Of a stretch of 30,972 bases of DNA, positions 1 to 30,972 are shown piece by piece (positions within the stretch are counted from its first letter, which is position 1; every line of letters starts with the position of its first letter). The stretch is from a virus. Lineage: Duplodnaviria > Heunggongvirae > Uroviricota > Caudoviricetes. Both the position numbers and the translations under genes were made by a program. The stretch lies in the IMG/VR virus record IMGVR_UViG_2711768059_000015. The stretch is one strand, 5' to 3'. Below the pieces are notes generated by a model. The model was not told the origin of the DNA and ran no database searches. It saw only the letters and a list, made by a program, of their open reading frames with translations.

Positions 1-1314
1 CTAACTTACTGATTTTAATAGACCTCTTGTGTCACTTTGGTGACTATGGGACATCATTGGGACATAATCTGCCAGCTTCTGATTCAGCATGGCGATCTGT
101 TCTGCATTGCTGTCAGTCATCCATGCTCCGTATACATTGAACACCATCTGGGCACTTGCATGGCCCATCTGGCTGGCAATGAAGCTTGGATTTGCTCCGG
201 CAGATAATGACCAGCACGCATAAGTGTGTCGTGACTGGTATGCCTTTCGATACCTGATGCCAGCACGCTTAATGGCTGTTTCCCATGAGTCGCCAATGGA
301 ATCTACCTTGTAGATAAAACCTACCTGTTTGCTTTTTCTAACCACCTGGGGGTTAAATACGAAAGTACATTCATGATTCACTGAACGTCCATATTCACGT
401 AGTTGCACCTTGATGTGGTGCTGCTTACCCAGTCTTGTCATTTCAGCCTGATTTTTCAGGACACTGATAGCGGGCTGGATAAGATGCACAACCCTGTTTG
501 TACTTGCTTCAGTTTTAGGTAGAGTGAACTCACCGAGTTTCGTATAATTGCGCCTGATAGTAATTGTTCCTGCTTTCAGATCGATATCTTCCCAGGCCAG
601 GGAGACCAGTTCACCATGACGCATTCCTGTGTACACAGCCAATGACCACAGGTTTTTTGTCTGCTGATGCCGGCAAGCATCTATCAGGCGAATAAATTCG
701 TCACGAGTTAGCGGATCTGGCTCTGCCCTGGCTTTTTTAAGAGGCTTAATTCTCTCGAAGGGATTTGCTTCTAAGTAACCGTGATCTGCAGCAAACTGGA
801 ACATTCCAGCGATTGTCGTCATGTAATAATTTACTGTGACAACGCTTCGTCCTTTTACTCGAGCTTTACCTTTTGTTGGATTTTGGTATCCGGTCAGCAA
901 ATCTTTCCTGATATACAGCAATTCCTCTTTGGTCACCGTTGACACCAGTCTGCTACCTCCAATTTTCGGAACCATCGTTCTTGCAACGGATTTATAGCGA
1001 TTGAATGCATTTGCAGAGATTTCCATGCGTTTCAGATCCAGCCACTTTTCTTCAAGTTCTTTCACCGTAATTTCTTTTTTATTTACCCCAAAAGCCTTGA
1101 GGTTAGGAGAGTCAGGGAACTGCGCAGCATAATCAAAGTTTCCTGTACGAATGGCAAAACATACAGATGTCCGCAGCTCTCCGGCGATCTTCCTGTTCTT
1201 GACAGTGTCAGGGACACCAAGATTTTCCCTGACACGTTTACCTTTAAAATTAAACCAGATGCGTAATGTGCCGCCGTGGTTTTCGACGCCTGTTGGATAT
1301 TTGACTTTATCCAT
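1..1314 (-). CDS. int: Phage integrase, tyrosine recombinase family
   Basis: Complete 437-aa ORF with stop at 1-3. GGAGGT RBS 5 nt upstream of the ATG at 1314. C-terminal region has the R..H..R..Y-type catalytic pattern (RHTYA, GHAS, VYGAWM). Sits beside an excisionase-like gene at the prophage end. Confidence 0.9.
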   Translation of the reverse strand: MDKVKYPTGVENHGGTLRIWFNFKGKRVRENLGVPDTVKNRKIAGELRTSVCFAIRTGNFDYAAQFPDSPNLKAFGVNKKEITVKELEEKWLDLKRMEISANAFNRYKSVARTMVPKIGGSRLVSTVTKEELLYIRKDLLTGYQNPTKGKARVKGRSVVTVNYYMTTIAGMFQFAADHGYLEANPFERIKPLKKARAEPDPLTRDEFIRLIDACRHQQTKNLWSLAVYTGMRHGELVSLAWEDIDLKAGTITIRRNYTKLGEFTLPKTEASTNRVVHLIQPAISVLKNQAEMTRLGKQHHIKVQLREYGRSVNHECTFVFNPQVVRKSKQVGFIYKVDSIGDSWETAIKRAGIRYRKAYQSRHTYACWSLSAGANPSFIASQMGHASAQMVFNVYGAWMTDSNAEQIAMLNQKLADYVPMMSHSHQSDTRGLLKSVS

Positions 1315-1369
1315 TGATACCTCCAGACGCCCAAGAGCGATACGAGCTTACATATTTCATGGTATTAAA

Positions 1370-1606
1370 TCACCCAGGTTGTTTGTTTTTCATTGAAGAG
1401 ACCCAGGCATCTATTGCTTTTCTGTTATACATACATTCACTGGAAGGTTTTGGATTACCGTCTGGCGATACGTGAATATACTCTCTTCCTACCATCCAGC
1501 ATTCTTTCCGGGCTCGGAGAATTGTGCCAGGTTTGAGCCCGGTAATTGCGATAAGAACGCTTTCACAAACCCATTCATTGGGAGCCAGTTGAATCACATT
1601 GCCCAT
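1370..1606 (-). CDS. xis: Excisionase-like small DNA-binding protein (recombination directionality factor)
   Basis: 78 aa, directly upstream of int on the same strand. TGAGGT RBS. The EW...R...W..GREY pattern resembles the lambda Xis winged-helix motif. Confidence 0.6.
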   Translation of the reverse strand: MGNVIQLAPNEWVCESVLIAITGLKPGTILRARKECWMVGREYIHVSPDGNPKPSSECMYNRKAIDAWVSSMKNKQPG

Positions 1607-1614
1607 GTATTACC

Positions 1615-1761
1615 TCACACAACACTCAGCCCACGGCAGTGGCACCACACTTCAAACATTCGTTTCACAACTTCACGGCAGTAGAAACCGTCAACATCTC
1701 GCGTCAGGTCATAACGATTGCCGTAACGCTGGCGTACCCATAGCTCAAACGCTTTATTCAT
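1615..1761 (-). CDS. Small hypothetical protein (48 aa, Cys/His-containing)
   Basis: Not in the ORF track (<60 aa). ATG at 1761 preceded by an AAGGAAG RBS; stop at 1615-1617. Tightly packed between xis and the upstream gene (3-nt gap to its stop). Product MNKAFELWVRQRYGNRYDLTRDVDGFYCREVVKRMFEVWCHCRGLSVV. Confidence 0.35.
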   Translation of the reverse strand: MNKAFELWVRQRYGNRYDLTRDVDGFYCREVVKRMFEVWCHCRGLSVV

Positions 1762-1764
1762 TCG

Positions 1765-2007
1765 CTACTTCCTTTTCATGGCTCGTAATTTTTTCAGATG
1801 AGCTTCCTGCTCTGTTTCTGCCAGAATTTGTCGGTATTCCTGGTGATCGATCCGTTCAAACGATTCATTAAAATCGTTCATTTTTACCGATTGTGTTCGC
1901 CCATCCATTCTTCTGTACAACACGGTGTTATTTATGCAGCGAATAATTTTTACCGGGTAACCGGCACTGTCGGTATACAGTTGTCCCTGATTAATCAAAG
2001 CAAACAT
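1765..2007 (-). CDS. Hypothetical protein (80 aa)
   Basis: Internal ATG at 2007 of track ORF 1765-2130, with an AGGAG RBS 6-10 nt upstream. The longer 121-aa version would overlap the upstream gene. No family recognised. Confidence 0.45.
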   Translation of the reverse strand: MFALINQGQLYTDSAGYPVKIIRCINNTVLYRRMDGRTQSVKMNDFNESFERIDHQEYRQILAETEQEAHLKKLRAMKRK

Positions 2008-2038
2008 TTTTTCTCCTGCTCTCTGAATAGTGAGAACT

Positions 2039-2410
2039 TCAGAGCCGTATGTTTGTAGCGGGTTCAATACTGATAATTTCTGCTGAGATAAGCATCCCGG
2101 CAAGCCAGAGTTCTCCGGACAGGTCTTCATCCTGACATATCAGTTCGCCAATATTAATGGTGGCCATGATATCTGTTTCCCCTGTGCGCTCATCCTTGAC
2201 TTCTTCATAAGGCAGCGTTGCGTACAGGCTTTCAATAGCGCAACTGATAACATCCAGTCCGGTCAGATTGCCGCCGACAGTAACTTCGAATGTTTCGCGG
2301 TATTCCCATAGTCCGAAAGTTAATCGAACGGTTTGGTTTGCCATGCGTCCGCATGACGTCAGATTCGGGTCATAGTTCATTATTTGCGGTTGAGTATTCT
2401 GGGTGTTCAT
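2039..2410 (-). CDS. Hypothetical protein (123 aa)
   Basis: Track ORF 2039-2485 trimmed to the ATG at 2410 (MNTQNTQ...), which has an AAGGGA RBS at good spacing and does not overlap the SPFH gene. No family recognised. Confidence 0.5.
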   Translation of the reverse strand: MNTQNTQPQIMNYDPNLTSCGRMANQTVRLTFGLWEYRETFEVTVGGNLTGLDVISCAIESLYATLPYEEVKDERTGETDIMATINIGELICQDEDLSGELWLAGMLISAEIISIEPATNIRL

Positions 2411-2450
2411 CTGCATTTCCCTTAGCCCGGCGGCCTGCCGGGCATATAAG

Positions 2451-3278
2451 TTATTTAATCTGGATAAATGGTGTATTGGCACCACTGGTCATGTATTGCG
2501 GCAGTGTACCGTTCCACTTGTTGATGGCTTCCAGCTCCATGACGCCTGGGTTCTGGCGTAGAGCTTCGCCGCGTAAACGAATGGCATCGGCTTCTGCCTG
2601 GGCTTTTGTTCGAATGGCATCAGCCTGTCCGGCAGCTTCCGCACGTAGCATGTTGGCCTCCGCTTCACGTTGCTTGACTTCCTGCTCGCGCTGCAGGGTT
2701 TTCTGGTTTGCCGTGACTTTGGCGTTAATGCTGTCGATAACGGTTGGAGGGTATTCCGGTTTACCTACATAAGAGAGGCTCATTACCTGAATGCCGATGG
2801 GTGTCATCTCTTCCTGAATGTCTTTAAGTGCGGCATCCAGTAGTTCAGACTTGCCGCCGTCGATAAATTTGTCAGTGGTCATTTTGCTGGCCAGCCGATT
2901 GAGTGCGTCGGCAATTTTCTGGCGCAGGTCAGTGTCGGTAATGTCATCCACGCCTTTGCGGTAGGTCTGAAACACCGTGGTAACTTTGGATGGATCAACT
3001 TTGTAGGCCACACCGATGTGATAGCCGATGGTTGTACCGTCACTCATCTGGAAACTGAACGGTTCATCGTAGGTCTTCATTTGTTTGAAGGTGGGGAAGA
3101 TATAAACTTCAGTATTCCAGCCAGTCCAGTAGCGACCAACACCGACCACCTCACCGACACCTTTGTCGTCGCCTAGTTTATTTACCTTGATGCCAACATT
3201 ACCTGGTTCAACGCGATCGCAACCGACAAGGCCAATAGTCGGCAGAACAATGGCTAAAGCAAAAATAATTTTTTTCAT
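2451..3278 (-). CDS. SPFH/band-7 (prohibitin/HflK-C-like) domain lipoprotein
   Basis: 275 aa. N-terminal signal peptide with lipobox (LVGC). Central band-7 core and a C-terminal Ala/Glu/Arg/Gln-rich coiled coil typical of SPFH proteins. AAGGA RBS. Its start overlaps the upstream small membrane gene's stop (ATGA). Confidence 0.8.
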   Translation of the reverse strand: MKKIIFALAIVLPTIGLVGCDRVEPGNVGIKVNKLGDDKGVGEVVGVGRYWTGWNTEVYIFPTFKQMKTYDEPFSFQMSDGTTIGYHIGVAYKVDPSKVTTVFQTYRKGVDDITDTDLRQKIADALNRLASKMTTDKFIDGGKSELLDAALKDIQEEMTPIGIQVMSLSYVGKPEYPPTVIDSINAKVTANQKTLQREQEVKQREAEANMLRAEAAGQADAIRTKAQAEADAIRLRGEALRQNPGVMELEAINKWNGTLPQYMTSGANTPFIQIK

Positions 3279-3463
3279 CTTTTATCCTTAGTGAAAGAAA
3301 GACCCTTGTAAATGGCATAAATGCAGGGCGGGGTCAGAAACGCCAGTGCAAAGCCAGAAATAACTGCTATCGTATCCTTCATGGATATAAGGAACGGAAC
3401 GAATAATCCGTAAATGCATGCGATAATTGCCAGTAAAATTACTATTTTGAAATACAGTCTCAT
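3275..3463 (-). CDS. Small two-helix membrane protein (62 aa), translationally coupled to the SPFH gene
   Basis: Strongly hydrophobic sequence with two predicted TM helices. Stop overlaps the SPFH start (ATGA). Confidence 0.55.
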   Translation of the reverse strand: MRLYFKIVILLAIIACIYGLFVPFLISMKDTIAVISGFALAFLTPPCIYAIYKGLSFTKDKR

Positions 3464-3486
3464 TGGTCTGTGGTATCCCGATATTT

Positions 3487-3594
3487 TTAACCGACTGACA
3501 GCGCAATAAAGAGAATAATGATTTCAGTTAGTGTCAGCACTGTGGCAAGGATTAAAATCAGTTTTACTCTGTTTAATTCACGGTTGCTTTTCAT
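3487..3594 (-). CDS. Tiny single-TM membrane peptide (35 aa)
   Basis: Not in track. ATG at 3594, stop at 3487-3489. Product MKSNRELNRVKLILILATVLTLTEIIILFIALSVG (charged N-terminus then one hydrophobic helix). Candidate -10 TATAAT lies about 30 nt upstream on the minus strand. Confidence 0.35.
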   Translation of the reverse strand: MKSNRELNRVKLILILATVLTLTEIIILFIALSVG

Positions 3595-3639
3595 ATAAAC
3601 GGTTAGTAAAAAATGGAAGAATTATAGTCTTCTTAATAT

Positions 3640-4221
3640 TTAATGTGTCACTGGCGCTTCTGGCATACCATGAGTATTCAGGTCGTTAATCATTTCATCC
3701 AGAAGGAGTTCAAGCCCTTCGCGCCCCATAGCAGAGAGAATGAAACCATTATCAGGATCTGCGATGAGCATTTTTTGATAGAGAAACAGAACTCGCCCCA
3801 TGCCTTCAGTTTCGCCATATTTTTCAATAAATCCCCATTCGACATGGTTTTGCAGGGCAATGCGAAGTGGTCCTGGGTATATACTCATGCAACCATGTTT
3901 CCCCTTATAAATAACTGCGCGATCTGTCGTCCCGTTATCGTTAGGGATATCAATAGTGCCGTTCTTGTTTTCCTCTTCACTGATAAACGTTGCCACATAC
4001 AGCCAGCGCCATTGAGCAACCTTCATATCGACTGAAAATCTTCCCAGGAATCTGGCATCATCGGCTTCAGCAATACATTGCATGATTCTTAAGCCGTGCC
4101 AGTATGGATTGTCGTATTCACCATCATTAAGTCGCTGTACGGCCTCAACATAATCAATGGTTGTATTGTCAATTTTTATGCCATGAGCTGTCGCTTCTGG
4201 TTTGAATTCAAAATTGTTCAT
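3640..4221 (-). CDS. Hypothetical protein (193 aa), AT-rich accessory gene
   Basis: Track ORF 3640-4296 trimmed to the ATG at 4221 (MNNFEFKPE...) with an AAGGA RBS. Start overlaps the stop of the upstream 62-aa gene (ATGA). No family recognised. Confidence 0.6.
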   Translation of the reverse strand: MNNFEFKPEATAHGIKIDNTTIDYVEAVQRLNDGEYDNPYWHGLRIMQCIAEADDARFLGRFSVDMKVAQWRWLYVATFISEEENKNGTIDIPNDNGTTDRAVIYKGKHGCMSIYPGPLRIALQNHVEWGFIEKYGETEGMGRVLFLYQKMLIADPDNGFILSAMGREGLELLLDEMINDLNTHGMPEAPVTH

Positions 4222-4406
4222 AATGTTTGTTCCTTTGCTGGTGGAATAATCGTGTAACCCGCTCTTTTTGCCATCCACAGAAATGTATCCATGCAACCAA
4301 CGAATTCATTATCCAACAGATGTTTTGAGTAAATTACTTCACCATTTTCAATGGTTAGCAACACTCTTACTTTTTTATGTGTTATGTTCTGTTGTTTTTC
4401 TTTCAT
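4218..4406 (-). CDS. Hypothetical small protein (62 aa), coupled to the downstream 193-aa gene
   Basis: ATG at 4406 with a GGGAGA RBS. Overlapping stop/start with the next gene. Confidence 0.5.
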   Translation of the reverse strand: MKEKQQNITHKKVRVLLTIENGEVIYSKHLLDNEFVGCMDTFLWMAKRAGYTIIPPAKEQTL

Positions 4407-4410
4407 TTAT

Positions 4411-4524
4411 TTATCTCCCATATGCTTTGCGCAAATACAGGTTGGCTATATGAAGATAAGAATCTCCATGTTGTGCAATGAGGCAGGCAGTTTTATACGA
4501 TGCCTTATTTTTCAGGAAAGCCAT
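4411..4524 (-). CDS. Possible small basic protein (37 aa)
   Basis: Not in track. ATG at 4524 with an AGGAG RBS 8 nt upstream; stop at 4411-4413. Product MAFLKNKASYKTACLIAQHGDSYLHIANLYLRKAYGR. Could equally be an untranslated leader. Confidence 0.2.
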   Translation of the reverse strand: MAFLKNKASYKTACLIAQHGDSYLHIANLYLRKAYGR

Positions 4525-4610
4525 AACATAATCTCCTGCGAATAAAGGTTGCAACAATCCCCGGCGATAAAACCGTAATAAACATTCAGTGAATATTTAT
4601 TGTTATTGCG

Positions 4611-4802
4611 CTAATTCTTTTTGACTGCAGCTTTCGAATATTCACATGCAAAAGACAGGATTTCATCACCTAATGTTTTTGCATTCTGATTATTTGACAT
4701 CTGTAAAACTTGCGCAGCGCACAACAGACTATGAATGTTTATTGCAAATGAATCCGATGCCAGACAAATACCTTCGAAATTGTCATGGATATTACTATTC
4801 AC
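4611..4802 (-). CDS. Small protein (63 aa) paralogous to the N-terminal domain of the adjacent HTH protein
   Basis: GTG start at 4802 with AAGGAG RBS, the upstream gene's TAA stop, then a 5-nt spacer. The segment DSFAINIHSLLCAAQVLQ...LGDEILSFACEYS aligns with DSFALNIANLLSAVRTFH...LGIEVMEFIHEYA of the 150-aa neighbour at roughly 40% identity (by eye). Confidence 0.55.
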   Translation of the reverse strand: MNSNIHDNFEGICLASDSFAINIHSLLCAAQVLQMSNNQNAKTLGDEILSFACEYSKAAVKKN

Positions 4803-4807
4803 TGCTG

Positions 4808-5260
4808 TTACTCCTTTGCAGCATTGCTACCAGTCAATAACCACATCGGATCGCAGCCAAGAATATTTGCCAGTGGGATAAGCATACTGATGGTTGGTTC
4901 ATACTCTCCGCTCTCCCACTGGATGATGATTTCTTCATCAAGAGCGAGCAGCCTGGCGAGTTCGGCTGTTGTTAAGCCGCAGGCTTCGCGTTGGGTGCGA
5001 AGGTTAACCAGCCAGCTTTCAGGGAAGGATTGTTTTTGTTGTGCAGGAGAAGCAGCAGATAGAGCATATTCATGGATAAATTCCATTACCTCAATGCCCA
5101 GTTCCTTTGAGCGAGCACAATCCAGAAGATGGAATGTGCGTACAGCACTTAGCAAATTTGCAATATTTAATGCAAAGGAATCAAGTTCTAAGCCCTTAAG
5201 CGTAACACAGCCGCAGTTGATAAAATTAGTTGTTTCTGGAGTTGCTTTTAGTGTCTTCAT
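4808..5260 (-). CDS. Two-domain protein: unrecognised N-terminal domain plus C-terminal XRE-type helix-turn-helix
   Basis: 150 aa. C-terminal LRTQREACGLTTAELARLLALDEEIIIQWESGEYEPTISMLIPLANILGCDP matches the HTH_XRE pattern. First gene downstream of the candidate PL promoter; GGTGGA RBS. Confidence 0.7.
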   Translation of the reverse strand: MKTLKATPETTNFINCGCVTLKGLELDSFALNIANLLSAVRTFHLLDCARSKELGIEVMEFIHEYALSAASPAQQKQSFPESWLVNLRTQREACGLTTAELARLLALDEEIIIQWESGEYEPTISMLIPLANILGCDPMWLLTGSNAAKE

Positions 5261-5290
5261 ATATCCACCAACAATTTTAAATTGAATTAA

Positions 5291-5307
5291 ATCAAGTTAT
5301 AATTGAT
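5291..5307. promoter_or_regulatory. Candidate OL operator (17-bp ATCAA-N7-TTGAT palindrome)
   Basis: ATCAAGTTATAATTGAT matches ATCAAGTTAATATTGGT in the cI-cro intergenic region at 14 of 17 positions. Lies just downstream of the -10 of the candidate PL. Confidence 0.45.
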
Positions 5308-5313
5308 GGTGCG

Positions 5314-5342
5314 ATATTATGCTTTGGGAAATAGGCTGTCAA
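5314..5342 (-). promoter_or_regulatory. Candidate sigma-70 early-left promoter (PL-like)
   Basis: Minus strand reads TTGACA, 17-nt spacer, TAATAT (near-consensus -35 and -10). Located between the cI terminator and the first leftward gene. Confidence 0.5.
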
Positions 5343-5370
5343 GAAAAAATTGATATCGTATATTTCAGGC

Positions 5371-5394
5371 AGAAAAAAACGGGCAAAGCCCGTT
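5371..5394 (-). terminator. Rho-independent terminator downstream of cI
   Basis: Minus strand reads AACGGGC-TTT-GCCCGTT followed by a 7-T run, 12 nt after the cI stop. Confidence 0.55.
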
Positions 5395-5405
5395 AAAATC
5401 AAAGA

Positions 5406-6095
5406 CTAACCAAATCTGTTTATGTTGAATGGTACTGATGAGATCACTTTAGACTGGATATAAAGCAGAGCTAACCCCTCTTTTTCGATGCTCCATGGTT
5501 GATAATTGGGGTTATCAGATAACACCATGATTTTGCTTCCAATTTTTTGAAGCCTTTTCACGTAGCATTCTCCATCAAAACAAAATGCATAAATACCATC
5601 GCCATCAAAATAAGTTACTGTCTTATCAAGAAAAAGAAGGTCGCCAGGTGAGATTGTGGGAGCCATACTGTCTCCTCTGGCGTTACCTATTTCTATATTT
5701 TTGAATGCCCGATTTCCAACAAGACGTCGGGCATATTCAGGATCAAGTTCTATTGAGCGCACTACATCTATCAAGTCACCACGGACATGAGTTCCATCAC
5801 CGCAACTAAACTCAACATCAAGGACATTAAACACGACGCTATCTGTTCTTGTCTGGTGTTTCTCTTGCGAGGAAAAGGTTGGTGAGGAGTCTTCACCTAA
5901 GAACCAGGATTGTGGATAACCGCTAATCTCTGATAAATGCGCGAGCTTATCACTCCGTGGAAATGTTTTTCCTGTTGTCCAGTACTGCACTGATTGCGCA
6001 CTCACACCTAACTTGCGGGCCAGTTGAGCCTGAGTCCATCCTTTTGCTTTCAGCATCGCGGCTATTCGATTTTCCGTGTTTTTGACGTTCTTCAT
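5406..6095 (-). CDS. cI: CI-type prophage repressor (N-terminal XRE HTH, C-terminal S24 LexA-like peptidase domain)
   Basis: 229 aa. N-terminal HTH (GWTQAQLARKLGVSAQSVQYW). C-terminal S24 autocleavage domain with the catalytic Ser in GDSMAPT and a downstream Lys. Divergent from a Cro-like gene. Confidence 0.9.
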   Translation of the reverse strand: MKNVKNTENRIAAMLKAKGWTQAQLARKLGVSAQSVQYWTTGKTFPRSDKLAHLSEISGYPQSWFLGEDSSPTFSSQEKHQTRTDSVVFNVLDVEFSCGDGTHVRGDLIDVVRSIELDPEYARRLVGNRAFKNIEIGNARGDSMAPTISPGDLLFLDKTVTYFDGDGIYAFCFDGECYVKRLQKIGSKIMVLSDNPNYQPWSIEKEGLALLYIQSKVISSVPFNINRFG

Positions 6096-6228
6096 GACCA
6101 GGTCCTGTGGGTTTCTTTACAAGGATAAATCTTTACTTGATTTTAGTGTATTCGATCCTTTTGCAACTTGCATGTTAATTTAATCTTGATATATTCTTGT
6201 GTTATCAAGTTAATATTGGTGTTTTGCT
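6096..6228. promoter_or_regulatory. Divergent cI-cro promoter/operator region (PRM/PR with OR sites)
   Basis: 133-bp AT-rich intergenic region between divergent repressor genes. Candidate PR is TTGATA (6186-6191), spacer, TAATAT (6211-6216). Palindromic elements include CTTGATA-N11-TATCAAG (6185-6209) and the operator-like 17-mer at 6204-6220 overlapping the -10. Confidence 0.6.
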
Positions 6229-6528
6229 ATGAAAGGAAATGATTACGACGTACTTCGCGCATTAATTGCGCAAAATGCCATTGCACGAAACCTTGGTGTA
6301 ACTCCGCAAGCGGTGAATCAGTGGTTTTCAAAAAACACAATTCCTGCTCGTTTTGTTTTACGCGTATGTGAAGTAGTTGCATGGAAGGTCACGCCACATG
6401 GCTTAAGGCCAGATCTTTATCCTCACCCTGAAGATGGAATTCCTGATTCGTTACGCAAAATTTCAAATCCAAGCCTAGCGCGCACGGAAGATGGGCAGAG
6501 TGATTCATCAGAAATGTCCACGCGATGA
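6229..6528 (+). CDS. cro: Cro-like repressor (YdaS/Cro HTH family)
   Basis: 99 aa, divergent from cI. N-terminal HTH (LGVTPQAVNQWFS) typical of the YdaS/Cro-type family. Confidence 0.75.
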   Translation: MKGNDYDVLRALIAQNAIARNLGVTPQAVNQWFSKNTIPARFVLRVCEVVAWKVTPHGLRPDLYPHPEDGIPDSLRKISNPSLARTEDGQSDSSEMSTR

Positions 6529-6604
6529 ACGGTTACTGAACGAAAAAAGAAAAGCCGGGCCGCACTCCGTCAGCCCGACTTATTCTGATTAGTAAGGGGA
6601 TTTC

Positions 6605-7459
6605 ATGATGATCAATAAACAAAAAATAGTCAACCCTGAAAACTTGCCAGTTATTGAGTGGCAGGGAGTACGTGTAGTTACCACCGAAACGTTGGCGGCG
6701 GGATATGGAACAACGCCAATCCGTATACAACAGAACTACATTCGAAACGAAGATCGTTTCGTTGAGGGTAAACACTTTTTCAAAATCAGCGGTGATGAGC
6801 TGAAATCTTTCCGACTATCTTTTAGCGAGTCGGTTAATAAACATACAACATCACTTGTCCTCTGGACAGAACGCGGCGCTGCCCGCATGTCAAAAATCGT
6901 CGATACAGACGAGGCCTGGTCGTTCTTCGAAAAAATGGAGCAGGCGTATTTTCGTAAAGCAACGCCTTCTTCAAACACTATTCCAGACTTTGACGATCCG
7001 ATCGCTGCTGCTGAAGCGTGGATTGAAGCCAAAAAATCCGAACGCCTTGCTCTCGGGTATGCAGAGCGTCAGGCTCGCTACATCAGCAAACTCGAAAGCC
7101 ATCTCGCCGATGGCATCACTCCTGTGCAGTTCTGCAAACAACTCAACGGTGTAAACACTCGTCAGATTAATGCGTTCCTTGAAGAGCGTAACTGGCTGTA
7201 TGACGACCGTCCGGAGGCTATGTATCCGCGCTGGCGTGTAAAAGCGTATGCACGTGACCAATACCTGACTGAGCGTTCTGGGCAGGTTGAGCAGGAAAAC
7301 GGGGAAATGCGCGAGATTTTCAAACCACTCCTGAAGAAAAAAGGTGCCGCCTGGTTATATCGCCATTATCTGAACGGTGAACTACCGATGAAGAAAACAT
7401 GGGATGGGCTGTTTACCCATAACACTGAGCTCGCGAATCTTTTACAGGAGAACAAATAA
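6605..7459 (+). CDS. Antirepressor-like protein (N-terminal ORF6N domain, C-terminal KilA-C/Ant domain)
   Basis: 284 aa with AAGGGGA RBS. N-terminal region carries the ORF6N-type LWTERGA motif; the C-terminal half resembles the phage antirepressor Ant/KilAC domain. Confidence 0.75.
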   Translation: MMINKQKIVNPENLPVIEWQGVRVVTTETLAAGYGTTPIRIQQNYIRNEDRFVEGKHFFKISGDELKSFRLSFSESVNKHTTSLVLWTERGAARMSKIVDTDEAWSFFEKMEQAYFRKATPSSNTIPDFDDPIAAAEAWIEAKKSERLALGYAERQARYISKLESHLADGITPVQFCKQLNGVNTRQINAFLEERNWLYDDRPEAMYPRWRVKAYARDQYLTERSGQVEQENGEMREIFKPLLKKKGAAWLYRHYLNGELPMKKTWDGLFTHNTELANLLQENK

Positions 7460-7668
7460 TGCAAACCAAGACGTGTGTAACTGGTGATGTCGATCTGAAA
7501 CCTTGCCCGTTCTGCGGAAATCCGGAAGTACAACTCATTGAGGTGAAATATTTTCTGGATGGCGATGATGGTTATTACGTCGCATGTACTTGCTGTAACG
7601 CAAACCAGATCCCTGATTCGAAAGAACGTGCTGTTCATGACTGGAATCAGCGCGAAAACGCGGATTGA
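7459..7668 (+). CDS. lar: Lar-family restriction alleviation protein
   Basis: 69 aa with CPFCG and CTCC cysteine pairs characteristic of Lar-family zinc-ribbon proteins. Start overlaps the upstream stop (TAATG). Confidence 0.7.
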   Translation: MQTKTCVTGDVDLKPCPFCGNPEVQLIEVKYFLDGDDGYYVACTCCNANQIPDSKERAVHDWNQRENAD

Positions 7669-7685
7669 CGGCGAGTAGGTACAAA

Positions 7686-8537
7686 ATGATCCGCAACCAA
7701 CATATTGATTCTGCAATTTCGGGACGTTACACTGTTCCAGCACCTTATAAAGCGGGGGCCGGGCGTGGAAACCCGAAATTCAATATAGAGCACAACCGCG
7801 CTCATGCGGTTTTTTCGTGTCATGAGCATCGTTACGCCCAAATTATGGTGGGGCGTGCAGGGCCAACTTCGGTTGGGCCGGGTTCTATGTTGACCGGTAT
7901 TTCCACCCCTGTACGTCTCACCACCTATATGGTCGTGGAAAGCCTTGGTGGTGAGTTCATTGAATTCAACATAGGGGCTGTCACCATGACTACTCTCCCA
8001 ACCCTCTCTCAACCTGAAATCACGATTATCAATGGTCGTGTTGTCACCACATCTCTTGCAGTTTCTAATTACTTTACTAAACGGCATGAGCGGGTTTTAG
8101 ACAGAATTCGAAACCTCGAATGTTCCGCTGAATTTACTGAACACAATTTTGTGTTAAGTGAATACACCGACGCATCAGGCCGCAAACTTCCCTGCTACCA
8201 AATCACCCGCGACGGTTTTGCGTTTCTTGCCATGGGCTTCACTGGCAAACGTGCAGCCAGGTTCAAAGAGGCATACATCAACGCCTTTAACCAGATGGAG
8301 AAGAATTTATCTGGTGGTGACGCGGTTGATATGTCAGCTGTTGCACGAAACGCCAGAGGCGTATACCTGCATTTGCGTGAAATCCATCAAATCTGGAAAA
8401 GCCAGCTTTACCCCATGCTTAAGGCCGTTGAATCTCCGCTGGCGAGCAAGCTGTATGACCGTGTAGGAGATGCTGTTTTTGGCGCTGCACTTGTTGATTC
8501 CAGACTTAATGGTTCTGACAAGGAGGCGCACCCATGA
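7686..8537 (+). CDS. rha: Rha-family phage regulatory protein; start uncertain (ATG 7686 or ATG 7986)
   Basis: The Rha-like domain starts at the ATG at 7986 (MTTLPTLSQPEITIINGRVVTTSLAVSNYFTKRHERVLDRIRNL). The frame stays open upstream to 7686, but that 100-aa extension does not look like a typical domain. The track's 7665 start is a TTG. Confidence 0.6.
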   Translation: MIRNQHIDSAISGRYTVPAPYKAGAGRGNPKFNIEHNRAHAVFSCHEHRYAQIMVGRAGPTSVGPGSMLTGISTPVRLTTYMVVESLGGEFIEFNIGAVTMTTLPTLSQPEITIINGRVVTTSLAVSNYFTKRHERVLDRIRNLECSAEFTEHNFVLSEYTDASGRKLPCYQITRDGFAFLAMGFTGKRAARFKEAYINAFNQMEKNLSGGDAVDMSAVARNARGVYLHLREIHQIWKSQLYPMLKAVESPLASKLYDRVGDAVFGAALVDSRLNGSDKEAHP

Positions 8538-8758
8538 TTCGCCGCATCGTTAATTCCCTGTATCACCGATACAACCGTTGCCCCCGTGTGGGGCAGTGGT
8601 TCGCCACCAGCAACGGTCACGTTCTGCGGGTTTGCCTAGTCAACGCTGAAAGCCAGAAAGTCGTGTGCGAACTACAGGGGCGTAGCTACACCATCAGTTA
8701 CCCGCTGGCGGTATTTCTGTCTGGAAAAATGTTTAAGCGTCTGGGAGGTGCCGTGTGA
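8534..8758 (+). CDS. Hypothetical protein (74 aa)
   Basis: Overlapping start/stop (ATGA) with rha, and its stop overlaps the replication gene start. No family recognised. Confidence 0.45.
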   Translation: MIRRIVNSLYHRYNRCPRVGQWFATSNGHVLRVCLVNAESQKVVCELQGRSYTISYPLAVFLSGKMFKRLGGAV

Positions 8759-9747
8759 GCCGTTACGCTCCTACACCTGAAGTTATGGCTATTGGCCAAC
8801 TCAATATTTCTGGCAATGTCACACCAGCGAACTGGTGGAAACATATTCGGCTACCAAGTGGTCGTCCGGATGCGACTGCCATTGCGCTGCTTTCAGAGAT
8901 TGTTTACTGGTACCGCCCGACAGAAGTCAGGGATGAGCATACCGGGGCTTTACTGGGATATCGCAAGCGTTTTCAGGGTGACAAGCTGCAAAGAAGCTAT
9001 CAGGCGTTTGCTGAACAGTTTGGCTTTGGGAAAAGGGAAACCGCAGATGCGCTGAAGCGTCTTCGTGATGCTGGGTTTATTACTCTGGATTTACGTACGG
9101 TGGAAATGCTAGACGGGGTGAAATGCAGCAATATTTTGTTTGTCGGGATCAACCCACAGGCAATTGCTGCCATCACCACACCTTCTTCTGTTTCGCCAGA
9201 AAGTAACAGCAATAACTCAATCAGCGATACAGCTATTACGTTAAAACGGAACACCCCCCAACGTCATAACGGAACAGGGGATACGCCGAATGTTGATACA
9301 AATACAGAGATTACTACAGAGATTACAACGGAGACTAAAAACACTATTGGAGCATCCGCTGACGCGTCTGCACCAGCGCGTTCTGCCCGACAGGAATATT
9401 CACCGGAATTTGAACAGGCCTGGCAGGAATATCCCAAACGTGCTGGTGGTAATTCCAAGTCAGCAGCCTTCAAAGCCTGGAAAGCCCGTATCAGGGAGGG
9501 AATAAAACCGGAGACCATGCTTGATGGTGTGAAGCGGTATGCCGCCTGGGTACGTGCTACAGGAAATACCGGCACACAGTTCGTGAAGCAGGCTGCGACG
9601 TTCTTTGGACCCGATCGTCACTTCGAAGATTACTGGCAACAGCCAGCCGCTCCCGGAGGTGGGCGACAGCGACAGGTCGATGTCCTGGCTGGCCTGGGAG
9701 CCATGTCTGACAAATTCGGTAAATCCAGTGACAAACTGACATTCTGA
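8755..9747 (+). CDS. Phage replication initiation protein (O-like replisome organiser)
   Basis: 330 aa. GTG start with GGAGG RBS 6 nt upstream. The C-terminal segment (EYSPEFEQAWQEYPKRAGG...FKAWKARIREG) is a motif I associate with phage replication initiators. Located directly upstream of DnaC- and DnaB-like genes. Contains internal tandem repeats. Confidence 0.7.
   Translation: MSRYAPTPEVMAIGQLNISGNVTPANWWKHIRLPSGRPDATAIALLSEIVYWYRPTEVRDEHTGALLGYRKRFQGDKLQRSYQAFAEQFGFGKRETADALKRLRDAGFITLDLRTVEMLDGVKCSNILFVGINPQAIAAITTPSSVSPESNSNNSISDTAITLKRNTPQRHNGTGDTPNVDTNTEITTEITTETKNTIGASADASAPARSARQEYSPEFEQAWQEYPKRAGGNSKSAAFKAWKARIREGIKPETMLDGVKRYAAWVRATGNTGTQFVKQAATFFGPDRHFEDYWQQPAAPGGGRQRQVDVLAGLGAMSDKFGKSSDKLTF
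9301..9336. repeat. Three tandem 12-bp repeats inside the replication initiator gene (candidate ori iterons)
   Basis: ACAGAGATTACT / ACAGAGATTACA / ACGGAGACTAAA, encoding TEITTEITTET. Confidence 0.5.
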
Positions 9748-9757
9748 GGTGACAGCG

Positions 9758-10636
9758 ATGATGACGATTAACCAACGTGAGAAACAAACAAGACTACAGG
9801 CGCGAATGGATGAGTTACGGGCAGAGATTGCATTTGCTCAGAATGGCGAAAAGCCATGGCCTTACCGCGCCTGCCGGGAATCTGAAGGGGTTGGATGCTG
9901 CGAAAAACACGGTAAATATCGTACGCATATACTGGTGTGGGATGATCGGCAGGGGGGCGCTGTCTCAAAAATTTCCCGCTGTCCGGAGTGTCTGGTGGAT
10001 GAAATGGATGTGACACATCGGACTCTGGTTGCAATGAAAGCTGATGTGCTGATTGAGAATGCTGGTGTTGCCTGTAGGTTTCGCGACTGTGAGTTTGAAA
10101 ACTATCAGGAGATTAACTCTGATGCAGCCAGAAATCTTGCTGCCTGCCGCCGCTATGCAGAGAGCTGGGAGGATGTTCTGGCTAACGGTACCAGTCTTGT
10201 TCTGACAGGCAGTTGTGGTACCGGAAAAAATCATCTGGCTGTGGCTATGGCAAAACACATCATCCGTAACCATCTGGCCAGTGTGGAGATTACTGATGTG
10301 ATGCGCCTTACCCGTGCTGTGAAAAACTGCTGGCGGAATGACAGCGAAAAAACAGCGGATGAAGTTATTGAGCATTATGCGTCATTGGATTTGCTGATCA
10401 TCGACGAAGTCGGCGTTCAGTTTGGCAGCGCGGCTGAAATGGCTATTTTGCAGGAAATTATCAATGCCCGGTACGAAAGCATCCTGCCCACCATCCTGAT
10501 CAGCAACCTTTCACCGGAAGAGTTGTGGGCGTTCATCAGCCCACGCATTGCCGACAGGATCACAGACGGGGGACGCAACTGGTTGTCGTTTAACTGGCCC
10601 AGCTATCGTGCGCATATTGGAGGTGTGGCTGCATGA
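9758..10636 (+). CDS. DnaC-like helicase loader (IstB-like AAA+ ATPase)
   Basis: Walker A GSCGTGKNHLAVA and Walker B LLIIDEVG. ATG at 9758 with GAGGTG RBS (the track ORF begins at a GTG at 9749). Confidence 0.85.
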   Translation: MMTINQREKQTRLQARMDELRAEIAFAQNGEKPWPYRACRESEGVGCCEKHGKYRTHILVWDDRQGGAVSKISRCPECLVDEMDVTHRTLVAMKADVLIENAGVACRFRDCEFENYQEINSDAARNLAACRRYAESWEDVLANGTSLVLTGSCGTGKNHLAVAMAKHIIRNHLASVEITDVMRLTRAVKNCWRNDSEKTADEVIEHYASLDLLIIDEVGVQFGSAAEMAILQEIINARYESILPTILISNLSPEELWAFISPRIADRITDGGRNWLSFNWPSYRAHIGGVAA

Positions 10637-12024
10637 CCACTCCAGTATGGCGTAACGATGATCTGGAAGGCGCTGTCATTGGCGCGTTTTTTCTGCGTGG
10701 GGCAGATCATGAAGTGATGGATATTCTGGCCACACTGCCAGCGGACGTTTTTTCTGTACGAGCGTATAGGGATATCTACACAGGCATCTGCCGACAGGCT
10801 CGTGTTTCAGGTGTGATTGATCCTGTGCTGCTGTGTAATGAAATGCCGGAACTTGCTCCGGTGATTACTGATACCGGGCGTAAAACCTGGGTGAAGTCTT
10901 CACTGGAGCACTATGTTGCAGCGTTGCGGCGCAATGCTGCATTGCGTGATGCAGAAAAAACACTGAATGAGGCGCTGCAGAAATTACGTGATGCGCATAC
11001 CTGTGAAGCAGCTGAAGATGTCCTGAAGGATGCGCAGAACATGATGGCTTCATTGTCGACGGAAAAGGGCATTATTCAGCCGGTACATATTGATGATGTG
11101 CTTCCGGAGGTGGTTGAGCGTGTTGAATGCCGGAATCAGGGACTGGAGAAATCCAGAACGTTGATGACCGGTATTGAGGAGCTGGACGCAAAAACAGGTG
11201 GCATGGAGCCCGGCGACCTGGTGTTCATTGCGGCTCGTCCGTCAATGGGCAAAACCGAACTGGCGCTGGATATCATCGACAAGGTGACTGAGCAGGGGCA
11301 TGGTGTTCTTCTGTTCACAATGGAAATGGCGAACATCCAGATTGGTGAACGCATGGTATCTGCGGCTGGAGGAATGCCGGTATCACGCCTGAAATCTGTC
11401 ACTCACTTTGAAGATGAAGACTGGGCGCGTTTCTCACAAGGGGTGGGACGGATGACCGGTCGCAATATCTGGATGGTGGACCAGGCGAATCTGACCATTG
11501 ATGAGATATGCGCAACAACGAAACACCACTTGATTAAACATCCGGAAACGGCGCTGGTGGTGGTTGATTATCTCGGGCTGATAAAAACCCGGAGCACGGG
11601 GCGTCATGACCTTGCCGTGGGTGAAATCTCAAAGGGGCTTAAAGGCCTGGCAAAATCCGGTGGTTTTCCGTTGATTGCGCTGAGCCAGCTCTCCCGCGGT
11701 GTGGAGTCCAGGCCCAATAAACGCCCCATGAACTCAGACCTGAAAAATTCCGGAGAAATAGAGGCGGATGCAGACATCATTCTGATGCTTTACAGGGATG
11801 AAGTGTACAACCCGGATACGCAGGCCAGGGGCATCGCAGAAATCAATATCACGAAACAACGTAACGGTTCTCTGGGGACAATTTACCGGCGTTTTTATAA
11901 CGGACATTTTCTGCCTGTAGACCAGGAAAGCGCACAGGTTCTTTCCACCCCAATGCAGCCGCCTCAGCCGCGCAGATACAGCAATAAACGAACCAACAGT
12001 AGTAAGATGGAGCGTTTCTTTTGA
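10633..12024 (+). CDS. dnaB: Replicative DNA helicase, DnaB family
   Basis: 463 aa. Walker A ARPSMGKTE, DnaB-type motifs (VVVDYLGLI, LSQLSR arginine finger region). GGAGGTG RBS; overlaps the DnaC-like stop. Confidence 0.9.
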   Translation: MTTPVWRNDDLEGAVIGAFFLRGADHEVMDILATLPADVFSVRAYRDIYTGICRQARVSGVIDPVLLCNEMPELAPVITDTGRKTWVKSSLEHYVAALRRNAALRDAEKTLNEALQKLRDAHTCEAAEDVLKDAQNMMASLSTEKGIIQPVHIDDVLPEVVERVECRNQGLEKSRTLMTGIEELDAKTGGMEPGDLVFIAARPSMGKTELALDIIDKVTEQGHGVLLFTMEMANIQIGERMVSAAGGMPVSRLKSVTHFEDEDWARFSQGVGRMTGRNIWMVDQANLTIDEICATTKHHLIKHPETALVVVDYLGLIKTRSTGRHDLAVGEISKGLKGLAKSGGFPLIALSQLSRGVESRPNKRPMNSDLKNSGEIEADADIILMLYRDEVYNPDTQARGIAEINITKQRNGSLGTIYRRFYNGHFLPVDQESAQVLSTPMQPPQPRRYSNKRTNSSKMERFF

Positions 12025-12035
12025 ACAACCAGACA

Positions 12036-12278
12036 ATGACTTTTACCCCTGAACAATTACGCAAACAGGCGCAGGAAATGCTGCGACAGGCGGAACAACT
12101 GGAAAAATCAGGCGTAACAAAAGATGCCATTCGTCGGGATATGGTACCCGCGCTCAGAGAACTGATGCAGGCAAAACACCGCGCACAAAAAGCGGTGGAT
12201 GAGCTGGTGGATTGTGTGGCAGAGCTGGAAACAAAAGTTGGAAAATTTGAAAAATTGGTGCAGGGGGTACTGCGTTGA
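12036..12278 (+). CDS. Hypothetical coiled-coil protein (80 aa)
   Basis: ATG at 12036; predicted helical, charged sequence. No family recognised. Confidence 0.45.
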   Translation: MTFTPEQLRKQAQEMLRQAEQLEKSGVTKDAIRRDMVPALRELMQAKHRAQKAVDELVDCVAELETKVGKFEKLVQGVLR

Positions 12279-12649
12279 TGCGCTTAGAGTGTGTTTTACC
12301 TTACCCACCGACGGTGAACACCTACTGGCGTCGTCGTGGCAGCACATATTTTGTATCAAAAGCAGGGGAGCGTTATCGCCGGGATGTGGCGCTTATTGTT
12401 CGCCAGCAGCGACTGAAATTAAACCTGTCCGGAAGGCTGGCAATAAAAATTATTGCAGAGCCGCCGGATAAGCGCCGTCGTGACCTGGACAATATTCTGA
12501 AAGCACCACTGGATGCGCTGACGCATGCCGGACTACTTATAGACGACGAGCAGTTTGATGAAATCAATATTGTGCGCGGACTGCCTGTTCCTGGTGGGCG
12601 GTTGGGCGTGAAGATTTACGAAATTACAGGTGATAACGATGGTGCGTGA
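12278..12649 (+). CDS. rusA: RusA-family Holliday junction resolvase
   Basis: PPTVNTYW and RRRDLDN motifs typical of RusA. ATG at 12278 overlaps the previous stop. Confidence 0.85.
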
Positions 12650-13025
12650 TATTCAGCAGGTTATGGAGCGGTGGGGATCATGGGCTGCGAACAATCACGA
12701 AGATGTGTCATGGGCGTCAATCGCTGCTGGTTTTAAAGGATTAATCCCGCCGAAAGTGAAATCACGCCCTCAGTGTTCTGATGATGATGCAATGATAATT
12801 TGTGGCTGTATGGCCCGGTTGAACAAGAAAAATCAGGATTTGCACGATTTGTTGGTGGATTATTACGTAGGTGGAATGACTTTTATGGGGTTGGCACGAA
12901 AGCATGGGTGTTCGGATACCTGTATTGGCAAGCGCCTGCAGAAAGCGGAAGGGGTTATTGATGGCATGTTGATGATGCTTGATATCCGACTAGAGATGGA
13001 CAGATACGTAGAACGAATCATGTAG
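12639..13025 (+). CDS. Q: Late gene antiterminator Q-like protein
   Basis: About 128 aa, Cys-rich (CSDDD...ICGC...C..C). Canonical position before a promoter plus terminator pair and the late genes. ATG at 12639 with AGGTGA RBS. Confidence 0.65.
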
Positions 13026-13029
13026 GAGC

Positions 13030-13059
13030 TTGACCAGACACATTGTCCGGGGCTATATT
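13030..13059 (+). promoter_or_regulatory. Candidate late promoter PR' (Q utilisation region follows)
   Basis: TTGACC, 18-nt spacer, TATATT, immediately after Q. Downstream hairpin CGCCAG-N6-CTGGCG (13066-13083) could be part of a qut-like site. Confidence 0.45.
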
Positions 13060-13120
13060 CCTCACGCGCCAGCAAAATCTGGCGTCGGGATTGGCGTCCC
13101 GGATGAAAAAGGCGACAACA

Positions 13121-13140
13121 GACGCGCCAGCGTCTTTTTT
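13121..13140 (+). terminator. Rho-independent terminator (tR'-like) downstream of PR'
   Basis: GACGC-GCCA-GCGTC hairpin followed by TTTTTT. Predicts a short leader RNA of about 75 nt from PR'. Confidence 0.5.
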
Positions 13141-13298
13141 ATTGTCGTTTGCACTGTCACATCTCAATGGTGGGCTGTGTGGGGGCGGAGCGATCCGCGC
13201 CGGTTCCTTTTTCCCGGTTACGCCAACCCTGCACAGTTCACCACCATACTGATTGGCGTCAGCAGTGGTGATGATTCACATAGAAAAAGGATCATCCT

Positions 13299-13787
13299 AT
13301 GGCTATTCAAATCTCAGTTGAAACTCTTTCCCCGATCACCCATAACCAAATCCCTGTCATTACTACCGAGCTTTTGGCACAACTTTATGGCACCGAAACT
13401 AATAACATCAAAGTGAACTATACACGCAATGCCGAGCGTTTTGTTTGTGGGAAACACTACTTCAAATTGGAAGGGGCTGAGTTGCGGGAATTTAAGAACA
13501 AGGTTACTCAAAGTAACTTAGTTGCACCGCGTACAAAGCACCTCATCCTCTGGACAGAACGCGGAGCAGTCCGTCACGCCAAAATGCTGGAAACCGATCA
13601 GGCGTGGGAAGTGTTCGAAAAACTGGAAGACTGTTATTTCAGCCAAAAACAACCACCAGCAGCACAAAACACCCCAACCCAAAATGATGGATGCGCATTA
13701 CTGATCCACTTCGATAAACACGGTCAGGTCGACTTCACGGAAAAACTACCCGCCGATGCGATGGTATGCACTCTGGAACGGTTTTAA
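13299..13787 (+). CDS. ORF6N-domain protein (antirepressor N-terminal domain only)
   Basis: 162 aa. Paralogous to the N-terminus of the 6605-7459 protein (shared NY.RN.ERFV.GKH.FK and LILWTERGA motifs). AAAGGA RBS. Confidence 0.7.
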   Translation: MAIQISVETLSPITHNQIPVITTELLAQLYGTETNNIKVNYTRNAERFVCGKHYFKLEGAELREFKNKVTQSNLVAPRTKHLILWTERGAVRHAKMLETDQAWEVFEKLEDCYFSQKQPPAAQNTPTQNDGCALLIHFDKHGQVDFTEKLPADAMVCTLERF

Positions 13788-13862
13788 AAATTTTCCCCGA
13801 ACGCTTTACGATCGTAAAAAGTTGAATATCCTGTTAAGAGTGGTTACTACGCCAAACAGCTT

Positions 13863-13889
13863 AAACCCGCCACTGAGCGGGTTTTTTTA
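13863..13889 (+). terminator. Rho-independent terminator
   Basis: AACCCGC-CACTGA-GCGGGTT followed by a T7 run. Confidence 0.6.
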
Positions 13890-14010
13890 TGCCTGAAAAA
13901 CGGTACAGGACGTTAAACGCGCTGGTGGTTGCGAATACTGGTCTTTCGGCTTGTATTTTTGTAAATCGATATATACTTATCTTGTGACCAGTAATGTCAG
14001 GGCAATTGAT

Positions 14011-14754
14011 ATGAATGAAGCTTGTTCTGTTGTTTTTGTTCATTCCCCGTTTGTTGTGCTCTTTGAAGGAAAAGAGCTCTCTCTGGAAAGTGGTAGTGCA
14101 CTTCTTGTCAGGGGGGGAGCTGGATCGTTATTGCCCTTTTCGGAATGTTTTCGGCGAATAAGTCTCAGTGAATCGACAATTATCCGTTACCTGTTGTGTG
14201 GAGACGAAAAACAGGATGTAGTTTTAGTCCGGCAAATACCACGATATCTTTGCGTGAGTTTTCCCAAGGCAGAATTGATGGGCATCCTGATTGATTATCT
14301 TTGTGAGGAAAAGATTCATACGGACAATTTAGCGGAAATGCTTTCCTTTTCGTGTCTGGCGTTTTTCTCATCAGAGAAAATGTTTTCGTCGTTTCTGACC
14401 GCGTGTATTGGCAATATTAGTGACAGGCTTAGTGCATTGTTTCGTACGGACATTGCAGCAAACTGGACTCTGAGAGATGTGTCTTCGCGGTTATGTATCA
14501 GTGAAAGTTTGTTAAAAAAAAGACTGAAAGAAGAAGGCACCTGTTTCAGTGAGTTGTTGCTTACAGAGAGAATGAGAATGGCAGCAATGCTGTTGAATCA
14601 ATCTCGTTGCGCCATCAACAGAATCGCTGCTCAGTGTGGCTATAATTTTACATCTTATTTTATCAGCGTATTCAGGAGTTATTTTGGTGTTACACCGGCA
14701 GGTTACAGGATGGCTGCATTCAATGAGATGAGTTTAAGTGTTACTCAAGAATAA
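14011..14754 (+). CDS. AraC-family transcriptional regulator, AppY-like (cargo/moron gene)
   Basis: ATG at 14011. N-terminus MNEACSVVFV and C-terminal AraC HTH (SESLLKKRLKEEGTCFSELL...AAQCGYNFTSYFISVFRSYFGVTP) closely resemble the E. coli prophage-encoded regulator AppY as I recall it. Markedly AT-rich relative to its neighbours; flanked by terminators. Confidence 0.8.
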   Translation: MNEACSVVFVHSPFVVLFEGKELSLESGSALLVRGGAGSLLPFSECFRRISLSESTIIRYLLCGDEKQDVVLVRQIPRYLCVSFPKAELMGILIDYLCEEKIHTDNLAEMLSFSCLAFFSSEKMFSSFLTACIGNISDRLSALFRTDIAANWTLRDVSSRLCISESLLKKRLKEEGTCFSELLLTERMRMAAMLLNQSRCAINRIAAQCGYNFTSYFISVFRSYFGVTPAGYRMAAFNEMSLSVTQE

Positions 14755-14778
14755 TTGAATTTTGCACTCATTGAAAAC

Positions 14779-14804
14779 AGGCTCGCTGCGGCGGGCCTTT
14801 TTTA
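14779..14804 (+). terminator. Rho-independent terminator
   Basis: GC-rich hairpin (GGCTCGC...GCGGGCC) followed by TTTTTT. Confidence 0.5.
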
Positions 14805-14933
14805 TATCCGCGCCACGTCCGGCGCACATCACATCAGATAACACCACACAAAAGGTATCTGCGGGTGCCTTTGACGGGGTGTTGTTTTTTTACGGGCCGA
14901 CAGTGGCCCTTTTTTATTTACAGGAGAAAAAGT

Positions 14934-15326
14934 ATGTCTGAACCCTTGTCCGGTTCCGGTACGGCTGCGGCGCTCGGCGGGGCGACGGTATTCGGGCTGT
15001 TTACCGGAACGGATTTCGGGATTGTGTTTGGGGCGTTCGCTGGGGCGTTATTTGTGGCAACGATGCCGCAGGCGCTTTCAGCCTGGCGTGTGGCGGCGCA
15101 TTTTCTGGTGTCGTTTATCGTTGGCGTGCTGGGTGCGCATGTGCTGTCAGCCTGGATTGCATCAAAAACAGGTTATGACGGTACATCGGCGGATGCACTG
15201 TGTGCGGTGCTGGTGGCGGTGGTGTCGGTGAAGATTCTCTCGTTCATCCACCAGCAGGATATTGCATCGCTGGTGTCCGGCCTGTTCTCCCGCCTGCGGG
15301 GTGGAGGAGGCGGCAATGTTAAGTAA
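14934..15326 (+). CDS. Putative holin (multi-TM membrane protein)
   Basis: ATG at 14934 with AGGAGA RBS. Gly/Ala-rich hydrophobic helices with a charged C-terminus. First gene of a cassette ending in an endolysin. Confidence 0.6.
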   Translation: MSEPLSGSGTAAALGGATVFGLFTGTDFGIVFGAFAGALFVATMPQALSAWRVAAHFLVSFIVGVLGAHVLSAWIASKTGYDGTSADALCAVLVAVVSVKILSFIHQQDIASLVSGLFSRLRGGGGGNVK

Positions 15327-15591
15327 CCTTCCCGGATTGCTGAATGTGGCGTTATGCACGGTTATCGTGCTGACGCTCTTTTTTTATCGTCGTCGTGATT
15401 CCAGACATAAACCGCTGATGTCATGGCTGGCCTGGTTGCTGATGCTGCTGTATGCCTTTGCGCCCCTCAGCTATCTGTGTGGTCGCCCGTTAGCAACGGG
15501 CTGGCTGGAAGTGTTTTTTAACCTGCTGTTCTGCGTGCTGGTGATACGCGCACGCGGGAACGTCACAAAAATCTTTCCATTGTTGAGGTGA
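15316..15591 (+). CDS. Second small membrane protein of the lysis cassette (holin/antiholin-like)
   Basis: ATG at 15316, overlapping the holin 3' end. Two or three hydrophobic helices. Immediately precedes the endolysin. Confidence 0.5.
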   Translation: MLSNLPGLLNVALCTVIVLTLFFYRRRDSRHKPLMSWLAWLLMLLYAFAPLSYLCGRPLATGWLEVFFNLLFCVLVIRARGNVTKIFPLLR

Positions 15592-15593
15592 AT

Positions 15594-15971
15594 ATGTCGG
15601 GTAAATTCAGATTCAGTCGTCGCAGCGAAAAGAATCTGGAGGGCGTTAAACCACAGCTGGTTGCTGTCGTTCGCCGTGCGCTGGAGCTGACGGAGGTTGA
15701 TTTCGGTATTACGGAAGGGCTGCGCACGAAAGAACGCCAGAAACAGCTGGTCGCGGAAGGGAAAAGCCAGACCATGAACAGCCGCCACCTGACCGGTGAT
15801 GCGGTGGATGTTGTTGCCTGGGTTGGCAGCCAGGTGTCATGGGACTTGCCTCTGTATGAGAAAATAGCGCAGGCATTTAAGCAGGCTGCCGCAGAGCTGA
15901 ATACCCCCATCGAATGGGGCGGTGAGTGGCGGTCATTAAAGGATGGGCCTCACTTTCAGTTGAAACGATAA
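15594..15971 (+). CDS. Endolysin, peptidase M15-type (L-alanyl-D-glutamate peptidase-like)
   Basis: About 125 aa. His and Asp residues in the SRHLTGDAVDV segment and a C-terminal WGGEW motif fit small zinc peptidase endolysins. Confidence 0.75.
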   Translation: MSGKFRFSRRSEKNLEGVKPQLVAVVRRALELTEVDFGITEGLRTKERQKQLVAEGKSQTMNSRHLTGDAVDVVAWVGSQVSWDLPLYEKIAQAFKQAAAELNTPIEWGGEWRSLKDGPHFQLKR

Positions 15972-15978
15972 ATAAAGC

Positions 15979-16016
15979 AAAGCCCCGGTTGTTGGAGCAA
16001 TCGGGGCTTTGTGTTT
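15979..16016 (+). terminator. Possible terminator or stem-loop after the endolysin
   Basis: AGCCCCG-N14-CGGGGCT hairpin followed by a T-rich tract. Confidence 0.4.
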
Positions 16017-16052
16017 ATGGATTCATTTTGTGAATGCGCATGGGGATCATTC

Positions 16053-16250
16053 ATGCCAGTAAAGCCTAACACGACGAAAGATAAATTTGGAGATGATCTG
16101 ATGATAAAAGCAGAAACCACCCCGCAGGGGGCTGATGATGCCGCAAAAATCATCGCGGTATGCCGGGGCATCAGACATATACTGACGCCAGTTGCATGGA
16201 TTATTTGTACTGCACTGGTTGCATACACAACAATTTATTTAAACAGATGA
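16053..16250 (+). CDS. Small protein with C-terminal TM helix (65 aa; alternative start 16101)
   Basis: Two candidate starts with GGGGA or GGAG RBS. C-terminal hydrophobic helix. Stop overlaps the next small ORF (ATGA). Confidence 0.3.
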   Translation: MPVKPNTTKDKFGDDLMIKAETTPQGADDAAKIIAVCRGIRHILTPVAWIICTALVAYTTIYLNR

Positions 16251-16333
16251 GTGCTGATTTTATTCGGGCAACGGCCTTTGCAATCCGCCTTGTGGCGGTC
16301 GCTGTTCTGATTTGGGCTGTGCGTTGGTGGTGA
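16247..16333 (+). CDS. Possible 28-aa hydrophobic peptide
   Basis: Not in track. MSADFIRATAFAIRLVAVAVLIWAVRWW. Coupled by ATGA overlap upstream and a 1-nt gap to the next gene. Confidence 0.25.
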   Translation: MSADFIRATAFAIRLVAVAVLIWAVRWW

Positions 16334-16334
16334 T

Positions 16335-16517
16335 ATGACGCGAAAACACTGGACACACAGAATGCCGCGAACGGCGGTGAAATGGGCACTGGTAGCGATA
16401 CTGGTGCCTTTTTTCCTGGTGGGCTGCGTCAGCCTGGATAAGGCGCGCCAGCTTTTCGATACAGCTTCTCAGGTCTGTGAAATTGTTGATAGTGTCCGGC
16501 AGTGTATGCAGAACTGA
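16335..16517 (+). CDS. Small lipoprotein (60 aa), candidate outer-membrane spanin-like lysis component
   Basis: Signal peptide with lipobox (FLVGC). Short mature domain with three Cys. Located after the endolysin. Confidence 0.4.
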   Translation: MTRKHWTHRMPRTAVKWALVAILVPFFLVGCVSLDKARQLFDTASQVCEIVDSVRQCMQN

Positions 16518-16559
16518 CCGACGGTGAGAGCAGAATATTTTTTAGAGGAGCGAAATTCT

Positions 16560-16910
16560 ATGCCATCACAAATCCCTCGTGCATGCCGTAAGCGAGGCTG
16601 TGCAGGCACAACGACGGACAGTTCGGGCTACTGCGATAAGCATCGCGGCGAAGGTTGGACACAACATCAACGCGGACTGAGCCGCCACCAGCGTGGCTAT
16701 GGCTCGAAATGGGATGCCATACGTGCGCGCATACTGAAGCGTGATAATCATTTGTGTCAGAACTGCCTGCGCAATGGGAGAGCCGTTGAAGCCAGAACTG
16801 TGGACCACATCATTCCGAAAGCGCATGGCGGTACGGATGCAGACGGTAATCTGCAGAGCCTGTGCTGGCCATGCCACAAGGAGAAAACAGCGCGTGAACG
16901 CATCAACTGA
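16560..16910 (+). CDS. HNH endonuclease (packaging-associated)
   Basis: ATG at 16560 with GAGGAG RBS. Cys-rich zinc-binding motifs and an HNH core (DHIIPKAHGG...N...LCWPCH). Directly upstream of the terminase small subunit, as in HK97-like cos phages. Confidence 0.85.
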   Translation: MPSQIPRACRKRGCAGTTTDSSGYCDKHRGEGWTQHQRGLSRHQRGYGSKWDAIRARILKRDNHLCQNCLRNGRAVEARTVDHIIPKAHGGTDADGNLQSLCWPCHKEKTARERIN

Positions 16911-17058
16911 TAATCGTTCTCATCTGTAAGGGAGGGGCGGGTCAAATCTCTGCAACCCTGGCTGCTCAGTACCGCCGCCTGACCCTTCCTCACATCGCCG
17001 CAGGTTCGAAAACTTTTTTTTGGAAATGTGAACAAACGATTGATAGGTAAGACCGATT

Positions 17059-17541
17059 ATGTCAGGACCTCCGAAAACCCCGCCACGCCTGCATTTGATA
17101 CGAGGCAACCCCTCAAAGCGTCCCGTTAAAGACCACAAAAAAACCGCTAAAAAGGATGAAAAAGGTCTTCCTAAAATTCCGCAGCATTTAGGGGCTCAGG
17201 GGAAGTACTGGTTCAGGCGAATGGCGGAAGAGCTGAATGCGGAAGGGATCATTTCTCAGCTTGATGCACGTGCGCTCGAGTTGCTGGTGGAAGCCTACAC
17301 CGAATATCGGCATCACTGCGAAACACTCGATGTTGAGGGGTATACTTACCGCACGGAAACGCAGAGCGGTGATGTACTGATTAAGGCGCACCCCGCGGCG
17401 GCAATGAAAGCGGATGCCTGGAAGCGGATCCGGGCAATGCTTGCAGAGTTTGGTATGTCACCGGCAAGCCGGGCTAAAGTAAATATCGCCGGACCGGATG
17501 ATGTTGATCCGCTGGCGGAGCTTTTAAAAGCGAGAGACTGA
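17059..17541 (+). CDS. terS: Terminase small subunit (P27-type)
   Basis: 160 aa with a basic N-terminus and a pattern typical of P27-family small terminase subunits. Immediately upstream of the large subunit. Confidence 0.8.
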   Translation: MSGPPKTPPRLHLIRGNPSKRPVKDHKKTAKKDEKGLPKIPQHLGAQGKYWFRRMAEELNAEGIISQLDARALELLVEAYTEYRHHCETLDVEGYTYRTETQSGDVLIKAHPAAAMKADAWKRIRAMLAEFGMSPASRAKVNIAGPDDVDPLAELLKARD

Positions 17542-19298
17542 TGGCAAAAGTGGCTGACGGGATCCGCTACGCCGAACGTGTTGTTGCAGGAGAAATTGTT
17601 GCTGGCGAATTTGTCCGCCTGGCCTGCCAGCGTTTTCTTGATGATCTGAAGTACGGCGAAGAGCGGGGGATTTATTTCAGTGAACCCCGTGCGCAGCACA
17701 TCCTGAATTTCTACAAATTTGTGCCTCATGTAAAAGGGGCGCTGGCAGGCCAGCCCATTGAGTTGATGGACTGGCATGTATTTATCCTCATTAATATTTT
17801 TGGTTTTGTCATTCCGCTGGTCAATGAAGAGACCGGGGAAGTTGTCATGCGCAGCGATGGCAGCGGACGTCCGGTGATGGTGCGCCGGTTCCGGACGGCG
17901 TACAACGAAGTCGCCCGTAAAAACGCAAAATCAACTCTGTCATCGGGTATCGGCCTGTATATGACGGGGGCAGATGGTGAAGGCGGAGCTGAGGTGTATT
18001 CAGCCGCAACCACGCGTGACCAGGCCAGAATCGTGTTTGAAGACGCCAAAAATATGGTCAGAAAAGCCCGGTCGACACTCGGGCGGTTGTTTGATTTCAA
18101 CAAGCTGGCGATTTACCAGGAGCAGAGCGCATCAAAATTTGAACCGCTTTCTTCGGATGCAAACAACCTGGATGGTCTGAACATCCACTGCGCCATTATT
18201 GATGAGCTGCATGCACATAAAACCCGTGACGTGTGGGACGTTCTGGAAACGGCAACCGGTGCTCGTCTGCAGTCCCTTTTATTTGGTATCACCACGGCAG
18301 GGTTTAACAAGGAAGGGATTTGTTACGAGCAGCGTGATTACGCCATCAAGGTATTGCGTGGCTATAACAGCGACGTGGAGGGCGCGGTAAAAGACGACTC
18401 CTACTTTGCGATTATTTACACCCTCGATGAGGGAGATGATCCGTTTGATGAAACGGTCTGGCAGAAAGCGAATCCCGGCCTGGGCATCTGTAAACGCTGG
18501 GATGATCTGCGTCGCTTGGCGAAAAAAGCGAAAGAACAGGTCTCTGCACGGGTGAATTTTTTTACCAAACACATGAATGTGTGGGTAACAGCAGAGTCTG
18601 CCTGGATGGACATGATTAAGTGGGAGAAGTGCGAATACATTGCCCCACGACATGAGCTGAAAACGTATCCCATGTGGGTCGGCGTTGACCTTGCTCATAA
18701 GATTGATATCTGTGCGGCGGCAAAACTCTGGCGAACGGATAACGGGCATGTTCATGCCGATTTTAAATTCTGGCTTCCGGAAGGACGGCTGGAACGATGC
18801 TCGCGGCAGCAGGCAGAACTTTACCGGAAGTGGGCGGAGATGGATAAGCTGATTCTGACGGATGGTGATGTTATCGATCATGCTCAGATAAAAAGTGACT
18901 TACTGGAATGGATTGGTGGTGAAAACCTCAGGGAACTGGGATTTGACCCGTGGAGCGCGATGCAGTTCAGCCTGGCACTGGCTGAAGAAGGGATACCGCT
19001 GGTGGAGGTTCCGCAGACGGTTCGCAATCTGTCAGAGGCCATGAAGGAAACGGAATCACTGGTCTATGCCGGGCGTTTCCATCACAGCAATCATCCGGTC
19101 ATGAACTGGATGATGTCTAACGTTACGGTAAAACCGGACAAAAACGACAATATCTTCCCGAATAAATCCACGCTGGAAGCCAAAATCGACGGTCCTGTTG
19201 CGATGTTTACAGCAATGAGCCGGATGCTGGTCAATGGCGGTGAACCGGAGCCGGATCTGTCTGAGCATCTGGTCAGCGTTGGTATCCGCTCGCTTTAA
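17541..19298 (+). CDS. terL: Terminase large subunit
   Basis: 585 aa. N-terminal ATPase and C-terminal nuclease architecture. Position between TerS and the portal. Confidence 0.9.
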
Positions 19299-19309
19299 CC
19301 GAGGTCATT

Positions 19310-19492
19310 ATGTTTCTGATAATTCTCACGCCACTGGTGGGCGTGCTGGGGGCGCTTTTGCTGTCGTATGGCACATGGCTGATTTATCCCCCGGCAGGTT
19401 TTGTTGTTGCCGGGGGGCTGTGCCTGTGCTGGTCGTGGCTGGTTGCGCGTTATCTCGATCGTGGTCACCGGGTCGCCTCCGGAGGTGAGTAA
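19310..19492 (+). CDS. Small two-TM membrane protein (60 aa) between terminase and portal
   Basis: GAGGT RBS. Hydrophobic sequence with two predicted TM helices. Stop overlaps the portal start. Confidence 0.4.
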
Positions 19493-20733
19493 TGTTTTTC
19501 CAGGGGCTTTTTCAACGTAAAAATAATACCCCCGTCACAACGCCCGGGATGCTTGCGGAAGAACTTGGGTTGTCATACGACACCTATACCGGAAAGCGGA
19601 TCAGCAGTCAGCGGGCCATGCGGCTGACGGCGGTGTATTCCTGCGTCAGGGTGCTGGCGGAGTCTGTTGGTATGCTGCCCTGCAGCCTCTACAAAATCAC
19701 CGGCACTCTTAAAACACGGGCAGTGGATGAACGACTGCATAAACTGATTTCGGCAAAACCCAATGGCTACATGACACCGCAGGAATTCTGGGAGCTGGTT
19801 ATCGTCTGCCTGTGTCTGCGGGGTAATTTTTACGCTTACAAGGTGAAGGCGCTGGGAGAAGTGGTGGAGCTTCTTCCTATAGATCCGGGATGTGTGGAGC
19901 CGAAGCTGAACTGTCAGTGGCAGCCGGTTTATCAGGTGACATTTCCGGATGGTTCTGTGGATGTGCTGACTCAGGATGAAATCTGGCATGTGCGTACTCT
20001 GACGCTGGACGGACTGGTCGGGCTGAATCCCATTGCGTATGCGCGTGAGGCCATTTCACTGGCAGCGGCAACCGAGGAGCACGGTGCCAGGTTGTTTGGC
20101 AACGGTGCAGTGACATCCGGTGTGTTGCGTACGGATCAACAACTTTCTGATCAGGCTTATGCGCGTATCAAAAAGGATTTTGAGGAACGGCATGTCGGGC
20201 TGGGAAATTCTCATCGTCCGATGATTCTGGAAATGGGGCTGGACTGGAAAACGGTGGCACTGAATGCCGAGGACAGCCAGTTCCTGGAAACCCGCAAGTT
20301 TCAGCTGGAAGAAATCTGTCGCCTGTTCCGCGTGCCGCTGCATATGGTGCAGAACACCGATCGCGCCACCTTCAACAATATTGAAGAGCTGGGGCTTGGT
20401 TTCATTAACTATTCCCTTGTGCCGTATCTGACCCGTATTGAGCAACGGATCAATACAGGGCTGGTCAGGGAGAGCAAGCAGGGGAAGTTTTACGCCAAAT
20501 TTAATGCCGGAGCATTGTTGCGTGGCGACATGAAATCCCGCTTTGAAGCGTATGCCACGGGGATCAACTGGGGGATTTATTCCCCTAATGACTGCCGTGA
20601 TCTGGAAGATATGAATCCCAGACCGGGTGGTGATGTGTATCTGACACCGATGAACATGACCACCAGTCCCTCTGCTGGCGATGACAACGGTAAGAAAAAG
20701 GAGAGTGGAGATGCAGACAAAACAGCGTCTTGA
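19492..20733 (+). CDS. Portal protein, HK97 family
   Basis: 413 aa. GGAGGTGAG RBS. Position after the terminase and before the prohead protease. Confidence 0.9.
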   Translation: MFFQGLFQRKNNTPVTTPGMLAEELGLSYDTYTGKRISSQRAMRLTAVYSCVRVLAESVGMLPCSLYKITGTLKTRAVDERLHKLISAKPNGYMTPQEFWELVIVCLCLRGNFYAYKVKALGEVVELLPIDPGCVEPKLNCQWQPVYQVTFPDGSVDVLTQDEIWHVRTLTLDGLVGLNPIAYAREAISLAAATEEHGARLFGNGAVTSGVLRTDQQLSDQAYARIKKDFEERHVGLGNSHRPMILEMGLDWKTVALNAEDSQFLETRKFQLEEICRLFRVPLHMVQNTDRATFNNIEELGLGFINYSLVPYLTRIEQRINTGLVRESKQGKFYAKFNAGALLRGDMKSRFEAYATGINWGIYSPNDCRDLEDMNPRPGGDVYLTPMNMTTSPSAGDDNGKKKESGDADKTAS

Positions 20734-21361
20734 TATACCGCTGAACCTGAAATCCGTCAGTGATTCCGGGGAATTTGAAGGTTACGGTTCTGTTTTTGGT
20801 GTTAAGGACAGCCACGATGATGTGGTGGTCCCCGGTGCCTTTACCACAACACTCCAGAAATGGAGCGAAAAAAAGGCGCTGCCTGCGTTGCTCTGGCAGC
20901 ACCGCATGGATGAGCCCATCGGTGTGTACACCGAAATGAAAGAAGATGATGTCGGGCTTTATGTCAGGGGGCGATTACTCGTTGATGATGATCCCCTGGC
21001 AAAACGTGCACATGCCCATATGAAGGCCGGTTCTTTAACCGGCCTTTCTATTGGCTACATCCTGAAAGACTGGGAGTACGACCGTGAAAAAGGGGTATTC
21101 CTGCTGAAAGAGATCGACTTGTGGGAGGTCAGTCTGGTGACGTTTCCTTCCAATGATGAGGCACGCATCAGCGATGTGAAAAATGCGCTGGCGCGTGGGG
21201 AGATCCCTGATCAGAAAATTATTGAGCGAGTCCTGCGCGATGTTGGACTCTCGCGAACCCAGGCCAAAGCATTCATGGCCGGGGGATATGGCGCTTTATC
21301 CCTGCGTGATGCTGAGGATGTGGATGCCGCACTGAATGCACTGAAAAATCTTAAATTTTAA
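20711..21361 (+). CDS. Prohead maturation protease, HK97 family (S78/U35)
   Basis: ATG at 20711 with AAAAGGAGAG RBS. About 216 aa, positioned between the portal and the major capsid gene. Confidence 0.85.
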   Translation: MQTKQRLDIPLNLKSVSDSGEFEGYGSVFGVKDSHDDVVVPGAFTTTLQKWSEKKALPALLWQHRMDEPIGVYTEMKEDDVGLYVRGRLLVDDDPLAKRAHAHMKAGSLTGLSIGYILKDWEYDREKGVFLLKEIDLWEVSLVTFPSNDEARISDVKNALARGEIPDQKIIERVLRDVGLSRTQAKAFMAGGYGALSLRDAEDVDAALNALKNLKF

Positions 21362-21375
21362 CCAGGAGAAAAATA

Positions 21376-22599
21376 ATGGCTGACATTAAAGATGTGGAGC
21401 AGGTCGCGCAGGAGCTGCAGCAGAAGTTTGACGATTTTAAGGCAAAAAACGACAAGCGCATTGACGCGATCGAACAGGAAAAAGGCAAGCTGGCCGAACA
21501 GGTGGAAAGCCTGAACGGGCAAATCAGCGAGCTGGAGAACCTGAAAAGCGACCTGGAAAAAGAGCTGGCAGACATCAAGCGTCCGGCAGGCGGCACGCAA
21601 AATAAAGTTGCCAGTGAACACAAAGAAGCGTTTATCGGATTTATGCGCAAGGGGCGTGAAGACGGCCTGCGTGAGCTGGAGCGTAAGGCGCTGCAGGTGG
21701 GCAATGATGAAGATGGCGGTTATGCCATTCCGGAAGAACTGGATCGCACCATTCTGACGCTACTGAAAGATGAGGTGGTGATGCGCCAGGAAGCCACTGT
21801 GATCACCCTCGGGGGCTCGGATTATAAAAAACTGGTGAATCTGGGCGGCACAACGTCCGGATGGGTGGGGGAAACGGATGCACGTCCGGAAACCGCCACC
21901 TCAAAACTGGGGCTGATTGAACCCTTTATGGGGGAAATCTACGGCAACCCGCAGGCCACCCAGAAAATGCTCGATGACGCTTTCTTCAATGTGGAAGACT
22001 GGATCAACAGTGAGCTGGCGCTGGAATTTGCCGAACAGGAAGAAATTGCCTTTACCAGTGGCGACGGCAGCAAAAAACCAAAAGGTTTTCTGGCTTATGA
22101 GTCCACCGATGAAGATGACAAGACCCGTGCGTTTGGCAAACTTCAGCACATCGCTTCCGGTGCGGCTTCTGGCGTGACTGCCGATGCGATCATTAAACTG
22201 ATTTACACCCTGCGCAAGGCGCATCGCAGCGGCGCGAAGTTCATGATGAATAACAGCAGCCTGTTTGCCATTCGCCTGCTGAAGGATAACGACGGAAATT
22301 ATCTGTGGCGTCCGGGCATTGAGCTGGGTCAGCCTTCTTCACTGGCGGGGTATGGCATCGTTGAGAATGAGCAGATGCCGGATATTGCTGCCGATGCAAA
22401 AGCTATTGCGTTTGGTAACTTCAAACGCGGCTATACCATCGTTGATCGTATCGGCACCCGCATCCTGCGCGATCCTTACACCAACAAACCGTTTGTGGGC
22501 TTTTATACAACCAAACGAACCGGCGGTATGCTGGTGGATTCTCAGGCGATTAAGCTGATGAAGATCGGTGCTGCAACCCGCCAGAAAGCCGCTGCGTAA
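21376..22599 (+). CDS. Major capsid protein, HK97 fold, with N-terminal delta/scaffold coiled coil
   Basis: 407 aa. N-terminal 100 aa are a charged coiled coil (delta domain) followed by the capsid domain. AGGAGA RBS. Confidence 0.9.
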   Translation: MADIKDVEQVAQELQQKFDDFKAKNDKRIDAIEQEKGKLAEQVESLNGQISELENLKSDLEKELADIKRPAGGTQNKVASEHKEAFIGFMRKGREDGLRELERKALQVGNDEDGGYAIPEELDRTILTLLKDEVVMRQEATVITLGGSDYKKLVNLGGTTSGWVGETDARPETATSKLGLIEPFMGEIYGNPQATQKMLDDAFFNVEDWINSELALEFAEQEEIAFTSGDGSKKPKGFLAYESTDEDDKTRAFGKLQHIASGAASGVTADAIIKLIYTLRKAHRSGAKFMMNNSSLFAIRLLKDNDGNYLWRPGIELGQPSSLAGYGIVENEQMPDIAADAKAIAFGNFKRGYTIVDRIGTRILRDPYTNKPFVGFYTTKRTGGMLVDSQAIKLMKIGAATRQKAAA

Positions 22600-22643
22600 T
22601 GCAGTTTTTTATGCCCGCACAGTGTTGCGGGCAGGAGTTTCTG

Positions 22644-22961
22644 ATGGCAGCAATAGTGGAAAAACTCAGGGCGCAGTGCCGTATTGATACAGATGATGCA
22701 ACTGATGATGAGTTACTGATGCTGTATTTCCGGGCTGCCTGCCGCAAGGCAGAAAATTTTATCAACCGTAAGCTTTATGAGGAGATGGTGCCGGAAGGTG
22801 ATCCTGAAGGGGTGCTTATAGCTGATGATGTTTTGTTGGCGCTCATGTTGCTGGTCGGACACTGGTACGAAAACCGGGAAAATTCCTCAGATGTCAGCAA
22901 GGCACCAGTCCCGTTTGGTTTTTCTTCTCTGCTGGAGCCTTATCGTTTTATTCCTTTGTAG
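22644..22961 (+). CDS. Head-tail connector (gp6-like DNA packaging/adaptor protein)
   Basis: ATG at 22644 with AGGAG RBS. About 105 aa, directly after the capsid gene. Confidence 0.65.
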   Translation: MAAIVEKLRAQCRIDTDDATDDELLMLYFRAACRKAENFINRKLYEEMVPEGDPEGVLIADDVLLALMLLVGHWYENRENSSDVSKAPVPFGFSSLLEPYRFIPL

Positions 22962-22969
22962 GAGGAACC

Positions 22970-23308
22970 ATGCAGGCGGGCAGATTACGTGATCGCGTAA
23001 CTATTCTGAATGTCACCACCGCCCGCTCTCCGTCAGGGCATTCGGTGGAGACGGTGACGGAGGGAGCTACCGTATGGGCAGAAGTTAAGGGTATCAGCGG
23101 GAGGGAGAGAATATCAGGAGGTGCAGAAACCGCTCAGGCTACGGTCAGAGTCTGGATGAGATTCCGACGCGATGTGACGGCAGCTTCACGTCTGAAAGTG
23201 CTGACCGGTGCATTCAAAGGAGCCATTCTTGGTATAGAAGGGCCACCAATACCGGATGCACGCACCACCCGGCTTGAAATACTCTGCAGCCTGAAGGGGA
23301 ATGTGTGA
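22970..23308 (+). CDS. Head closure / head-tail joining protein
   Basis: 112 aa with GGAGGA RBS. N-terminus MQAGRLRDRVTI is typical of this family. Confidence 0.75.
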   Translation: MQAGRLRDRVTILNVTTARSPSGHSVETVTEGATVWAEVKGISGRERISGGAETAQATVRVWMRFRRDVTAASRLKVLTGAFKGAILGIEGPPIPDARTTRLEILCSLKGNV

Positions 23309-23754
23309 TGGATTTCAGTCTTGATTTTTCCGGCCTGGCGGATATTGCACGGGATCTGGAGACGCTCAGCAGGGCAGAAAACAATAAGGTTCTGCGCGAT
23401 GCCACCCGTGCCGGTGCTGAAATTATGCGGGATGCAGTTGTTGAACGTGCGCCGGAGCGAACCGGGAAACTGAAGAAAAATGTGGTTGTTCTCACGCAGC
23501 GTTCAAAGCGTCGGGGGGAAATTATCTCGGGTGTCCACATTCGCGGACGGAACCTGCGAACCGGAAACAGTGATAACAGCATGAAAGCCAGCGATCCCCG
23601 AAATGCGTTTTACTGGCGCTTTGTGGAGCTGGGAACGATAAACATGCCCGCGCATCCATTCATTCGCCCGGCTTTCGATACGACAGAGGAGCTGGTGGCG
23701 CAGGTTGCCATACAGCGAATGAATCAGGCTATTGATGAGGTCTTAAGTAAATGA
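23308..23754 (+). CDS. Tail component, HK97 gp10-like
   Basis: About 148 aa in the conserved head-tail joining position. ATG at 23308 overlaps the upstream stop. Confidence 0.65.
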   Translation: MDFSLDFSGLADIARDLETLSRAENNKVLRDATRAGAEIMRDAVVERAPERTGKLKKNVVVLTQRSKRRGEIISGVHIRGRNLRTGNSDNSMKASDPRNAFYWRFVELGTINMPAHPFIRPAFDTTEELVAQVAIQRMNQAIDEVLSK

Positions 23755-24095
23755 GGGAAGCCACACTGTATTCCCTGCTGTCTCAGTTGGCCGGAGGACA
23801 GGTTTATCCTTATGTGGTCCCGCTGACGGAGGGAAAGCCTGCGGTATCTCCGCCGTGGCTGGTGTTTTCTGTGGTGTCTGACACGGCGTCTGATGTGCTT
23901 GATGGTCAGGCTGAATCCAGAATTACCGTGCAGATCGATGTCTGGGCAACAGTACCTGATGACGCAGATGATATCCGTGAGCAGGCGCTTGATGCGGTAA
24001 GGCAACTTGCACCCTCCGTTATTTCTAAAACTCAGGGTTATGATCCTGATTCCCGTCTGAGCAGAGCCACGCTTGAATTTCAGGTAATAGCCTGA
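23751..24095 (+). CDS. Tail completion / tail terminator-like protein
   Basis: 114 aa; ATGA overlap with the upstream gene. Last gene before the terminator and the major tail gene. Confidence 0.55.
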   Translation: MREATLYSLLSQLAGGQVYPYVVPLTEGKPAVSPPWLVFSVVSDTASDVLDGQAESRITVQIDVWATVPDDADDIREQALDAVRQLAPSVISKTQGYDPDSRLSRATLEFQVIA

Positions 24096-24113
24096 GGTCG
24101 TTAATGATTTTAC

Positions 24114-24139
24114 CCACCCGCCGCTGGCGGGTTTTTTTA
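24114..24139 (+). terminator. Rho-independent terminator before the major tail gene
   Basis: CCCGCC-GCT-GGCGGG hairpin followed by TTTTTTT. Confidence 0.55.
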
Positions 24140-24155
24140 TTTTCAGGAGACGAGT

Positions 24156-24860
24156 ATGTCCTCTAATTTTGAGCGTTCGCAACTGACGAAAATTATGATT
24201 TCGTCTGCACCGGTAACAGCAGAAACCCTGGATTCTGCCAGCTATCTTGGCCTGAGCTGTACAATCAAAGAGGTGCAGTTTACCGCAGGACAAAAGCAGG
24301 ATATTGATGTCACCACGCTGTGTTCTGTTGAGCAGGAAAATATTAACGGTCTTGGTGCCGCGTCAGAGATTTCCATGTCAGGCAACTTTTACCTCAATGC
24401 TGCCCAGAACGCGTTGCGCAGTGCCTATGACAATGACACCACGTATGGCTTTAAAGTTATTTTTCCGTCAGGAAACGGATTTACCTTTATGGCAGAGGTG
24501 CGTCAGCATACCTGGTCTGCAGGAACCAATGGTGTTGTGGCTGCAACGTTTTCCCTGCGCCTGAAAGGTAAACCTGTGCTGACGACAGAGCCGCTGAAAG
24601 TGAAGGTCGATTTAAACAGCACGCTGCAGGTTTCTGCCGGAGCGAAACTCGAAATGGTGGTTGAGGCTGCCGGTGGTGTGCCGCCTTATTCTTATGTCTG
24701 GAAGAAAGGTAGTTCTCCTGTTTCCGGACAGACGGCGGCAACGTTCAGTAAGGCATTGGCAGTATCCGGTGATGCGGGCGCATATACCTGCGAGATTTCT
24801 GATTCAGCAAGCCCGGTTAACAAAGTGACCTCCACTTCCTGCACTGTAACCGTCAGTTAA
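24156..24860 (+). CDS. Major tail protein (gpV-like) with C-terminal Ig-like domain
   Basis: 234 aa with AGGAGA RBS. The C-terminal 90 aa look like a bacterial Ig-like domain (PPYSYVWKKG...GAYTCEISD). Confidence 0.8.
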   Translation: MSSNFERSQLTKIMISSAPVTAETLDSASYLGLSCTIKEVQFTAGQKQDIDVTTLCSVEQENINGLGAASEISMSGNFYLNAAQNALRSAYDNDTTYGFKVIFPSGNGFTFMAEVRQHTWSAGTNGVVAATFSLRLKGKPVLTTEPLKVKVDLNSTLQVSAGAKLEMVVEAAGGVPPYSYVWKKGSSPVSGQTAATFSKALAVSGDAGAYTCEISDSASPVNKVTSTSCTVTVS

Positions 24861-24874
24861 TGAGGATGGGTGTG

Positions 24875-25246
24875 ATGACTAAAAATATCCGTAATCTGGC
24901 TCTGGCAACGATGTCGGGGTTTCGCCATAAAACTGTTGATGTGCCTGAATGGGAAGGGGCAACGGTTGTATTACGGGAACCTTCTGCAGAAGCCTGGTTG
25001 CGCTGGCAGGAGATCGTTAAAGCAAAAGATGATGAGACACCGTTATCCGTTGCGGAGCGCGCCCGCCGAAATCTGGAGGCAGATGTTGAACTGTTCATTG
25101 ATGTTCTGTGTGATACCGGACTGCAACCTGTATTTTCAGAGGATGATCGTGAACAGGTGATTGCCGTGTATGGCCCGGTGCATGCGCGGCTTCTTCGGCA
25201 GTCTCTGGAACTGATCAGTGATGCCGGCGAGGTTAAAAAAAAGTAG
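24875..25246 (+). CDS. G: Tail assembly chaperone G
   Basis: ATG at 24875 with GAGG RBS. Ends in the slippery run GTT AAA AAA AAG TAG. Directly precedes the T-frame ORF and the tape measure. Confidence 0.7.
   Translation: MTKNIRNLALATMSGFRHKTVDVPEWEGATVVLREPSAEAWLRWQEIVKAKDDETPLSVAERARRNLEADVELFIDVLCDTGLQPVFSEDDREQVIAVYGPVHARLLRQSLELISDAGEVKKK
25237..25243 (+). other. Programmed -1 ribosomal frameshift slippery heptamer (A AAA AAG) for the G-T fusion
   Basis: The heptamer sits at the last sense codons of G. The -1 frame continues open (V-A-L-P-G-M...) into the T ORF, which ends at 25548. Confidence 0.6.
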
Positions 25247-25257
25247 CGCTTCCGGGG

Positions 25258-25548
25258 ATGCGTTTTCTGATGATGCTGGCACTCAGGATGGGGCGCACAT
25301 TGTCAGAGTTACGCCGGGAAATGTCCGCATCAGAAATCATGATGTGGGCAGAATTTGACAGGTTCAGCCCGCTGGGGGACGAACGGGCTGATATCCGGGC
25401 TGCCCAGATTGTTTCAGCTGTTTACGGTGCGCAGGGTGTCAAAGTACCACTGAATGATGCGCTTCTTCAGTGGGAGCATGAATCAGAAGAAAATAAATGC
25501 GATGATCCATTTATTGGATTAGAGGTTGCTCTAATGTCTTCACTATAA
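25258..25548 (+). CDS. T: Tail assembly protein T frame (expressed as G-T fusion by -1 frameshift)
   Basis: 96-aa ORF in the -1 frame relative to G, open from the slippery site at 25243. No convincing independent RBS. Confidence 0.6.
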   Translation: MRFLMMLALRMGRTLSELRREMSASEIMMWAEFDRFSPLGDERADIRAAQIVSAVYGAQGVKVPLNDALLQWEHESEENKCDDPFIGLEVALMSSL

Positions 25549-25606
25549 GATAATTTTTTAATCGTTTTGAAATTGAATGCTTTACTCAAAGTCAGGAGGA
25601 TTAATC

Positions 25607-25948
25607 ATGAGAAAATCAGTGGTGACATTAGCTTGTTTGTTTTTTATTAGTGCATGTAAGCCATCAGATAATTATGTTATTTCTTTAGGGGAAAACTTAG
25701 TTAAAGATAAGCTTATTGATCCTGATAGTGCAAAATTTAATTCTTTTTTTCATAAGTCAGGTGATTTATATGGTTATGTTTGTGGTGATGTTAATTCAAA
25801 AAACACGTTTGGTGGATATACAGGGAAAAAGCCATATTTTGTTTATTTGGAAGTTGTGGATGGAAAAGTTAAGAGTCATGGGACTGTAACAATTGTTAAT
25901 GATCATGATCCAAGCAGTATGGAAAAATATAAGTTGTTTTGCCAATAA
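25607..25948 (+). CDS. AT-rich lipoprotein moron inserted between the G/T chaperones and the tape measure gene
   Basis: ATG at 25607 with AGGAGG RBS. Signal peptide with lipobox (FISAC). About 113 aa. Strongly AT-rich against GC-rich neighbours. Followed by its own terminator. Confidence 0.7.
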   Translation: MRKSVVTLACLFFISACKPSDNYVISLGENLVKDKLIDPDSAKFNSFFHKSGDLYGYVCGDVNSKNTFGGYTGKKPYFVYLEVVDGKVKSHGTVTIVNDHDPSSMEKYKLFCQ

Positions 25949-25960
25949 TTATCATCTTAA

Positions 25961-25984
25961 AAAACCGCAGAAGCGGTTTTTTTA
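25961..25984 (+). terminator. Rho-independent terminator after the lipoprotein moron
   Basis: AACCGC-AGAA-GCGGTT followed by a TTTTTTT run. Confidence 0.6.
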
Positions 25985-25997
25985 TGGGGTAAAGTAA

Positions 25998-28900
25998 ATG
26001 GCGACATTACGTGAGCTGATTATTAAAATCTCGGCAAATTCCCGGTCATTCCAGTCAGAGATCTCCCGGGCTTCGCGTATGGGGCAGGATTACTACCGTA
26101 CCATGCAGAACGGAGGCCGGCAGTCCGCTGCTGCATCCCGTGAAATGCGGCGTGCACTGGCAGAAGTGACGGATCAGATAAATACAGCTAAATCTTCGGC
26201 ACTGAATATGGCGGGGGCATTTGCCGGGGCTTTTGCTACCGGTCATCTTATTTCTCTCGCCGATGAGTGGAATTCAGTAAATGCCCGTCTGAAGCAGGCC
26301 TCACAGTCCACTGATGATTTTCAGGTATCACAACGTGAATTAATGGCAATCAGCCAGAGAACGGGAACGGCGTTTTCTGATAACGCCAGCCTTTTTGCCC
26401 GCTCTGCAGCTTCCATGCGGGAGTATGGCTACAGTTCTGAGGAGGTACTGAAAGTCACCGAGGCTATCTCCACGGGCCTGAAATTATCCGGTGCCAGTGC
26501 AGTAGAAGCCAGTTCGGTGATCACGCAGTTCAGTCAGGCACTGGCGCAGGGAGTGCTGCGCGGTGAAGAATTTAACTCTGTGAATGAGAACGGCGATCGT
26601 GTTATTCGTGCGCTGGCTGCGGGAATGGGTGTTGCCCGTAAGGATCTGAAGGCCATGGCGGATAACGGAAAGTTGACCGCCGATAAGGTTGTTCCTGCAC
26701 TGATTAGTCAGCTTGGGGCGTTGCGTGATGAATATGCAGCAATGCCTGATACGGTTTCATCCTCTGCAACCAAAGTTGAAAACGCCTTTATGGCCTGGGT
26801 TGGTGGTGCGAACGAAGCAAGCGGAGTGACGAAGACGCTCTCCGGTGTGCTGAATGGTATTGCAGGCAATATTGACACTGTGGCAACCGCTGCCGGTGCT
26901 CTGGTTGCCGTCGGGGTAGCCCGATATTTTGGCAATATGGCATCTTCTGCTGGATCTGCAACTGCCGGATTAATTACTGCAGCCAGAAACGAAGTAGCTC
27001 TTGCGGAAGCGCAGCTCCGGGGGACGCAGATAGCAACCGCCAGGGCGCGTGCGGCGGTTTATCGTGCGCAACAGGCGGTCGCGGCTACCCGTGGTACTGA
27101 AAGACAGGCAGCCGCAGAAGCGAAACTGGCTGCTGCCCAGGCATCACTTACCCGTAATATTGCGGCCAGAACAGCAGCACAGACAACGCTGAATACTGTC
27201 ACGTCAGTGGGGAGTCGTTTATTAAGTGGTGCGCTGGGGCTGGTTGGTGGTGTGCCGGGACTCGTCATGCTGGGGGCGACGGCCTGGTACACGATGTATC
27301 AGAATCAGGAGCAGGCCAGAGAATCTGCACGCCAGTATGCCGCAACAATCGACGAAATTCGCCAGAAAACGTCGGCAATGTCGCTTCCTGAAGCGTCAGA
27401 TAATGAGGAAAAGACGCGGCAGGCACTGGAGGAACAAAATCGCCTGATTAACGAACAGGAAGGAAAAATTCGCGGACTGAAAAATCAAATTGCTGATTAT
27501 CAACGTTGGCTTGATGAAAGTTCGCAGAGTGGTTCTGGTGCTGAAATCATCCTTAAAGGGCTTGCAGAAGCAACAAATCAACTGGCAGTTGAACAGTCCC
27601 GTCTCACACAAATGCAGGGCAAAGCGCAATCCATTCAGGATGTGCTTGCCGGGCTGGAGGAGCGACGAGTGGCGTTGATCCGTCAACAGGCAGCGGAACA
27701 AAACAAAGCGTATCAGTCCCTGTTGATCATGAATGGGAAGCATACCGAGTTTAATCGCCTTCTCGGGCTTGGTAATGAATTACTTCAGCAGCGACAGGGG
27801 CTGGTGAATGTACCGTTACGGCTACCACAGGCAACTCTGGATGATAAACAGCAGACCGCACTGAATAACAGCAAGCGCGAACTGGCTCTGTCCCGCCTTA
27901 AGGGGGAAGCGCGTGAGCGTGCCCGACTGGGCTATGCTGCGGATGATCTCGGCTTTGTGGGAGAGGCGTATCGGACAGCCAGACAGAATTATATCAATAA
28001 CTCACTGGATGCCTGGCGAAATAACCAGGCAAATAAACCCAAAGCGCATAAAAAGACCGAAGCGGAAAAAACAGAAGATATTTATAAACGGCTGATTAAA
28101 CAGCAAAAAGAACAGATAGCACTGGCAGGGCAGAATACTGAACTGGCTAAGATGAAATATCAGGTCAGTCAGGGCGAATTATCAACCCTGTCAGAAGCGC
28201 AGAAAAAAACGCTTTTGCAGAATGCAGCACTCATCGACCAGAAAAAGATTCGTGAGCAGCTTGCCGCGTATGAAAGCAGTCTGGCGGACAGTAATGCCAG
28301 TGCCCGGGCATCTGACGACGCGCAGTTGCTGGGATATGGTGAAGGCTCACGGATGCGTGAACGACTCCAGGAAATGTGGAGTATCCGGCATGAGTTTGAG
28401 CAGAAAAATAACGAGCTGCTGAGACAGTATCAGGCCGGAGAAATTGAAGAAGCCCTGTGGAAACAGGAGAAAGAACTGAATAAAAAATATCTGGAAGAGC
28501 GTCTCAGCGATCAGCAGGATTATTATGCAAAGGCCGATGCTTTACGTAATAACTGGAATGCCGGACTCCAGGAGGGACTGACCAACTGGGCAGACAGTGC
28601 CACCGATTATGCTTCACAGGCGGCAGATGCTGTTGTTTCCACGATGGACGGGCTGGTATCAAATATTTCCGATGCACTGGCCGGGAATGTTGTGGAGTGG
28701 AGGAACTGGGGGAGTTCAGTTCTCCGGGAAGTTTCAAAAATTCTGATGAATGCGGCCATTGTTAACGGACTGAAGTCACTCTCCGGTGCCGGAGGGTGGC
28801 TTGGTACGGTCGGCGGATGGATTTCGGGGGCGGTGGCAAACGCAAAAGGTGGTGTTTACACATCGGCAAATCTGAGTGCTTACAGTAACACTATTGTGGA

Positions 28901-29198
28901 TACACCGACGTATTTTGCTTTTGCGAAAGGTGCCGGGCTGATGGGCGAGGCCGGGCCTGAAGCTATCATGCCACTGACACGGGCAGCGGACGGCTCTCTT
29001 GGGGTCAGAGCCATTGGCAATGTGAATGGTGGCGGTGGATTTGTTTATTCTCCCGTGTATCACATTAGCATTCAGAATCAAGGGAGCAATGGCGAGATAG
29101 ATACGCGCTCAGCCAGGGGACTGGTGGATCTGATCGACAGCAGGGTTGTGTCAATTATGCAGTCATCGCGTCGGGATGGAGGATTATACAGTGCCTGA
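25998..29198 (+). CDS. H: Tail tape measure protein (lambda gpH-like)
   Basis: 1066 aa, Ala/Gln-rich coiled coil. Position after G/T and before M, L, K. Confidence 0.9.
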   Translation: MATLRELIIKISANSRSFQSEISRASRMGQDYYRTMQNGGRQSAAASREMRRALAEVTDQINTAKSSALNMAGAFAGAFATGHLISLADEWNSVNARLKQASQSTDDFQVSQRELMAISQRTGTAFSDNASLFARSAASMREYGYSSEEVLKVTEAISTGLKLSGASAVEASSVITQFSQALAQGVLRGEEFNSVNENGDRVIRALAAGMGVARKDLKAMADNGKLTADKVVPALISQLGALRDEYAAMPDTVSSSATKVENAFMAWVGGANEASGVTKTLSGVLNGIAGNIDTVATAAGALVAVGVARYFGNMASSAGSATAGLITAARNEVALAEAQLRGTQIATARARAAVYRAQQAVAATRGTERQAAAEAKLAAAQASLTRNIAARTAAQTTLNTVTSVGSRLLSGALGLVGGVPGLVMLGATAWYTMYQNQEQARESARQYAATIDEIRQKTSAMSLPEASDNEEKTRQALEEQNRLINEQEGKIRGLKNQIADYQRWLDESSQSGSGAEIILKGLAEATNQLAVEQSRLTQMQGKAQSIQDVLAGLEERRVALIRQQAAEQNKAYQSLLIMNGKHTEFNRLLGLGNELLQQRQGLVNVPLRLPQATLDDKQQTALNNSKRELALSRLKGEARERARLGYAADDLGFVGEAYRTARQNYINNSLDAWRNNQANKPKAHKKTEAEKTEDIYKRLIKQQKEQIALAGQNTELAKMKYQVSQGELSTLSEAQKKTLLQNAALIDQKKIREQLAAYESSLADSNASARASDDAQLLGYGEGSRMRERLQEMWSIRHEFEQKNNELLRQYQAGEIEEALWKQEKELNKKYLEERLSDQQDYYAKADALRNNWNAGLQEGLTNWADSATDYASQAADAVVSTMDGLVSNISDALAGNVVEWRNWGSSVLREVSKILMNAAIVNGLKSLSGAGGWLGTVGGWISGAVANAKGGVYTSANLSAYSNTIVDTPTYFAFAKGAGLMGEAGPEAIMPLTRAADGSLGVRAIGNVNGGGGFVYSPVYHISIQNQGSNGEIDTRSARGLVDLIDSRVVSIMQSSRRDGGLYSA

Positions 29199-29532
29199 GC
29201 CTGAAGTTTTTAACTGGATCCCCCGTGAGGGGATGGAGACGACACGAAAGCCATCAGTTATTACGGTAAAGTTTGGTGACGGATATGAACAGCGACGGGC
29301 TGGTGGGCTGAATGCGGATCTGAAAACGTTTAAACCGGTATTTCGTGTCACAGATGAATACTCCCGTGCCGCGCTGGACAGTTTTTTATCCCGTCATGCC
29401 GGGATTCGTGCTTTTTTGTGGCGCCCGCCAAAACACAACAGGACTGTCCGGGTTGTCTGCAGGGAGTGGAGCATTTCGGATAATGCCATGTATACCGATT
29501 TTAACTGTACCTTTGAAGAGGTCACTCACTGA
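29191..29532 (+). CDS. M: Minor tail protein M
   Basis: Lambda gpM-like sequence (VKFGDGYEQRRAGGLNADLKT...FLWRPP). GTG at 29191 with GGAGG RBS overlapping the tape measure stop; the ATG at 29176 is an alternative start. Confidence 0.75.
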   Translation: MPEPEVFNWIPREGMETTRKPSVITVKFGDGYEQRRAGGLNADLKTFKPVFRVTDEYSRAALDSFLSRHAGIRAFLWRPPKHNRTVRVVCREWSISDNAMYTDFNCTFEEVTH

Positions 29533-30230
29533 TGCAGGATATACAGCAGGAAACACTCAATGAGTGCACTAAAACGGAGCAATCCGCGCTGGTCGTGCTC
29601 TGGGAAATTGATCTGACAGAGGTCGGCGGAGATCGTTACTTTTTCTGCAATGAGCAGAACGAAAAAGGTGAACCAGTCACCTGGCAGGGGCGGCAGTATC
29701 AGGCCTATCCCATTCAGGGAAGTGGATTTGAGATGAACGGCAAAGGAGCCAGTGCAAGGCCAACGCTGAAAGTCTCTAATCTGCACGGCATGGTCACCGG
29801 GATGGCGGAAGACCTGCAGAGTCTGGTCGGCGGAACGGTGGTCCGGCGTAAGGTTTACGCCCGTTTTCTGGATGCGGTGAACTTCGTCAACGGAAACAGT
29901 GACGCCGATCCGGAGCAGGAGGTGATCAGCCGCTGGCGCATCGAGCAGTGCAGCGAACTGAGCGCGGTGAGTGCCTCCTTTGTACTGTCCACGCCGACGG
30001 AAACGGATGGCGCTGTTTTTCCGGGGCGTATCATGCTGGCCAACACCTGCACCTGGACCTATCGCGGTGATGAGTGCGGTTATCACGGTCCGGCAGTCGC
30101 GGATGAATATGACCAGCTGACGTCCGATACCACGAAAGATAAATGCAGCAAATGCCTGAGTGGCTGTAAGTTTCGCAATAACGTCGGCAACTTTGGCGGC
30201 TTCCTTTCCATTAACAAACTTTCGCAGTAA
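29532..30230 (+). CDS. L: Minor tail protein L
   Basis: 232 aa, lambda gpL-like, with a C-terminal Cys cluster (CSKCLSGCKFRNN). ATGA overlap with M. Confidence 0.85.
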   Translation: MQDIQQETLNECTKTEQSALVVLWEIDLTEVGGDRYFFCNEQNEKGEPVTWQGRQYQAYPIQGSGFEMNGKGASARPTLKVSNLHGMVTGMAEDLQSLVGGTVVRRKVYARFLDAVNFVNGNSDADPEQEVISRWRIEQCSELSAVSASFVLSTPTETDGAVFPGRIMLANTCTWTYRGDECGYHGPAVADEYDQLTSDTTKDKCSKCLSGCKFRNNVGNFGGFLSINKLSQ

Positions 30231-30234
30231 ACCC

Positions 30235-30972
30235 ATGACAGAAACAGAATCAGCGATTCTGGCGCACGCCCGGCGATGTGCGCCAGCGGAGTCGTGCGGC
30301 TTCGTGGTGAGAGCGCCGGAGGGGGAAAGATATTTTCCCTGCATGAATATTTCCGGTGAGCCGGAGGGTTATTTCCGGATGTCGCCGGAAGACTGGCTGC
30401 AGGCAGAAATGCAGGGTGAGATTGTGGCGCTGGTCCACAGCCACCCCGGTGGTCTGCCCTGGCTGAGTGAGGCCGACCGGCGGCTGCAGGTGCAGAGTGA
30501 TTTGCCGTGGTGGCTGGTCTGCCTGGGCGTGATTCACAAGTTCCGCTGTGTGCCGTATCTCACCGGGCGGCGCTTTGAGCACGGAGTGACGGACTGTTAC
30601 ACGCTGTTCCGGGACGCTTACCATCTGGCGGGAATTGAGATGCCGGATTTTCATCGCGGGGATGACTGGTGGCGTCACGGCCAGAATCTCTATCTTGACA
30701 ATATGGAGGCAACGGGTTTTTACCGTGTCCCACTGACAGAGGCGCAGCCTGGCGACGTGCTGCTGTGCTGTTTTGGTTCATCGGTGCCGAATCATGCCGC
30801 CATTTACTGTGGCGACGGCGAGCTGCTGCACCATATTCCTGAACAACTGAGTAAACGAGAGAGGTACACCGACAAATGGCAGCGACGCACACACTCCCTC
30901 TGGCGTCACCGGGCATGGCACGCATCTGCCTTTACGGGGATTTGCAACGATTTGGCCGCCGCATCGACCTTC
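30235..30972 (+). CDS. K: Tail tip assembly protein K (JAB/MPN plus NlpC/P60-like domains), truncated at the window's 3' end
   Basis: Open frame from the ATG at 30235 to the window end with no stop. HSHP motif (JAB/MPN) and a downstream Cys/His region. Confidence 0.8.
   Translation, partial: MTETESAILAHARRCAPAESCGFVVRAPEGERYFPCMNISGEPEGYFRMSPEDWLQAEMQGEIVALVHSHPGGLPWLSEADRRLQVQSDLPWWLVCLGVIHKFRCVPYLTGRRFEHGVTDCYTLFRDAYHLAGIEMPDFHRGDDWWRHGQNLYLDNMEATGFYRVPLTEAQPGDVLLCCFGSSVPNHAAIYCGDGELLHHIPEQLSKRERYTDKWQRRTHSLWRHRAWHASAFTGICNDLAAASTF

What the first reader, a model, noticed from the sequence alone, without database searches (positions are those of the whole stretch)
1615..5260. Leftward early operon has no recognisable recombination or kil/cIII/N functions
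Between xis and the immunity region I see none of the hallmark proteins: no exonuclease with Bet/RecT/Erf-type annealase, no Gam, and no Arg-rich N-like antiterminator. The roughly 3.6 kb are filled by ten or eleven small unknown genes plus the SPFH operon. Either the recombination module has been replaced by accessory cargo, or these unknowns include diverged functional analogues.
Basis: inference. Interest (0 to 1): 0.4.

Follow-up and report, generated by a model that had tools for sequence, protein, structure and literature searches.

The report
Compact phiP27-type early-left prophage operon
This stretch is the short leftward early operon of a well-known type of E. coli prophage (phiP27-like). 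It lacks the recombination, Kil/cIII and N genes of phage lambda, but this holds for the whole phage lineage and is already visible in public annotation, so the finding is correct and ordinary.

Summary
Window 1615-5260 holds 10-11 tightly packed minus-strand genes between xis and the cI repressor. None matches an exonuclease, an annealase (Redbeta/RecT/Erf/Rad52), Gam/Abc, Kil, cIII or an N-like protein. Searches used were Pfam, PHROGs, NCBIfam, PADLOC, PDB sequence and profile searches, direct comparison with lambda/P22/TL-2011c proteins, and AlphaFold+Foldseek of the two largest unknowns. There is no Arg-rich ORF, no boxA enrichment and no strong intrinsic terminator in the operon.

The region is 95% identical to phage phiP27 (sequenced 2002) and 100% identical to an E. 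coli chromosome. The promoter-proximal block occurs in 410 of 5426 complete E. coli genomes. Eighty related viral loci and about ten annotated relatives, including isolated phages, all lack these functions. It is therefore a lineage trait, not a recent swap.

Layout: pL/oL, XRE regulator, its N-domain paralogue, three conserved unknowns (one 193 aa, confidently modelled, with no structural match), a variable cargo slot (here an SPFH lipoprotein cassette plus DUF5406), DUF4222, p48, xis, int. RusA in the right operon is the only recombination enzyme. Non-homologous small analogues (Gam-, Kil- or cIII-like) cannot be excluded. Interest is low.

The parts
1615..1761 (-). 48-aa basic protein (phrog_3871), xis-proximal, conserved across the lineage
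   Evidence: PHROG 7e-36. Present in 77 of 80 related loci and in all E. coli-phage relatives. No Pfam or NCBIfam hit.
1765..2007 (-). DUF4222 protein (80 aa; the ORF runs on to 2130, but the family match and the RefSeq start are at 2007)
   Evidence: Pfam DUF4222 2e-16, phrog_285 4.5e-33. Homologues lie next to xis in Stx phage TL-2011c, which does carry Kil/Gam-like/RecT/Exo/SSB.
2039..2410 (-). DUF5406 protein (123 aa, pI 4.05), part of the variable cargo slot
   Evidence: Pfam 2e-21, phrog_3409 1e-51. AF2 pLDDT 86 with no Foldseek PDB match, and the profile finds nothing in PDB. In a Pseudomonas luteola prophage it coexists with ERF+SSB. One metagenomic DUF5406-Lar fusion exists.
2451..3278 (-). 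SPFH/Band-7 lipoprotein (275 aa). Lipobox LVGC with Asp at +2, so a predicted periplasm-facing inner-membrane lipoprotein. SPFH domain followed by a coiled-coil tail.
   Evidence: Pfam Band_7 6e-31 (108 bits against a cut-off of 23.6), phrog_200 'lipoprotein' 1e-114. The closest solved structure is E. coli HflK at 2e-4. NCBIfam HflC/HflK scores are far below cut-off. No PADLOC hit. The lipobox is read directly from the sequence.
3275..3463 (-). 62-aa protein with two hydrophobic helices; its stop overlaps the SPFH start by 4 nt (translational coupling)
   Evidence: phrog_1130 'membrane protein' 1e-23. GRAVY 1.18. Co-occurs with SPFH in 66 of 80 loci. No NfeD domain.
3487..3594 (-). Doubtful 35-aa hydrophobic ORF
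   Evidence: No SD sequence, never called in the 15-billion-protein collection, no family hit.
3640..4221 (-). p193: 193-aa acidic protein of an orphan family (phrog_1515), conserved in the lineage
   Evidence: phrog_1515 4e-93. Only 133 representative clusters among 1.84 billion proteins. AF2 pLDDT 89.7, pTM 0.84. Foldseek against PDB and BFVD gave nothing at E<=0.001, with TM about 0.2. Pfam, PHROG and PDB profile scans of 57 members found no known family.
4218..4406 (-). p62: 62-aa protein (phrog_340); its stop overlaps the p193 start by 4 nt
   Evidence: phrog_340 3e-24, with only weak hits to the C-terminal parts of anti-repressor PHROGs. Conserved at 40-100% identity in 79 of 80 loci. 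No PDB hit.
4411..4524 (-). p37: conserved 37-aa basic protein, not annotated by PGAP in the closest relative
   Evidence: tblastn conservation of 52-93% in all relatives and in 78 of 80 loci. This exact 37-aa product is called in many assemblies. AGGAGA SD is seen in the sequence.
4611..4802 (-). p63: 63-aa stand-alone paralogue of the N-terminal domain of the neighbouring XRE regulator
   Evidence: phrog_4587 1.7e-29. BLASTP against HTH150 residues 24-69: 39% identity, E 1e-8. HTH150 also hits phrog_4587 at 3e-7.
4808..5260 (-). HTH150: first gene of the pL operon, sitting where lambda has N. XRE-family regulator with an N-terminal domain (1-75) and a C-terminal HTH (87-141).
   Evidence: Pfam HTH_3 8.6e-10. 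phrog_4836 'CII-like regulator' 8e-77. NCBIfam DicA subfamily 1.7e-9, below cut-off. PDB matches to P22 C2 and 434 repressor HTH domains.
5291..5354 (-). pL/oL: sigma-70 promoter (-35 TTGACA 5342-5337, -10 TAATAT 5319-5314, minus strand) overlapped by two operator-like sites (5291-5307, 5338-5354)
   Evidence: Promoter scan 10/12. The motif ATCAAGN5ATTGAT has 12 matches against 3.6 expected, clustered at oL (2) and oR (3: 6125, 6174, 6204). Operators and the -10 are invariant in diverged relatives.
5378..5394 (-). Intrinsic terminator just after the cI stop codon, upstream of pL
   Evidence: 7-bp stem with 5 GC pairs and a T-run.
12275..12649 (+). RusA Holliday-junction resolvase in the rightward operon: the only recombination enzyme in the window apart from Int/Xis
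   Evidence: Pfam RusA 1e-15, phrog_34 1.6e-56. RefSeq annotation of the relative lists no recombinase elsewhere in the prophage.
7459..7668 (+). Lar restriction-alleviation protein: a function that lambda encodes on the left (ral) lies in the right operon here
   Evidence: Pfam Lar_restr_allev 5e-11.

Best explanation
Window 1615-5260 is the complete early-left (pL) operon of a phiP27-type lambdoid prophage integrated at yecE. It is a compact operon (3.65 kb, against about 6.4 kb from xis to N in lambda) that is ancestrally free of a recombinase and of N.

Shown:
- A cI-type (S24) repressor gene is followed by a terminator.
- Next comes a consensus-like promoter overlapped by two operator copies that recur three times at oR.
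- After about 47 nt comes a run of tightly packed or overlapping minus-strand genes ending in xis-int.
- The order is: XRE regulator (HTH150), p63 (a paralogue of its N-domain), p37, p62, p193 (a lineage-conserved block of unknown function, with p193 having no detectable structural relatives), a variable cargo slot (here the 62-aa membrane protein, a periplasm-facing SPFH lipoprotein and the acidic DUF5406), then DUF4222, p48, xis, int.

Inferred:
- After cI inactivation one polycistronic transcript runs from pL to int without a dedicated antiterminator, because no strong intrinsic terminator and no nut site are present. Late genes still use Q (12630-13025).
- Homologous recombination and concatemer processing are left to host RecA/RecBCD/RecF functions plus the phage RusA resolvase.
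- HTH150 acts as an early transcription regulator, possibly modulated by p63 through the shared N-domain.
- The SPFH cassette is exchangeable moron-like cargo acting at the inner membrane (exclusion, or an HflKC-like membrane or protease scaffold).
For: Identity:
- 95.2% nt identity to phiP27 over window 1-5002, with the same gene order.
- 98.4% identity to an annotated E. coli prophage at yecE, and 100% to NZ_CP157152.
- The block 3640-5260 occurs in 410 of 5426 complete E. coli genomes.

Absence of Red, Gam, Kil, cIII and N:
- HMM libraries.
- Direct comparison with lambda and P22 proteins.
- Arg-rich scan and boxA search.
- Rfam found nothing in 1300-6700.

Structure: confident AF2 models of p193 and DUF5406 have no PDB or BFVD match, and profile-against-PDB searches are negative.

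Lineage trait:
- 0 of 80 related IMG/VR loci (1.14 Mb) hit any reference Exo, Bet, RecT, Erf, Gam, Abc, Kil, cIII, N or SSB.
- The annotated relatives phiP27 (whole genome), Stx1/Stx2 phages, phi467, PhiR49_2, CharmingMan, ST131 and 90-3040 prophages, and Citrobacter and metagenome prophages all lack them.
- Several of these are deposited as complete phage genomes, so the design is viable.

Modular layout: conserved ends and a variable middle.

Promoter, operators and terminator. No minus-strand intrinsic terminator was detected inside the operon.

Baseline: only 191 of 465 sequenced phages encode a recombinase (PMC3945230), so lacking one is common.
Against: - All functional statements are inferred; no expression or genetic data exist for these genes.
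- Rho-dependent terminators cannot be predicted with these tools. Two weak hairpin+U-run elements exist (about 3632-3608 after p193 and about 4601-4570 after p63). Complete read-through without a factor is therefore not proven.
- Short proteins (37-80 aa) and the two acidic proteins (DUF5406 pI 4.05, p193 pI 4.8) could be non-homologous analogues of Kil, cIII, Gam or Ral, which no sequence or fold search would detect.
- p193 is the size of an Erf/Sak-type annealase and contains beta-beta-beta-alpha elements. Foldseek insensitivity cannot be fully ruled out.
- The 80 IMG/VR loci are the closest relatives (>=66% identity) and are not independent samples.
Confidence: 0.8

Rival explanations
1. 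Hidden analogues: the lineage-conserved promoter-proximal block (p63, p37, p62, p193) and/or acidic DUF5406 provide recombination or host-control functions through proteins unrelated in sequence and fold to the lambda ones. Examples would be a new annealase, a RecBCD or restriction inhibitor acting as a DNA mimic, or Kil/cIII-like peptides.
For: - The block sits where lambda has N...exo and is conserved at 40-100% identity across phages with different immunity and replication modules.
- p193 has a confident, well-folded model with no detectable structural relative.
- p193-bearing operons never carry a known recombinase.
- p193 and DUF5406 are strongly acidic.
- One DUF5406-Lar fusion exists.
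Against: - No homology or fold similarity to any SSAP, nuclease or Gam.
- An acidic protein without basic patches is an unlikely ssDNA annealase.
- DUF5406 coexists with ERF+SSB in a Pseudomonas prophage, so it is not a recombinase substitute.
- The co-absence is explained by inheritance of the operon as one block.
- 59% of sequenced phages have no recombinase anyway.
Confidence: 0.1
2. Recent module replacement: an ancestor of this very prophage had a Red/RecET-type module that was displaced by the SPFH cassette.
For: - The SPFH cassette (2008-3639) has higher G+C (0.48-0.50 against 0.40 for 3500-5500) and lies in the slot that differs between relatives.
- Other lambdoids with a DUF4222 gene next to xis carry Kil/Gam/RecT/Exo.
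Against: - Relatives without the SPFH cassette carry other accessory genes in the slot, never a recombinase.
- No remnants or pseudogenes of exo, bet, recT or erf were found by tblastn in the window.
Confidence: 0.05
3. Decay: the prophage is defective and lost its recombination and N genes by deletion.
For: Cryptic prophages in E. coli often carry deletions in early regions (general knowledge).
Against: - Genes are intact, tightly packed and translationally coupled, with no IS or pseudogene in the window's operon.
- The same architecture occurs in phage genomes deposited as complete isolates: phiP27, phi467, PhiR49_2, CharmingMan.
- The rest of the relative prophage has full replication, lysis and morphogenesis sets.
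Confidence: 0.03

Closest known systems
Early-left region (L03-L10) of Stx2e phage phiP27 (NC_003356 / AJ298298)
   Same: 95.2% nucleotide identity over window 1-5002. Same int, xis, DUF4222, DUF5406, SPFH 'lipoprotein', p193 (L06) and p62 (L07) order. The whole phiP27 genome likewise has no annotated recombinase or N.
   Different: The promoter-proximal end diverges: phiP27 L08 is 121 aa and L10 is 138 aa, and the repressor type differs (identities of 62-78%). The window prophage has no stx genes, has lambda-like siphovirus tail genes rather than phiP27's sheath/baseplate genes, and has RusA.
Lambda pL operon (N, ral, ea10, cIII, kil, gam, bet, exo, the exo-xis 'ea' genes, xis, int)
   Same: Same position and orientation relative to cI. 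A repressor-controlled promoter with repeated operators. The operon ends in xis-int. There is a variable accessory zone next to xis.
   Different: No N or nutL, and none of ral, ea10, cIII, kil, gam, bet or exo. The first gene is an XRE HTH regulator. The operon is 3.65 kb against about 6.4 kb. Restriction alleviation (Lar) and the only recombination enzyme (RusA) lie in the right operon.
Left operon of Stx phages of the TL-2011c / phi24B type
   Same: A DUF4222 gene (47% identity) lies directly next to xis.
   Different: Those phages carry Kil, a Gam-like protein, RecT, an exonuclease and SSB in an 11-kb left operon. The window has none of these.
HflK/HflC and other bacterial SPFH (Band 7) scaffold proteins
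   Same: The 275-aa protein has a bona fide SPFH domain followed by an Ala/Glu/Arg-rich coiled-coil region. Like HflKC it is predicted to face the periplasm from the inner membrane. HflK is its nearest solved relative.
   Different: It is anchored by a lipobox rather than a transmembrane helix. Scores are far below the HflK/HflC equivalog cut-offs (23-25 bits against 134-159). It has no HflC-like partner and no NfeD partner, only a 62-aa two-helix membrane protein. Any link to FtsH is speculation.
DicA / P22 C2 / 434-type XRE repressors
   Same: The C-terminal 60 residues of HTH150 match HTH_3 and the DicA subfamily model, and match solved C2 and 434 repressor DNA-binding domains.
   Different: The HTH is C-terminal rather than N-terminal. 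The N-terminal 75-residue domain is lineage-specific and is duplicated as the stand-alone p63. The score is below the DicA cut-off (37.6 against 101 bits). The gene is transcribed from pL, so it is not the prophage maintenance repressor.

Membership tests
Lambda Red / RecET / Erf-type phage recombination module | A single-strand annealing protein (Redbeta/RecT, Erf, Sak/Rad52, Sak4 or Gp2.5 family) | tested here: not met
   No Pfam, PHROG or NCBIfam hit for any ORF. 57 p193-family members have no SSAP hit. The p193 model has no PDB match. tblastn with Bet, Erf, RecT and ERF found nothing in the window or in 80 related loci.
Lambda Red / RecET / Erf-type phage recombination module | A partner 5'-3' exonuclease (YqaJ / lambda Exo PD-(D/E)XK, or RecE) | tested here: not met
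   No family hit. Lambda Exo and TL-2011c exonuclease gave no hit. No fold match.
Lambda Red / RecET / Erf-type phage recombination module | A RecBCD inhibitor (Gam, Abc1/Abc2) | tested here: inconclusive
   No homology to Gam, Gam-like or Abc proteins and no fold match for DUF5406 or p193. A non-homologous acidic inhibitor cannot be excluded without biochemistry.
N-type antitermination system | A small basic protein with an N-terminal Arg-rich motif encoded just downstream of pL | tested here: not met
   The first pL gene is an acidic XRE HTH protein (pI 4.76). No ORF in 1300-6700 reaches the 5 Arg in 12 residues of the lambda N and P22 gp24 controls. No PHROG or Pfam N hit.
N-type antitermination system | nut sites (boxA plus a boxB hairpin) between the promoter and the first gene, or after cro | tested here: not met
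   boxA-like matches are at chance level (11 against 11.5) and none lies in the 47-nt pL leader. No Rfam hit in 1300-6700.
Kil (FtsZ inhibitor) and cIII (FtsH inhibitor) peptides | Sequence homology to lambda or P22 Kil or cIII | tested here: not met
   blastp, phmmer and tblastn values are all noise. No PHROG hit. 0 of 80 related loci hit.
Kil (FtsZ inhibitor) and cIII (FtsH inhibitor) peptides | Functional activity: division block, or CII/FtsH protection | not testable with these tools
   This needs expression of p48, p37, p62, p63 and the SPFH cassette in E. coli.
phiP27-like early-left operon | Nucleotide identity and collinear gene order with phiP27 L01-L08 | tested here: met
   95.2% identity over 1-5002. 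Same order of int, xis, DUF4222, DUF5406, SPFH, p193 and p62. Protein identities are 89-98%.
SPFH / Band 7 superfamily (gene 2451-3278) | An SPFH domain above the Pfam gathering score | tested here: met
   PF01145 scores 108.3 bits against a cut-off of 23.6, over residues 22-208.
SPFH-NfeD operon | An adjacent NfeD-family membrane protein | tested here: not met
   The coupled upstream 62-aa membrane protein has no Pfam hit, so no NfeD domain. Its only hit is phrog_1130 'membrane protein'.
HflK/HflC FtsH-modulator equivalogs | A score above the NCBIfam equivalog cut-offs, and a paired HflK+HflC | tested here: not met
   25.5 and 23.4 bits against cut-offs of 134 and 159. It is a single gene.
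Known anti-phage defence systems (PADLOC) | A match to a defence-system protein model | tested here: not met
   The only hits are generic HTH matches of HTH150 to RmrA, HTH_VI and capH models. Nothing was found for SPFH, p193, DUF5406 or the others.

The most novel reading that the evidence does not exclude
The lineage-conserved promoter-proximal block may encode a previously unrecognised early-function set that replaces lambda's N...exo genes by unrelated proteins. The block is HTH150, p63, p37, p62 and p193, where p193 has a confidently predicted fold with no solved or viral-model relative. One possibility is that p193 and/or acidic DUF5406 act as new RecBCD or restriction inhibitors, or as a new recombination mediator. 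Another is that the periplasm-facing SPFH lipoprotein acts as an HflKC-like modulator of FtsH, a functional stand-in for cIII.
Probability: 0.1. Interest if true: 0.55.

Novelty: already known. Interest (0 to 1): 0.17.

Why it matters
It matters little for discovery. The sequence is 95-100% identical to deposited, annotated phage and E. coli records. Phages without their own recombinase are common (274 of 465 in the survey quoted in PMC3945230).

It is still useful as context:
- phiP27-type prophages are present in about 8% of complete E. coli genomes and include several Stx1/Stx2 converting phages. They depend on host recombination functions plus at most RusA, and run their early-left operon without N. 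This is relevant to how such Stx phages are induced, how they recombine with other prophages, and why they should be poor sources of recombineering functions.
- The analysis also defines a small set of conserved, completely uncharacterised early genes (p193, p62, p37, p63/HTH150) and an exchangeable cargo slot. These are reasonable targets for anyone studying this phage group.

Tried and rejected
- PADLOC defence models: only generic HTH hits.
- Rfam, at gathering score on the whole window and at E-value threshold on 1300-6700: nothing in the operon. The hits lie in the right arm.
- boxA search: chance level.
- Folding of the two larger intergenic gaps: only weak AU-rich hairpins, z-scores -0.5 to -0.7. 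I did not call them terminators.
- Foldseek of p193 against PDB and BFVD, and of DUF5406 against PDB: no match at E<=0.001. The ribosomal-protein 'hits' at E 0.1-1 with TM about 0.2 are noise.
- Weak single-sequence hits DUF5669 / TIGR02647 for p193 (E 0.004-0.009, below cut-off). They were seen in only 1 of 57 family members, so rejected.
- Pfam scan of longer p193-family members for informative fusions: none. One 973-aa tail-protein hit at E 4e-4 is probably spurious.
- PF17345 listed for two p193 homologues in precomputed tables: not reproduced at E<=0.01.
- The palindrome CAATTTTAAATTG in the pL leader as a second operator: not significantly repeated (7 against 3.5 expected; 8 of 100 shuffles reach 7).
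- The original phiP27 paper (Recktenwald & Schmidt 2002) could not be read, as it is not held. What it says about N or recombination is therefore not cited.
- The search for related loci with the diverse alignment A4 failed because no conserved stretch was found. It was repeated with A3.
- P22 Erf did not detect the Pseudomonas ERF by tblastn. The tblastn panel is therefore only sensitive to moderately close recombinases, and the HMM libraries carry the main weight.
- A prophage-encoded HflK/C-like SPFH protein of Pasteurella multocida is reported as a virulence factor (PMC9872710). Homology to the window protein was not tested, so it is only a lead.

Full report
WHAT THE WINDOW IS
The first 7.5 kb of the window match Stx2e phage phiP27 at 95.2% identity over positions 1-5002. 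They match a prophage integrated next to yecE (DUF72) in E. coli UR21/11-869 at 98.4% over the whole 7.5 kb. Positions 3640-5260 are 100% identical to E. coli UTAK-5, NZ_CP157152. The RefSeq annotation of the close relative shows a complete lambdoid prophage. On the left are int, xis, nine leftward CDS, and an S24 cI-type repressor. On the right are cro, ORF6N/KilAC, Lar, Ash/Rha, a replication initiator, DnaC-like and DnaB proteins, RusA and Q, followed by lysis genes, HNH, a P27-family terminase and HK97-type head and lambda-like tail genes.

CHECK OF THE OBSERVATION
The coordinates are exact. 1615 is the stop of the gene next to xis, and 5260 is the start codon of the first gene downstream of pL.

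All credible genes are on the minus strand:
- p48 (1615-1761)
- DUF4222 (1765-2007)
- DUF5406 (2039-2410)
- SPFH lipoprotein (2451-3278)
- a 62-aa membrane protein (3275-3463)
- a doubtful 35-aa ORF (3487-3594)
- p193 (3640-4221)
- p62 (4218-4406)
- a conserved 37-aa gene (4411-4524)
- p63 (4611-4802)
- a 150-aa XRE regulator, HTH150 (4808-5260)
These assignments rest. Plus-strand ORFs in the region hit nothing.

None of these proteins hits an exonuclease, SSAP, Gam/Abc, Kil, cIII or N family in Pfam, PHROGs or NCBIfam at E<=0.1, and PADLOC gave no defence-system match beyond generic HTH hits. I extracted the lambda and P22 left-operon proteins from the reference records and compared them directly with the window proteins and with the six-frame translation of the whole window. 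Only noise came back. No ORF in 1300-6700 has an Arg-rich motif comparable to lambda N or P22 gp24. boxA-like sequences are at chance frequency, and the pL leader is only about 47 nt. Rfam finds nothing in 1300-6700.

ARE THERE DIVERGED ANALOGUES?
Only p193 is large enough to be an annealase or nuclease.
- Its family is small and orphan: 133 representative clusters among 1.84 billion proteins, nearly all single-domain and 190-220 aa.
- Fifty-seven diverse members hit no informative Pfam or PHROG family, and the family profile finds nothing in the PDB.
- AlphaFold2 gives a confident model (pLDDT 89.7, pTM 0.84). Foldseek returns no match at E<=0.001 against 350,542 PDB chains or against BFVD, with best TM about 0.2.
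- The protein is acidic (pI 4.8).

DUF5406 (123 aa, pI 4.05) also gives a good model (pLDDT 86) with no PDB match. In a Pseudomonas luteola prophage it sits in an early operon that carries ERF and SSB, so it is accessory and not a recombinase substitute.

The remaining products are 37-80 aa. They are too small for an SSAP or exonuclease but not for Kil-, cIII- or Gam-like roles, which computation cannot exclude.

LINEAGE COMPARISON
- Annotated relatives all have the same kind of left operon and no recombinase, Gam, Kil, cIII or N. These are phiP27 (whole genome), Stx1a/Stx2a/Stx2d converting phages, phi467, PhiR49_2, CharmingMan, an ST131 prophage, strain 90-3040, a Citrobacter prophage and two metagenomic prophages.
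- In 80 IMG/VR loci carrying a p193 relative (1.14 Mb), tblastn with lambda Exo/Bet/Gam/Kil/cIII/N, P22 Erf/Abc/Arf/Kil/C3/gp24, TL-2011c Kil/Gam-like/RecT/Exo/SSB and a Pseudomonas ERF/SSB gave zero hits. The window's own left-operon genes were found in 60-80 of the loci.
- A presence matrix shows conserved ends and a variable middle. The conserved ends are p48 and DUF4222 next to xis, and p193, p62, p37, p63 and the HTH regulator next to pL.
- The variable middle is SPFH + membrane protein + DUF5406 in the window, phiP27 and some Stx2 phages. Elsewhere it holds Ea22, DUF551 and DUF4752, or MarR plus unknowns, or ParE-like plus unknowns.
- DUF4222 also sits next to xis in Stx phage TL-2011c, whose 11-kb left operon does contain Kil, a Gam-like protein, RecT, an exonuclease and SSB.

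The recombination module is therefore an optional lambdoid module that this lineage does not carry. Nothing indicates a recent replacement in this particular prophage. For scale, only 191 of 465 sequenced phages encode a recombinase (PMC3945230).

REGULATORY ANATOMY
A terminator follows cI at 5394-5378 (minus strand). A promoter follows, with -35 TTGACA (5342-5337) and -10 TAATAT (5319-5314) on the minus strand. The motif ATCAAGN5ATTGAT occurs 12 times in the window against 3.6 expected. Two copies overlap pL and three lie between cI and cro. These operators and the -10 are invariant in relatives whose flanks have diverged.

Genes in the operon are separated by a few bases or overlap by 4 nt (p62/p193, membrane protein/SPFH). 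No minus-strand intrinsic terminator is detected within it. Two weak AU-rich hairpins with U-runs lie after p193 and after p63. I infer N-independent read-through from pL to int. Late transcription uses a Q-family antiterminator.

WHAT THE GENES ARE
- HTH150 has a C-terminal XRE HTH (HTH_3 8.6e-10; DicA subfamily below cut-off; solved relatives P22 C2 and 434 repressor) and belongs to phrog_4836, which is labelled 'CII-like regulator'.
- Its N-terminal domain is duplicated as the adjacent stand-alone p63 (39% identity over 46 residues, E 1e-8). This suggests, without proof, a regulator/modulator pair.
- The SPFH protein has a true Band-7 domain (108 bits), a lipobox (LVGC) with Asp at +2, and a coiled-coil tail. 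By the textbook +2 rule it should be an inner-membrane lipoprotein facing the periplasm. Its nearest solved relative is HflK, at E 2e-4 only.
- The SPFH protein has no NfeD partner and no PADLOC match.
- I regard the SPFH cassette as exchangeable cargo. An HflKC-like effect on FtsH, which would mimic cIII, is an untested idea.
- RusA (12275-12649) is the only recombination enzyme besides Int/Xis. Lar (7459-7668) supplies restriction alleviation from the right operon.

VERDICT
'Diverged analogues' is unsupported for an annealase, exonuclease or N, and remains untestable for small functions. The feature is ordinary and already present in public annotated records.

The residual novelty lies in the uncharacterised conserved block, especially p193, whose predicted fold has no detectable structural relatives. 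I give about 10% to the possibility that it hides non-homologous analogues of lambda early functions.

Noticed in passing
window 7740-7928 (+) and 13053-13248 (+): There are two copies of an isrK + C4 antisense RNA module (the P1/P7 immI-type antirepressor control). The first is isrK at 57.7 bits plus C4 at 82.4 bits, lying inside the long Ash/Rha ORF 7665-8537. The second is c4-a1b1, isrK at 79.4 bits and C4 at 74 bits, lying just downstream of Q and upstream of a truncated ORF6N gene. The 'Ash' part of ORF 7665-8537 overlaps the RNA genes, so its annotated start is questionable.
   Followed up: no
window 6552-6633 (-): A strong minus-strand intrinsic terminator (6581-6552, 11-bp stem, 7 GC pairs, T-run) is preceded by a minus-strand promoter-like site (6633-6605). 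Both lie between cro and the ORF6N/KilAC gene. Together they could make a short oop-like antisense RNA of about 50 nt. There is no Rfam match.
   Followed up: partly
window 4611-4802 (-) and 4808-5260 (-): p63 is a stand-alone paralogue of the N-terminal domain of the adjacent XRE regulator (39% identity, E 1e-8). In phiP27 the corresponding gene, L08, is 121 aa. This may be a regulator/anti-regulator pair.
   Followed up: partly
window 4411-4524 (-): A 37-aa basic ORF with a strong Shine-Dalgarno sequence is conserved at 52-93% protein identity in all relatives and is called in many assemblies. PGAP did not annotate it in the closest RefSeq relative.
   Followed up: yes
protein P0156 (metagenome), related to window 2039-2410: One metagenomic protein fuses DUF5406 to a Lar restriction-alleviation domain. 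In the window, Lar is a separate gene in the right operon (7459-7668). This is a weak hint that acidic DUF5406 is linked to anti-restriction.
   Followed up: no
window 8534-8758 (+): A 74-aa protein (phrog_1153) just upstream of the replication initiator shows a weak DUF4222 match (E 0.034, below cut-off). It may be a distant second copy of the xis-proximal DUF4222 fold.
   Followed up: no
window 2000-3300 versus 3500-5500: G+C steps from about 0.49 in the SPFH/DUF5406 cassette to about 0.40 in the promoter-proximal block and immunity region. This fits the cassette being imported cargo.
   Followed up: partly
window 13000-30972 compared with phiP27 (L021): The same early-left operon is joined to different late modules. 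The window and its close relative have no stx genes and have lambda-like tail genes (tape measure, L, C40 peptidase, tip protein). phiP27 has stx2e, tRNAs and a sheath/baseplate (myovirus) tail.
   Followed up: no
cluster 6 (p48, window 1615-1761): The 90%-identity cluster that holds the 48-aa p48 also holds 80-aa proteins named DUF4222, and p48 matches the C-terminal half of the 80-aa phrog_17609. In some phages the p48 sequence therefore seems to be part of a longer product. I have no explanation for this.
   Followed up: no

Follow-up and report, generated by a model that had tools for sequence, protein, structure and literature searches.

A mobile two-gene cassette for an SPFH-domain lipoprotein and a small hairpin membrane protein in phages and prophages

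Introduction

The early-left region of a lambdoid prophage in Escherichia coli contains a cassette that pairs a gene for a 62-aa, two-helix hairpin membrane protein with a gene for a 275-aa SPFH-domain protein carrying a lipobox. The core of this cassette is two genes (phrog_1130 and phrog_200), not three. The pair is old and mobile, and the copy described here is an ordinary member of a widespread family. Our preferred reading of its role is a tentative one, in which our confidence falls somewhat short of even: a periplasmic SPFH cage, together with the hairpin subunit, conditions the inner membrane during phage development and is expressed mainly from a repressor-controlled leftward promoter.

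The cassette offers a minimal, genetically tractable SPFH system, with one lipoprotein and one 62-aa hairpin whose genes are coupled and, in some relatives, naturally fused.

The locus and its two-gene core

The window, by which we mean the whole stretch of DNA analysed (30,972 nt), comes from E. coli UTAK-5 and includes a phiP27-like prophage sited at mlrA. The cassette lies between repressor/pL and xis-int, as expected from the early-left placement proposed in the initial annotation, and its GC content is above that of the flanks. An Rfam scan of positions 2200-5500 returned a single match at chance level, and no known RNA element was found in or around the cassette.

The locus had been described as a three-gene operon headed by a 35-aa single-TM peptide. 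Three minus-strand ORFs are indeed present: a hydrophobic 35-aa ORF (3594..3487), the gene for the 62-aa hairpin protein (3463..3275) and the gene for the 275-aa SPFH lipoprotein (3278..2451). The second and third share an ATGA stop/start overlap (3278..3275, minus strand), which can be read directly from the sequence, and the AAGGA Shine-Dalgarno of the SPFH gene sits within the 3' end of the hairpin gene. Together with the Band_7 match and the lipobox described below, this overlap agrees with the earlier proposal that an SPFH lipoprotein gene is coupled in translation to a tiny two-TM partner.

The first ORF is a different matter. It has no Shine-Dalgarno, is not annotated by PGAP, and has one family match only, to phrog_33190 (E = 0.055). 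In 83 close loci the hairpin gene is found 81 times and the 35-aa ORF about 52 times, the latter being missing wherever the upstream gene differs; in E. coli, the region of this ORF occurs in 133 genomes versus 388 with the cassette. Within it, 18 changes are non-synonymous and 8 are synonymous; the start codon of one relative is ATA instead of ATG. Judged by these comparisons, the 35-aa ORF appears to evolve almost neutrally, is absent from most cassette copies and is doubtful as a gene; it belongs to the phiP27-like context only and falls outside the conserved cassette. Being context-specific and nearly neutral, it leaves no room for a three-gene operon, and what stands of the original description is a hydrophobic ORF followed by the coupled 62-aa/275-aa pair.

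The SPFH lipoprotein

The 275-aa protein matches the Pfam family Band_7 (PF01145) with 108.3 bits against a cut-off of 23.6 (6e-31); residues 22-208 align with positions 2-176 of the 176-position profile. Among PHROG profiles it matches phrog_200 at 1e-114. The phiP27 protein L05, a 99%-identical orthologue, is labelled ‘putative serine protease’. Band_7 is the sole domain and the Pfam search shows no protease domain, which rules out that function; the label is a legacy mis-annotation.

At the N-terminus, the protein reads MKK, a hydrophobic stretch and LVGC. We took as a lipobox a signal peptide ending [LVI][ASTVI][GAS]C; here it is MKKIIFALAIVLPTIGLVG-C20, followed by Asp21 at +2 and Arg at +3. 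Cys20 and a KW.G..P motif are invariant over 13 diverse phage homologues, and the conserved C-terminal motif of the 275-aa protein is KWNGxLP...PF. A lipobox-like motif is found in 113 of 150 representative relatives. ‘CDR’ follows the lipobox in 98 of 138 enterobacterial homologues; elsewhere, the +2 residue is Tyr (N4 and S6) or Glu (SSE121). In Enterobacteria, Asp at +2 is a signal for retention in the inner membrane, and Arg at +3 may weaken it. Because of Asp at +2, the mature lipoprotein is predicted from its sequence to be kept, probably, on the periplasmic face of the inner membrane.

The structure of the monomer was modelled with AlphaFold2 (pLDDT 80, with the last 27 C-terminal residues at low confidence). 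The underlying alignment is shallow because it holds, among the homologues listed, only the best 120, all at least 63% identical. The model has strands at 17-94, helices at 96-161 and a strand at 163-175, which place an SPFH alpha/beta domain at about 17-175, and then a 65-residue helix (178-242). Foldseek matches it at probability 1.00 to HflK/C, prohibitin, erlin, stomatin, flotillin and QmcA, with E down to 4e-14, and the best matches are full-length protomers of the HflK/C, prohibitin, erlin, stomatin, flotillin and QmcA-YbbJ cages. The modelled fold is thus of the cage type: as in members that form cages, a long coiled-coil helix comes after the SPFH domain. As for selection, the SPFH gene shows 164 synonymous and 22 non-synonymous changes, and its variable sites are distributed 12/9/133 over the three codon positions; by these counts, it is under strong purifying selection.

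The closeness to HflK/HflC suggests one alternative to our preferred reading, namely a viral mimic in which a periplasmic SPFH cage captures or re-wires FtsH or another membrane protease. The effect would be on regulator stability (CII/CIII-type) in temperate phages and on the stability of small phage membrane proteins in all. By sequence, nothing matches better than HflK and HflC (E = 2e-4; NCBIfam 5e-6), which also rank among the best by fold (4e-14), and the SPFH domain would face the periplasm as theirs does. The position in the early-left operon is also suggestive: lambda cIII, an FtsH inhibitor, is encoded there, and no cIII-like gene was recognised among the ORFs of the early-left operon in our prophage.

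Several observations make such mimicry distinctly unlikely. The scores fall far below the HflK/HflC family cut-offs: for the NCBIfam equivalogs (TIGR01932/TIGR01933, NF008181/NF008259) they are 25.5 versus 134.4 bits and 23.4 versus 159.4, with only residues 105-239 aligning. The predicted lipid anchor contrasts with the TM helix that contacts FtsH in solved complexes. Virulent phages, which have no lysogeny decision to make, carry the pair, and distant relatives occur in haloarchaeal viruses, whose hosts, to our knowledge, generally lack FtsH. A dedicated hairpin partner, finally, suggests a self-contained complex. Orthology with HflK/HflC, a separate matter, can be ruled out, given scores below the NCBIfam cut-offs, no TM anchor and no K/C paralogue in the locus.

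The hairpin partner

For the 62-aa protein, hydropathy gives TM helices at 7-25 and 32-50 and AlphaFold2 gives helices at 2-26 and 31-60 that form a hairpin, so the two-TM description in the initial annotation was correct. The periplasmic turn carries the motif P-x-L-I-S-M-K-D-T and the cytoplasmic tail is basic; over the hairpin family, C-terminal tails total 120 K/R versus 38 D/E, and the loop is neutral. The protein matches phrog_1130 at 1e-23, a family that PHROGs places in the category ‘moron / host takeover’. It matches no Pfam family at E <= 0.1. An NfeD-like identity (PF01957), which had been put forward for checking, is thereby ruled out; the protein is a helical hairpin only.

The SPFH lipoprotein has the hairpin protein as its dedicated partner. 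When 15 further phage or phage-plasmid contexts were inspected, 9 had the hairpin gene upstream of the SPFH gene, and a hairpin is found in that position in 46 of 80 genome loci, as against 0-1 of 80 control regions. In phiP27-like, P2-like (P88, UTI89), Klebsiella, N4, Erwinia S6, Xanthomonas, Pseudomonas and Burkholderia phages the hairpin gene is directly 5' of the SPFH gene and mostly overlaps it; junction overlaps of 4-16 nt were read in P88, N4/VEc25, S6, Ostro, Burkholderia E173, a Klebsiella ST340 phage and UTI89. The spacing can be looser: 3 nt separate the two genes in SSU5-like phage-plasmids, and one small gene stands between them in the rV5-like SSE121. Partners in N4, S6, SSE121, P88, Xanthomonas and Ostro also match phrog_1130. 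In about 17 of the 150 representative relatives, moreover, the two proteins are a single chain, in the order hairpin, signal-peptide-like TM, lipobox Cys and SPFH domain. These natural fusions tie the two proteins together and fix their topology.

Two TM helices, an N-in/C-in arrangement and a basic C-tail give the partner the look of a class II holin. The pair might accordingly act in lysis timing, with a holin/antiholin-like hairpin corralled by the SPFH cage so that permeabilisation is delayed or scheduled. This would fit the Kayvirus genes for MbpV and MbpS, which lie between the endolysin gene lysK and tgl, MbpV being said to resemble holins (PMC7150955). In a crAss-like phage, an SPFH gene is found two genes from a peptidoglycan hydrolase. 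There is also an unexplained lysis inhibition in N4, reported in a preprint that does not mention the SPFH/hairpin genes (bioRxiv 10.1101/2025.11.12.688109). We nevertheless regard a role in lysis timing as quite improbable: the lysis genes are distant from the pair here (about 14 kb), as they are in N4, P2-like phages and phage-plasmids; the best holin-family match is insignificant (E = 0.044, for the N4 partner); and there are non-phage copies on chromosomes.

Distribution and mobility

Of 50,697 phage records, 741 encode a relative, strictly virulent phages included. The pair itself is found in lambdoid and P2-like prophages, in SSU5-like phage-plasmids and in virulent phages (N4, Erwinia S6 and rV5-like phages). 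The cassette is present in E. coli prophages, in about 7% of complete genomes, and UTI89 and N4 also carry the pair. Its surroundings differ with the element: it is part of the Cox-side early operon in P2-like prophages (P88, UTI89), stands among the genes after RNAP II in N4, and follows the replication and recombination genes in phage-plasmids.

Environmental bacteria carry the pair too. On the chromosomes of Sphingomonas and relatives it occurs with no phage context, beside gyrB and lysS, and these copies rule out a phage-only family. Conservation extends from Leptospira to E. coli, and more distant relatives are found in haloarchaeal viruses. SPFH proteins are present in giant viruses as well.

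Promoters and expression

A TATAAT hexamer (3626..3621, minus strand) lies in the 45-nt gap after the upstream gene, 27 nt before the ATG of the 35-aa ORF, close to the distance of about 30 nt given earlier. It could serve as a weak internal promoter. A strong sigma-70 promoter of the cassette's own is unsupported at this site: the only -35-like hexamer is GTGACA at 19-nt spacing, TATAAT occurs 7 times in the window versus 9.3 expected, and the promoter scan of the window did not call this copy. In some close relatives the hexamer is degenerate (AATAAT, TATAAC).

On the other side of the cassette, the 7-bp GC hairpin reported directly downstream of the SPFH gene was located at 2443..2425 (minus strand), 7 nt past the stop codon. 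This stem-loop (GCCCGGC-AGGCC-GCCGGGC) has a folding energy of -16 to -17 kcal/mol (z = -2.3) and no T-run, and because of the latter it cannot be supported as a canonical intrinsic terminator. The stem is kept in other contexts with loops AGGCC, AAACC and GACAA, and the corresponding position has a canonical terminator in N4, SSU5-like, Caulobacter and Burkholderia phages. It is likely that the stem-loop stabilises or attenuates the transcript and moves with the cassette.

A better candidate for the main promoter lies farther upstream. The cI-like gene is followed by a terminator-like site (5394..5378), and just past this the promoter scan places a putative pL-like promoter, TTGACA-17-TAATAT (10/12 matches), at 5342..5314 on the minus strand. 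Two operator-like 16-mers, one at 5339-5354 and the other at 5292-5307, are similar to repeats found between cI and cro, and no terminator-like site was called on the minus strand between this promoter and position 1300. The promoter, putatively under repressor control, would drive the co-oriented gene string that includes the cassette. We favour expression as part of the early operon because of this promoter with its operator-like repeats and uninterrupted path to the cassette, and because of the early placement of the pair in P2-like prophages, N4 and phage-plasmids.

Some expression in the lysogen may nevertheless occur, given the TATAAT upstream and the report that the Pasteurella multocida protein PM0222 is detectable in lysogen cultures. 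PM0222, a prophage-encoded ‘HflK/C-like’ SPFH protein of 25-35 kDa, was found both there and in outer-membrane vesicles; mutants lacking it were altered in capsule, adhesion, serum sensitivity and virulence, and it was reported to be a TLR1/2 agonist and virulence factor (PMC9872710). This study was the only experimental work found in the literature on prophage SPFH proteins. PM0222 is possibly related to the 275-aa protein, and by extension the pair might be a lysogenic-conversion or virulence factor, with a lipoprotein expressed in the lysogen that alters the envelope, vesicles or immune recognition. We give this the least credence of the readings considered, and very little in absolute terms: stimulation of TLR2 is common to all lipoproteins, the pair is also carried by virulent phages and environmental bacteria, and no strong promoter of its own is evident in the window prophage.

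A possible role at the inner membrane

In the mechanism that we tentatively prefer, the two cassette genes would be translated in a coupled fashion. The 62-aa product would enter the inner membrane as an N-in/C-in helical hairpin, and the 275-aa product would be exported, lipidated at Cys20 and probably retained on the periplasmic face of the inner membrane. The fused order hairpin-TM-lipobox Cys-SPFH works only with this topology. Most likely, protomers of the lipoprotein would then assemble into a ring or cage by way of the 65-residue helix and the conserved C-terminus, and this would fence an inner-membrane patch holding the hairpin subunits. Transcription would be mainly delayed-early and would start, once the prophage is induced or a cell infected, at the leftward promoter under repressor control. 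During lytic development, the cassette would most likely serve to condition and stabilise the inner membrane of the cell that the phage occupies, keeping it intact, energised and shielded from periplasmic insults. A general membrane role, as opposed to one directed at specific competitors, is suggested by the virulent phages that carry the pair, the SPFH proteins of giant viruses, the chromosomal copies and the purifying selection.

The physiological role is argued from analogy and distribution because no experiment on family members was found. Our search of full-text literature on phage and prophage SPFH, band 7, prohibitin and stomatin proteins turned up no functional study of a phage SPFH lipoprotein and no paper describing the phrog_1130/phrog_200 pairing; a survey of SPFH proteins in Pseudomonas does not mention phage.

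The initial annotation had proposed either a membrane-level exclusion or defence system or a host envelope modulator. The second proposal is compatible with everything found. The first deserves more discussion, as membrane conditioning is a broad role that is hard to separate from exclusion. In superinfection exclusion, or defence at the membrane, the pair would block DNA entry or the insertion of ejection proteins at the inner membrane; it would protect the lysogen or, for virulent phages, the already infected cell, as T4 Imm and Sp do. Imm is a two-TM inner-membrane protein, and the hairpin/lipoprotein architecture recalls Imm and Sp as well as lipoprotein exclusion factors. Temperate and virulent phages would both gain, which fits the distribution, and the N4 pair adjoins a P22-gp17-like ‘superinfection exclusion’ gene (PF17420, 1e-55). 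The PHROGs category of phrog_1130 points the same way, and the TATAAT and downstream hairpin look moron-like, the former with no usable -35 and at a frequency not above chance, the latter with no T-run.

Against this, a search of PADLOC-DB v2 with the three ORFs and three neighbours gave no match at E <= 0.1. The 62-aa partner belongs to neither Imm nor another Pfam family, and the matches of the N4 partner are insignificant. The evidence for an own promoter is at chance level, and in lambdoid and P2-like prophages the cassette is within repressed early operons. Homologues occur on chromosomes outside phages. Known exclusion genes are narrow in distribution and fast-evolving, unlike a gene under purifying selection that is conserved from Leptospira to E. 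coli. We therefore consider exclusion unlikely overall, if still the strongest of the competing explanations. The narrower claim, a dedicated defence system of the lysogen, is not borne out: the cassette is probably not one, in view of the PADLOC result, the weak own promoter, the repressed early operon, the virulent and chromosomal carriers and the purifying selection.

A more ambitious version of the proposal is a widespread viral device that takes control of the host inner membrane by building a periplasmic cage on it, either sealing it against incoming DNA or ejection proteins and membrane-attacking abortive-infection effectors, or caging a conserved host machine such as FtsH. We offer this as a speculation with rather low expectations. 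If such a cage device is real, it would make up an unrecognised general class of host-takeover or exclusion functions common to temperate phages, virulent phages (N4) and phage-plasmids. Should the pair control membrane integrity, exclusion or a host protease, this would account for genes found together in hundreds of therapeutic and model phages (N4-like, rV5-like and PaP3-like, with analogues in Kayvirus). The long-propagated ‘serine protease’ annotation would also be corrected.

Comparison with known systems

The two products of the cassette are direct members of phrog_1130 (‘membrane protein’) and phrog_200 (‘lipoprotein’), and their genes are adjacent with that of the hairpin first. The exclusion proteins T4 Imm and Sp, T5 Llp, Cor and Ltp are similar in being small, early phage envelope proteins that are lipid-anchored or in the inner membrane. 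They differ in that Pfam and PADLOC detect no sequence or family relation, and in their narrow distribution as opposed to the broad one here. Class II holins differ in family, with no significant match, and in location, since the cassette is outside the lysis region.

PM0222 is likewise a prophage SPFH protein of similar size, encoded by a lambda-like prophage, and its kinship to the sub-family of the 275-aa protein is only possible; it differs in its outer-membrane vesicle location and in having no partner protein described. The Kayvirus pair MbpV/MbpS (phage K group; PMC7150955) is arranged in a similar way: MbpS is an SPFH protein 25% identical to ours, and a small membrane gene lies upstream with a 1-nt overlap. 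Unlike the window's cassette, the Kayvirus pair is beside the lysis genes; MbpS is TM-anchored rather than a lipoprotein, and MbpV, a member of phrog_3667, combines a single TM helix with a long charged tail.

The two best-known points of reference are cellular, and neither amounts to a match with a characterised housekeeping SPFH operon, since the cassette is neither HflK/C nor QmcA-YbbJ/NfeD. HflK/HflC have a historical link to lambdoid lysis-lysogeny control. They are the best PDB sequence match of the 275-aa protein, at about 17% identity, and among the best by fold (PDB 7vhq, 7wi3, 9cz2), and they share the SPFH domain followed by a long helix and the periplasm-facing position at the inner membrane. 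HflK/HflC are a K/C pair with an N-terminal TM anchor; here, there is a single SPFH gene with a predicted lipid anchor and a hairpin partner.

In SPFH-NfeD operons (QmcA-YbbJ, PDB 8z5g; Pyrococcus PH1511/PH1510), the partner gene encodes a different kind of protein, whereas here it is a 62-aa hairpin with no NfeD domain, OB-fold or protease domain. The QmcA SPFH domain faces the cytoplasm, in contrast to the periplasmic, lipid-anchored domain predicted here. Both these operons and the cassette tightly couple an SPFH gene to one for a small membrane protein and, with a fold match to QmcA-YbbJ at E = 3.7e-8, they share the logic of a cage with a dedicated membrane subunit.

Cassette and prophage context

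The cassette consists of two coupled genes on the minus strand. An ORF scan places a 62-aa gene at 3463..3275 and a 275-aa SPFH gene at 3278..2451; they overlap through an ATGA at 3278..3275, and the AAGGA Shine-Dalgarno sequence of the second sits within the end of the first. The 275-aa protein matches Pfam Band_7/SPFH with 108 bits (cut-off 23.6) and phrog_200 'lipoprotein' at 1e-114, and its N-terminus, MKKIIFALAIVLPTIGLVG-C-DR, is a classical lipobox whose +2 residue is Asp. The 62-aa protein matches phrog_1130 'membrane protein' (1e-23); its hydrophobic helices span residues 7-25 and 32-50, and AlphaFold2 places helices at 2-26 and 31-60. When checked against the sequence, the coordinates and descriptions in the initial annotation (ORFs, ATGA overlap, TATAAT, hairpin) proved correct, and its reading of an SPFH gene with a partner is right. 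GC content is 50-55% in the 3' half of the SPFH gene, compared with 35-45% around it, which fits a mosaic, horizontally acquired segment.

The window region is 100% identical to Escherichia coli UTAK-5, a bovine isolate (NZ_CP157152.1, 1684872-1715843), and shares 95% identity with Stx phage phiP27 and a group of Stx2 phages. It forms the left 31 kb of a ~41-kb phiP27-like prophage integrated between mlrA (yehV) and btsS, a classic integration site of Stx phages. The gene order in the left part is int, xis, small genes, DUF4222, DUF5406, SPFH, the 62-aa gene, phrog_1515 and further small genes, followed by a cI-like repressor, a cro-like gene, replication, Q, lysis and phiP27-type head/tail genes. 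Stx phages carry stx downstream of Q; the UTAK-5 prophage carries no stx genes. Downstream of Q, an ORF6N-domain gene (window ~13299-16186) is split by the IS66-family element ISEc23 (tnpA, tnpB and transposase at ~13589-16005), and an AraC-family regulator gene follows at ~16551-17294. A Lar-family restriction-alleviation gene (~7459-7668) lies in the early-right region, flanked by genes for an ORF6N-domain protein and a Rha-family regulator.

The phiP27 orthologue of the SPFH protein is L05. Its annotation, 'putative serine protease', goes back to the former label 'membrane protease subunit, stomatin/prohibitin'. A serine protease identity was rejected, as Pfam finds no protease domain.

Two genes or three

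The initial annotation described a three-gene operon, of which the two coupled genes stand and the third, a 35-aa ORF at 3594..3487 (minus strand, ORF scan), does not. Of 83 close loci, whose SPFH proteins are 97-100% identical, 81 have the 62-aa gene and only ~52 the 35-aa ORF, those with the same upstream gene (phrog_1515). Loci with another upstream gene have a strong ribosome-binding site, AGGAGG, immediately before the 62-aa gene, and the 35-aa ORF is absent. In the sequence, no Shine-Dalgarno precedes this ORF; it has no PGAP annotation, and its start ATG is ATA in one relative. Across 51 colinear loci, variable sites at codon positions 1/2/3 number 12/9/133 in the SPFH gene (164 synonymous and 22 non-synonymous changes), 7/5/11 in the 62-aa gene (13 and 12) and 10/4/10 in the 35-aa ORF (8 and 18). 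These counts put the 35-aa ORF near neutrality, and the SPFH gene is under strong purifying selection. Of 5426 complete E. coli genomes, 133 contain the ORF region and 388 the cassette. We regard the 35-aa ORF as a doubtful gene that lies outside the module.

The phrog_1515 gene (193-218 aa; window 3640-4221), upstream of the cassette, always accompanies the 35-aa ORF. The downstream flank (2039-2410) holds DUF5406 (phrog_3409) and then DUF4222; all three are uncharacterised phage families.

Promoters and the 3' stem-loop

The perfect TATAAT reported upstream is indeed present (3626..3621, minus strand), but its value as a promoter is poor. The window contains 7 TATAAT hexamers versus 9.3 expected, so a lone one is no more than chance; the sole -35-like hexamer nearby is GTGACA, 19 nt off; a consensus promoter scan did not call the site; and some close relatives have AATAAT or TATAAC instead. 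A much better promoter-like site, called by the same scan, is the pL-like putative promoter TTGACA-17-TAATAT at 5342..5314 (minus strand). Around or overlapping it are operator-like 16-mers (5339-5354 and 5292-5307) similar to repeats found in the cI-cro gap; the repeats, TCAAG-N6-TTGAT, lie within window 5292-5354 and 6128-6217. The scan finds a terminator-like hairpin between the cI-like gene and the putative pL (5394..5378, minus strand), and none was called on the minus strand from the putative pL to position 1300, the whole cassette included. From the putative pL, the operator-like repeats and the terminator-free stretch before the cassette, we infer that the cassette would be mainly delayed-early, within a repressor-controlled leftward operon.

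A stem-loop, GCCCGGC-AGGCC-GCCGGGC, lies at 2443..2425 (minus strand; -16 to -17 kcal/mol, z = -2.3). It has no T-run, which rules it out as a canonical terminator. In other contexts the stem is retained with differing loops (AGGCC, AAACC, GACAA), and true intrinsic terminators occupy the same post-SPFH position in N4, SSU5-like phage-plasmids, and Caulobacter and Burkholderia phages; a 3'-terminal stem-loop thus seems to be part of the cassette.

Fold and family

The AlphaFold2 model of the SPFH protein (mean pLDDT 80) has an SPFH alpha/beta domain and a 65-residue helix (178-242); the C-terminus, 249-275, is of low confidence. Foldseek matches in the PDB are full-length protomers of cage-forming SPFH proteins, HflK/HflC at 4e-14 and further prohibitin, erlin, stomatin, flotillin, QmcA-YbbJ and major vault protein. 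HflK is also the closest solved protein by sequence, at only E = 2e-4. That the protein is a viral HflK/C mimic with FtsH as its target is, in our estimate, quite unlikely. Two assignments were rejected: HflK/HflC orthology, for which NCBIfam scores are far under the cut-offs, and an NfeD partner, as Pfam finds no NfeD domain in the 62-aa protein.

Cys20 and a C-terminal motif, K-W-[ND]-G-x-L-P ... P-F, are conserved over 13 diverse phage homologues, and 116 of 150 representative proteins have the motif. It occupies SPFH residues 252-275 (window 2451-2525) and is (nearly) invariant from E. coli to Caulobacter and crAss-like phages. In known SPFH cages this region closes the cap, and the motif could possibly serve cap closure or bind a periplasmic target. 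Overall, this is a distinct SPFH sub-family, predicted to be lipid-anchored and periplasmic, with a minimal hairpin partner in NfeD's place.

Spread of the pair

By tblastn, 741 of 50,697 phage records contain SPFH relatives. Strictly virulent carriers include the N4 species (VEc25), Erwinia S6, rV5-like Vequintavirinae and PaP3-like Pseudomonas phages; more distant relatives occur in Kayvirus, crAss-like and Lak phages and haloarchaeal tailed viruses, and SPFH proteins are common in giant viruses too. The hairpin gene lies immediately 5' of the SPFH gene, with a 4-16 nt overlap, in P88 (P2-like), N4/VEc25, S6, Pseudomonas Ostro, Burkholderia E173, a Klebsiella prophage and Xanthomonas PB119. 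In the P2-like prophage of UTI89 the layout is repeated, and a small gene, the candidate partner, shares 4 nt with the SPFH gene. SSU5-like phage-plasmids have a 3-nt gap, and in rV5-like SSE121 one small gene intervenes. In Kayvirus, the PaP3-like phage PaCe and a Caulobacter phage, the small membrane protein encoded upstream of the SPFH gene is a different one; PMBT37 and a crAss-like phage lack any such gene there.

Several of these loci have further features. The three SSE121 genes (L086:2145-3379) all overlap: gp211 is the hairpin, gp210 a 54-aa soluble protein with a weak ribbon-helix-helix hint (E = 0.09), and gp209 the SPFH protein. In VEc25 the gene just before the cassette (L084:1907-2221) matches Pfam GP17 (PF17420, 1e-55), the P22 gp17 'superinfection exclusion' family. 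On SSU5-like contigs a RecA-like gene lies just 5' of the cassette (L100:2364-4703, L101, L102); in some it contains an intein with a LAGLIDADG endonuclease (779 aa), and in other phage-plasmids it encodes 342-357 aa. The pair is also on a ~108-kb Yersinia pestis contig (L107). A Shigella flexneri copy (CP182556.1; L104:2600-3003), with SPFH 97% identical, is missing the hairpin gene, and the sequence abutting its SPFH start resembles what we take to be an IS1 end.

The partners share a two-TM hairpin shape with a short periplasmic turn, P-x-[LM]-[IVF]-[SN]-x-x-[DST]; most match phrog_1130, and P23 and L25-T31 are invariant in enteric members. With one genome per species, a hairpin-plus-motif ORF was found just 5' of the SPFH relative in 46 of 80 genome loci, versus 0/80 on the opposite strand, 0/80 downstream and 1/80 further upstream; the positive loci belong to Dyella, Pseudomonas, Caulobacter, Sphingomonas, Leptospira and Flavobacterium. 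An exhaustive scan of 1.84 billion representative proteins gave 383 clusters at E <= 1e-30. At 24 non-enteric genome loci the neighbors are mixed. Some are prophage genes of repressor type (Peptidase_S24, HTH_3), others ordinary housekeeping genes, including gyrB directly downstream of the pair in two Sphingomonas loci, class-I lysyl-tRNA synthetase, ribonucleotide reductase and others. The family is therefore both cellular and viral.

Fusions and topology

About 17 of the best 150 representatives are single-chain fusions (P0179, P0185, P0190, P0192, P0196, P0202, P0205, P0206, P0211, P0214, P0216, P0236, P0249, P0254, P0272, P0281 and P0322), in the order motif-bearing hairpin, signal-peptide-like hydrophobic segment, lipobox Cys, SPFH. 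As Rosetta-stone fusions, they are strong evidence for a joint function of the two proteins, and their arrangement makes sense only with an N-in/C-in hairpin and a periplasmic SPFH domain. Such fusions would be self-separating precursors, provided that LspA still acts on them. The hairpin C-tails contain 120 K/R versus 38 D/E and the turn is neutral, in agreement with the positive-inside rule and N-in/C-in.

Of 138 enteric homologues, 98 have 'CDR' after the lipobox. Under the Enterobacterial +2 rule, Asp at +2 means inner-membrane retention, so the SPFH lipoprotein is predicted to stay there. Some doubt remains, since residue +3 is Arg, and residue +2 is Tyr or Glu in N4, S6 and SSE121.

Function

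In lambdoid and P2-like prophages the pair belongs to early operons that are under repression, and in phage-plasmids it comes after the replication genes. Because of these two positions, the virulent carriers, the chromosomal homologues and the purifying selection, we favor a general membrane function in phage development. The distribution fits such a conserved function for the phage's own development, and fits a lysogen-specific, competitor-directed defence gene less well. PADLOC gave no match for the cassette, and all these points except the phage-plasmid position leave the defence role proposed initially unsupported. Superinfection exclusion or defence, which has in its favor the analogy with T4 Imm/Sp and the P22-gp17-like neighbor in N4, is graded as unlikely; control of lysis timing by the pair is very improbable. 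In the favored development model, SPFH proteins would form a lipid-tethered periplasmic cage, organised around hairpin subunits, that may condition or stabilise the inner membrane of the phage-occupied cell. The structural part is likely; the whole we put forward tentatively, at somewhat less than an even chance.

Full-text literature searching turned up no functional work on a phage SPFH lipoprotein. Closest among experimental studies is one on a possible relative, the Pasteurella prophage protein PM0222, described there as 'HflK/C-like', which occurs in outer-membrane vesicles and has effects on capsule, adhesion and virulence (PMC9872710). For the present pair, with its strictly virulent carriers, lysogenic conversion is most improbable. 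The Kayvirus paper offers only speculation on MbpS and MbpV (PMC7150955).

The window's cassette is thus an ordinary member of a widespread family, annotated but uncharacterised. The conserved hairpin partner, the natural hairpin-SPFH fusions and the pair's spread over virulent phages, phage-plasmids and chromosomes appear to be undescribed. Together they mark out a variant on the SPFH-partner operon, readily testable in E. coli and N4: in SPFH-NfeD operons the partner is NfeD, whereas here it is a minimal hairpin.

Follow-up and report, generated by a model that had tools for sequence, protein, structure and literature searches.

A probable remote homologue of the P4 copy-number regulator Cnr in the leftward early operon of a phiP27-like prophage

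Replication of the satellite P4 is limited by Cnr, which reportedly does so by binding the alpha protein, a primase-helicase and replication initiator. Binding of Cnr to alpha changes alpha's origin binding. In phage lambda, a set of non-essential small ORFs of the exo-xis region (orf60a, orf61, orf63, orf73, ea8.5, and ea22) lies between the immunity region and xis/int and is transcribed from the leftward early promoter. The cnr gene controls the plasmid copy number of P4, and its family is found between epsilon and alpha in 90% of P4-like elements (PMC8628076). EcCIMP1 is an experimentally verified, functional satellite of the PICI type (PMC11773190). Here, we analyzed three adjoining ORFs of 37, 62, and 193 aa in a stretch of 30,972 nucleotides (the window), which is a phiP27-like lambdoid prophage of E. 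coli. What is new here is the apparent homology to Cnr of the 193-aa protein, encoded by a phage that lacks Cnr's known partner.

Layout and conservation of the three genes

The trio occupies the minus strand as the 37-aa ORF (4411-4524), the 62-aa gene (4218-4406; WP_000660644.1), and the 193-aa gene (3640-4221; WP_053289839.1), with coordinates, overlap, and ribosome-binding sites (RBSs) all as given in the initial annotation. The 62- and 193-aa genes share the four bases ATGA (4218-4221; the sequence reads ...TTATGAAC...), and RBS-like sequences were seen for each of the three (AGGAG for 37 aa, GGGAG for 62 aa, and AAGGA for 193 aa). The stop codon of the 37-aa ORF sits just 4 nt ahead of the ATG of the 62-aa gene, which places the GGGAG of the latter inside the last two codons of the former. 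None of the three had been recognized from the letters alone, and RefSeq likewise labels the 62- and 193-aa products hypothetical proteins and leaves the 37-aa ORF without annotation, here and in relatives. The 193-aa protein belongs to phrog_1515 (E 8e-92) and the 62-aa protein to phrog_340 (E 3e-24), both families of unknown function; a literature search on the two proteins, their PHROGs, and their phiP27 counterparts found no publication.

Judged by their conservation, all three reading frames are real genes, beyond chance ORFs. The 193-aa gene has a dN/dS of 0.17 to 0.18 against relatives with 67-70% protein identity, indicating purifying selection. The 37-aa ORF, initially put forward as a possible gene, is by the pattern of its sequence divergence a real and conserved small-protein gene: start, stop, RBS, and frame are conserved across 49 distinct sequences, in which indels are confined to the stretch upstream of the start codon, variable columns number 15/7/24 at the successive codon positions, and comparison with a diverged group gave a dN/dS of 0.06 to 0.15 (14-17 synonymous and 13-14 non-synonymous differences). 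The product is basic (pI 9.8), follows the consensus MTF(I/L)K.KA..KTA.L.A..G...IA.L(F/Y)L(R/K)KAYG(R/K), and, at a guess, is helical. Homologues were found in prophages of several enterobacterial genera (Escherichia, Citrobacter, Salmonella [Fels-1], Klebsiella, Raoultella, Cronobacter, and Pseudescherichia) as well as in one Aeromonas phage record; in the prophages outside Escherichia they are 32-37 aa long, every one ending in ...L(R/K)KAYG(R/K/Q). The Klebsiella and Pseudescherichia variants matched phrog_2180 (E 1.4e-5 and 6e-5), and the window-type sequence had no match to it.

For the 62-aa protein, modeling gave a beta-hairpin (residues 14-30) followed by a helix (residues 39-48). Its family aligned, in 40 of 44 members, to the C-terminal region of phrog_4792 and phrog_2379, which are annotated as anti-repressors; the segments matched lie at about 191-239 of 268 profile positions and at 129-176 of 187. 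Whereas those proteins are full length, with an N-terminal part present, the 62-aa protein is a stand-alone copy of their C-terminal domain, and the full anti-repressor architecture of N- and C-terminal domains was not found in it. This shared domain suggests a protein-binding module.

Profile HMMs of the three families were used to scan about 190 related loci. In phiP27-type prophages, the trio is contiguous and has the same ATGA overlap; a second E. coli type, with a 193-aa protein 67-70% identical to that of the window, has a 5-nt spacer instead of the overlap. One to three unrelated genes are interposed in Citrobacter, Klebsiella, Raoultella, and Escherichia phage CharmingMan, although the members still follow one another as 37, 62, 193. 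Relatives in Rahnella, Yersinia, and Pseudescherichia, and likewise all the satellite-type (PICI) islands, have the 193-aa family but no member of the 62-aa family; conversely, Fels-1 and 10 of the 37 contigs fetched via the 62-aa family lack the 193-aa family.

Operon and regulatory setting

The region from 3300 to 5400 of the window has 100% identity to the E. coli UTAK-5 chromosome, where the prophage adjoins mlrA, and 93% to phiP27, an Stx2e phage whose L06 and L07 are the counterparts of the 62- and 193-aa pair; matches to this region were present in 388 of 5426 complete genomes. The minus strand carries every gene from the integrase (1-1314) through the cI-like S24 repressor (5406-6095), and the trio lies within the leftward early operon. 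The operon begins with a 150-aa helix-turn-helix (HTH) regulator (4808..5260, minus strand; HTH_3; phrog_4836, labeled "CII-like") and a 63-aa ORF (4611..4802, minus strand; phrog_4587; unannotated in the source genome) that is a paralogue of the regulator's N-terminal domain (39% identity over 46 aa, E 1e-8). The 37-aa ORF and the 62- and 193-aa genes come next, followed by a 35-aa membrane ORF, a 62-aa membrane protein, an SPFH lipoprotein, DUF5406, DUF4222, xis, and int. The DNA of the 35-aa membrane ORF (3487-3594) is too conserved among relatives to separate coding from non-coding constraint. A gene for Lar restriction alleviation is present in the same phage.

A consensus scan of the minus strand from 5342 down to 3200 revealed a single promoter-like site, TTGACA-17-TAATAT (5342..5314, minus strand), just downstream of a terminator (5394..5378) that lies 3' of cI; it is the presumed operon start for the trio. 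A search for repeats and inverted repeats found two operator-like palindromes, ATCAAG-N-TTGAT, that bracket this site (5291-5307 and 5338-5354), and a third copy in the cI/cro intergenic region (6204-6220). The site at 5342..5314 would thus be a repressor-controlled leftward early promoter, with the palindromes as putative operators to which the cI-like repressor presumably binds. Because the leftward promoter is flanked by these operator-like palindromes, the trio should be silent in the lysogen. Folding gave a hairpin of -3 kcal/mol 3' of the 193-aa gene, which was not significant as a terminator (z -1.0), and no significant structure upstream of the 37-aa ORF (z -0.4); an Rfam search returned no relevant match.

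The pair had been described as AT-rich and, on that ground, as recently acquired. Its G+C content is indeed low (34% for the 62-aa gene and 43.5% for the 193-aa gene, with 39.5% for the 37-aa ORF, against 49% for the window), but in this the pair is not special, as an AT-rich block from about 3200 to 6400 spans the entire immunity and early-left region, including cI (42.6%) and the 63-aa ORF (35%). Recent acquisition is not supported, given this regional AT-richness and the order of the trio, which is unchanged in prophages whose proteins are just ~45-55% identical.

Relation of the 193-aa family to P4 Cnr

The 193-aa protein is acidic (pI 4.8, charge -13), and its family shows no conserved catalytic-looking motif. 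A confident AF2 model built with 22 homologues (pLDDT 89, pTM 0.84) runs from a small N-terminal beta meander through two short helices, a long helix (64-87), and a three-stranded sheet (89-114) to a further pair of helices, a hairpin (152-162), a final helix (164-184), and a disordered tail. A structure search with this model, a check that the initial annotation had advised, found no neighbor in PDB or BFVD. An exhaustive profile search extended phrog_1515 to 127 representatives at 50% identity, some of which (two members) carry a "faint" precomputed match to Pfam DUF5375. The same DUF5375 annotation is attached to P4 ORF106 (NP_042037.1), encoded just upstream of the alpha primase gene, which we take to be cnr.

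Direct comparison of profiles with P4 Cnr by hhalign gave a probability of 62% (E 7.8e-5) for a family profile of 24 sequences and of 89% (E 2.2e-6, 93 aligned columns) for one of 71 sequences. The score of 37.9 was 13 standard deviations above that of 200 shuffled Cnr sequences (11.0 ± 2.0, maximum 18.4), and the other 11 P4 proteins reached probabilities of 0.5% or less against the 193-aa family. When the family HMM was run against 452 six-frame ORFs from P4 and four P4-like loci, the sole match was the Cnr ORF (E 4.5e-6 to 1.4e-5; next best E 2.2), and phmmer with Cnr against 124 family representatives gave a best E value of 2e-4, with nine matches below 0.01. The 62-, 37-, and 118-aa families had no match among the P4 proteins, including epsilon and ORF151. 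The Cnr-like part of the 193-aa protein (3643..4032, minus strand) comprises residues 64-178, aligned to Cnr 7-100, and then an ...APVTH tail; the N-terminal 63 residues and a beta insert (residues 89-110) are without a Cnr counterpart. The C-terminal tails, KAPVLH in Cnr and EAPVTH in the 193-aa protein, lie outside the aligned region. Among 71 family members, His is the last residue in 61 and P-x(2-3)-H is present in 45, and we propose the ...PVxH tail as a defining feature of the Cnr family.

From these profile comparisons, phrog_1515 is probably an enlarged branch of the Cnr family, remotely homologous to the P4 protein. The evidence comes from profile methods, small search spaces, and a single Cnr sequence, used as such because a broader Cnr scan returned only near-identical P4 copies. 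By hmmscan, the 193-aa protein had no match to Pfam DUF5375, and one family member came out at E 0.16, below threshold; the Cnr assignment is therefore made at the superfamily level. A structure of P4 Cnr for fold comparison was not found. The initial annotation had named matches of both proteins to known structural or recombination proteins as a finding that would count against it; literally, none was obtained, and the 193-aa protein instead matches a replication regulator. The likeness to Cnr thus consists of remote sequence homology over nearly the full length of Cnr and of the same ...PVxH tail. In contrast to Cnr, a single-domain satellite protein of ~106 aa, the 193-aa protein is almost twice as long, with an extra 63-residue N-terminal domain and the beta insert, and comes from a complete lambdoid phage, where the gene belongs to the left early operon and is not near those for replication.

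Distant members of phrog_1515 sit in small integrative islands with the gene order int, alpA, antA/ash, DUF4222, several small overlapping ORFs, phrog_1515, one or two copies of a family of 116-123 aa, and a Toprim/DUF927 primase-helicase. This arrangement is that of EcCIMP1 (PMC11773190), and in EcCIMP1-type PICIs the hypothetical genes between ash/antA and the primase include the same phrog_1515 family. The PICI members matched the family profile at E 1e-57 to 1e-87. Their early operons consist, as here, of tightly packed small overlapping genes, four-base overlaps being the norm in these related satellites as well; they differ in that unrelated small acidic proteins precede phrog_1515, that the 62- and 37-aa families are absent, and that the 116-123-aa family follows. 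Among 12 loci fetched via the 116-123-aa family alone, 11 had phrog_1515 directly upstream, and a single protein, P0099 (336 aa), is a fusion of both families. A Rosetta-stone idea prompted by a weak HMM alignment, that the 62-aa family is kin to this 116-123-aa family, was rejected at an hhalign probability of 0.3%.

Two of the three island primases compared with P4 alpha by BLAST were related to it, that of L102 with 38% identity over 684 aa and that of L120 with 34% over 359 aa. The third, a DUF927-only protein of L104, had no direct BLAST match to alpha and matched the C-terminal part of the L120 primase. The satellite members of phrog_1515 thus share with cnr an operon position upstream of a primase gene. 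Given the homology to Cnr and the action of Cnr on alpha, phrog_1515 in PICIs is likely the counterpart of Cnr for alpha-like primases; the arrangement is not identical to that of cnr and alpha, because one or two copies of the 116-123-aa family intervene before the primase. In the window phage, neither an alpha homologue nor an alpha-type primase-helicase was found, and the 193-aa gene is not upstream of any such gene; Cnr's known partner is therefore missing in cis. The replication module of the phage consists of a 330-aa unknown protein, a DnaC-like ATPase, and a DnaB-like helicase in the rightward operon, none of them similar to alpha. The primase/helicase of CharmingMan, another carrier of phrog_1515, likewise showed no BLAST relation to alpha.

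Possible roles of the three products

A small upstream gene overlapping a larger downstream one is also the layout of type II toxin-antitoxin operons, and the pair had initially been likened to toxin-antitoxin and abortive-infection modules, such that the 62-aa protein would neutralize a toxic 193-aa protein and the pair would protect the lysogen or stabilize the prophage. We consider this very improbable, since the trio has no toxin, antitoxin, or defense match in Pfam, NCBIfam, and PADLOC (for PADLOC-DB, none of the 37-, 62-, and 193-aa proteins matched at E values up to 1), since no promoter was found directly upstream of it in the consensus scan (which a weak promoter could escape), and since it lies in an operon whose promoter carries operator-like repeats. 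The genes would then be silent in the lysogen, precisely when a toxin-antitoxin or abortive-infection module must be expressed. Nor is the pairing obligate, the families being separated by other genes or occurring alone in many relatives, and the 193-aa protein itself appears homologous to a replication regulator. The ATGA overlap, earlier read as a sign of such a module, is real but ordinary here: of 20 neighboring pairs on the same strand within the annotated part of the prophage, 6 have a 4-nt overlap. Another division of the trio, which we regard as rather unlikely, would make the 37- and 62-aa proteins a functional unit of small regulators of lysis-lysogeny or derepression and the 193-aa gene an unrelated neighbor. 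Of 123 distinct neighborhoods, 122 have the 37-aa family ahead of the 62-aa family and 11 lack the 193-aa family, and one natural read-through fusion of the two genes is known (P0213); on this near-constant co-occurrence and the fusion, the 37- and 62-aa proteins may be a true functional pair. A regulatory role would also fit the domain shared with anti-repressor-annotated PHROGs and the regulators next door, the 150-aa HTH protein and its 63-aa paralogue. However, a further gene of 340-640 bp stands between the two in about one-third of the neighborhoods, no DNA-binding fold was detected, and the loci come from related phages, so that shared phage ancestry could explain the pattern. In size and left-operon position, the 37- and 62-aa genes are comparable to the exo-xis ORFs; no similarity to these was found by sequence or structure, and profile searches of PDB sequences, which presumably include lambda Orf63 and Ea8.5, were empty.

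For the 193-aa protein, Cnr homology together with Cnr's limiting of P4 replication makes the most likely role that of a regulator, expressed early, that binds the initiator or helicase of replication of either the phage or a co-resident satellite; we hold this tentatively, with confidence close to but short of even. Against it stand the wide separation, in phages, between the gene in the left operon and the replication module, the absence in cis of alpha as the known partner, and the 116-123-aa family that intervenes before the primase in PICIs. Some of the same observations would suit a possible, though on balance unlikely, alternative, in which the Cnr-like fold has been reused for early host takeover or anti-defense by binding a host or defense protein unrelated to replication. 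The early-left operon position resembles that of other accessory genes of lambdoid left operons; the protein is acidic and without a conserved catalytic motif; its N-terminal domain and insert are foreign to Cnr; the phage has no alpha partner; and the Lar gene indicates that it carries anti-defense cargo. Yet the libraries searched held no known anti-defense protein similar to it, a replication regulator is the sole homologue of known function to emerge, and the steady linkage of the family to primase genes in satellites points to replication.

In the preferred reading, that of a replication regulator, the trio would be accessory genes that a phiP27-like temperate phage co-transcribes within its leftward early operon, presumably switched on upon loss of the cI-like repressor. 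The core of the 193-aa protein (a helix, two helices, a hairpin, a helix, and the ...PVxH-COOH tail) would correspond to the 106-aa Cnr, to which the N-terminal domain of 63 residues and the beta insert would have been added. Early after induction, the protein would bind a replication initiator or helicase stoichiometrically and thereby regulate it; the target may lie in the replication machinery of the phage itself or be the alpha-type primase of a satellite resident in the same cell. The 62- and 37-aa proteins would be separate conserved small early proteins, nearly always found together, and the tight packing of the 62- and 193-aa genes would reflect operon compaction rather than an obligate two-component system. 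A narrower version, which we think improbable, is that the 193-aa protein, expressed from the early-left promoter on induction, curbs the replication of co-resident P4-like or PICI satellites by binding their alpha-type primase-helicase.

The trio is hypothetical or unlabeled in hundreds of E. coli genomes, including prophages of Shiga-toxin-producing strains, and its 37-aa gene would add a conserved small protein overlooked by standard annotation. The link between phrog_1515 and Cnr provides the first testable function for the family. By the same link, temperate phages and their satellites, both P4-like elements and EcCIMP1-type PICIs, would share one family of replication-control proteins. 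Should satellite primases be what the phage copy acts on, a helper-type phage would have captured the satellites' copy-number brake as a weapon, a new kind of phage countermeasure against satellites; should it instead act on replication of the phage itself, phages related to Stx phages would contain a regulator that had gone unrecognized.

Fused forms of the trio's genes and the Cnr-like gene in PICI-type islands

Two natural fusions were found among relatives of the minus-strand trio. The 37-aa and 62-aa genes (window positions 4411-4524 and 4218-4406, the latter phrog_340) form a single reading frame in one E. coli, encoding the 110-aa protein P0213, their joining being attributable to a read-through or frameshift change. 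The second fusion, P0099 (336 aa, one Enterobacterales genome), combines the family of the 193-aa gene (3640-4221; phrog_1515), a remote homologue of P4 Cnr, with a family of 116-123-aa proteins that occurs in satellites resembling EcCIMP1, an experimentally verified PICI (PMC11773190). In these PICI-type islands (loci L101, L102, L106, and L108-L120), one or two paralogous genes encoding 116-123-aa proteins lie downstream of the Cnr-like gene and upstream of a primase gene. The 116-123-aa family is not present in the window and matched neither the 62-aa family nor P4 proteins when compared with them. The island of E. coli YJ6 (locus L120, 14,500-19,400) carries genes annotated as DUF2824 and phage DNA ejection protein 3' of its primase gene, as reported for EcCIMP1, and its region had matches in 563 of 5,426 complete E. 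coli genomes.

Neighboring genes of the early-left operon

The first gene of the operon encodes a 150-aa HTH regulator (4808-5260, minus strand; phrog_4836, labeled "CII-like") and adjoins a 63-aa ORF (4611-4802, minus strand; phrog_4587), which is annotated in relatives and unannotated in the source genome. Sequence similarity (39% identity across 46 aa; E value of 1e-8) marks the 63-aa ORF as a paralogue of the regulator's N-terminal domain. Unlike the regulator, the 63-aa ORF lacks the HTH and could be its truncated, dominant-negative-type partner.

Further downstream, the stretch between the 193-aa gene and a gene for a 62-aa membrane protein (phrog_1130) contains a 35-aa ORF (3487-3594, minus strand), for which a single transmembrane helix is predicted. 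No clear RBS was found for this ORF. Its reading frame is uninterrupted in each of 32 distinct relatives, although sequence conservation at this site is too high to gauge coding constraint. The phrog_1130 gene shares an ATGA overlap with that of an SPFH (band 7) lipoprotein (2451-3463, minus strand), both being members of the early-left operon. Speculatively, a phage SPFH protein near a "CII-like" regulator recalls the control of lambda CII by HflK/C-FtsH.

Insertion and anti-restriction genes on the rightward side

Just 3' of the Q antiterminator gene, an ORF6N-domain gene is interrupted by the IS66-family element ISEc23 (tnpA, tnpB, and transposase; about 13,300-16,190, plus strand, after conversion of the source genome's RefSeq coordinates). 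The insertion site is presumably the region occupied by the stx2e genes in phiP27. Between ORF6N and Rha genes of the rightward early operon lies a Lar-family restriction-alleviation gene (7459-7668, plus strand); recognizable anti-restriction cargo is therefore present elsewhere in the phage.

Follow-up and report, generated by a model that had tools for sequence, protein, structure and literature searches.

A probable PL/OL-type left control region in the immunity cassette of a lambda-like Escherichia coli prophage

The layout of the left control region of phage lambda is well established: the leftward early promoter PL lies downstream of the repressor operon, the terminator t_imm stands just before it, and three pseudo-palindromic operators of about 17 bp (OL1–OL3), related to those of OR, lie over the promoter. 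An N-type antiterminator with nutL is the first leftward gene in lambda, P22, 21 and 933W, and HK022 is a lambdoid phage without N. In the Shiga-toxin phage 933W, OL/PL is reported, in the 2004 work of Tyler, Mills and Friedman, to follow directly after cI with no rex genes between, the number of OL sites departing from the three of lambda. In CP-933P, which encodes PaaR2, YdaS and YdaT, the palindromic operators of the divergent intergenic region serve both the repressor and Cro, and a PL/OL analogue beyond the repressor operon is regulated by both proteins (PMC8630535). A published classification of Stx-phage CI repressors defined their clades, but not their operators (PMC8951638).

The stretch of DNA analysed here (the window; 30,972 bp, IMG/VR record IMGVR_UViG_2711768059_000015) is a lambda-like E. 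coli prophage integrated next to mlrA. E. coli UTAK-5 is 100% identical to window bases 4800–6530, its element adjoins mlrA, and the gene order there is int, xis, left arm, HTH gene, cI, cro and then replication genes. The segment 5261–5405 is very probably the left control region of its immunity cassette, of the PL/OL type and composed of a cI terminator, a PL-type promoter and CI operators that would close this promoter in a lysogen. It resembles lambda in having a leftward early promoter downstream of the repressor operon with a terminator just before it, multiple pseudo-palindromic sites of about 17 bp, related to those between cI and cro, over the promoter, and a LexA-like S24 HTH protein as repressor. 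It is unlike lambda in that no rexA or rexB stands between cI and the terminator, in its operator sequence (ATCAAGTTnAACTTGAT), in the position of the operators (one across the -35, another across +1 to +17, whereas those of lambda are adjacent and lie over the -10 and -35), in its first leftward gene, which encodes an HTH protein where lambda has N, and in the distance between OL and OR (about 0.9 kb, 2.3 kb in lambda). As in 933W, a lambdoid E. coli phage carries cI and then directly OL/PL, without rex genes, yet the CI clade and the operator sequence are different, and PL of 933W drives N. With CP-933P the prophage has in common a Cro-type protein of the YdaS family; there, however, the repressor PaaR2 is without similarity to lambda CI, is followed by a toxin-antitoxin pair and is associated with the operator repeats GTTTAGTAA, whereas the repressor here is a classical S24 protein with the terminator and promoter immediately after it. 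The half-site core CAAG...CTTG resembles ACAAG...TTGT of 434 and TAAG...CTTA of P22, which serves as a lead only, and the operators are unlike those of P22 c2 and 434 cI in length and spacing.

For comparison we searched IMG/VR with the CI protein, which gave 80 loci, and the comparison set consisted of these 80 viral contigs and four phages. By identity their CI proteins fall into four clades: a window-type (98–100%), a Stx2-type (93–94%), a phi467-type (88%) and a distant clade (loci L078–L086, 79–80%). Column conservation was computed on 72 loci, representing 48 distinct sequences, from the three clades with the HTH gene. Among 5,426 complete E. coli genomes, at least 136 contain ≥80% of the 1.7-kb cassette; it is present at 97% identity in phage PhiR49_2, where cI is annotated, and at about 78–80% identity in a set of Stx2a/Stx2d-converting phages and in phage phi467. 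A variant form of this CI immunity type occurs in Stx2a and Stx2d-converting phages of O145:H28. A full-text literature search for the half-site words returned unrelated papers only, literature searches on PhiR49_2/ECOR13 and on phiP27 likewise yielded nothing about the switch, and in the limited literature that was searchable we found no description of this operator set.

The repressor gene cI (229 aa, 5406..6095, minus strand) belongs to the transcriptional repressors of phrog_4 (E = 9e-54), and its product contains an HTH_3 domain (aa 11–52, 4.9e-8) and a Peptidase_S24 domain (aa 139–206, 4e-17), both of which pass the Pfam cut-offs. The GDSM and KR motifs are unchanged in six relatives; the S24 domain is that of the LexA/CI-type self-cleaving repressors, and cleavage is predicted. 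A PDB sequence search with CI gave no solved relative of the N-terminal domain at E ≤ 0.001, returning UmuD only, by way of the S24 domain, so there is no structure of the DNA-binding domain from which an operator could be deduced.

The initial annotation had placed a terminator of the cI transcript on the minus strand at 5371–5394, and a hairpin with a T-run is present at exactly this position, starting 11 nt past the cI stop codon (5408..5406). The 7-bp stem (AACGGGC/GCCCGTT, five of seven pairs G-C) and the 3-nt loop TTT span 5394..5378 and are followed by T7 (5377..5371). The hairpin RNA folds at -11.9 kcal/mol (z = -2.6), and a stem, loop and U7 of this kind make up a Rho-independent terminator, so that we read 5371–5394 as a real intrinsic-terminator sequence, at which most cI transcripts would end. 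The window-type clade keeps this terminator, and the distant clade keeps the hairpin with a weaker T-run. In the Stx2-type and phi467-type clades (CI 88–94% identical) we found neither the hairpin nor a substitute hairpin, which means that the design does not depend on it; in these clades it may be dispensable, or read-through may be handled in some other way. Relatives that are otherwise nearly identical (loci L007–L053) differ in the length of their T-run, from T6 to T10. From the cI stop codon to the -35 of the promoter beyond there are only 63 bp, which leaves no space for a gene and agrees with the earlier expectation that nothing like rexAB would be found between cI and PL.

The promoter itself, proposed previously at 5314–5342, consists of a -35 TTGACA (5337..5342), a 17-nt spacer and a -10 TAATAT (5314..5319) on the minus strand, with a sigma-70 score of 10/12. 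It lies 3' of cI (stop 5406) and is directed away from it (5342..5314) into the recombination and integration arm. Its near-consensus hexamers are kept while the spacer is variable: the -35 is invariant in all relatives with the HTH gene, and among the 48 distinct sequences five of the six -10 columns are invariant but only 2/17 in the spacer, with 2/16 in the stretch between terminator and promoter and 1/9 in the ribosome-site region. With the -10 ending at 5314, leftward transcription is predicted to start near A5307.

Only three sites in the window, on both strands, reach 10/12 matches to the sigma-70 consensus. One is TTGACC-18-TATATT (13030–13059, plus strand), located 5 nt past the gene for a Q antiterminator (12630–13025; PF06530, 5.6e-52) and followed about 60 nt beyond by an intrinsic terminator (13120–13135, plus strand), which together read as a PR'/tR'-type late promoter arrangement. 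As one of the other two 10/12 sites therefore occupies the PR' position, the simple scan picks out canonical lambdoid promoter positions here. The remaining one is TTTAAA-16-TATAAT (5276–5303, plus strand), antisense to the 3' end of cI and an opposite-strand shadow of the PL candidate inside the same AT-rich DNA. It was rejected as a promoter, because it is not kept across the clades: Stx2-type relatives do not retain its -35, and the operator centre that holds its -10 differs in the distant clade. It is probably a shadow cast by AT-rich operator DNA.

The leader downstream of the predicted start gave no indication of an RNA element. An Rfam search of 3500–7500 at E ≤ 1 produced only a spurious snoRNA match (E = 0.77), hence no known RNA family, and the fold of the 5' leader (5308..5255, z = -0.9) shows no sign of a structured RNA.

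Three operator-like sites lie on and around this promoter. The best copy, ATCAAGTTATAATTGAT at 5291–5307, has two mismatches to the consensus and covers about +1 to +17. It is the 17-bp palindrome described in the initial annotation, although imperfect (6/8 symmetric pairs), and 12 of its 17 columns are invariant in the 48 distinct sequences. The resemblance to 6204–6220 in the cI-cro region that had been pointed out also holds, with 14 of 17 positions matching; nothing else in the window comes within 3 mismatches of 5291–5307, and the chance expectation is 0.07 hits. In treating 5291–5307 as an operator-like site the initial annotation was correct, but it described this one alone and missed 5338–5354 and the weaker 5270–5286. 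The former, GTCAAGAAAAAATTGAT, overlaps the -35 with four mismatches to ATCAAGTTnAACTTGAT, has 13/17 invariant columns and spans about -31 to -47, so that the -10 and most of the spacer are uncovered. The latter, AACAATTTTAAATTGAA, lies in the 5' leader with four mismatches and 12/17 invariant columns, its centre 21 bp from that of 5291–5307, and in the phi467-type it takes the form GTTAATTTTAAATTGAT, which is close to the right-hand site at 6174–6190. The distant clade has no counterpart of 5270–5286, which makes it the least certain of the three; it is a probable third left operator, in which case OL, like OR, would probably have three sites. The left region thus holds at least two copies of a motif which has its consensus in common with the cI-cro sites and overlaps promoter elements. 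A further operator-like sequence, ATCACTTTAGACTGGAT (four mismatches), is found at 5443–5459 within the 3'-terminal part of cI, at a distance of 37 bp from its stop codon, and may be there by chance.

The consensus ATCAAGTTnAACTTGAT was taken from the distant clade and not from the window. In this clade the flanks are unalignable and the first leftward gene is unrelated (phrog_2583), yet cI is followed, in order, by a hairpin, ATCAAGTTTAACTTGAC over a -35 TTGACG, 17 nt, a weak -10 TAACCT, 6 nt and the perfect palindrome ATCAAGTTTAACTTGAT. Two near-identical copies of ATCAAGTTTAACTTGA(T/C) are therefore present, the first across the -35 and the second 6 nt beyond the -10. The CI recognition helix SAQSVQYWTTGKTFPR is identical in this clade despite a CI identity of 79–80%, and the HTH segment GWSQAELARxLGVSAQSVQYWTTGKTFPR is essentially invariant across all four clades, so the clades should share one DNA specificity. 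A scan of the whole window for further copies of the motif, a check the initial annotation had suggested, gave eight sites with ≤4/16 mismatches, six of them within the two intergenic regions (278 bp in total; three left, three right). First-order Markov simulations of both regions gave an expectation of 0.03 sites, with 0/3000 runs reaching six, although four of the six sites carry 4/16 mismatches and, with a consensus drawn from members of one family, the test of clustering is not fully independent. The centres of the left sites are 21 and 47 bp apart and those of the right sites 30 and 49 bp, unlike the 23–24 bp of lambda, so lambda-style pairwise cooperativity cannot be assumed.

These comparisons bear on whether the hexamers and the palindrome are simply a by-product of AT-rich intergenic DNA, without any regulatory role. 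The region is indeed AT-rich, the opposite-strand 10/12 match at 5276–5303 falls in the same stretch, and at the lower threshold of 9/12 promoter-like sites in 4300–7000 are no commoner than in shuffled sequence (4 found, 6.6 expected). We nevertheless regard such an origin as extremely improbable, given six observed operator sites against 0.03 under the composition-matched null, a block-wise conservation that coincides with the elements, and the recurrence of these elements in an otherwise unalignable distant clade.

Between cI and cro, the site nearest cI (ATAAATCTTTACTTGAT, 6125–6141) overlaps a conserved TAAAAT (6145..6140), the middle site (GTTAATTTAATCTTGAT, 6174–6190) lies between the candidate PR -35 TTGCAT and its -10, and the site nearest cro is ATCAAGTTAATATTGGT (6204–6220). 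The earlier proposal that 6204–6220 overlaps the PR -10 is doubtful: the TAATAT at 6211–6216 is lost in locus L085 and is preceded only by a -35 at a spacing of 19 nt, and if used as a -10 it would start transcripts about 6 nt before the cro ATG, past a conserved GGTG ribosome site. Among the rightward candidates, TTGCAT (6168–6173) followed after 16–18 nt by TATATT/TATTCT (6190–6197) is alone in being retained by all six clade representatives. It is more likely that 6204–6220 covers the PR start (about +1), mirroring the arrangement at PL, than that it covers the -10. In many relatives, however, the crucial second base of the -10 in the 16-nt register is G, so that TTGCAT and its -10 are a tentative PR. 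On the cI strand, TAAAAT (6145..6140) is kept in all clades with a variable -35, and is a plausible, and the best, candidate for the -10 of PRM.

The cro-type gene (99 aa, 6229..6528, plus strand) encodes a protein of the Pfam families YdaS_toxin/P22_Cro, and experimental work on the YdaS family has demonstrated that its members are analogues of Cro, not toxins (PMC8630535). As a YdaS-type Cro binds the same intergenic operators as its partner repressor (PMC8630535), the sites could in principle be used mainly or solely by Cro, with CI repressing the left arm by an indirect route or at other sequences. Like the helix of CI, that of Cro (TPQAVNQWF) is kept between the clades, which would suit this reading, but wherever the motif persists the CI helix does not vary, and silencing of the xis/int arm in a lysogen requires CI. 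To our knowledge, moreover, CI and Cro share operators in every lambdoid switch that has been studied (lambda, 434, P22), and exclusive or predominant use by Cro appears very unlikely, leaving CI as the expected ligand of both operator groups. Co-transfer of cI and cro as one unit is documented in lambdoid phages (PMC9836094).

Two further features were seen on this side of the switch. Directly past the cro stop codon there is a GC-rich 11-bp hairpin (6552–6581), which scores as a terminator of leftward transcripts (tail TTCTTTTTTC) and has a poor tail on the cro strand; it may be a counterpart of tR1 or may serve to block antisense transcription. The window also encodes two ORF6N-domain (antirepressor-type) genes on the plus strand, one directly after cro (6605–7459), in the position of lambda cII, and one after the late promoter (13299–13787).

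Leftward transcription from the PL candidate first meets the gene for a 150-aa HTH protein (4808..5260, minus strand), with its ATG at 5260 and a ribosome site GGTG(GA) at 5269..5264. Its designation as the first gene of the leftward operon is borne out, as the start in RefSeq is identical and every annotated gene from 5260 to int is leftward. A scan of the leftward strand over 1–5300 found no other strong promoter and no terminator-like site, and a single leftward promoter with no leftward terminator up to int fits a single left operon. None of the left-arm ORFs matched N, and the operon begins with an HTH_3 protein where an N-type antiterminator would stand; since N as the first gene is not universal among lambdoid phages, this marks a variant of the arrangement and does not exclude the locus from it.

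The 150-aa protein combines a cassette-specific N-terminal domain with a C-terminal HTH_3 domain (aa 87–141). It falls in phrog_4836, labelled 'CII-like regulator' in PHROGs, a label with no functional evidence behind it; PADLOC and NCBIfam searches with the protein returned only generic HTH matches below cut-off, and its HTH domain matches the structures of the P22 C2 and 434 repressors at E = 1e-4 to 8e-3. A prophage of ST131 with an unrelated cI and operators carries the same HTH domain (aa 87–144, 97% identical), and there too cI, a promoter and the HTH gene follow each other, with the prophage's own motif common to the left and right intergenic regions.

That the protein has a DNA-binding HTH_3 domain, and that palindromes are present in the leader of its own gene, raises the alternative that the palindrome is an autoregulatory operator of this protein and not a CI site, the promoter being private to a moron expressed in the lysogen. 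An upstream terminator and a private promoter are indeed typical of morons. Against this, three copies of the operator motif lie between cI and cro, it stands at equal promoter-relative positions in the distant clade, which lacks the 150-aa HTH gene, and in the ST131 prophage, with its 97% identical HTH domain, all these palindromes are missing upstream of the gene. We therefore hold a moron with its own operator to be highly improbable and retain the reading as a PL/OL-type region under CI. Autoregulation of the HTH gene through one particular palindrome, CAATTT-T-AAATTG (5272–5284), was considered separately and rejected, as no such palindrome exists in the ST131 prophage.

The same gene marks the edge of the cassette. 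The N-terminal domain of its product differs from one immunity type to another, in more than 190 E. coli genomes the HTH-coding part is all that is shared with the cassette, and the mosaic joint at about 5002/5003 coincides with the domain boundary of the protein. As the cassette ends at this boundary, the N-terminal domain (aa 1–86) travels with the CI type, either as part of a functional unit or as a mere hitch-hiker. The immunity cassette might on this account extend beyond cI, cro and the operators, with the 150-aa protein acting as an N-independent early regulator, its variable domain communicating with the cognate CI/Cro switch and its constant HTH domain binding a target that all these phages share; this is a speculative idea that we consider unlikely. 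Downstream, a 63-aa ORF at 4611–4802 (minus strand), unannotated in RefSeq, matches phrog_4587 (E = 1.7e-29) and is paralogous to aa 24–69 of the 150-aa protein (39% identity, E = 1e-8). The Stx2-type homologue of the first leftward gene (locus L002, 2722–3450; Stx2_14040 and relatives) is a tandem two-HTH protein. Its GenBank TTG start (L002:3450) lies inside the operator, with the homologous ATG 36 nt downstream, and the annotated start is therefore probably too far upstream.

Directly established are the elements in the sequence, the way they are conserved, and the fact that they accompany one CI recognition helix; from these we infer the binding of CI, the start point, the order of occupancy and the efficiency of the terminator. 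In a lysogen, leftward cI transcripts would mostly end at the hairpin and T7, and TTGACA-17-TAATAT would read left into the HTH gene and on through the left arm to xis and int. CI dimers would recognise the ATCAAGTTnAACTTGAT-type sites at 5338–5354 over the -35, at 5291–5307 over the start and perhaps at 5270–5286, and this occupancy would shut the promoter by steric exclusion of RNA polymerase; between cI and cro, CI would likewise be bound at three related sites. On SOS induction CI would cleave itself by way of the S24 domain and so free the promoter, after which Cro would probably act at the CI sites.

This is standard occlusion of an early promoter by a repressor, and the understanding of the lambdoid switch is unchanged by it. 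What the analysis yields is an operator consensus, ATCAAGTTnAACTTGAT, and a map of six sites for one CI immunity type, and such a map permits the prediction of cross-immunity between prophages, the design of reporter and induction assays, and a better annotation of the start codon of the neighbouring gene.

Follow-up and report, generated by a model that had tools for sequence, protein, structure and literature searches.

Organization of the locus

The window, by which we mean the whole 30,972-nucleotide stretch of DNA analysed here, comes from a lambdoid prophage of E. coli. Three of its genes are of antirepressor type: ORF6N-1, ORF6N-2 and a Rha-domain gene (Table 1). The CI-type repressor, whose counterpart in a sibling prophage has been labelled an XRE family regulator, likely represents the target class of these antirepressors. 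The antiterminator shares ~80% amino acid identity with Q of Stx phages, and the family name used for it is taken from bioRxiv 10.1101/651190.

Table 1. Coordinates of genes, RNA elements and regulatory sites in the window
Feature	Position	Strand	Evidence
CI-type repressor (HTH + S24 peptidase)	5406-6095	-	Pfam Peptidase_S24 4e-17 and HTH_3
Cro-like regulator	6229-6528	+	Pfam YdaS_toxin/P22_Cro matches; opens rightward early operon
ORF6N-1 (ORF6N + KilAC/ANT, 284 aa)	6605-7459	+	Pfam; early operon, directly 3' of cro
19-nt exact run holding the 17-mer CTCTGGACAGAACGCGG	6858-6876	+	Repeated at 13546-13564; codes for LWTERG motif
Candidate promoter, module 1 (TTGATT-17-TACACT)	7705-7733	+	Read from sequence; aligned with PisrK of other modules
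IsrK-type sRNA, module 1	7740-7816	+	Rfam RF01394, 57.7 bits (gathering score 50)
b1 GUGGAAA; a1 CAAUAUAG (in IsrK, module 1)	7765-7771; 7781-7788	+	Complementarity
Predicted IsrK terminator, module 1	7794-7811	+	Terminator scan
C4-type antisense RNA, module 1	7841-7928	+	Rfam RF01695, 82.4 bits (gathering score 45)
a' CUAUGUUG (hairpin loop); b' UUUCCAC (in C4, module 1)	7885-7892; 7900-7906	+	
Predicted C4-1 targets b2 GUGGAAA (7935-7941), a2 CAACAUAG (7967-7974)	7935-7974	+	Leader of Rha gene
Rha-domain antirepressor/regulator gene	7986-8537	+	Pfam Phage_pRha 1.9e-30; ATG aligns with other modules' starts
Antiterminator Q, Q21/Q933W family	12630-13025	+	Pfam PF06530 5.6e-52
Candidate PisrK, module 2 (TTGACC-18-TATATT)	13030-13059	+	Promoter scan 10/12; conserved in PA28 nin-region copy and Gifsy-1
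IsrK-type sRNA, module 2	13066-13140	+	Rfam RF01394, 79.4 bits; RF03163 (c4-a1b1), 52.2 bits
b1 UUGGCGU; a1 GAAAAAGG (in IsrK, module 2)	13091-13097; 13105-13112	+	
Predicted IsrK terminator, module 2	13120-13135	+	Terminator scan; tR' of the original prediction
C4-type antisense RNA, module 2	13163-13248	+	Rfam RF01695, 74 bits (gathering score 45)
a' CCUUUUUC (hairpin-2 loop); b' ACGCCAA (single-stranded) (in C4, module 2)	13206-13213; 13220-13226	+	
Predicted C4-2 targets b2 UUGGCGU (13253-13259), a2 GAAAAAGG (13283-13290)	13253-13290	+	Complementarity, fold
ORF6N-2 (AnrP-type antirepressor gene, ORF6N only, 162 aa)	13299-13787	+	Pfam, family alignments, 186-aa allele
Putative PR' (-35 TTTACG 13805-13810; -10 TATCCT 13827-13832; TSS about 13839)	13805-13832	+	Homology
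PR'-proximal intrinsic terminator (AAACCCGCC..GGCGGGTTT + T7)	13863-13890	+	Terminator scan; alignment, conserved with Stx phages
AraC-family regulator moron	14011-14754	+	Pfam HTH_18/HTH_AraC; start as in PGAP

Consistent with the original prediction of two ORF6N paralogues, only one of them fused to a KilAC domain, the ORF6N profile (PF10543) scored 73.7 bits in ORF6N-1 (residues 16-98, E 1.6e-20) and 76.3 bits in ORF6N-2 (residues 12-96, E 2.3e-21), both well above the cut-off of 27.8. ORF6N-1 also has a marginal match to ANT/KilAC (PF03374) at residues 171-255 (27.8 bits, cut-off 25.3), while the Pfam profile search gave ORF6N as the sole domain of ORF6N-2 and no PF03374 match. BLASTP aligned the two proteins over 57 identities in 129 positions (44%, E 1e-34), with the similarity restricted to the N-terminal ~130 residues. 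ORF6N-1 is otherwise an ordinary gene of the early operon right after cro; it matches PHROG 63 'anti-repressor Ant' over residues 2-278 (1e-46), and the exact protein is found on 73 contigs.

IsrK/C4 modules upstream of ORF6N-2 and the Rha gene

Rfam matches in the region between Q and ORF6N-2 (13053-13248) were isrK, c4-a1b1 and C4, all above their gathering scores. The minimum free energy fold of the C4 segment gives the C4 family structure (z = -4.3), and in the fold of the ORF6N-2 leader both a' and a2 lie in loops. Here a2 is itself the Shine-Dalgarno sequence of ORF6N-2, displayed in a hairpin loop. A small ORF of 34 codons stops at 13271, 28 nt ahead of the ORF6N-2 ATG; the corresponding ORF in CFSAN029787 has just 16 codons, and a search for an icd-like leader gene found no conserved ORF in the stretch from C4 to the start codon of the antirepressor gene. 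By homology, module 2 together with ORF6N-2 is the E. coli counterpart of isrK-orf45(STnc1160/C4)-anrP of Gifsy-1 and a relative of P1/P7 immI. It is a known kind of module and not a new kind of system.

A second module (7705-7974) is predicted from the same set of elements to gate the Rha-type gene. Its promoter scores below the threshold of the consensus scan, and its a2 CAACAUAG adjoins the Shine-Dalgarno sequence of the Rha gene. We rejected the mechanically called ORF at 7665-8537, which wrongly takes in the RNA genes, in favor of the start at 7986 given by aligning the ATG codons of the modules.

Comparison of seven modules, representing four b types and three a types, revealed a consistent pairing code. 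Cognate b elements pair at 7/7 positions in all seven, whereas non-cognate b combinations pair at only 2-5 of 7. Pairing of a' with a2 is complete (8/8 across modules; 7/7 in Gifsy-1), that of a' with a1 is 8/8, seven pairs plus one G.U, or 6/7 (Gifsy-1), and a2 coincides with or adjoins a Shine-Dalgarno sequence in the seven modules. Modules 1 and 2, whose targets differ and are internally compensated, look orthogonal in specificity.

Location of the late promoter and state of ORF6N-2

The original prediction read the promoter-terminator pair that directly follows Q (13030-13135) as PR'/tR' and ORF6N-2 as the first late gene, expressed under the control of Q. A promoter-like site that begins 5 nt past the Q stop codon (13025) and is followed by an intrinsic terminator does occupy the textbook lambdoid place for PR'/tR', and IsrK of Gifsy-1 has been described as the product of an antitermination-regulated promoter (PMC7547250). 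We nevertheless regard this reading as very improbable. The supposed site is an IsrK sRNA gene, and Stx phages carry the same promoter-sRNA-C4 unit within their nin region (in PA28, 3 kb ahead of Q). It is also found behind Q proteins of two unrelated families (PF06530 here, Q82-like in Gifsy-1); the promoter at 13030-13059 is therefore assigned to the cassette rather than to Q. In addition, the DNA at 13803-13890 aligns with that immediately 3' of Q in PA28 and Sakai Sp5. In Sp5 the transcription start site was mapped by dRNA-seq/Term-seq 258 nt upstream of the 3' end of tR' (PMC7547250), a spacing that puts it 7 nt past the homologous -10 element. The -10 here (TATCCT) is weaker than that of Sp5 (TATCAT), and no Q-binding element could be located. 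On this homology, the real PR' and its first terminator would lie at 13805-13890, past the ORF6N-2 stop codon (13787). ORF6N-2 is then flanked by Q and PR' and does not count as a late gene. The first gene past PR' is instead the AraC-family moron (GC 41%). Polymerases modified by N or Q and arriving from upstream could transcribe ORF6N-2 too. The same arrangement is apparent in Gifsy-1, where the equivalent downstream position is occupied by isrJ: in phages that lack the cassette isrJ begins 16 nt past the Q stop, and in Gifsy-1 it is found downstream of anrP. This points to IsrJ as the leader RNA of PR' in Salmonella.

ORF6N-2 appears to be an AnrP orthologue that has been shortened at its C-terminus. 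It is 96% identical to a 186-aa allele, which itself matches Gifsy-1 AnrP end to end (57% identity), except for a clean in-frame gap of 72 bp that retains the original stop codon; because of this deletion it reaches only positions 1-163 of the 187 in the PHROG 2379 profile. The 24 residues removed are conserved in Escherichia, Salmonella, Citrobacter and Cronobacter and rank with the family's best conserved positions. An AlphaFold model places them in the final helix and half of the helix before it, at low confidence (pLDDT 46-64). The gene also carries a substitution at an invariant site of the family alignment (A91V), further 162-aa variants carry singleton substitutions at such positions (A94T and A102S), PGAP marks the gene as a pseudogene, and in strain UTAK-5 an IS66-family element is inserted within it. 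The loss of conserved residues together with the substitution of an invariant one indicates that the protein is probably impaired or decaying. Nonetheless the 162-aa allele may keep function, since its frame is still open and it occurs on ~185 contigs in at least five variants. One could go further and propose a fully functional short antirepressor, in which ORF6N and the remaining half of the C-terminal domain are enough and the truncation is neutral or adaptive. The retained frame and stop codon, an ORF6N score as good as in full-length relatives and the spread of the allele, including 12 complete genomes at >=99.7% identity, are in keeping with that proposal, yet we judge it unlikely given which residues were lost, the invariant positions substituted, the IS insertion and the PGAP flag. 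The possibility that the second copy is a pseudogene, raised as an objection to the original prediction, is borne out in part, by the deletion, A91V and the annotation.

The DNA shared by the two ORF6N genes, whose originally reported positions were off by 1-3 nt, contains a 17-mer, CTCTGGACAGAACGCGG, that is exact at 6860-6876 and 13548-13564 (two occurrences, where shuffles expect 0). It had been put forward as a substrate for recombination within the prophage, and a 19-nt exact direct repeat common to both genes might be taken as a sign of recent duplication, with the repeat actively driving deletion of the intervening 6.7-kb region. Efficient RecA-dependent exchange in E. coli usually needs roughly 23-27 bp, however, and 19 bp falls short. 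Outside the motif the codon alignment has only 53% nucleotide identity, with a next-longest exact run of 9 nt, as expected of old paralogues. The 17-mer also occurs in Salmonella Gifsy-1 anrP and in further ORF6N genes, and the stretch is therefore conserved family-wide. The predicted hybrid gene was found in 0 of 5,426 complete E. coli genomes. We thus give recent duplication hardly any credence, and recombination between the two copies has little in its favor here, because exact identity extends over 19 nt only and no hybrid was recovered. What does hold is exchange over evolutionary time: ORF6N genes are mosaic around the LWTERG motif, as illustrated by the AnrP-type gene of P0008/TUM9757 with its ORF6N-1-like central segment, and ORF6N-1 and ORF6N-2 are best described from their alignment as old mosaic modules.

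A model for ORF6N-2 expression and its implications

Overall, we think it fairly likely that an RNA-gated antirepressor cassette, portable and with its own promoter, is inserted between Q and PR', that ORF6N-2 is its coding portion, with a product that acts before Q and is probably impaired, and that a second such module gates the Rha gene. The matches to RNA families, the complementarity with its covariation, the homology of PR' and the truncation are direct observations. From homology and complementarity we infer the promoter, terminator and RNA-pairing roles in this prophage, and with them that the promoters fire, that C4 represses, that IsrK activates and that the proteins act as antirepressors. 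PisrK (13030-13059) would be active without need for Q, and the majority of its transcripts would end at the IsrK terminator to yield the IsrK sRNA; read-through would give an RNA with C4 and the ORF6N-2 mRNA. The a' loop and single-stranded b' of C4 would pair with the leader at a2, its Shine-Dalgarno sequence, and at b2, and so block translation. The a1 and b1 elements of IsrK would serve as decoy copies of the targets, such that abundant IsrK would relieve the C4 block, as has been shown experimentally for Gifsy-1 (PMC4825925). The ORF6N-2 protein would then inactivate a phage repressor. Because this would trigger the early cascade in which Q is made, ORF6N-2 would act before Q and PR' and not after. 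The detailed mechanism may differ from that of Gifsy-1, since translation here is not coupled through ATGA and the small ORF ends ahead of the antirepressor start.

These results correct a plausible mis-annotation: a promoter and terminator right after Q are not necessarily PR'/tR'. Here they form an sRNA gene that gates an antirepressor, which places ORF6N-2 in the decision to induce rather than in the late programme. The results also describe an E. coli prophage lineage with two RNA switches of the P1 immI/Gifsy-1 IsrK type that differ in specificity. A further point for annotation is that some protein families, namely Pfam Ash and PHROG 821/995 in their N-terminal parts, look like translated IsrK/C4 RNA genes. 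The value of the analysis lies in the correct placement of the gene and in a few testable refinements.

More tentatively, and with somewhat less than even confidence, we propose that IsrK/C4-gated antirepressor cassettes are as a rule inserted exactly between Q and its cognate PR' across unrelated Q families, and that one prophage can combine two or three switches whose a/b specificities differ combinatorially and which could serve as orthogonal RNA locks on different antirepressors. Such insertions would be exemplified by Q of the Q933W type in this prophage and CFSAN029787, and by the Q82 type in Gifsy-1. If cassettes regularly occupy this site, Gifsy-1 isrJ would be the PR' leader RNA and the published view that IsrK arises from an antitermination-regulated promoter would need revision. 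Possibly the switches also connect the prophage, at the RNA level, with co-resident phages of the same a/b code, such as Stx phages, through cross-immunity or cross-induction. Orthogonal locks or links of this kind could account for retention of the RNA part alongside decay of the protein.

Comparison with known systems

The closest known system is the antQ-isrK-orf45(STnc1160)-anrP-isrJ locus of Gifsy-1 in Salmonella Typhimurium, whose experimental behaviour is described by Hershko-Shalev et al. 2016 (PMC4825925). Both loci line up their parts in the same way, with Q followed by an IsrK sRNA that has its own promoter and terminator (c4-a1b1/isrK in Gifsy-1), a C4-type RNA, an ORF6N antirepressor (anrP) and a Q-proximal leader RNA region (isrJ). 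The intergenic length is nearly the same (272 versus 273 nt) and b1/b'/b2 are identical (UUGGCGU/ACGCCAA). The two loci differ in their Q (Q82-like in Gifsy-1, PF06530 here), in a specificity (AUCACCG versus GAAAAAGG) and in what lies downstream (isrJ versus a Q933W-type PR'). In Gifsy-1 the 45 codons of orf45 end in ATGA on the anrP start, coupling translation, whereas no such orf45 is present here and a2 is the antirepressor gene's own Shine-Dalgarno sequence. ORF6N-2 has also been shortened by 24 residues.

In the immI operon of P1/P7 (c4 antisense RNA, icd, ant), as here, the C4 RNA lies within the leader of the antirepressor transcript (RF01695, RF03163) and its targets are doubled, with a1/b1 upstream and a2/b2 at the ribosome binding site. 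Heteroimmunity of P1 and P7 likewise derives its specificity from a few co-varying bases (summarized in PMC12197685). P1 is a plasmid prophage, in contrast to the lambdoid prophage studied here, where an icd-like gene is absent, the antirepressors are of the ORF6N or Rha type, and a1/b1 reside on an sRNA of their own with its own terminator (IsrK).

Ant proteins of Stx phages, such as PA28 gp40, have the same IsrK/C4 leader, and the DNA is 84% identical to ours from the cassette promoter to codon ~116, with the same a and b elements; gp40 differs by a C-terminal P22_AR_C domain (ORF6N + P22_AR_C), and its cassette precedes Q, within the nin region, instead of separating Q from PR'. Finally, the -35, -10, initial transcribed region and first hairpin of our PR' are homologous to those of the PR'-tR' leader of Q933W-type Stx phages (Sakai Sp5, PA28), the source of StxS (Sy et al. 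2020, PMC7547250). In this prophage PR' is split from Q by the 0.8-kb cassette, and it is followed by the AraC-family moron in place of the remaining StxS, the tRNAs and stx.

Two ORF6N genes in a lambdoid prophage

The lambdoid prophage of E. coli that carries both genes has an integration site adjoining mlrA/yehW, and around twelve complete genomes, most of them of cattle and farm origin, carry near-identical copies. Rightward from a leftward cI-like repressor gene (S24 peptidase type), the order is cro-like regulator, ORF6N-1, Lar, Rha-domain gene, replication genes and RusA, then Q, ORF6N-2, an AraC-family gene, holins, endolysin and structural genes. The Lar-type restriction-alleviation gene (7459-7668) lies between ORF6N-1 and the first of two RNA modules (module 1).

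By Pfam, both proteins carry an N-terminal ORF6N domain, and they share 44% identity across ~129 residues (E 1e-34). A KilAC/ANT domain is matched, marginally, only in ORF6N-1; the second copy thus lacks the antirepressor C-terminal domain, as the original prediction had it. The DNA stretch said to be common to both genes was also recovered. A 17-mer has exactly two occurrences (6860 and 13548) and none in shuffled sequence, and is included in a 19-nt exact run that codes for the LWTERG motif; codon-aligned nucleotide identity is 53% across the remainder of the domain. Since Gifsy-1 anrP and other ORF6N genes also contain the 17-mer, it is a family-wide conserved stretch and no mark of recent duplication. 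The C-terminal partners of ORF6N domains differ (KilAC in ORF6N-1, P22_AR_C in PA28 gp40, an AnrP-type domain in ORF6N-2), with the domain junction immediately behind a conserved CYFSQ motif. A sequence search with ORF6N-1 found no match in PDB. The paralogy is real and ordinary, and the two genes are old modules that were acquired independently.

The repeat had also been proposed as a substrate for recombination within the prophage. A synthetic hybrid junction, used as query against 5,426 complete E. coli genomes, detected no ORF6N-1::ORF6N-2 recombinant; it did pick out one natural mosaic gene with an ORF6N-1-like central segment. Exchange between ORF6N genes evidently occurs over evolutionary time, but a 19-nt identity is a poor substrate for it inside one prophage.

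Around the start of ORF6N-1, the minus strand has a strong intrinsic terminator (6581-6552, 11-bp stem and T-run) between cro and the gene, and a promoter-like site (TTGACT-17-CATCAT, 6633-6605) that overlaps the start. A short minus-strand RNA from 6552-6633 would be antisense to the ORF6N-1 ribosome binding site, in the manner of P22 sar. We did not retain such a sar/OOP-like RNA, as distant relatives do not conserve it and phage records have no match to the region. The exact LexA box CTGT-N8-ACAG is absent throughout the window and no one-mismatch site lies near the start of either ORF6N gene; one-mismatch matches number 18, against 10.5 expected by chance. One LexA-like site, CTGAAAAACGGTACAG (13893-13908; CTG-N10-CAG, one mismatch to the box core), lies just past the PR'-proximal terminator, is not conserved in E. 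coli CFSAN029787 and is probably a chance match.

Features of the two ORF6N loci, the RNA modules and the predicted PR' region (window positions unless a record is named)
Feature	Position	Length or sequence	Remarks
ORF6N-1	6605-7459	284 aa	
Module 1	7705-7974	b GUGGAAA / UUUCCAC	same design as module 2, other sequences
Module 1 a elements		CAAUAUAG (a1), CAACAUAG (a2) / CUAUGUUG (a')	
c4-a1b1 motif	13053-13105		overlaps IsrK; Rfam, above gathering score
IsrK sRNA	13066-13140		Rfam, above gathering score
C4 antisense RNA	13163-13248		Rfam, above gathering score
ORF6N-2	13299-13787	162 aa	
Predicted PR' -35	13805-13810	TTTACG	homology to Sp5/PA28
Predicted PR' -10	13827-13832	TATCCT	homology to Sp5/PA28
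Predicted transcription start	near 13839		
Conserved hairpin	13863-13884, then T-run	seven T	
isrJ, Gifsy-1 (L005)	33480-33406		
isrJ, record L089	1237-1310		
isrJ, record L090	1233-1311		

ORF6N-2 lies between Q and the predicted late promoter

ORF6N-2 had been predicted to be the first gene after PR'/tR', the late promoter and terminator on which Q acts, and to be expressed late under Q control. According to Rfam, the sites taken for PR' and tR' belong to the gene of the IsrK small RNA: the promoter-like site (13030-13059) ends 7 nt before the IsrK start, and the terminator (13120-13135) is that of IsrK. The layout is identical, on the minus strand, in Gifsy-1 of Salmonella, with Q, c4-a1b1/isrK, C4, STM2616 (AnrP, 187 aa) and isrJ. 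In Gifsy-1, anrP is transcribed from the isrK promoter by transcripts that run past the IsrK terminator. This long RNA is silent in translation, the short IsrK turns translation on in trans, and AnrP subsequently induces the prophage and antQ (PMC4825925). The small RNA 24B_1 of Stx phages is unrelated, with its map position in the lom region.

We located PR' by comparison with Stx2 phages, whose Q is ~80% identical to that of the window. In PA28 and Sakai Sp5, TTTACGATCGTAAAAATCTGCATATCATGATAAGAGTGGTTAC...AACCCGCCGATGCGCGGGTTTTTTT directly follows the Q stop codon; the clearly homologous sequence in the window (13803-13890) starts 16 nt past the stop codon of ORF6N-2, and the corresponding place in CFSAN029787 is likewise homologous. 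The PR' start (dRNA-seq) and tR' 3' end (Term-seq) of Sp5 are 258 nt apart (Sy et al., PMC7547250). In Sakai, the position 258 nt before the T-run of the second terminator lies 7 nt downstream of TATCAT, which identifies PR' of this Q type as TTTACG-N16-TATCAT. ORF6N-2 therefore lies between Q and PR', and the cassette, the unit of promoter, IsrK, C4 and antirepressor gene, took the place of the last ~13 Q codons and the spacer as far as the -35 element. The first gene after PR' is instead the AraC-family gene (14011-14754), and the promoter and terminator assigned to ORF6N-2 are those of IsrK. An antirepressor-type gene under late Q control was what made the finding interesting, and it does not hold up. 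The type of PR' does not strictly follow the Q N-terminal domain, as ev017 and PhiR40_1 have Qs about 81% identical and unrelated post-Q sequences.

IsrK has been described as the product of an antitermination-regulated promoter (PMC7547250). The comparative data argue against this. The cassette is preceded by Qs of unrelated families, PF06530 (Q21/Q933W family) in the window and Q82-like in Gifsy-1, and one conserved promoter cannot plausibly hold binding sites for all of them. In PA28 and many other Stx phages the cassette is found in the nin region, 3 kb upstream of their Q, and between the -35 region and codon ~116 of the gene the PA28 copy shares 84% identity. From these comparisons the cassette appears to be portable, with a promoter that would not be Q-specific.

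In Gifsy-1 the segment directly after anrP, containing isrJ, has its homologue in the Q stop and next ~100 nt of phages without the cassette, and in Enterobacter phage CobraSix and Klebsiella phage ST11-VIM1phi8.1 isrJ starts 16 nt past the Q stop (Rfam). These positions suggest that IsrJ is the PR'(-tR') leader RNA of Q82-type phages, a counterpart of lambda 6S RNA and StxS, and that the Gifsy-1 cassette was likewise inserted between Q and PR'.

The AraC-family gene, with a GC content of about 41% versus about 50% in its flanks, occupies the slot right after PR' that in Stx phages holds tRNAs and stx, and two terminators (14779-14798 and 14894-14909) lie between it and the holin. Among 5,426 E. 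coli genomes 65 have it, and AraC-like genes in phages mEp332 and ev099 share 37-40% identity with it.

Two RNA modules with separate pairing codes

In module 2, the C4 hairpin-2 loop contains a' (CCUUUUUC), complementary both to a1 of IsrK (GAAAAAGG, 13105-13112) and to a2 (13283-13290), which has the same sequence as a1 and forms the ORF6N-2 Shine-Dalgarno sequence. C4 also has a single-stranded segment, b' (ACGCCAA), whose complements are b1 (UUGGCGU, 13091-13097), in the second loop of IsrK, and b2 (13253-13259). Fold prediction for the whole leader reproduced the IsrK hairpins, the terminator and the C4 structure (z = -4.3), and also gave a hairpin with a2 in the loop.

We compared seven modules: two from the window, two others from the sibling prophage in strain E21845 and one each from PA28, CFSAN029787 and Gifsy-1. 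Among them are four b types and three a types. By element-by-element pair counts, cognate b'-b1, b'-b2 and a'-a2 were fully complementary in all seven, and the a1 decoys paired slightly worse (one G.U in the module-1 type, 6/7 in Gifsy-1). Non-cognate b pairs matched at just 2-5 of 7 positions. Duplex energies of whole C4 against whole leader did not discriminate cognate from non-cognate pairs, as unrelated stem sequences dominate, and in the MAFFT alignment b2 elements of different types are one column out of register. We infer that this prophage's two modules act without cross-talk.

The E21845 prophage (L002) has three IsrK-C4 modules (9576-9764, 10229-10416 and 15467-15649). Two of them stand in tandem before a Rha gene with the same a element and different b elements (UUGGCGU versus GUGAGAA), indicating that a and b specificities assort independently.

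The modules also bear on annotation. The Pfam Phage_ASH match (residues 22-117 of the mechanical ORF 7665-8537; 7728-8015) coincides exactly with the IsrK and C4 genes of module 1, PHROG 821/995 profiles reach ~150 aa upstream of the real Rha start (7986), and PGAP calls an 'ash family protein' over such a module in E21845. These families seem to be built partly on translated RNA genes.

Truncation of ORF6N-2

Protein searches place ORF6N-2 in a large family of 184-195 aa proteins from Escherichia, Salmonella, Citrobacter and Cronobacter, which align over their full length, with the C-terminal ~65 residues better conserved than the ORF6N domain. ORF6N-2 is 96% identical to the 186-aa CFSAN029787 allele and lacks its last 24 residues; the DNA alignment has a clean 72-bp in-frame gap, with the original stop codon and downstream sequence kept. 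An AlphaFold model of the 186-aa allele, of moderate quality, is confident in the N-terminal domain and weak in the C-terminal one (pLDDT 46-64), where the missing residues make up the final helix and half of the helix before it. ORF6N-2 also carries A91V at a family-invariant position, and other 162-aa variants have A94T or A102S. In UTAK-5 (L004, 1268-4155), the same truncated gene is also split by ISEc23 (IS66 family).

Whether the second copy is a pseudogene has a divided answer. The deletion, A91V and the PGAP call of a pseudogene with missing C-terminus speak for it; against it, the frame of the 162-aa allele is still open and the allele is found on about 185 contigs. These sequence features suggest that ORF6N-2 is probably impaired or decaying.

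Comparison with known systems

ORF6N-2 belongs to a known type of RNA-gated antirepressor cassette, here placed between Q and PR' and with its protein gene truncated, and a second cassette, probably orthogonal to it, precedes the Rha-type gene. An antirepressor among late genes would not have been unprecedented, as P22 immI, with ant controlled by Mnt, Arc and sar RNA, is in the late region. In both cassettes, C4 would block antirepressor translation by pairing at the ribosome binding site and IsrK, as a decoy, would relieve the block. Gifsy-1 has a start-overlapping orf45, whereas the window has none, and a small ORF from the C4 5' end is conserved in neither length nor frame. The module logic, in which C4 pairs with duplicated a and b targets, is the same as that of P1/P7 immI.

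Follow-up and report, generated by a model that had tools for sequence, protein, structure and literature searches.

The window, the whole stretch of 30,972 nt that was analysed, is an E. coli lambdoid prophage that encodes an initiator-loader-helicase (ILH) replication module, a term of Weigel and Seitz as cited in PMC9144972. The three genes lie in this order on the plus strand, with overlapping stops and starts. The replication initiator gene (8755-9747, 330 aa), taken from the list of open reading frames, matches phrog_270 'replication initiation protein' with an E-value of 9e-79. It is followed by the gene of a DnaC-like helicase loader (9749-10636; Pfam IstB_IS21, 1.4e-15, and Bac_DnaA ATPase; phrog_50, 5e-83) and that of a DnaB-like replicative helicase (10633-12024; Pfam DnaB_C, 5.6e-73, and DnaB N-terminal domain; phrog_19, 3e-117). 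The initiator gene is matched in 480 of 5,426 complete E. coli genomes, on the chromosome in every case, and is annotated in such genomes as 'replication protein' or 'LvrA C-terminal domain-related protein'.

The initiator consists of an N-terminal winged-helix-like DNA-binding domain, a low-complexity middle and a small helical C-terminal domain. No Pfam or NCBIfam family matches it above threshold. Against Pfam, the whole protein gives nothing at E ≤0.01, and the N-terminal half gives a weak HTH_36 match only, at residues 81-109. The profile of the Lambda O family (Pfam Phage_rep_O, PF04492) does not match the N-terminal domain. This domain (8755-9160, plus strand, approximate limits from alignment) belongs to a family, N1, that occurs in phages of E. 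coli, Acinetobacter, Bacillus, and Staphylococcus, and is 38-48% identical to its counterparts in Bacillus phages phiCM3, PM1, and 0105phi7-2 and Acinetobacter phages Acba_23 and A2.1 (alignment A3).

Downstream of the repeats described below, the rest of the interdomain linker (NTIGASADASAPARSARQEYSPE) and the left edge of a shared C-terminal module occupy 9340-9402 (plus strand), as judged from breakpoints and from pLDDT, which is below 50 over the first 17 residues of the C-fragment model. The helical core of the C-terminal domain (EFEQAW...YPKRAGGNS...FVKQAATFFGPD) spans 9403-9603 on the same strand according to the AlphaFold2 model and alignment A1; in the model, fragment residues 22-88 form four helices, with a mean pLDDT of 69.7. 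A sequence search of the PDB with the C-terminal domain gives no match, and a Foldseek search of the PDB with its model gives nothing with E ≤0.001. Related PHROGs bear the names 'DnaD-like helicase loader' and 'primosomal protein', and the helical core is presumed to contact the loader or the helicase.

In the middle of the initiator gene lies a tract of three tandem 12-bp units, encoding TEIT, TEIT, and TETK, at 9304-9339 on the plus strand. The units are ACAGAGATTACT (9304-9315), ACAGAGATTACA (9316-9327), and ACGGAGACTAAA (9328-9339). They are in frame with the gene from codon 184 and occupy nt 550-585 of its 993 nt. Tandem Repeats Finder reports the array at 9303-9334 (period 12, 2.7 copies, 90% matches, score 50) as the best in the window, and the exact core CAGAGATTAC occurs within the window at 9305 and 9317 only. 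When sequences are shuffled with dinucleotides kept, a self-match of 20/24 at any shift of 6-30 arises once in 300 shuffles for the gene and once in 40 for the window, so that by shuffle statistics alone the tandem 12-mers are only moderately unlikely by chance. The tract recurs in hundreds of related loci, with the cross-phage consensus ACARAGANTACT, and therefore is not a chance repeat. The preliminary description had placed tandem 12-bp repeats at 9290-9345, in mid-gene of a replication initiator and in a linker between its N- and C-terminal domains. All of this is borne out: the repeats lie at the domain junction, in a low-complexity region that is predicted to be disordered.

Immediately upstream of the tract, two 17-mers on the plus strand, ACGTTAAAACGGAACAC (9238-9254) and ACGTCATAACGGAACAG (9261-9277), form a direct repeat with 14 of 17 positions identical and a spacing of 23 bp. 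Their 15-nt core occurs exactly twice in the window, at 9238 and 9261, and a repeat pair equal to them arises in 5 of 300 shuffles of the gene. No further copy within 3 mismatches is found near the gene; phased but weaker candidates near 9215 and 9290 were judged unconvincing. Homologues of the window's N-terminal domain carry lineage-specific direct repeats of 14-17 bp, with a phasing of 22-23 bp (or 44-46, or 66-69), in the 150 nt upstream of the tract. A close relative, L196, has four ACGTTGAAACGGAA-like copies at a spacing of 22 bp; L138 has five to seven AGGGTnTTnCCC at 23 bp; L156 has GACCCTCCnCAC; and L229 and L230 have others. The repeats thus differ by lineage while the tract downstream is unchanged. 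Co-variation with the N-terminal domain is the signature expected of iterons, and the 17-mers at 9238-9254 and 9261-9277 are likely better iteron candidates than the 12-mers. N-domain-specific repeats between the domains are what an origin of the lambda/SPP1 type has, and the two 17-mers at 9238-9277 are of this kind. The window has only two clear iterons compared with four to six in lambda-type phages, an observation that counts against an origin here.

The tract, together with the conserved AAAAACACTATTGG, lies in a zone of low duplex stability that is A-rich on the top strand (9289-9346, no strand assigned; stability scan). In the region 7255-12247, the least stable 40-mer is 9289-9328, with a nearest-neighbour dG of -44.5, 72% A+T, 62% purine, and an AT skew of about +0.4. 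It is an A+T-rich, strand-asymmetric, low-stability segment on the C-terminal side of the 17-mers. As a positive control, the same scan of lambda returns the known AT-rich region as the least stable 40-mer (dG -43.0). The tract itself, with 64-72% A+T and about 62% purine, is weaker in this respect than lambda's region (78% and 70%). An adjacent AT-rich unwinding element, for which the preliminary description had proposed a search, can thus be recognised in the 12-mer tract itself, since no other 40-mer of the 5-kb replication module is as unstable as 9289-9328. The tract holds the same rank in the replication modules of two relatives with other N-terminal domains (L001 and L055, of types B and E below). 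Among more distant relatives in other genera, 27 of 38 have the gene's least stable 40-mer at a distance of 50-250 nt on the upstream side of the C-domain anchor. We rejected the tract as the most A+T-rich spot of the window, because its zone ranks only 20th among the low-stability 40-mers of the whole 31 kb and comes first within the replication module only. Low stability could also be a by-product of codons for polar linker residues, which counts against an origin.

The position of the tract relative to the lambda origin can be read from an initiator with a lambda-type C-terminal domain (L141), which is 53% identical to lambda O from DYSSENSGESSDQP onward. In lambda, the annotated iterons are followed by ACACAAAAGACACTATTACAAAAGAAAAAAGAAAAGATTATT. 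In the DNA alignment, the TENT-TEIT-SEST-TET tract of L141 lies opposite lambda's A+T-rich region, with the last iteron on one side and the conserved right flank on the other. The AT-rich region of lambda is strongly strand-asymmetric (PMC5043065), and the A-rich strand is the coding strand both there and in the tract. DnaA boxes are not enriched in the window (56, compared with 63.6 expected), and none lies at or beside the tract. By eye, the tract was also compared with primase start trinucleotides and with oriC 13-mers, and both resemblances were dropped as unconvincing.

To follow the tract among relatives with the same C-terminal domain, we compared 80 viral contigs and three annotated records in which this domain is at least 93% identical. 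Five different N-terminal halves occur among them, each with private repeats just before the junction. Type A, that of the window, has two copies of ACGTnAnAACGGAACA; type B, found in Stx phages such as Stx1_14040, has lambda-like CCC...GGGAAAC palindromes; type C, that of phiP27, has CCnTCAGAWTCTGR; type D has ATTCACCAGGTGGTGCA-like repeats; and type E has four copies of GTGGAAACnCCGCAAAC. Identity between the N-terminal domains of types A, B, and E does not exceed 30%, those of A and B being alignable over the linker only, and BLASTP searches with the N-terminal domains of types A, B, C, and E against lambda O give nothing significant. Nevertheless, types A, B, and E all share an ACAGAGAWTAC tract. 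A sequence that accompanies unrelated N-terminal domains cannot be the site that determines initiator specificity. Some relatives with the window's C-terminal domain, for example phiP27 and type D, lack the tract.

The tract also extends well beyond this C-terminal domain. An exact-pattern scan of viral contigs with CAGAGAWTACNNCAGAGAWTAC gives at least 120 loci with the tract; among the matches listed, 100 of 120 have a C-terminal domain other than the window's. These other domains fall into at least 11 clusters, among them lambda-O-type, Phg_2220_C (PF09524), and DnaB_2 (PF07261). Among the matches listed, the contigs range in G+C from 0.32 to 0.59, and the tract is essentially always read as TE[IN]T at the N/C junction of a 250-390-aa ORF. 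Six named phages were reached by protein homology, and all six have the tract: Bacillus phiCM3, PM1, and 0105phi7-2, Staphylococcus SpaA1, and Acinetobacter Acba_23 and A2.1. Several Shiga-toxin phages carry this replication module. Among 80 prophages with 98-100% identical N-terminal domains, the number of full TEIT units, to which the count is confined, is 1 at one locus, 2 at 66, 3 at 10, and 4 at one. Repeats of 12-13 bp, as in known unwinding elements, are thus present as three units in the window and two to five in relatives, with ACARAGANTACT kept across phyla.

The edges of the tract coincide with the edges of homology between phages. In megablast comparisons of the initiator gene with other phages, matches start at query nt 550 or 589-593, which places mosaic breakpoints at 9304, the first base of the tract, and at 9343-9347, just past it. 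Between genes with different N- and C-terminal domains, 40-45 nt of tract are the sole stretch alignable by megablast. Pairwise profiles show the same: identity between L001 and L253 is 96-100% as far as the tract and falls to about 40% past it; between the window and L001 it rises from about 35% ahead of the tract to 83-100% from the tract onward; and L001 and L139 have nothing in common but the tract. These breakpoints indicate that phages swap N and C modules by crossing over at the tract.

Codon usage bears on whether the tract is conserved as DNA or as peptide. In a first set of 99 tract units lying outside the search pattern, variation is greatest at nt 8, the second position of its codon, which gives I, N, T, or S. 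At the synonymous positions, conservation is 86% for nt 3 and 91% for nt 9, where C never occurs, and the Glu codon is GAG in 72 units and GAA in 5. A second sample was chosen by N-domain homology only (42-65% identity to a Bacillus phage sequence, G+C 0.34-0.49). It comprises 48 distinct genes: 42 with two or more units, three with a single unit, and three that are truncated. In its 13 distinct tracts, with 28 units, the Thr1 codon is ACA in 28/28, compared with 40% in the remainder of these genes (p=1e-11), and the Glu codon is GAG in 24/24, compared with 33% in the remainder (p=4e-12). These p-values are not strict and overstate independence because the units are related by descent and by slippage or duplication. 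Thr4 is ACT or ACA in 28/28. The residue changes in this sample are I/N/T/S at residue 3 and E to K. In the tract of Bacillus phage 0105phi7-2, ACAAAGATTACT (TKIT, TKITTKTT), the charge is reversed by one G-to-A change per unit. In lambda, the peptide at the corresponding place is basic (TKDTITKEKRK), whereas the tract peptide is acidic, and the A-rich character of the DNA is the same. Codons that stay fixed while the encoded residues vary indicate a constraint on DNA, and from these comparisons we favour the view that the tract is constrained as nucleotides rather than as peptide. The one constant reading frame of the tract is also what a peptide-level role predicts, and in this respect counts against an origin.

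Taken together, we consider it probable (roughly 0.6) that 9238-9346 is the replication origin of the prophage, of the lambda/SPP1 type, lying inside the initiator gene and consisting of iterons and a conserved unwinding/linker tract. We infer that it functions as an origin, that the N-terminal domain binds the 17-mers, and that the tract is where the duplex is unwound and the helicase loaded, as follows. The left part of the origin would hold the initiator-specific iterons, with the two clear 17-mers at 9238-9277, and the right part would be the 12-mer tract at 9304-9339 in the A-rich zone 9289-9346, in the role of lambda's A+T-rich region. The N-terminal domain would bind the phased 17-mers, and the resulting nucleoprotein complex on supercoiled DNA would open the adjoining tract. 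Being the easiest duplex to open beside the initiator-iteron complex, the tract is the likely site at which the DnaC-like loader would place the DnaB-like helicase, and the C-terminal domain, a small four-helix domain, would recruit this phage-encoded pair to the opened DNA. The same bases encode the flexible or disordered interdomain linker. Since the tract is nearly identical across otherwise unrelated initiator genes, recombination within it would swap an N-domain-plus-iteron module or a C-domain-plus-loader/helicase module and leave both reading frame and origin intact. A mapped origin in a phage with this type of initiator was not found in the literature searched, and the papers on Stx-phage replication regions and on Bcep22-like phages mention no iterons or origin for this module.

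The lambda-like layout proposed in the preliminary description, with the origin embedded in the gene, accordingly stands as the best reading; its assignment of the 12-mers as the iterons, that is, as specific duplex sites bound by the initiator's N-terminal domain, does not. Tandem repeats in the middle of an initiator gene do recall lambda's iterons, and the 17-mers are interleaved with the third unit (AACGGAGAC) and with a lone copy further upstream (TACAGCTATTAC, 9228-9239), so that some joint recognition is conceivable. However, iterons have units of about 17-22 bp at a spacing of about 11 or 22 bp, in keeping with the helix-phasing rule (PMC5043065), whereas the 12-mers stand head-to-tail at a spacing of 12 bp, compared with the 22-23 bp phasing of the co-varying repeats. 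The 12-mers do not co-vary with the DNA-binding domain. They accompany unrelated N-terminal domains that have distinct repeats of their own, they vary from 1 to 4 full units among prophages whose N-terminal domains are 98-100% identical, and they align with lambda's AT-rich region, not with its iterons. The 12-mers are probably not the initiator's binding sites, and this assignment is now very improbable. Another explanation takes the tract to matter as protein only, as a flexible Thr/Glu-rich linker that arose from slippage-prone repeats and whose sameness as DNA between phages would come from recent spread and from homogenisation of the repeats, with no role in an origin. The invariable TE[IN]T frame, the predicted disorder, and the polymorphic copy number all fit it, as do the other low-complexity linkers (QEQEQE, EEEE, EPVKEPV, and SSSS) that relatives have at this place. 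It fits poorly with the codons, of which the second position is the most variable (I/N/T/S) and the synonymous positions are nearly fixed (ACA, GAG), with the reversal of charge in 0105phi7-2, with a basic lambda peptide encoded by DNA of the same A-rich character, and with the persistence of the tract where the flanking N-terminal domains have diverged to 42-65% identity. We therefore regard a role as linker alone as unlikely.

A more specific role for the DNA is suggested by the degree of conservation: a generic unwinding element does not need to be kept so exactly, and something more specific may be recognised. The tract could be a sequence-specific site for a factor common to these phages, beyond a generic, easily melted segment. 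Such recognition might be of single strands by the initiator superfamily, as DnaA and TrfA recognise 13-mers, or by a conserved host replication protein. This would account for the exact conservation of ACARAGANTACT between phages of Proteobacteria and Firmicutes, for the fixed codons, and for the fixed place beside the iterons. A 12-bp period is seen in further junction tracts of relatives as well (GAACCAGTCAAA, GAACCATCATTA, and CAGACCATAGAA), and there is a precedent in that the exact sequence of an unwinding element matters, the 13-mers of oriC being bound by DnaA-ATP (review PMC5043065). Against a common factor, no candidate for it has emerged, DnaA boxes are neither enriched in the window nor found at the tract, and phiP27 and type D have the window's C-terminal domain without the tract. 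A dedicated site of this kind is in our view quite unlikely. Wider in scope, and possible though short of probable, is the proposal that the ACARAGANTACT repeats are an undescribed sequence-specific origin element of many phage initiator families, from phages of Enterobacteria and Acinetobacter to those of Bacillus and Staphylococcus, which would serve both as an unwinding/helicase-loading motif read as DNA and as a universal joint for module swaps. Such an element would be comparable to the oriC 13-mers or to DnaA-trios. Either the initiator superfamily or a conserved replication protein would read it, possibly in single-stranded form.

The architecture that we propose, an origin of the lambda/SPP1 type in the initiator gene with iterons and an unwinding element, is already known. 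The cross-phylum junction tract ACARAGANTACT appears to be undescribed in the literature searched, where TEITTEIT, TENTTEIT, and the 12-mer are absent in this sense and unrelated primers are the only matches. The locus is of moderate interest and the general tract of higher interest; the idea of an origin in the gene is reasonable, and the element had been mislabelled as iterons. If our reading is true, sequence alone would be enough to locate the origin in a very large class of temperate phages, through lineage-specific phased repeats followed by the tract; specificity, carried by the iterons, would be separable from a generic opening site; and there would be a mechanistic account of how initiator genes re-assort in mid-gene. 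It would also bear on the Shiga-toxin phages that carry the module, in which control of replication affects toxin production according to the literature. A coding sequence in which nucleotides are more constrained than amino acids would further be a test case for dual-use DNA.

Among known systems, the closest is the ori of phage lambda in gene O (PMC7466680, PMC3349717, PMC5043065). It consists of four iterons and an A+T-rich region of ~40 bp; the N-terminal domain of O binds the iterons and the C-terminal domain recruits P-DnaB. Two iterons and the AT-rich region are the minimal unit for unwinding (PMC7466680). As in lambda, the candidate origin in the window lies between the domains inside the initiator gene, in the order iterons, A-rich low-stability tract, C-terminal domain. 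Unlike lambda, the window's N-terminal domain has no Phage_rep_O match, there are only two clear candidate iterons, which are direct rather than inverted repeats, and the C-terminal domain is unrelated to that of O. The window phage brings a DnaC-like loader and a DnaB-like helicase instead of P, and its A-rich part is a precise 12-bp tandem repeat with an A+T content of 72% compared with 78% in lambda.

In SPP1, oriL lies in gene 38 and combines direct repeats with an AT-rich unwinding element (PMC6316719). The genes for the replisome organiser G38P, the loader G39P, and the helicase G40P follow the same initiator-loader-helicase order as in the window. In the SPP1 sequence, iteron-like GAAACGACA repeats are followed by a 9-bp tandem A-rich run, AACAATGAW x3-4, that encodes a low-complexity linker. 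The two systems are therefore alike in that the origin, a candidate one in the window, lies inside the initiator gene and the A-rich part is a short tandem repeat. They differ in the period and sequence of the tract, in the N-terminal domain, and in the iterons, and the C-terminal domain of SPP1 looks Phg_2220_C-like. The SPP1 origin has been shown by experiment, whereas that of the window is a prediction from sequence.

The 13-mers of E. coli oriC and of plasmid RK2 are conserved in sequence and not only in composition (PMC5043065). Like these unwinding elements, the tract consists of tandem repeats of 12-13 bp in an A+T-rich segment beside initiator sites, which in the window are candidates. 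No sequence similarity is evident, and oriC and RK2 are intergenic and serve DnaA or TrfA, whereas the repeats in the window are coding and belong to a phage winged-helix initiator. Mosaic lambdoid phages, which evolve by exchange of modules, have conserved 'linker' sequences at module boundaries. The tract resembles these in being short, near-identical DNA between unrelated modules with homology breakpoints falling at it, and differs from them in lying within a gene, in being a tandem repeat, in extending across phyla, and in showing signs of nucleotide-level constraint.

The 12-mers of the tract, which lie in tandem in the initiator gene, and the candidate iterons upstream of them are not fully separate in the window. 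In the repeat analysis of the window, an isolated copy of the 12-mer, TACAGCTATTAC (9228-9239; repeat family D5), matches the 12-mer at 10 of 12 positions and is located immediately 5' of candidate iteron 1. In addition, AACGGAGAC, found within the third unit of the tract (9328-9339), is similar to the iteron core AACGGAACA. Therefore, the 12-mer and iteron families interleave slightly.

The initiator of phiP27, encoded by gene L17 (locus L002, AJ298298, 1977-2903), fuses an HTH_36 N-terminal domain to the C-terminal domain found in the window, and the gene is followed by DnaC-like and helicase genes. The phage named 'P27' in PMC7466680 is described as carrying a lambda-like O with six iterons. 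Either phiP27 (AJ298298) and this 'P27' are different phages, or the names have been confused. In two prophages whose initiators have 98% identical N-terminal domains (L320 and L326), the initiator ORF is broken either shortly ahead of the iteron/tract zone or inside it; both are probably decayed.

In the window, the initiator stop codon is separated by 1 nt from the GTG start of the loader gene (9745-9751), and the loader stop codon overlaps the ATG of the helicase gene (ATGA; 10633-10636), which suggests that the initiator, loader, and helicase genes are translationally coupled. The DnaC-like loader carries an N-terminal extension of ~110 residues (9749-10090) that matches phrog_22964, a PHROG without assigned function. 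The extension contains paired cysteines (CCEKHG...CPEC) and may be a zinc-binding module. On the 5' side of the replication genes, an ORF with a TTG start (7665-8537) encodes a 290-residue protein that joins an Ash-family region (residues 22-117) to a Rha regulatory domain (residues 128-213).

The sole perfect match to the full DnaA-box consensus TTATCCACA in a scan of the window is positioned on the minus strand at 5911-5919, inside the cI-like repressor gene (5406-6095, minus strand). Tandem Repeats Finder also reports a 15-bp repeat, TTGTTGCAGGAGAAA, in 2.3 copies at 17581-17614 and a 12-bp repeat, GGTGATGTTTAT, in 2.8 copies at 25760-25792, the latter within a very A+T-rich stretch.

Relatives without the TEIT tract often have another tandem repeat at the same junction between the N- and C-terminal domains of the initiator, again with a period of 12 bp. 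The 12-bp repeats are GAACCAGTCAAA, GAACCATCATTA, and CAGACCATAGAA, which encode EPVK, EPSL, and QTIE, respectively; the AACAATGAW run of SPP1 has a period of 9 bp. The loci compared here are the junction regions of L087, L092, L028, L095, and L107, together with 590-640 of L261. Just to the right of the tract in the window, a perfect palindrome, GACGCGTC (9358-9365), and a 12-nt inverted repeat, I6 (arms 9371-9382 and 9437-9448, 92% complementary, separated by 54 nt), occupy a G+C-rich zone. Dyad symmetry is likewise present in lambda, on the right side of its AT-rich region.

Follow-up and report, generated by a model that had tools for sequence, protein, structure and literature searches.

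The analysed stretch of DNA (30,972 nucleotides; hereafter the window) is apparently a complete lambdoid, phiP27-like prophage of E. coli, which carries an intact AraC/XylS regulator gene between the late antiterminator gene Q and the holin genes. By homology, the slot of this gene is literally the toxin slot of related Stx phages, and its product is placed by alignment as a separate, uncharacterised lineage in the GadW/YdeO/PatE/Psr/AppY subfamily of AraC/XylS regulators. We favour, with a probability of about 0.6, the reading that the gene is a 'moron' of lysogenic conversion, whose product would feed into gadE and acid-resistance control and would be boosted by Q on induction. All coordinates refer to the window, and all features described lie on its plus strand.

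The regulator gene and its low-GC insert

The regulator gene was located at 14011-14754 and encodes a protein of 247 amino acids (WP_001345622.1). The ORF called by the program opens at TTG 13951, whereas ATG 14011 agrees with RefSeq and with the N-termini of all homologues. Because the motif M-x-x-x-C-S-V opens every homologue, the TTG 13951 start and a 308-aa form (P0002) were both dismissed as ORF calls that extend too far. Upstream of the ATG, AGGG (13999-14002) is a likely ribosome-binding site. Pfam analysis indicated two domains within residues 158-233, HTH_18 (PF12833; E 1.2e-13, 51.6 bits, cutoff 33.6) and HTH_AraC (PF00165; E 3.2e-13, 49.9 bits, cutoff 26.6). The protein thus has the C-terminal hallmark of the AraC/XylS family, a DNA-binding domain of about 100 aa that contains two helix-turn-helix motifs, and PHROG 1450 matched it over the full length. 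The gene is intact and is evolving under purifying selection, with a dN/dS of 0.31 at a dS of 0.23 in comparison with an 89.6%-identical allele. The intact, low-GC gene on the late-gene strand agrees with the preliminary description, in which an AT-rich AraC-family regulator had been noted between Q and the holin.

The gene lies in a low-GC insert of about 850 bp (13954-14805), the boundaries of which were obtained from alignments. The left boundary, 13954, was given by L009, L010, L012, and phiP27, and the right boundary, at about 14800, by SerU-LTIIb (14792), L008 (14802), and phiP27 (14838). The GC content was 41.1% in the insert and 41.7% in the regulator ORF, versus 49.4% in the window and 55.1% in the lysis genes. 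Hence, the insert has features of a 'moron', namely a position between conserved phage genes, a deviant base composition, and a terminator of its own. This terminator is a hairpin with a T6 run (14779-14805), whose stem (14779-14798, dG -17.8) was the strongest in the region in the terminator scan; it recurs in the pig allele L008, where it is duplicated and flanks a tRNA-Gly insert. A second terminator-like hairpin (14894-14915, dG -10.8) was found just upstream of the holin gene. The scan gave 6 terminator-like sites in the region against 3.3 ± 1.8 expected, which is not a significant enrichment.

A promoter belonging to the regulator itself had been proposed at 13955-13990; however, no site there passed the consensus scan. 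The best candidate was a weak promoter-like site, TTGTAT-N15-TATACT (13951-13977), with 8 of 12 consensus matches and a short spacer of 15 nt. An 89%-identical allele keeps the -10 hexamer, the spacing, and the TTG of this site, the -35 hexamer there being TTGCAT.

The late promoter and the toxin slot

The Q gene (12630-13025) encodes a late antiterminator of the Q21/Q933W family (Pfam PF06530, E 5.6e-52; PHROG 79), with an amino-acid identity of 79-80% to Q of VT2-Sakai/PA28 (Q933W, 80%) and to QuuD of DLP12. The segment directly after Q had been taken for a Q/PR'/tR' unit, an assignment that has to be withdrawn. Analysis with Rfam, Pfam ORF6N, and the consensus scan indicated that it is an IsrK/C4-antirepressor (immI-like) module (13030-13787), which comprises a promoter-like site (13030-13059, consensus score 10/12), an IsrK-like sRNA (13066-13140; Rfam isrK 79.4 bits, cutoff 50) with its terminator (13120-13135), a C4-like antisense RNA (13163-13248; Rfam C4 74 bits, cutoff 45; c4-a1b1 52.2 bits, cutoff 46.7), and a C-terminally truncated ORF6N antirepressor gene (13299-13787; Pfam PF10543). 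Both RNAs scored above the Rfam gathering values with the antirepressor gene next to them, and RefSeq labels this gene as a pseudogene with the C-terminus missing. An ant module with 84% identity occurs in Stx phages, where it sits in the nin region, away from Q. The promoter and terminator at 13030-13140 were therefore ruled out as PR' and tR'. Gifsy-1 shows the same layout, antQ-isrK-anrP (PMC4825925). In the corrected local map, the promoter and terminator that follow Q are parts of an antirepressor switch of the IsrK/C4 type, with PR' located 780 bp farther downstream, a difference that matters when late-gene or toxin regulation is predicted from sequence.

PR' itself (TTTACG-N16-TATCCT, 13805-13832) was assigned by homology and not by mapping; its region is 81% identical over 83 nt to the annotated 'putative late promoter' of VT2-Sakai, which lies upstream of stx2. 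Its consensus score was 8/12 and its predicted transcription start is at about 13839. The qut site and the hairpin were likewise assigned from homology to VT2-Sakai. The PR' segment was also found upstream of essD in DLP12, and in phiP27 and L012. In Sp5, the PR' start site has been mapped 22 nt past the Q stop (PMC7547250).

The first tR'-like element after PR' is an intrinsic-terminator hairpin with a T7 run (13863-13889, about +25 to +51; stem 13863-13884, dG -12.4). This hairpin resembles a canonical terminator and is conserved in seven prophages, with its position kept in six related ones; in VT2-Sakai, its counterpart in the alignment is the first 'possible rho-independent terminator'. 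In Sp5 lysogens, transcription that starts at the homologous PR' crosses the homologous first hairpin and stops at +258 (PMC7547250). The regulator gene had been described as flanked by terminators on both sides; hairpins with T-runs are indeed present on both, but the left one belongs to the conserved PR' leader. The part of the late-transcript leader that follows (13890-13953) is common to many lambdoid prophages. In L009 and L010, it follows unrelated Q genes with 93-94% identity; it is present too in L007, L008, L012, and phiP27, and the insert departs from it straight after ...GCTTG. When the leader (13839-13953) was searched for conserved RNA structure, only the terminator hairpin was obtained, with no compensatory changes or covariation.

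Downstream of the insert lies a phiP27-type lysis cassette consisting of a holin gene (14934-15326), a second holin gene (15316-15591; Pfam PF16931/PF05449 for the holin pair), and an M15 endolysin gene (15588-15971; Pfam PF13539). The cassette is 90% identical in DNA to L28-L30 of phiP27, which directly follow stx2e. As judged by homology, the regulator gene therefore has the position of stx-type late-operon cargo, on the same strand, downstream of PR' and a terminator, and upstream of the lysis genes. This bears out the stx-equivalent position claimed in the preliminary description, and the Q-dependent boosting on induction, which had also been put forward, follows from this geometry as a prediction.

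The linkage of the gene was compared among genomes. In L007, L025, and L026, 227 nt separate the same regulator gene from unrelated Q genes, and in L008 and L020 it follows further Q types. An identical protein was found behind different Q modules. The gene was linked to the same holin pair in 54 genomes. Other phages with this holin pair carry different cargo in the slot, namely stx2e (phiP27) or methylase/TerB (L010). In phiSTEC1575-Stx2k, the interval contains both stx2k and a PsrA-like gene. Among 5426 complete E. coli genomes, about 65 (~1%) carried the regulator gene, most of them from ruminant and pig sources, and the host strains are concentrated in cattle, sheep, and pig ETEC/oedema-disease E. 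coli. A DNA search of deposited phage genomes gave matches to the flanks only and none to the regulator gene, and the nearest protein match among these genomes was 40% identical. In the host strains, the regulator gene occupies the slot that is used for stx2e in the sister phage phiP27.

Subfamily placement and possible role

BLASTP gave full-length colinear matches (residues 1-232, E ~1e-36 to 1e-50) to GadW, YdeO, AppY, PatE-like ECs0287, and PsrA, whereas GadX and EnvY were alignable only from about residue 107. The homology includes the N-terminal domain of about 140 aa with the M-x-x-x-C-S-V start, by which the subfamily is defined; C5, S6, and V7 were invariant across 17 aligned sequences. 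In the subfamily alignment, 26 columns were invariant, including K169, which corresponds to K170 of AppY, and the recognition helices SESLLK169K and SYF did not vary. The residues predicted to read DNA are thus unchanged throughout the subfamily. Identity to the characterised members was 45-52% in the DNA-binding domain versus 21-32% in the N-terminal domain.

Over the full length, the identity was 39% to PatE-like ECs0287, 36.5% to YdeO, 36% to GadW, 35% to PsrA, and 30.5% to AppY, and GadW and ECs0287 scored 149-154 bits versus 119 bits for AppY. The top NCBIfam match was the YdeO model (NF007407, model positions 2-228 of 253), with 146.9 bits against an equivalog cutoff of 348 bits; no NCBIfam match to the GadW model was obtained. 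As far as such sequence comparison can tell, none of PatE, YdeO, GadW, PsrA, and AppY is an orthologue of the regulator. Alignment to AppY and other prophage AraC regulators had been suggested as a check of the label 'AppY-like'. The label is correct as to the subfamily and the full-length alignment, but AppY proved to be the weakest full-length match, the other four being closer. The 90% cluster of the regulator contains 241 member sequences, and a chromosomal relative (P0014) adjoins hdeA. WP_001345622 was not mentioned in the literature searched.

An AlphaFold model of the regulator was built from an alignment of 8 sequences. The pLDDT was 65 overall and below 50 for residues 71-133, so that the DNA-binding domain was confident and the N-terminal half poor. 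The modelled DNA-binding domain superposed on that of GadX (3mkl) at 1.0 Å with a TM of 0.91. The best full-length PDB matches by both structure and sequence were the Rns, CsvR, and ToxT group, solved AraC virulence regulators that have the two-domain architecture in common with the regulator; Rns matched with a sequence E of 2e-17 (residues 87-231) and a Foldseek E of 1e-9 (~255 columns). The identity to this group was about 20% and the TM only 0.40, the latter because the N-terminal half of the model has low confidence. For the same reason, a ligand-pocket comparison with Rns and ToxT was set aside, and fatty-acid binding is not inferable. The N-terminal domain, which is confined to a narrow family, probably serves sensing or dimerisation.

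Taken together, these findings are best accommodated by the lysogenic-conversion reading given at the outset. A low-GC cassette would have been inserted into the late operon after PR', the hairpin, and the leader and before the holin genes, and its product would be a two-domain AraC/XylS activator with an N-terminal domain and a dual-HTH DNA-binding domain. In lysogeny, a low level of the protein would be supplied by the weak promoter at 13951-13977 or by constitutive PR' leaking past the hairpin at 13863-13889, the latter being plausible because the regulator's own promoter is weak. The regulator may then bind AT-rich acid-fitness promoters, namely gadE, gadY/gadW, hdeAB, and possibly hya/app. 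These targets are proposed because every characterised member of the subfamily acts there; PsrA/PsrB and PatE (PMC10877973) and AppY (PMC10057817) each have gadE or the AR2 pathway as a target. Since the characterised regulators are only 35-39% identical, the target genes are an extrapolation. Altered acid resistance and altered downstream GadE-controlled traits would be the consequence. On induction, Q-modified RNA polymerase from PR' would pass the terminators at 13863, 14779, and 14894, and the regulator, as the first protein of the late transcript, would be strongly over-expressed before lysis. If acid survival or colonisation is altered, the prophage would be a further case of phage cargo that tunes the gut fitness of livestock E. 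coli, and toxin and regulator genes would be interchangeable within one hot spot.

A more specific proposal, which we regard as tentative and rather unlikely, is that the regulator gene was captured inside the constitutive PR' leader, at the position of the StxS sRNA precursor in Stx phages. PR' leaking past the weak hairpin would then drive expression in the lysogen, and the hairpin at 14779-14805 would act as the effective tR' that silences the lysis genes. A single promoter would thereby serve two programmes: in lysogeny, a low level of the factor would reprogramme the host, and on induction a burst of it would accompany lysis. The regulator would represent a new livestock-associated (ruminant, pig ETEC) branch, with a signal and a regulon of its own distinct from those of Psr, PatE, and AppY.

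It is improbable that the regulator is orthologous or functionally equivalent to AppY, with the hya hydrogenase and appCBA acid-phosphatase/cytochrome bd-II operons as its main activation targets and with RpoS stabilised by it. The two proteins belong to one subfamily, align over the full length (E 4e-36), and have the invariant residues of the recognition helices in common, the K170 equivalent among them, and AppY is prophage-borne too; but AppY is the most distant full-length relative, with an identity of only 21% in the N-terminal domain, and its gene lies after the tail-fibre genes of DLP12, outside the Q-lysis interval. Furthermore, the AppY regulon overlaps AR2/gadE heavily (PMC10057817), and hya/app therefore cannot separate an AppY-like function from the acid-resistance reading.

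Quite improbable, too, is a role in the service of the phage, in which the regulator would adjust late transcription, superinfection exclusion, or the time of lysis with only incidental effects on the host. No other ORF separates the gene from PR', and it is tied to one lysis-cassette type while the upstream Q modules vary. However, the close relatives that have stx2e or methylase/TerB before the same holin pair lack the regulator, which is therefore dispensable for the lytic cycle. The low GC content and the terminator-bounded structure are typical of accessory cargo, and host genes are regulated by every characterised relative (PMC10877973, PMC10057817). Finally, although truncated alleles (P0006-P0011, 139-191 aa) occur in some genomes, the neighbouring ant gene is truncated, and the consensus scan gave no strong promoter, the gene can hardly be an inactive remnant, or a passenger that is fully silenced and without function, in view of the full-length ORF colinear with all relatives, the dN/dS across alleles, and the identical protein behind different Q modules.

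Comparison with known systems

AraC regulators carried by prophages, such as AppY, PatE, and PsrA/B, are known to connect to the circuits of acid resistance and virulence in E. coli. Prophage AraC regulators of acid resistance have already been published, namely PsrB and PatE (PMC10877973) and AppY (PMC10057817), and the idea is thus not new. The Q-to-lysis arrangement is also known already, because PsrA (ECs1087/Z1789, Sakai Sp4/CP-933N) is encoded in the corresponding interval of Sp4, between a Q21-type Q gene and the lysis genes. PsrA has the AraC subfamily in common with the regulator (35% identity, full-length E 7e-39). The order in Sp4 is Q (ECs1084), ECs1085, ECs1086, and psrA (ECs1087), followed by the ileZ-argN-argO tRNAs; other cargo thus separates Q from psrA and tRNA genes come after it, whereas the present gene lies directly after the PR' leader and directly before the phiP27-type holin pair. 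Like the Psr genes, the regulator gene is carried by a lambdoid prophage in the interval from Q to the lysis genes, but its product does not reach their degree of identity, since PsrA and PsrB (Z2104) are 90% identical to each other. PsrA and PsrB are prophage-encoded secretion regulators of E. coli O157:H7, which activate gadE/yhiF and hdeA, raise acid resistance, and repress type III secretion (PMC10877973).

The closest characterised relative by score is PatE-like ECs0287, which also has 247 aa (E 7e-50). From its location in Sp1, we take ECs0287 of Sakai to be PatE (Z0321, OI-8/CP-933H). Near-identical copies of ECs0287 were found in phages mEp332 and ev099. The patE gene differs in location: it follows the tail-fibre genes at the end of the prophage, close to the integrase gene, and lies outside the late-operon leader. 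PatE, itself encoded by a prophage, activates gadE, gadBC, and hdeAB (PMC10877973).

GadW and YdeO match the regulator in the recognition helices and in the C-S-V motif near the N-terminus. They are core-genome acid-resistance regulators of K-12 that are wired into the EvgAS and GAD circuits, and differ from the regulator in being chromosomal; the regulator is also far below the YdeO equivalog cutoff. AppY, from the cryptic prophage DLP12 of K-12, is prophage-borne and of the same subfamily, and its DNA-binding Lys170 is kept as K169. However, the appY gene lies at the far end of DLP12, after the tail-fibre gene tfaX and beside ompT, and AppY is neither the closest relative nor comparable in prophage context, as would be expected of an orthologue. 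AppY directly regulates gadE, gadY, hya, and app, and its K170E form served as the mutant control in ChIP-seq and reporter assays (PMC10057817).

The slot and its logic are those of stx in Stx phages (phiP27 stx2e; Sp5/VT2-Sakai stx2a), where the cargo follows PR' and the terminator(s), precedes the holin gene, and depends on Q antitermination. In this comparison, the window contains no tRNA genes, and a single hairpin separates PR' from the regulator gene, whereas Sp5 has an extra tR' at +258. The cargo of the Stx phages is a toxin, whereas that of the present prophage is a transcription factor.

The AraC-type regulator gene and its product

The window was a lambdoid prophage of E. coli. NZ_CP076272.1 (strain E21845/O/A) matched 13000-15400 at 100% identity, and its prophage, which has a full integration, replication, lysis, head and tail gene set, adjoins mlrA/yehV. 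The integrase lies directly beside mlrA (yehV), at 1740-3748 of that locus (L001); mlrA (yehV) is where the O157 Stx1 prophage integrates. On the plus strand, RusA (12275-12649), Q (PF06530 in Pfam, 12630-13025) and an ORF6N antirepressor gene (13299-13787) were followed by the AraC-type ORF (14011-14754), two holins (PF16931, 14934-15326; PF05449, 15316-15591) and an M15 endolysin (15588-15971). An HNH endonuclease ORF and then a P27-family small terminase subunit were found at 16524-17541, presumably resembling the HNH-assisted cos packaging of phiP27-like phages.

Both AraC helix-turn-helix Pfam models matched the AraC-type ORF above the gathering score, confirming the regulator that the preliminary description had placed between Q and the holin. 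The product of 247 amino acids was the same as RefSeq WP_001345622.1. The mechanical ORF call opened at TTG 13951; since each of the 16 aligned homologues starts with the motif M-x-x-x-C-S-V, ATG 14011 was assigned as the real start and TTG 13951 was ruled out. Comparison with the 89.6% allele of pig ETEC strains gave a dN/dS of 0.31 at a dS of 0.23 (0.20 for the neighbouring holin in the same comparison). The gene is thus intact and under constraint, not a remnant.

The best NCBIfam match was the YdeO equivalog over its full length; its score of 147 bits falls below the cutoff of 348. Among protein relatives aligned over their full length, identity was 42% for P0012, 39-41% for P0013-15, 39% for Sakai ECs0287 (taken to be PatE), 36.5% for YdeO, 36% for GadW, 35% for PsrA (ECs1087, full-length form) and 30.5% for AppY; GadX and EnvY showed about 40% in the DNA-binding domain only. 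PatE, GadW, YdeO and Psr were thus nearer than AppY, and the regulator is a separate lineage. Against characterised members, the DNA-binding domain was 45-52% identical and the N-terminal domain 21-32%. The recognition helices (S164-E-S-L-x-K169 and S215-Y-F) were invariant in 17 of 17 aligned sequences, and K169 aligned with K170 of AppY, whose K170E mutant served as the control in AppY ChIP-seq and reporter assays (PMC10057817). With the N-terminal domain as sole query, a search of 1.84 billion representatives retrieved only 14 proteins at E <= 1e-3, so the family is small and diverges fast. AlphaFold gave a confident model for the DNA-binding domain only, which superposed on GadX (3mkl) at 1.0 Å; the best full-length structural neighbours were Rns, CsvR and ToxT.

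The post-Q unit and the late promoter

The unit directly after Q had been read as PR'/tR'. Rfam instead identified, on the plus strand and above gathering, the Hfq-binding sRNA IsrK (13066-13140), the a1/b1 target family (13053-13105) and the C4 antisense RNA (13163-13248). Because of these matches, the plus-strand promoter at 13030-13059 (10 of 12 matches in the promoter scan) and the terminator at 13120-13135 (terminator scan) were assigned to IsrK itself, and are predicted to head an immI-type switch controlling the downstream antirepressor. This antirepressor is C-terminally truncated (a RefSeq pseudogene covering 163 of 187 positions of PHROG 2379). Gifsy-1 shares the post-Q layout, as antQ-isrK-orf45-anrP (PMC4825925). 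Whereas the window copy directly follows Q (13030-13787), Stx phages carry an 84%-identical copy in the nin region, far from Q, so the module is self-contained.

A second IsrK/C4 module, 75% identical to and colinear with the first, was observed at 7740-7928, upstream of a Rha-family gene; the prophage thus holds two sRNA-gated antirepressor-type switches. RefSeq starts the Rha-family CDS at about 7777, where it overlaps both RNAs; this start is probably placed too far upstream, and an ATG lies near 7985.

Homology to PR' was found at 13805-13832. The segment 13805-13888 was 81-85% identical to the annotated putative late promoter, Q-utilisation site and first terminator of VT2-Sakai, and likewise to the DLP12 region upstream of essD and the corresponding phiP27 region. 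This position fits the window Q, which was 79-80% identical in protein sequence to VT2-Sakai/933W-type Q and to QuuD. By homology, PR' is assigned as TTTACG-N16-TATCCT (13805-13832), with a putative start at about 13839 transferred from Sakai Sp5, where the late transcript starts 22 nt past the Q stop (PMC7547250); the version offset between sequence records was checked. The hairpin at 13863-13889 corresponds to the PR'-proximal terminator-like element. The putative short RNA initiated at PR' (13839-13889) shows homology to the 5' part of the StxS precursor known from Stx phages, and an Rfam search of this segment gave no match at gathering score.

Past the PR' hairpin, a leader of 64-90 nt (13864-13953) followed Q genes of at least four unrelated families with 93-94% conservation, in every case stopping at ...GCTTG; beyond this point the cargo differed by prophage (a TrmB/TerB gene set, a methylase or the AraC gene). 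No covariation was found in the leader, which may have a processing or regulatory role or may provide a recombination anchor where cargo is exchanged.

The cargo insert and its expression

The gene was AT-rich, as proposed, with 41.1% GC in 13954-14805 against 49.4% in the window and 55.1% in the lysis genes. On the right, homology restarted at 14792 (SerU-LTIIb), 14802 (L008, the pig allele) and 14838 (phiP27). These points and the leader end at GCTTG delimit the cargo, from 13954 to about 14800: a single gene that brings its own terminator and stands first in the late operon. Terminator-like hairpins did flank the gene, at 13863-13884 (dG -12.4) and 14779-14798 (dG -17.8), although the left one is by homology the PR'-proximal element; a third stood at 14894-14909. 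The region held six such sites against 3.3 +/- 1.8 in shuffles, no significant excess; the weight of the flanking hairpins comes from conservation: the left one in six related prophages, the insert terminator again in L008. In L008 this terminator sequence, which lies at 14780-14802 in the window, occurs twice (4891-4913 and 5661-5683), bracketing an insert of about 750 bp with tRNA-Gly and suggesting that cargo is stacked by way of junctions at terminators.

The promoter proposed at 13955-13990 was not recovered at the usual threshold of the scan. The best internal candidate, TTGTAT-N15-TATACT (13951-13977), had 8 of 12 matches and a short spacer, pointing to a weak promoter; the 89%-identical allele keeps its -10 hexamer, spacing and TTG, with TTGCAT as the -35. 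Since the gene is on the late strand and placed between PR' and the holin, Q-modified polymerase cannot get to the lysis genes without transcribing it. In Sakai Sp5, the homologous PR' is constitutively active, and its transcripts run past the counterpart of the first hairpin before ending at +258 (PMC7547250). By analogy, it is plausible that in lysogens PR' transcripts leak through the hairpin into the regulator gene (ATG at about +173); they would then stop at the strong insert terminator.

Every characterised subfamily member acts on the gadE/AR2 network (PMC10877973, PMC10057817). Considering this, the invariant DNA-reading residues and a chromosomal relative neighbouring hdeA, the targets of the regulator would overlap that network. 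This relative, the YdeO-like P0014 (39% identical), lies near an hdeA homologue at 5001-7094 of locus L023, consistent with an ancestral tie of the subfamily to acid-fitness genes.

Distribution and comparison with other phages

The gene was present in about 65 of 5426 complete E. coli genomes (gene coverage of at least 80%), linked to the same holin pair in 54 of them. One allele group (95-100% identity; mostly cattle, farm and wildlife isolates) has the gene directly beside the holin; the other (about 90% identity; pig ETEC and O139 strains) has a tRNA-Gly in between. A DNA search of deposited phage genomes did not find the gene, and the nearest tblastn match was 40% identical. The upstream Q differed among loci (Q21/933W-type, the 273-aa PF03589 type or DUF1133). 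Two loci, L025 and L026, share the replication genes of the window yet have the 273-aa Q 227 nt before the regulator gene, suggesting that the block of Q, IsrK and truncated antirepressor was swapped into the window prophage.

Overall, the observation in the preliminary description was confirmed, and its interpretation was right in outline save for the PR'/tR' assignment and the "AppY-like" label. The stx-equivalent position of the regulator gene is upheld by phiP27, VT2-Sakai and phiSTEC1575-Stx2k, which carry stx in the homologous interval. The order in phiP27 is a methylase, tRNAs, stx2e A/B, one small reverse ORF and a holin pair 90% identical to that of the window, and in VT2-Sakai the homologous PR' is followed by tRNAs and stx2. 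In phiSTEC1575-Stx2k, a PsrA-like AraC gene, tRNAs and stx2k share one interval; from Q to holin (3501-6335 of L018), a PsrA-like regulator, three tRNAs, stx2k and an IraM-like anti-adaptor form a dense stack of host-directed cargo. Other subfamily members stand either in the Q-lysis interval (PsrA in Sp4, the PsrA-like gene of the Stx2k phage, P0012) or past the tail-fibre genes (PatE-like genes in Sp1, mEp332 and ev099; AppY in DLP12). The arrangement is thus already known, with PsrA as its published precedent.
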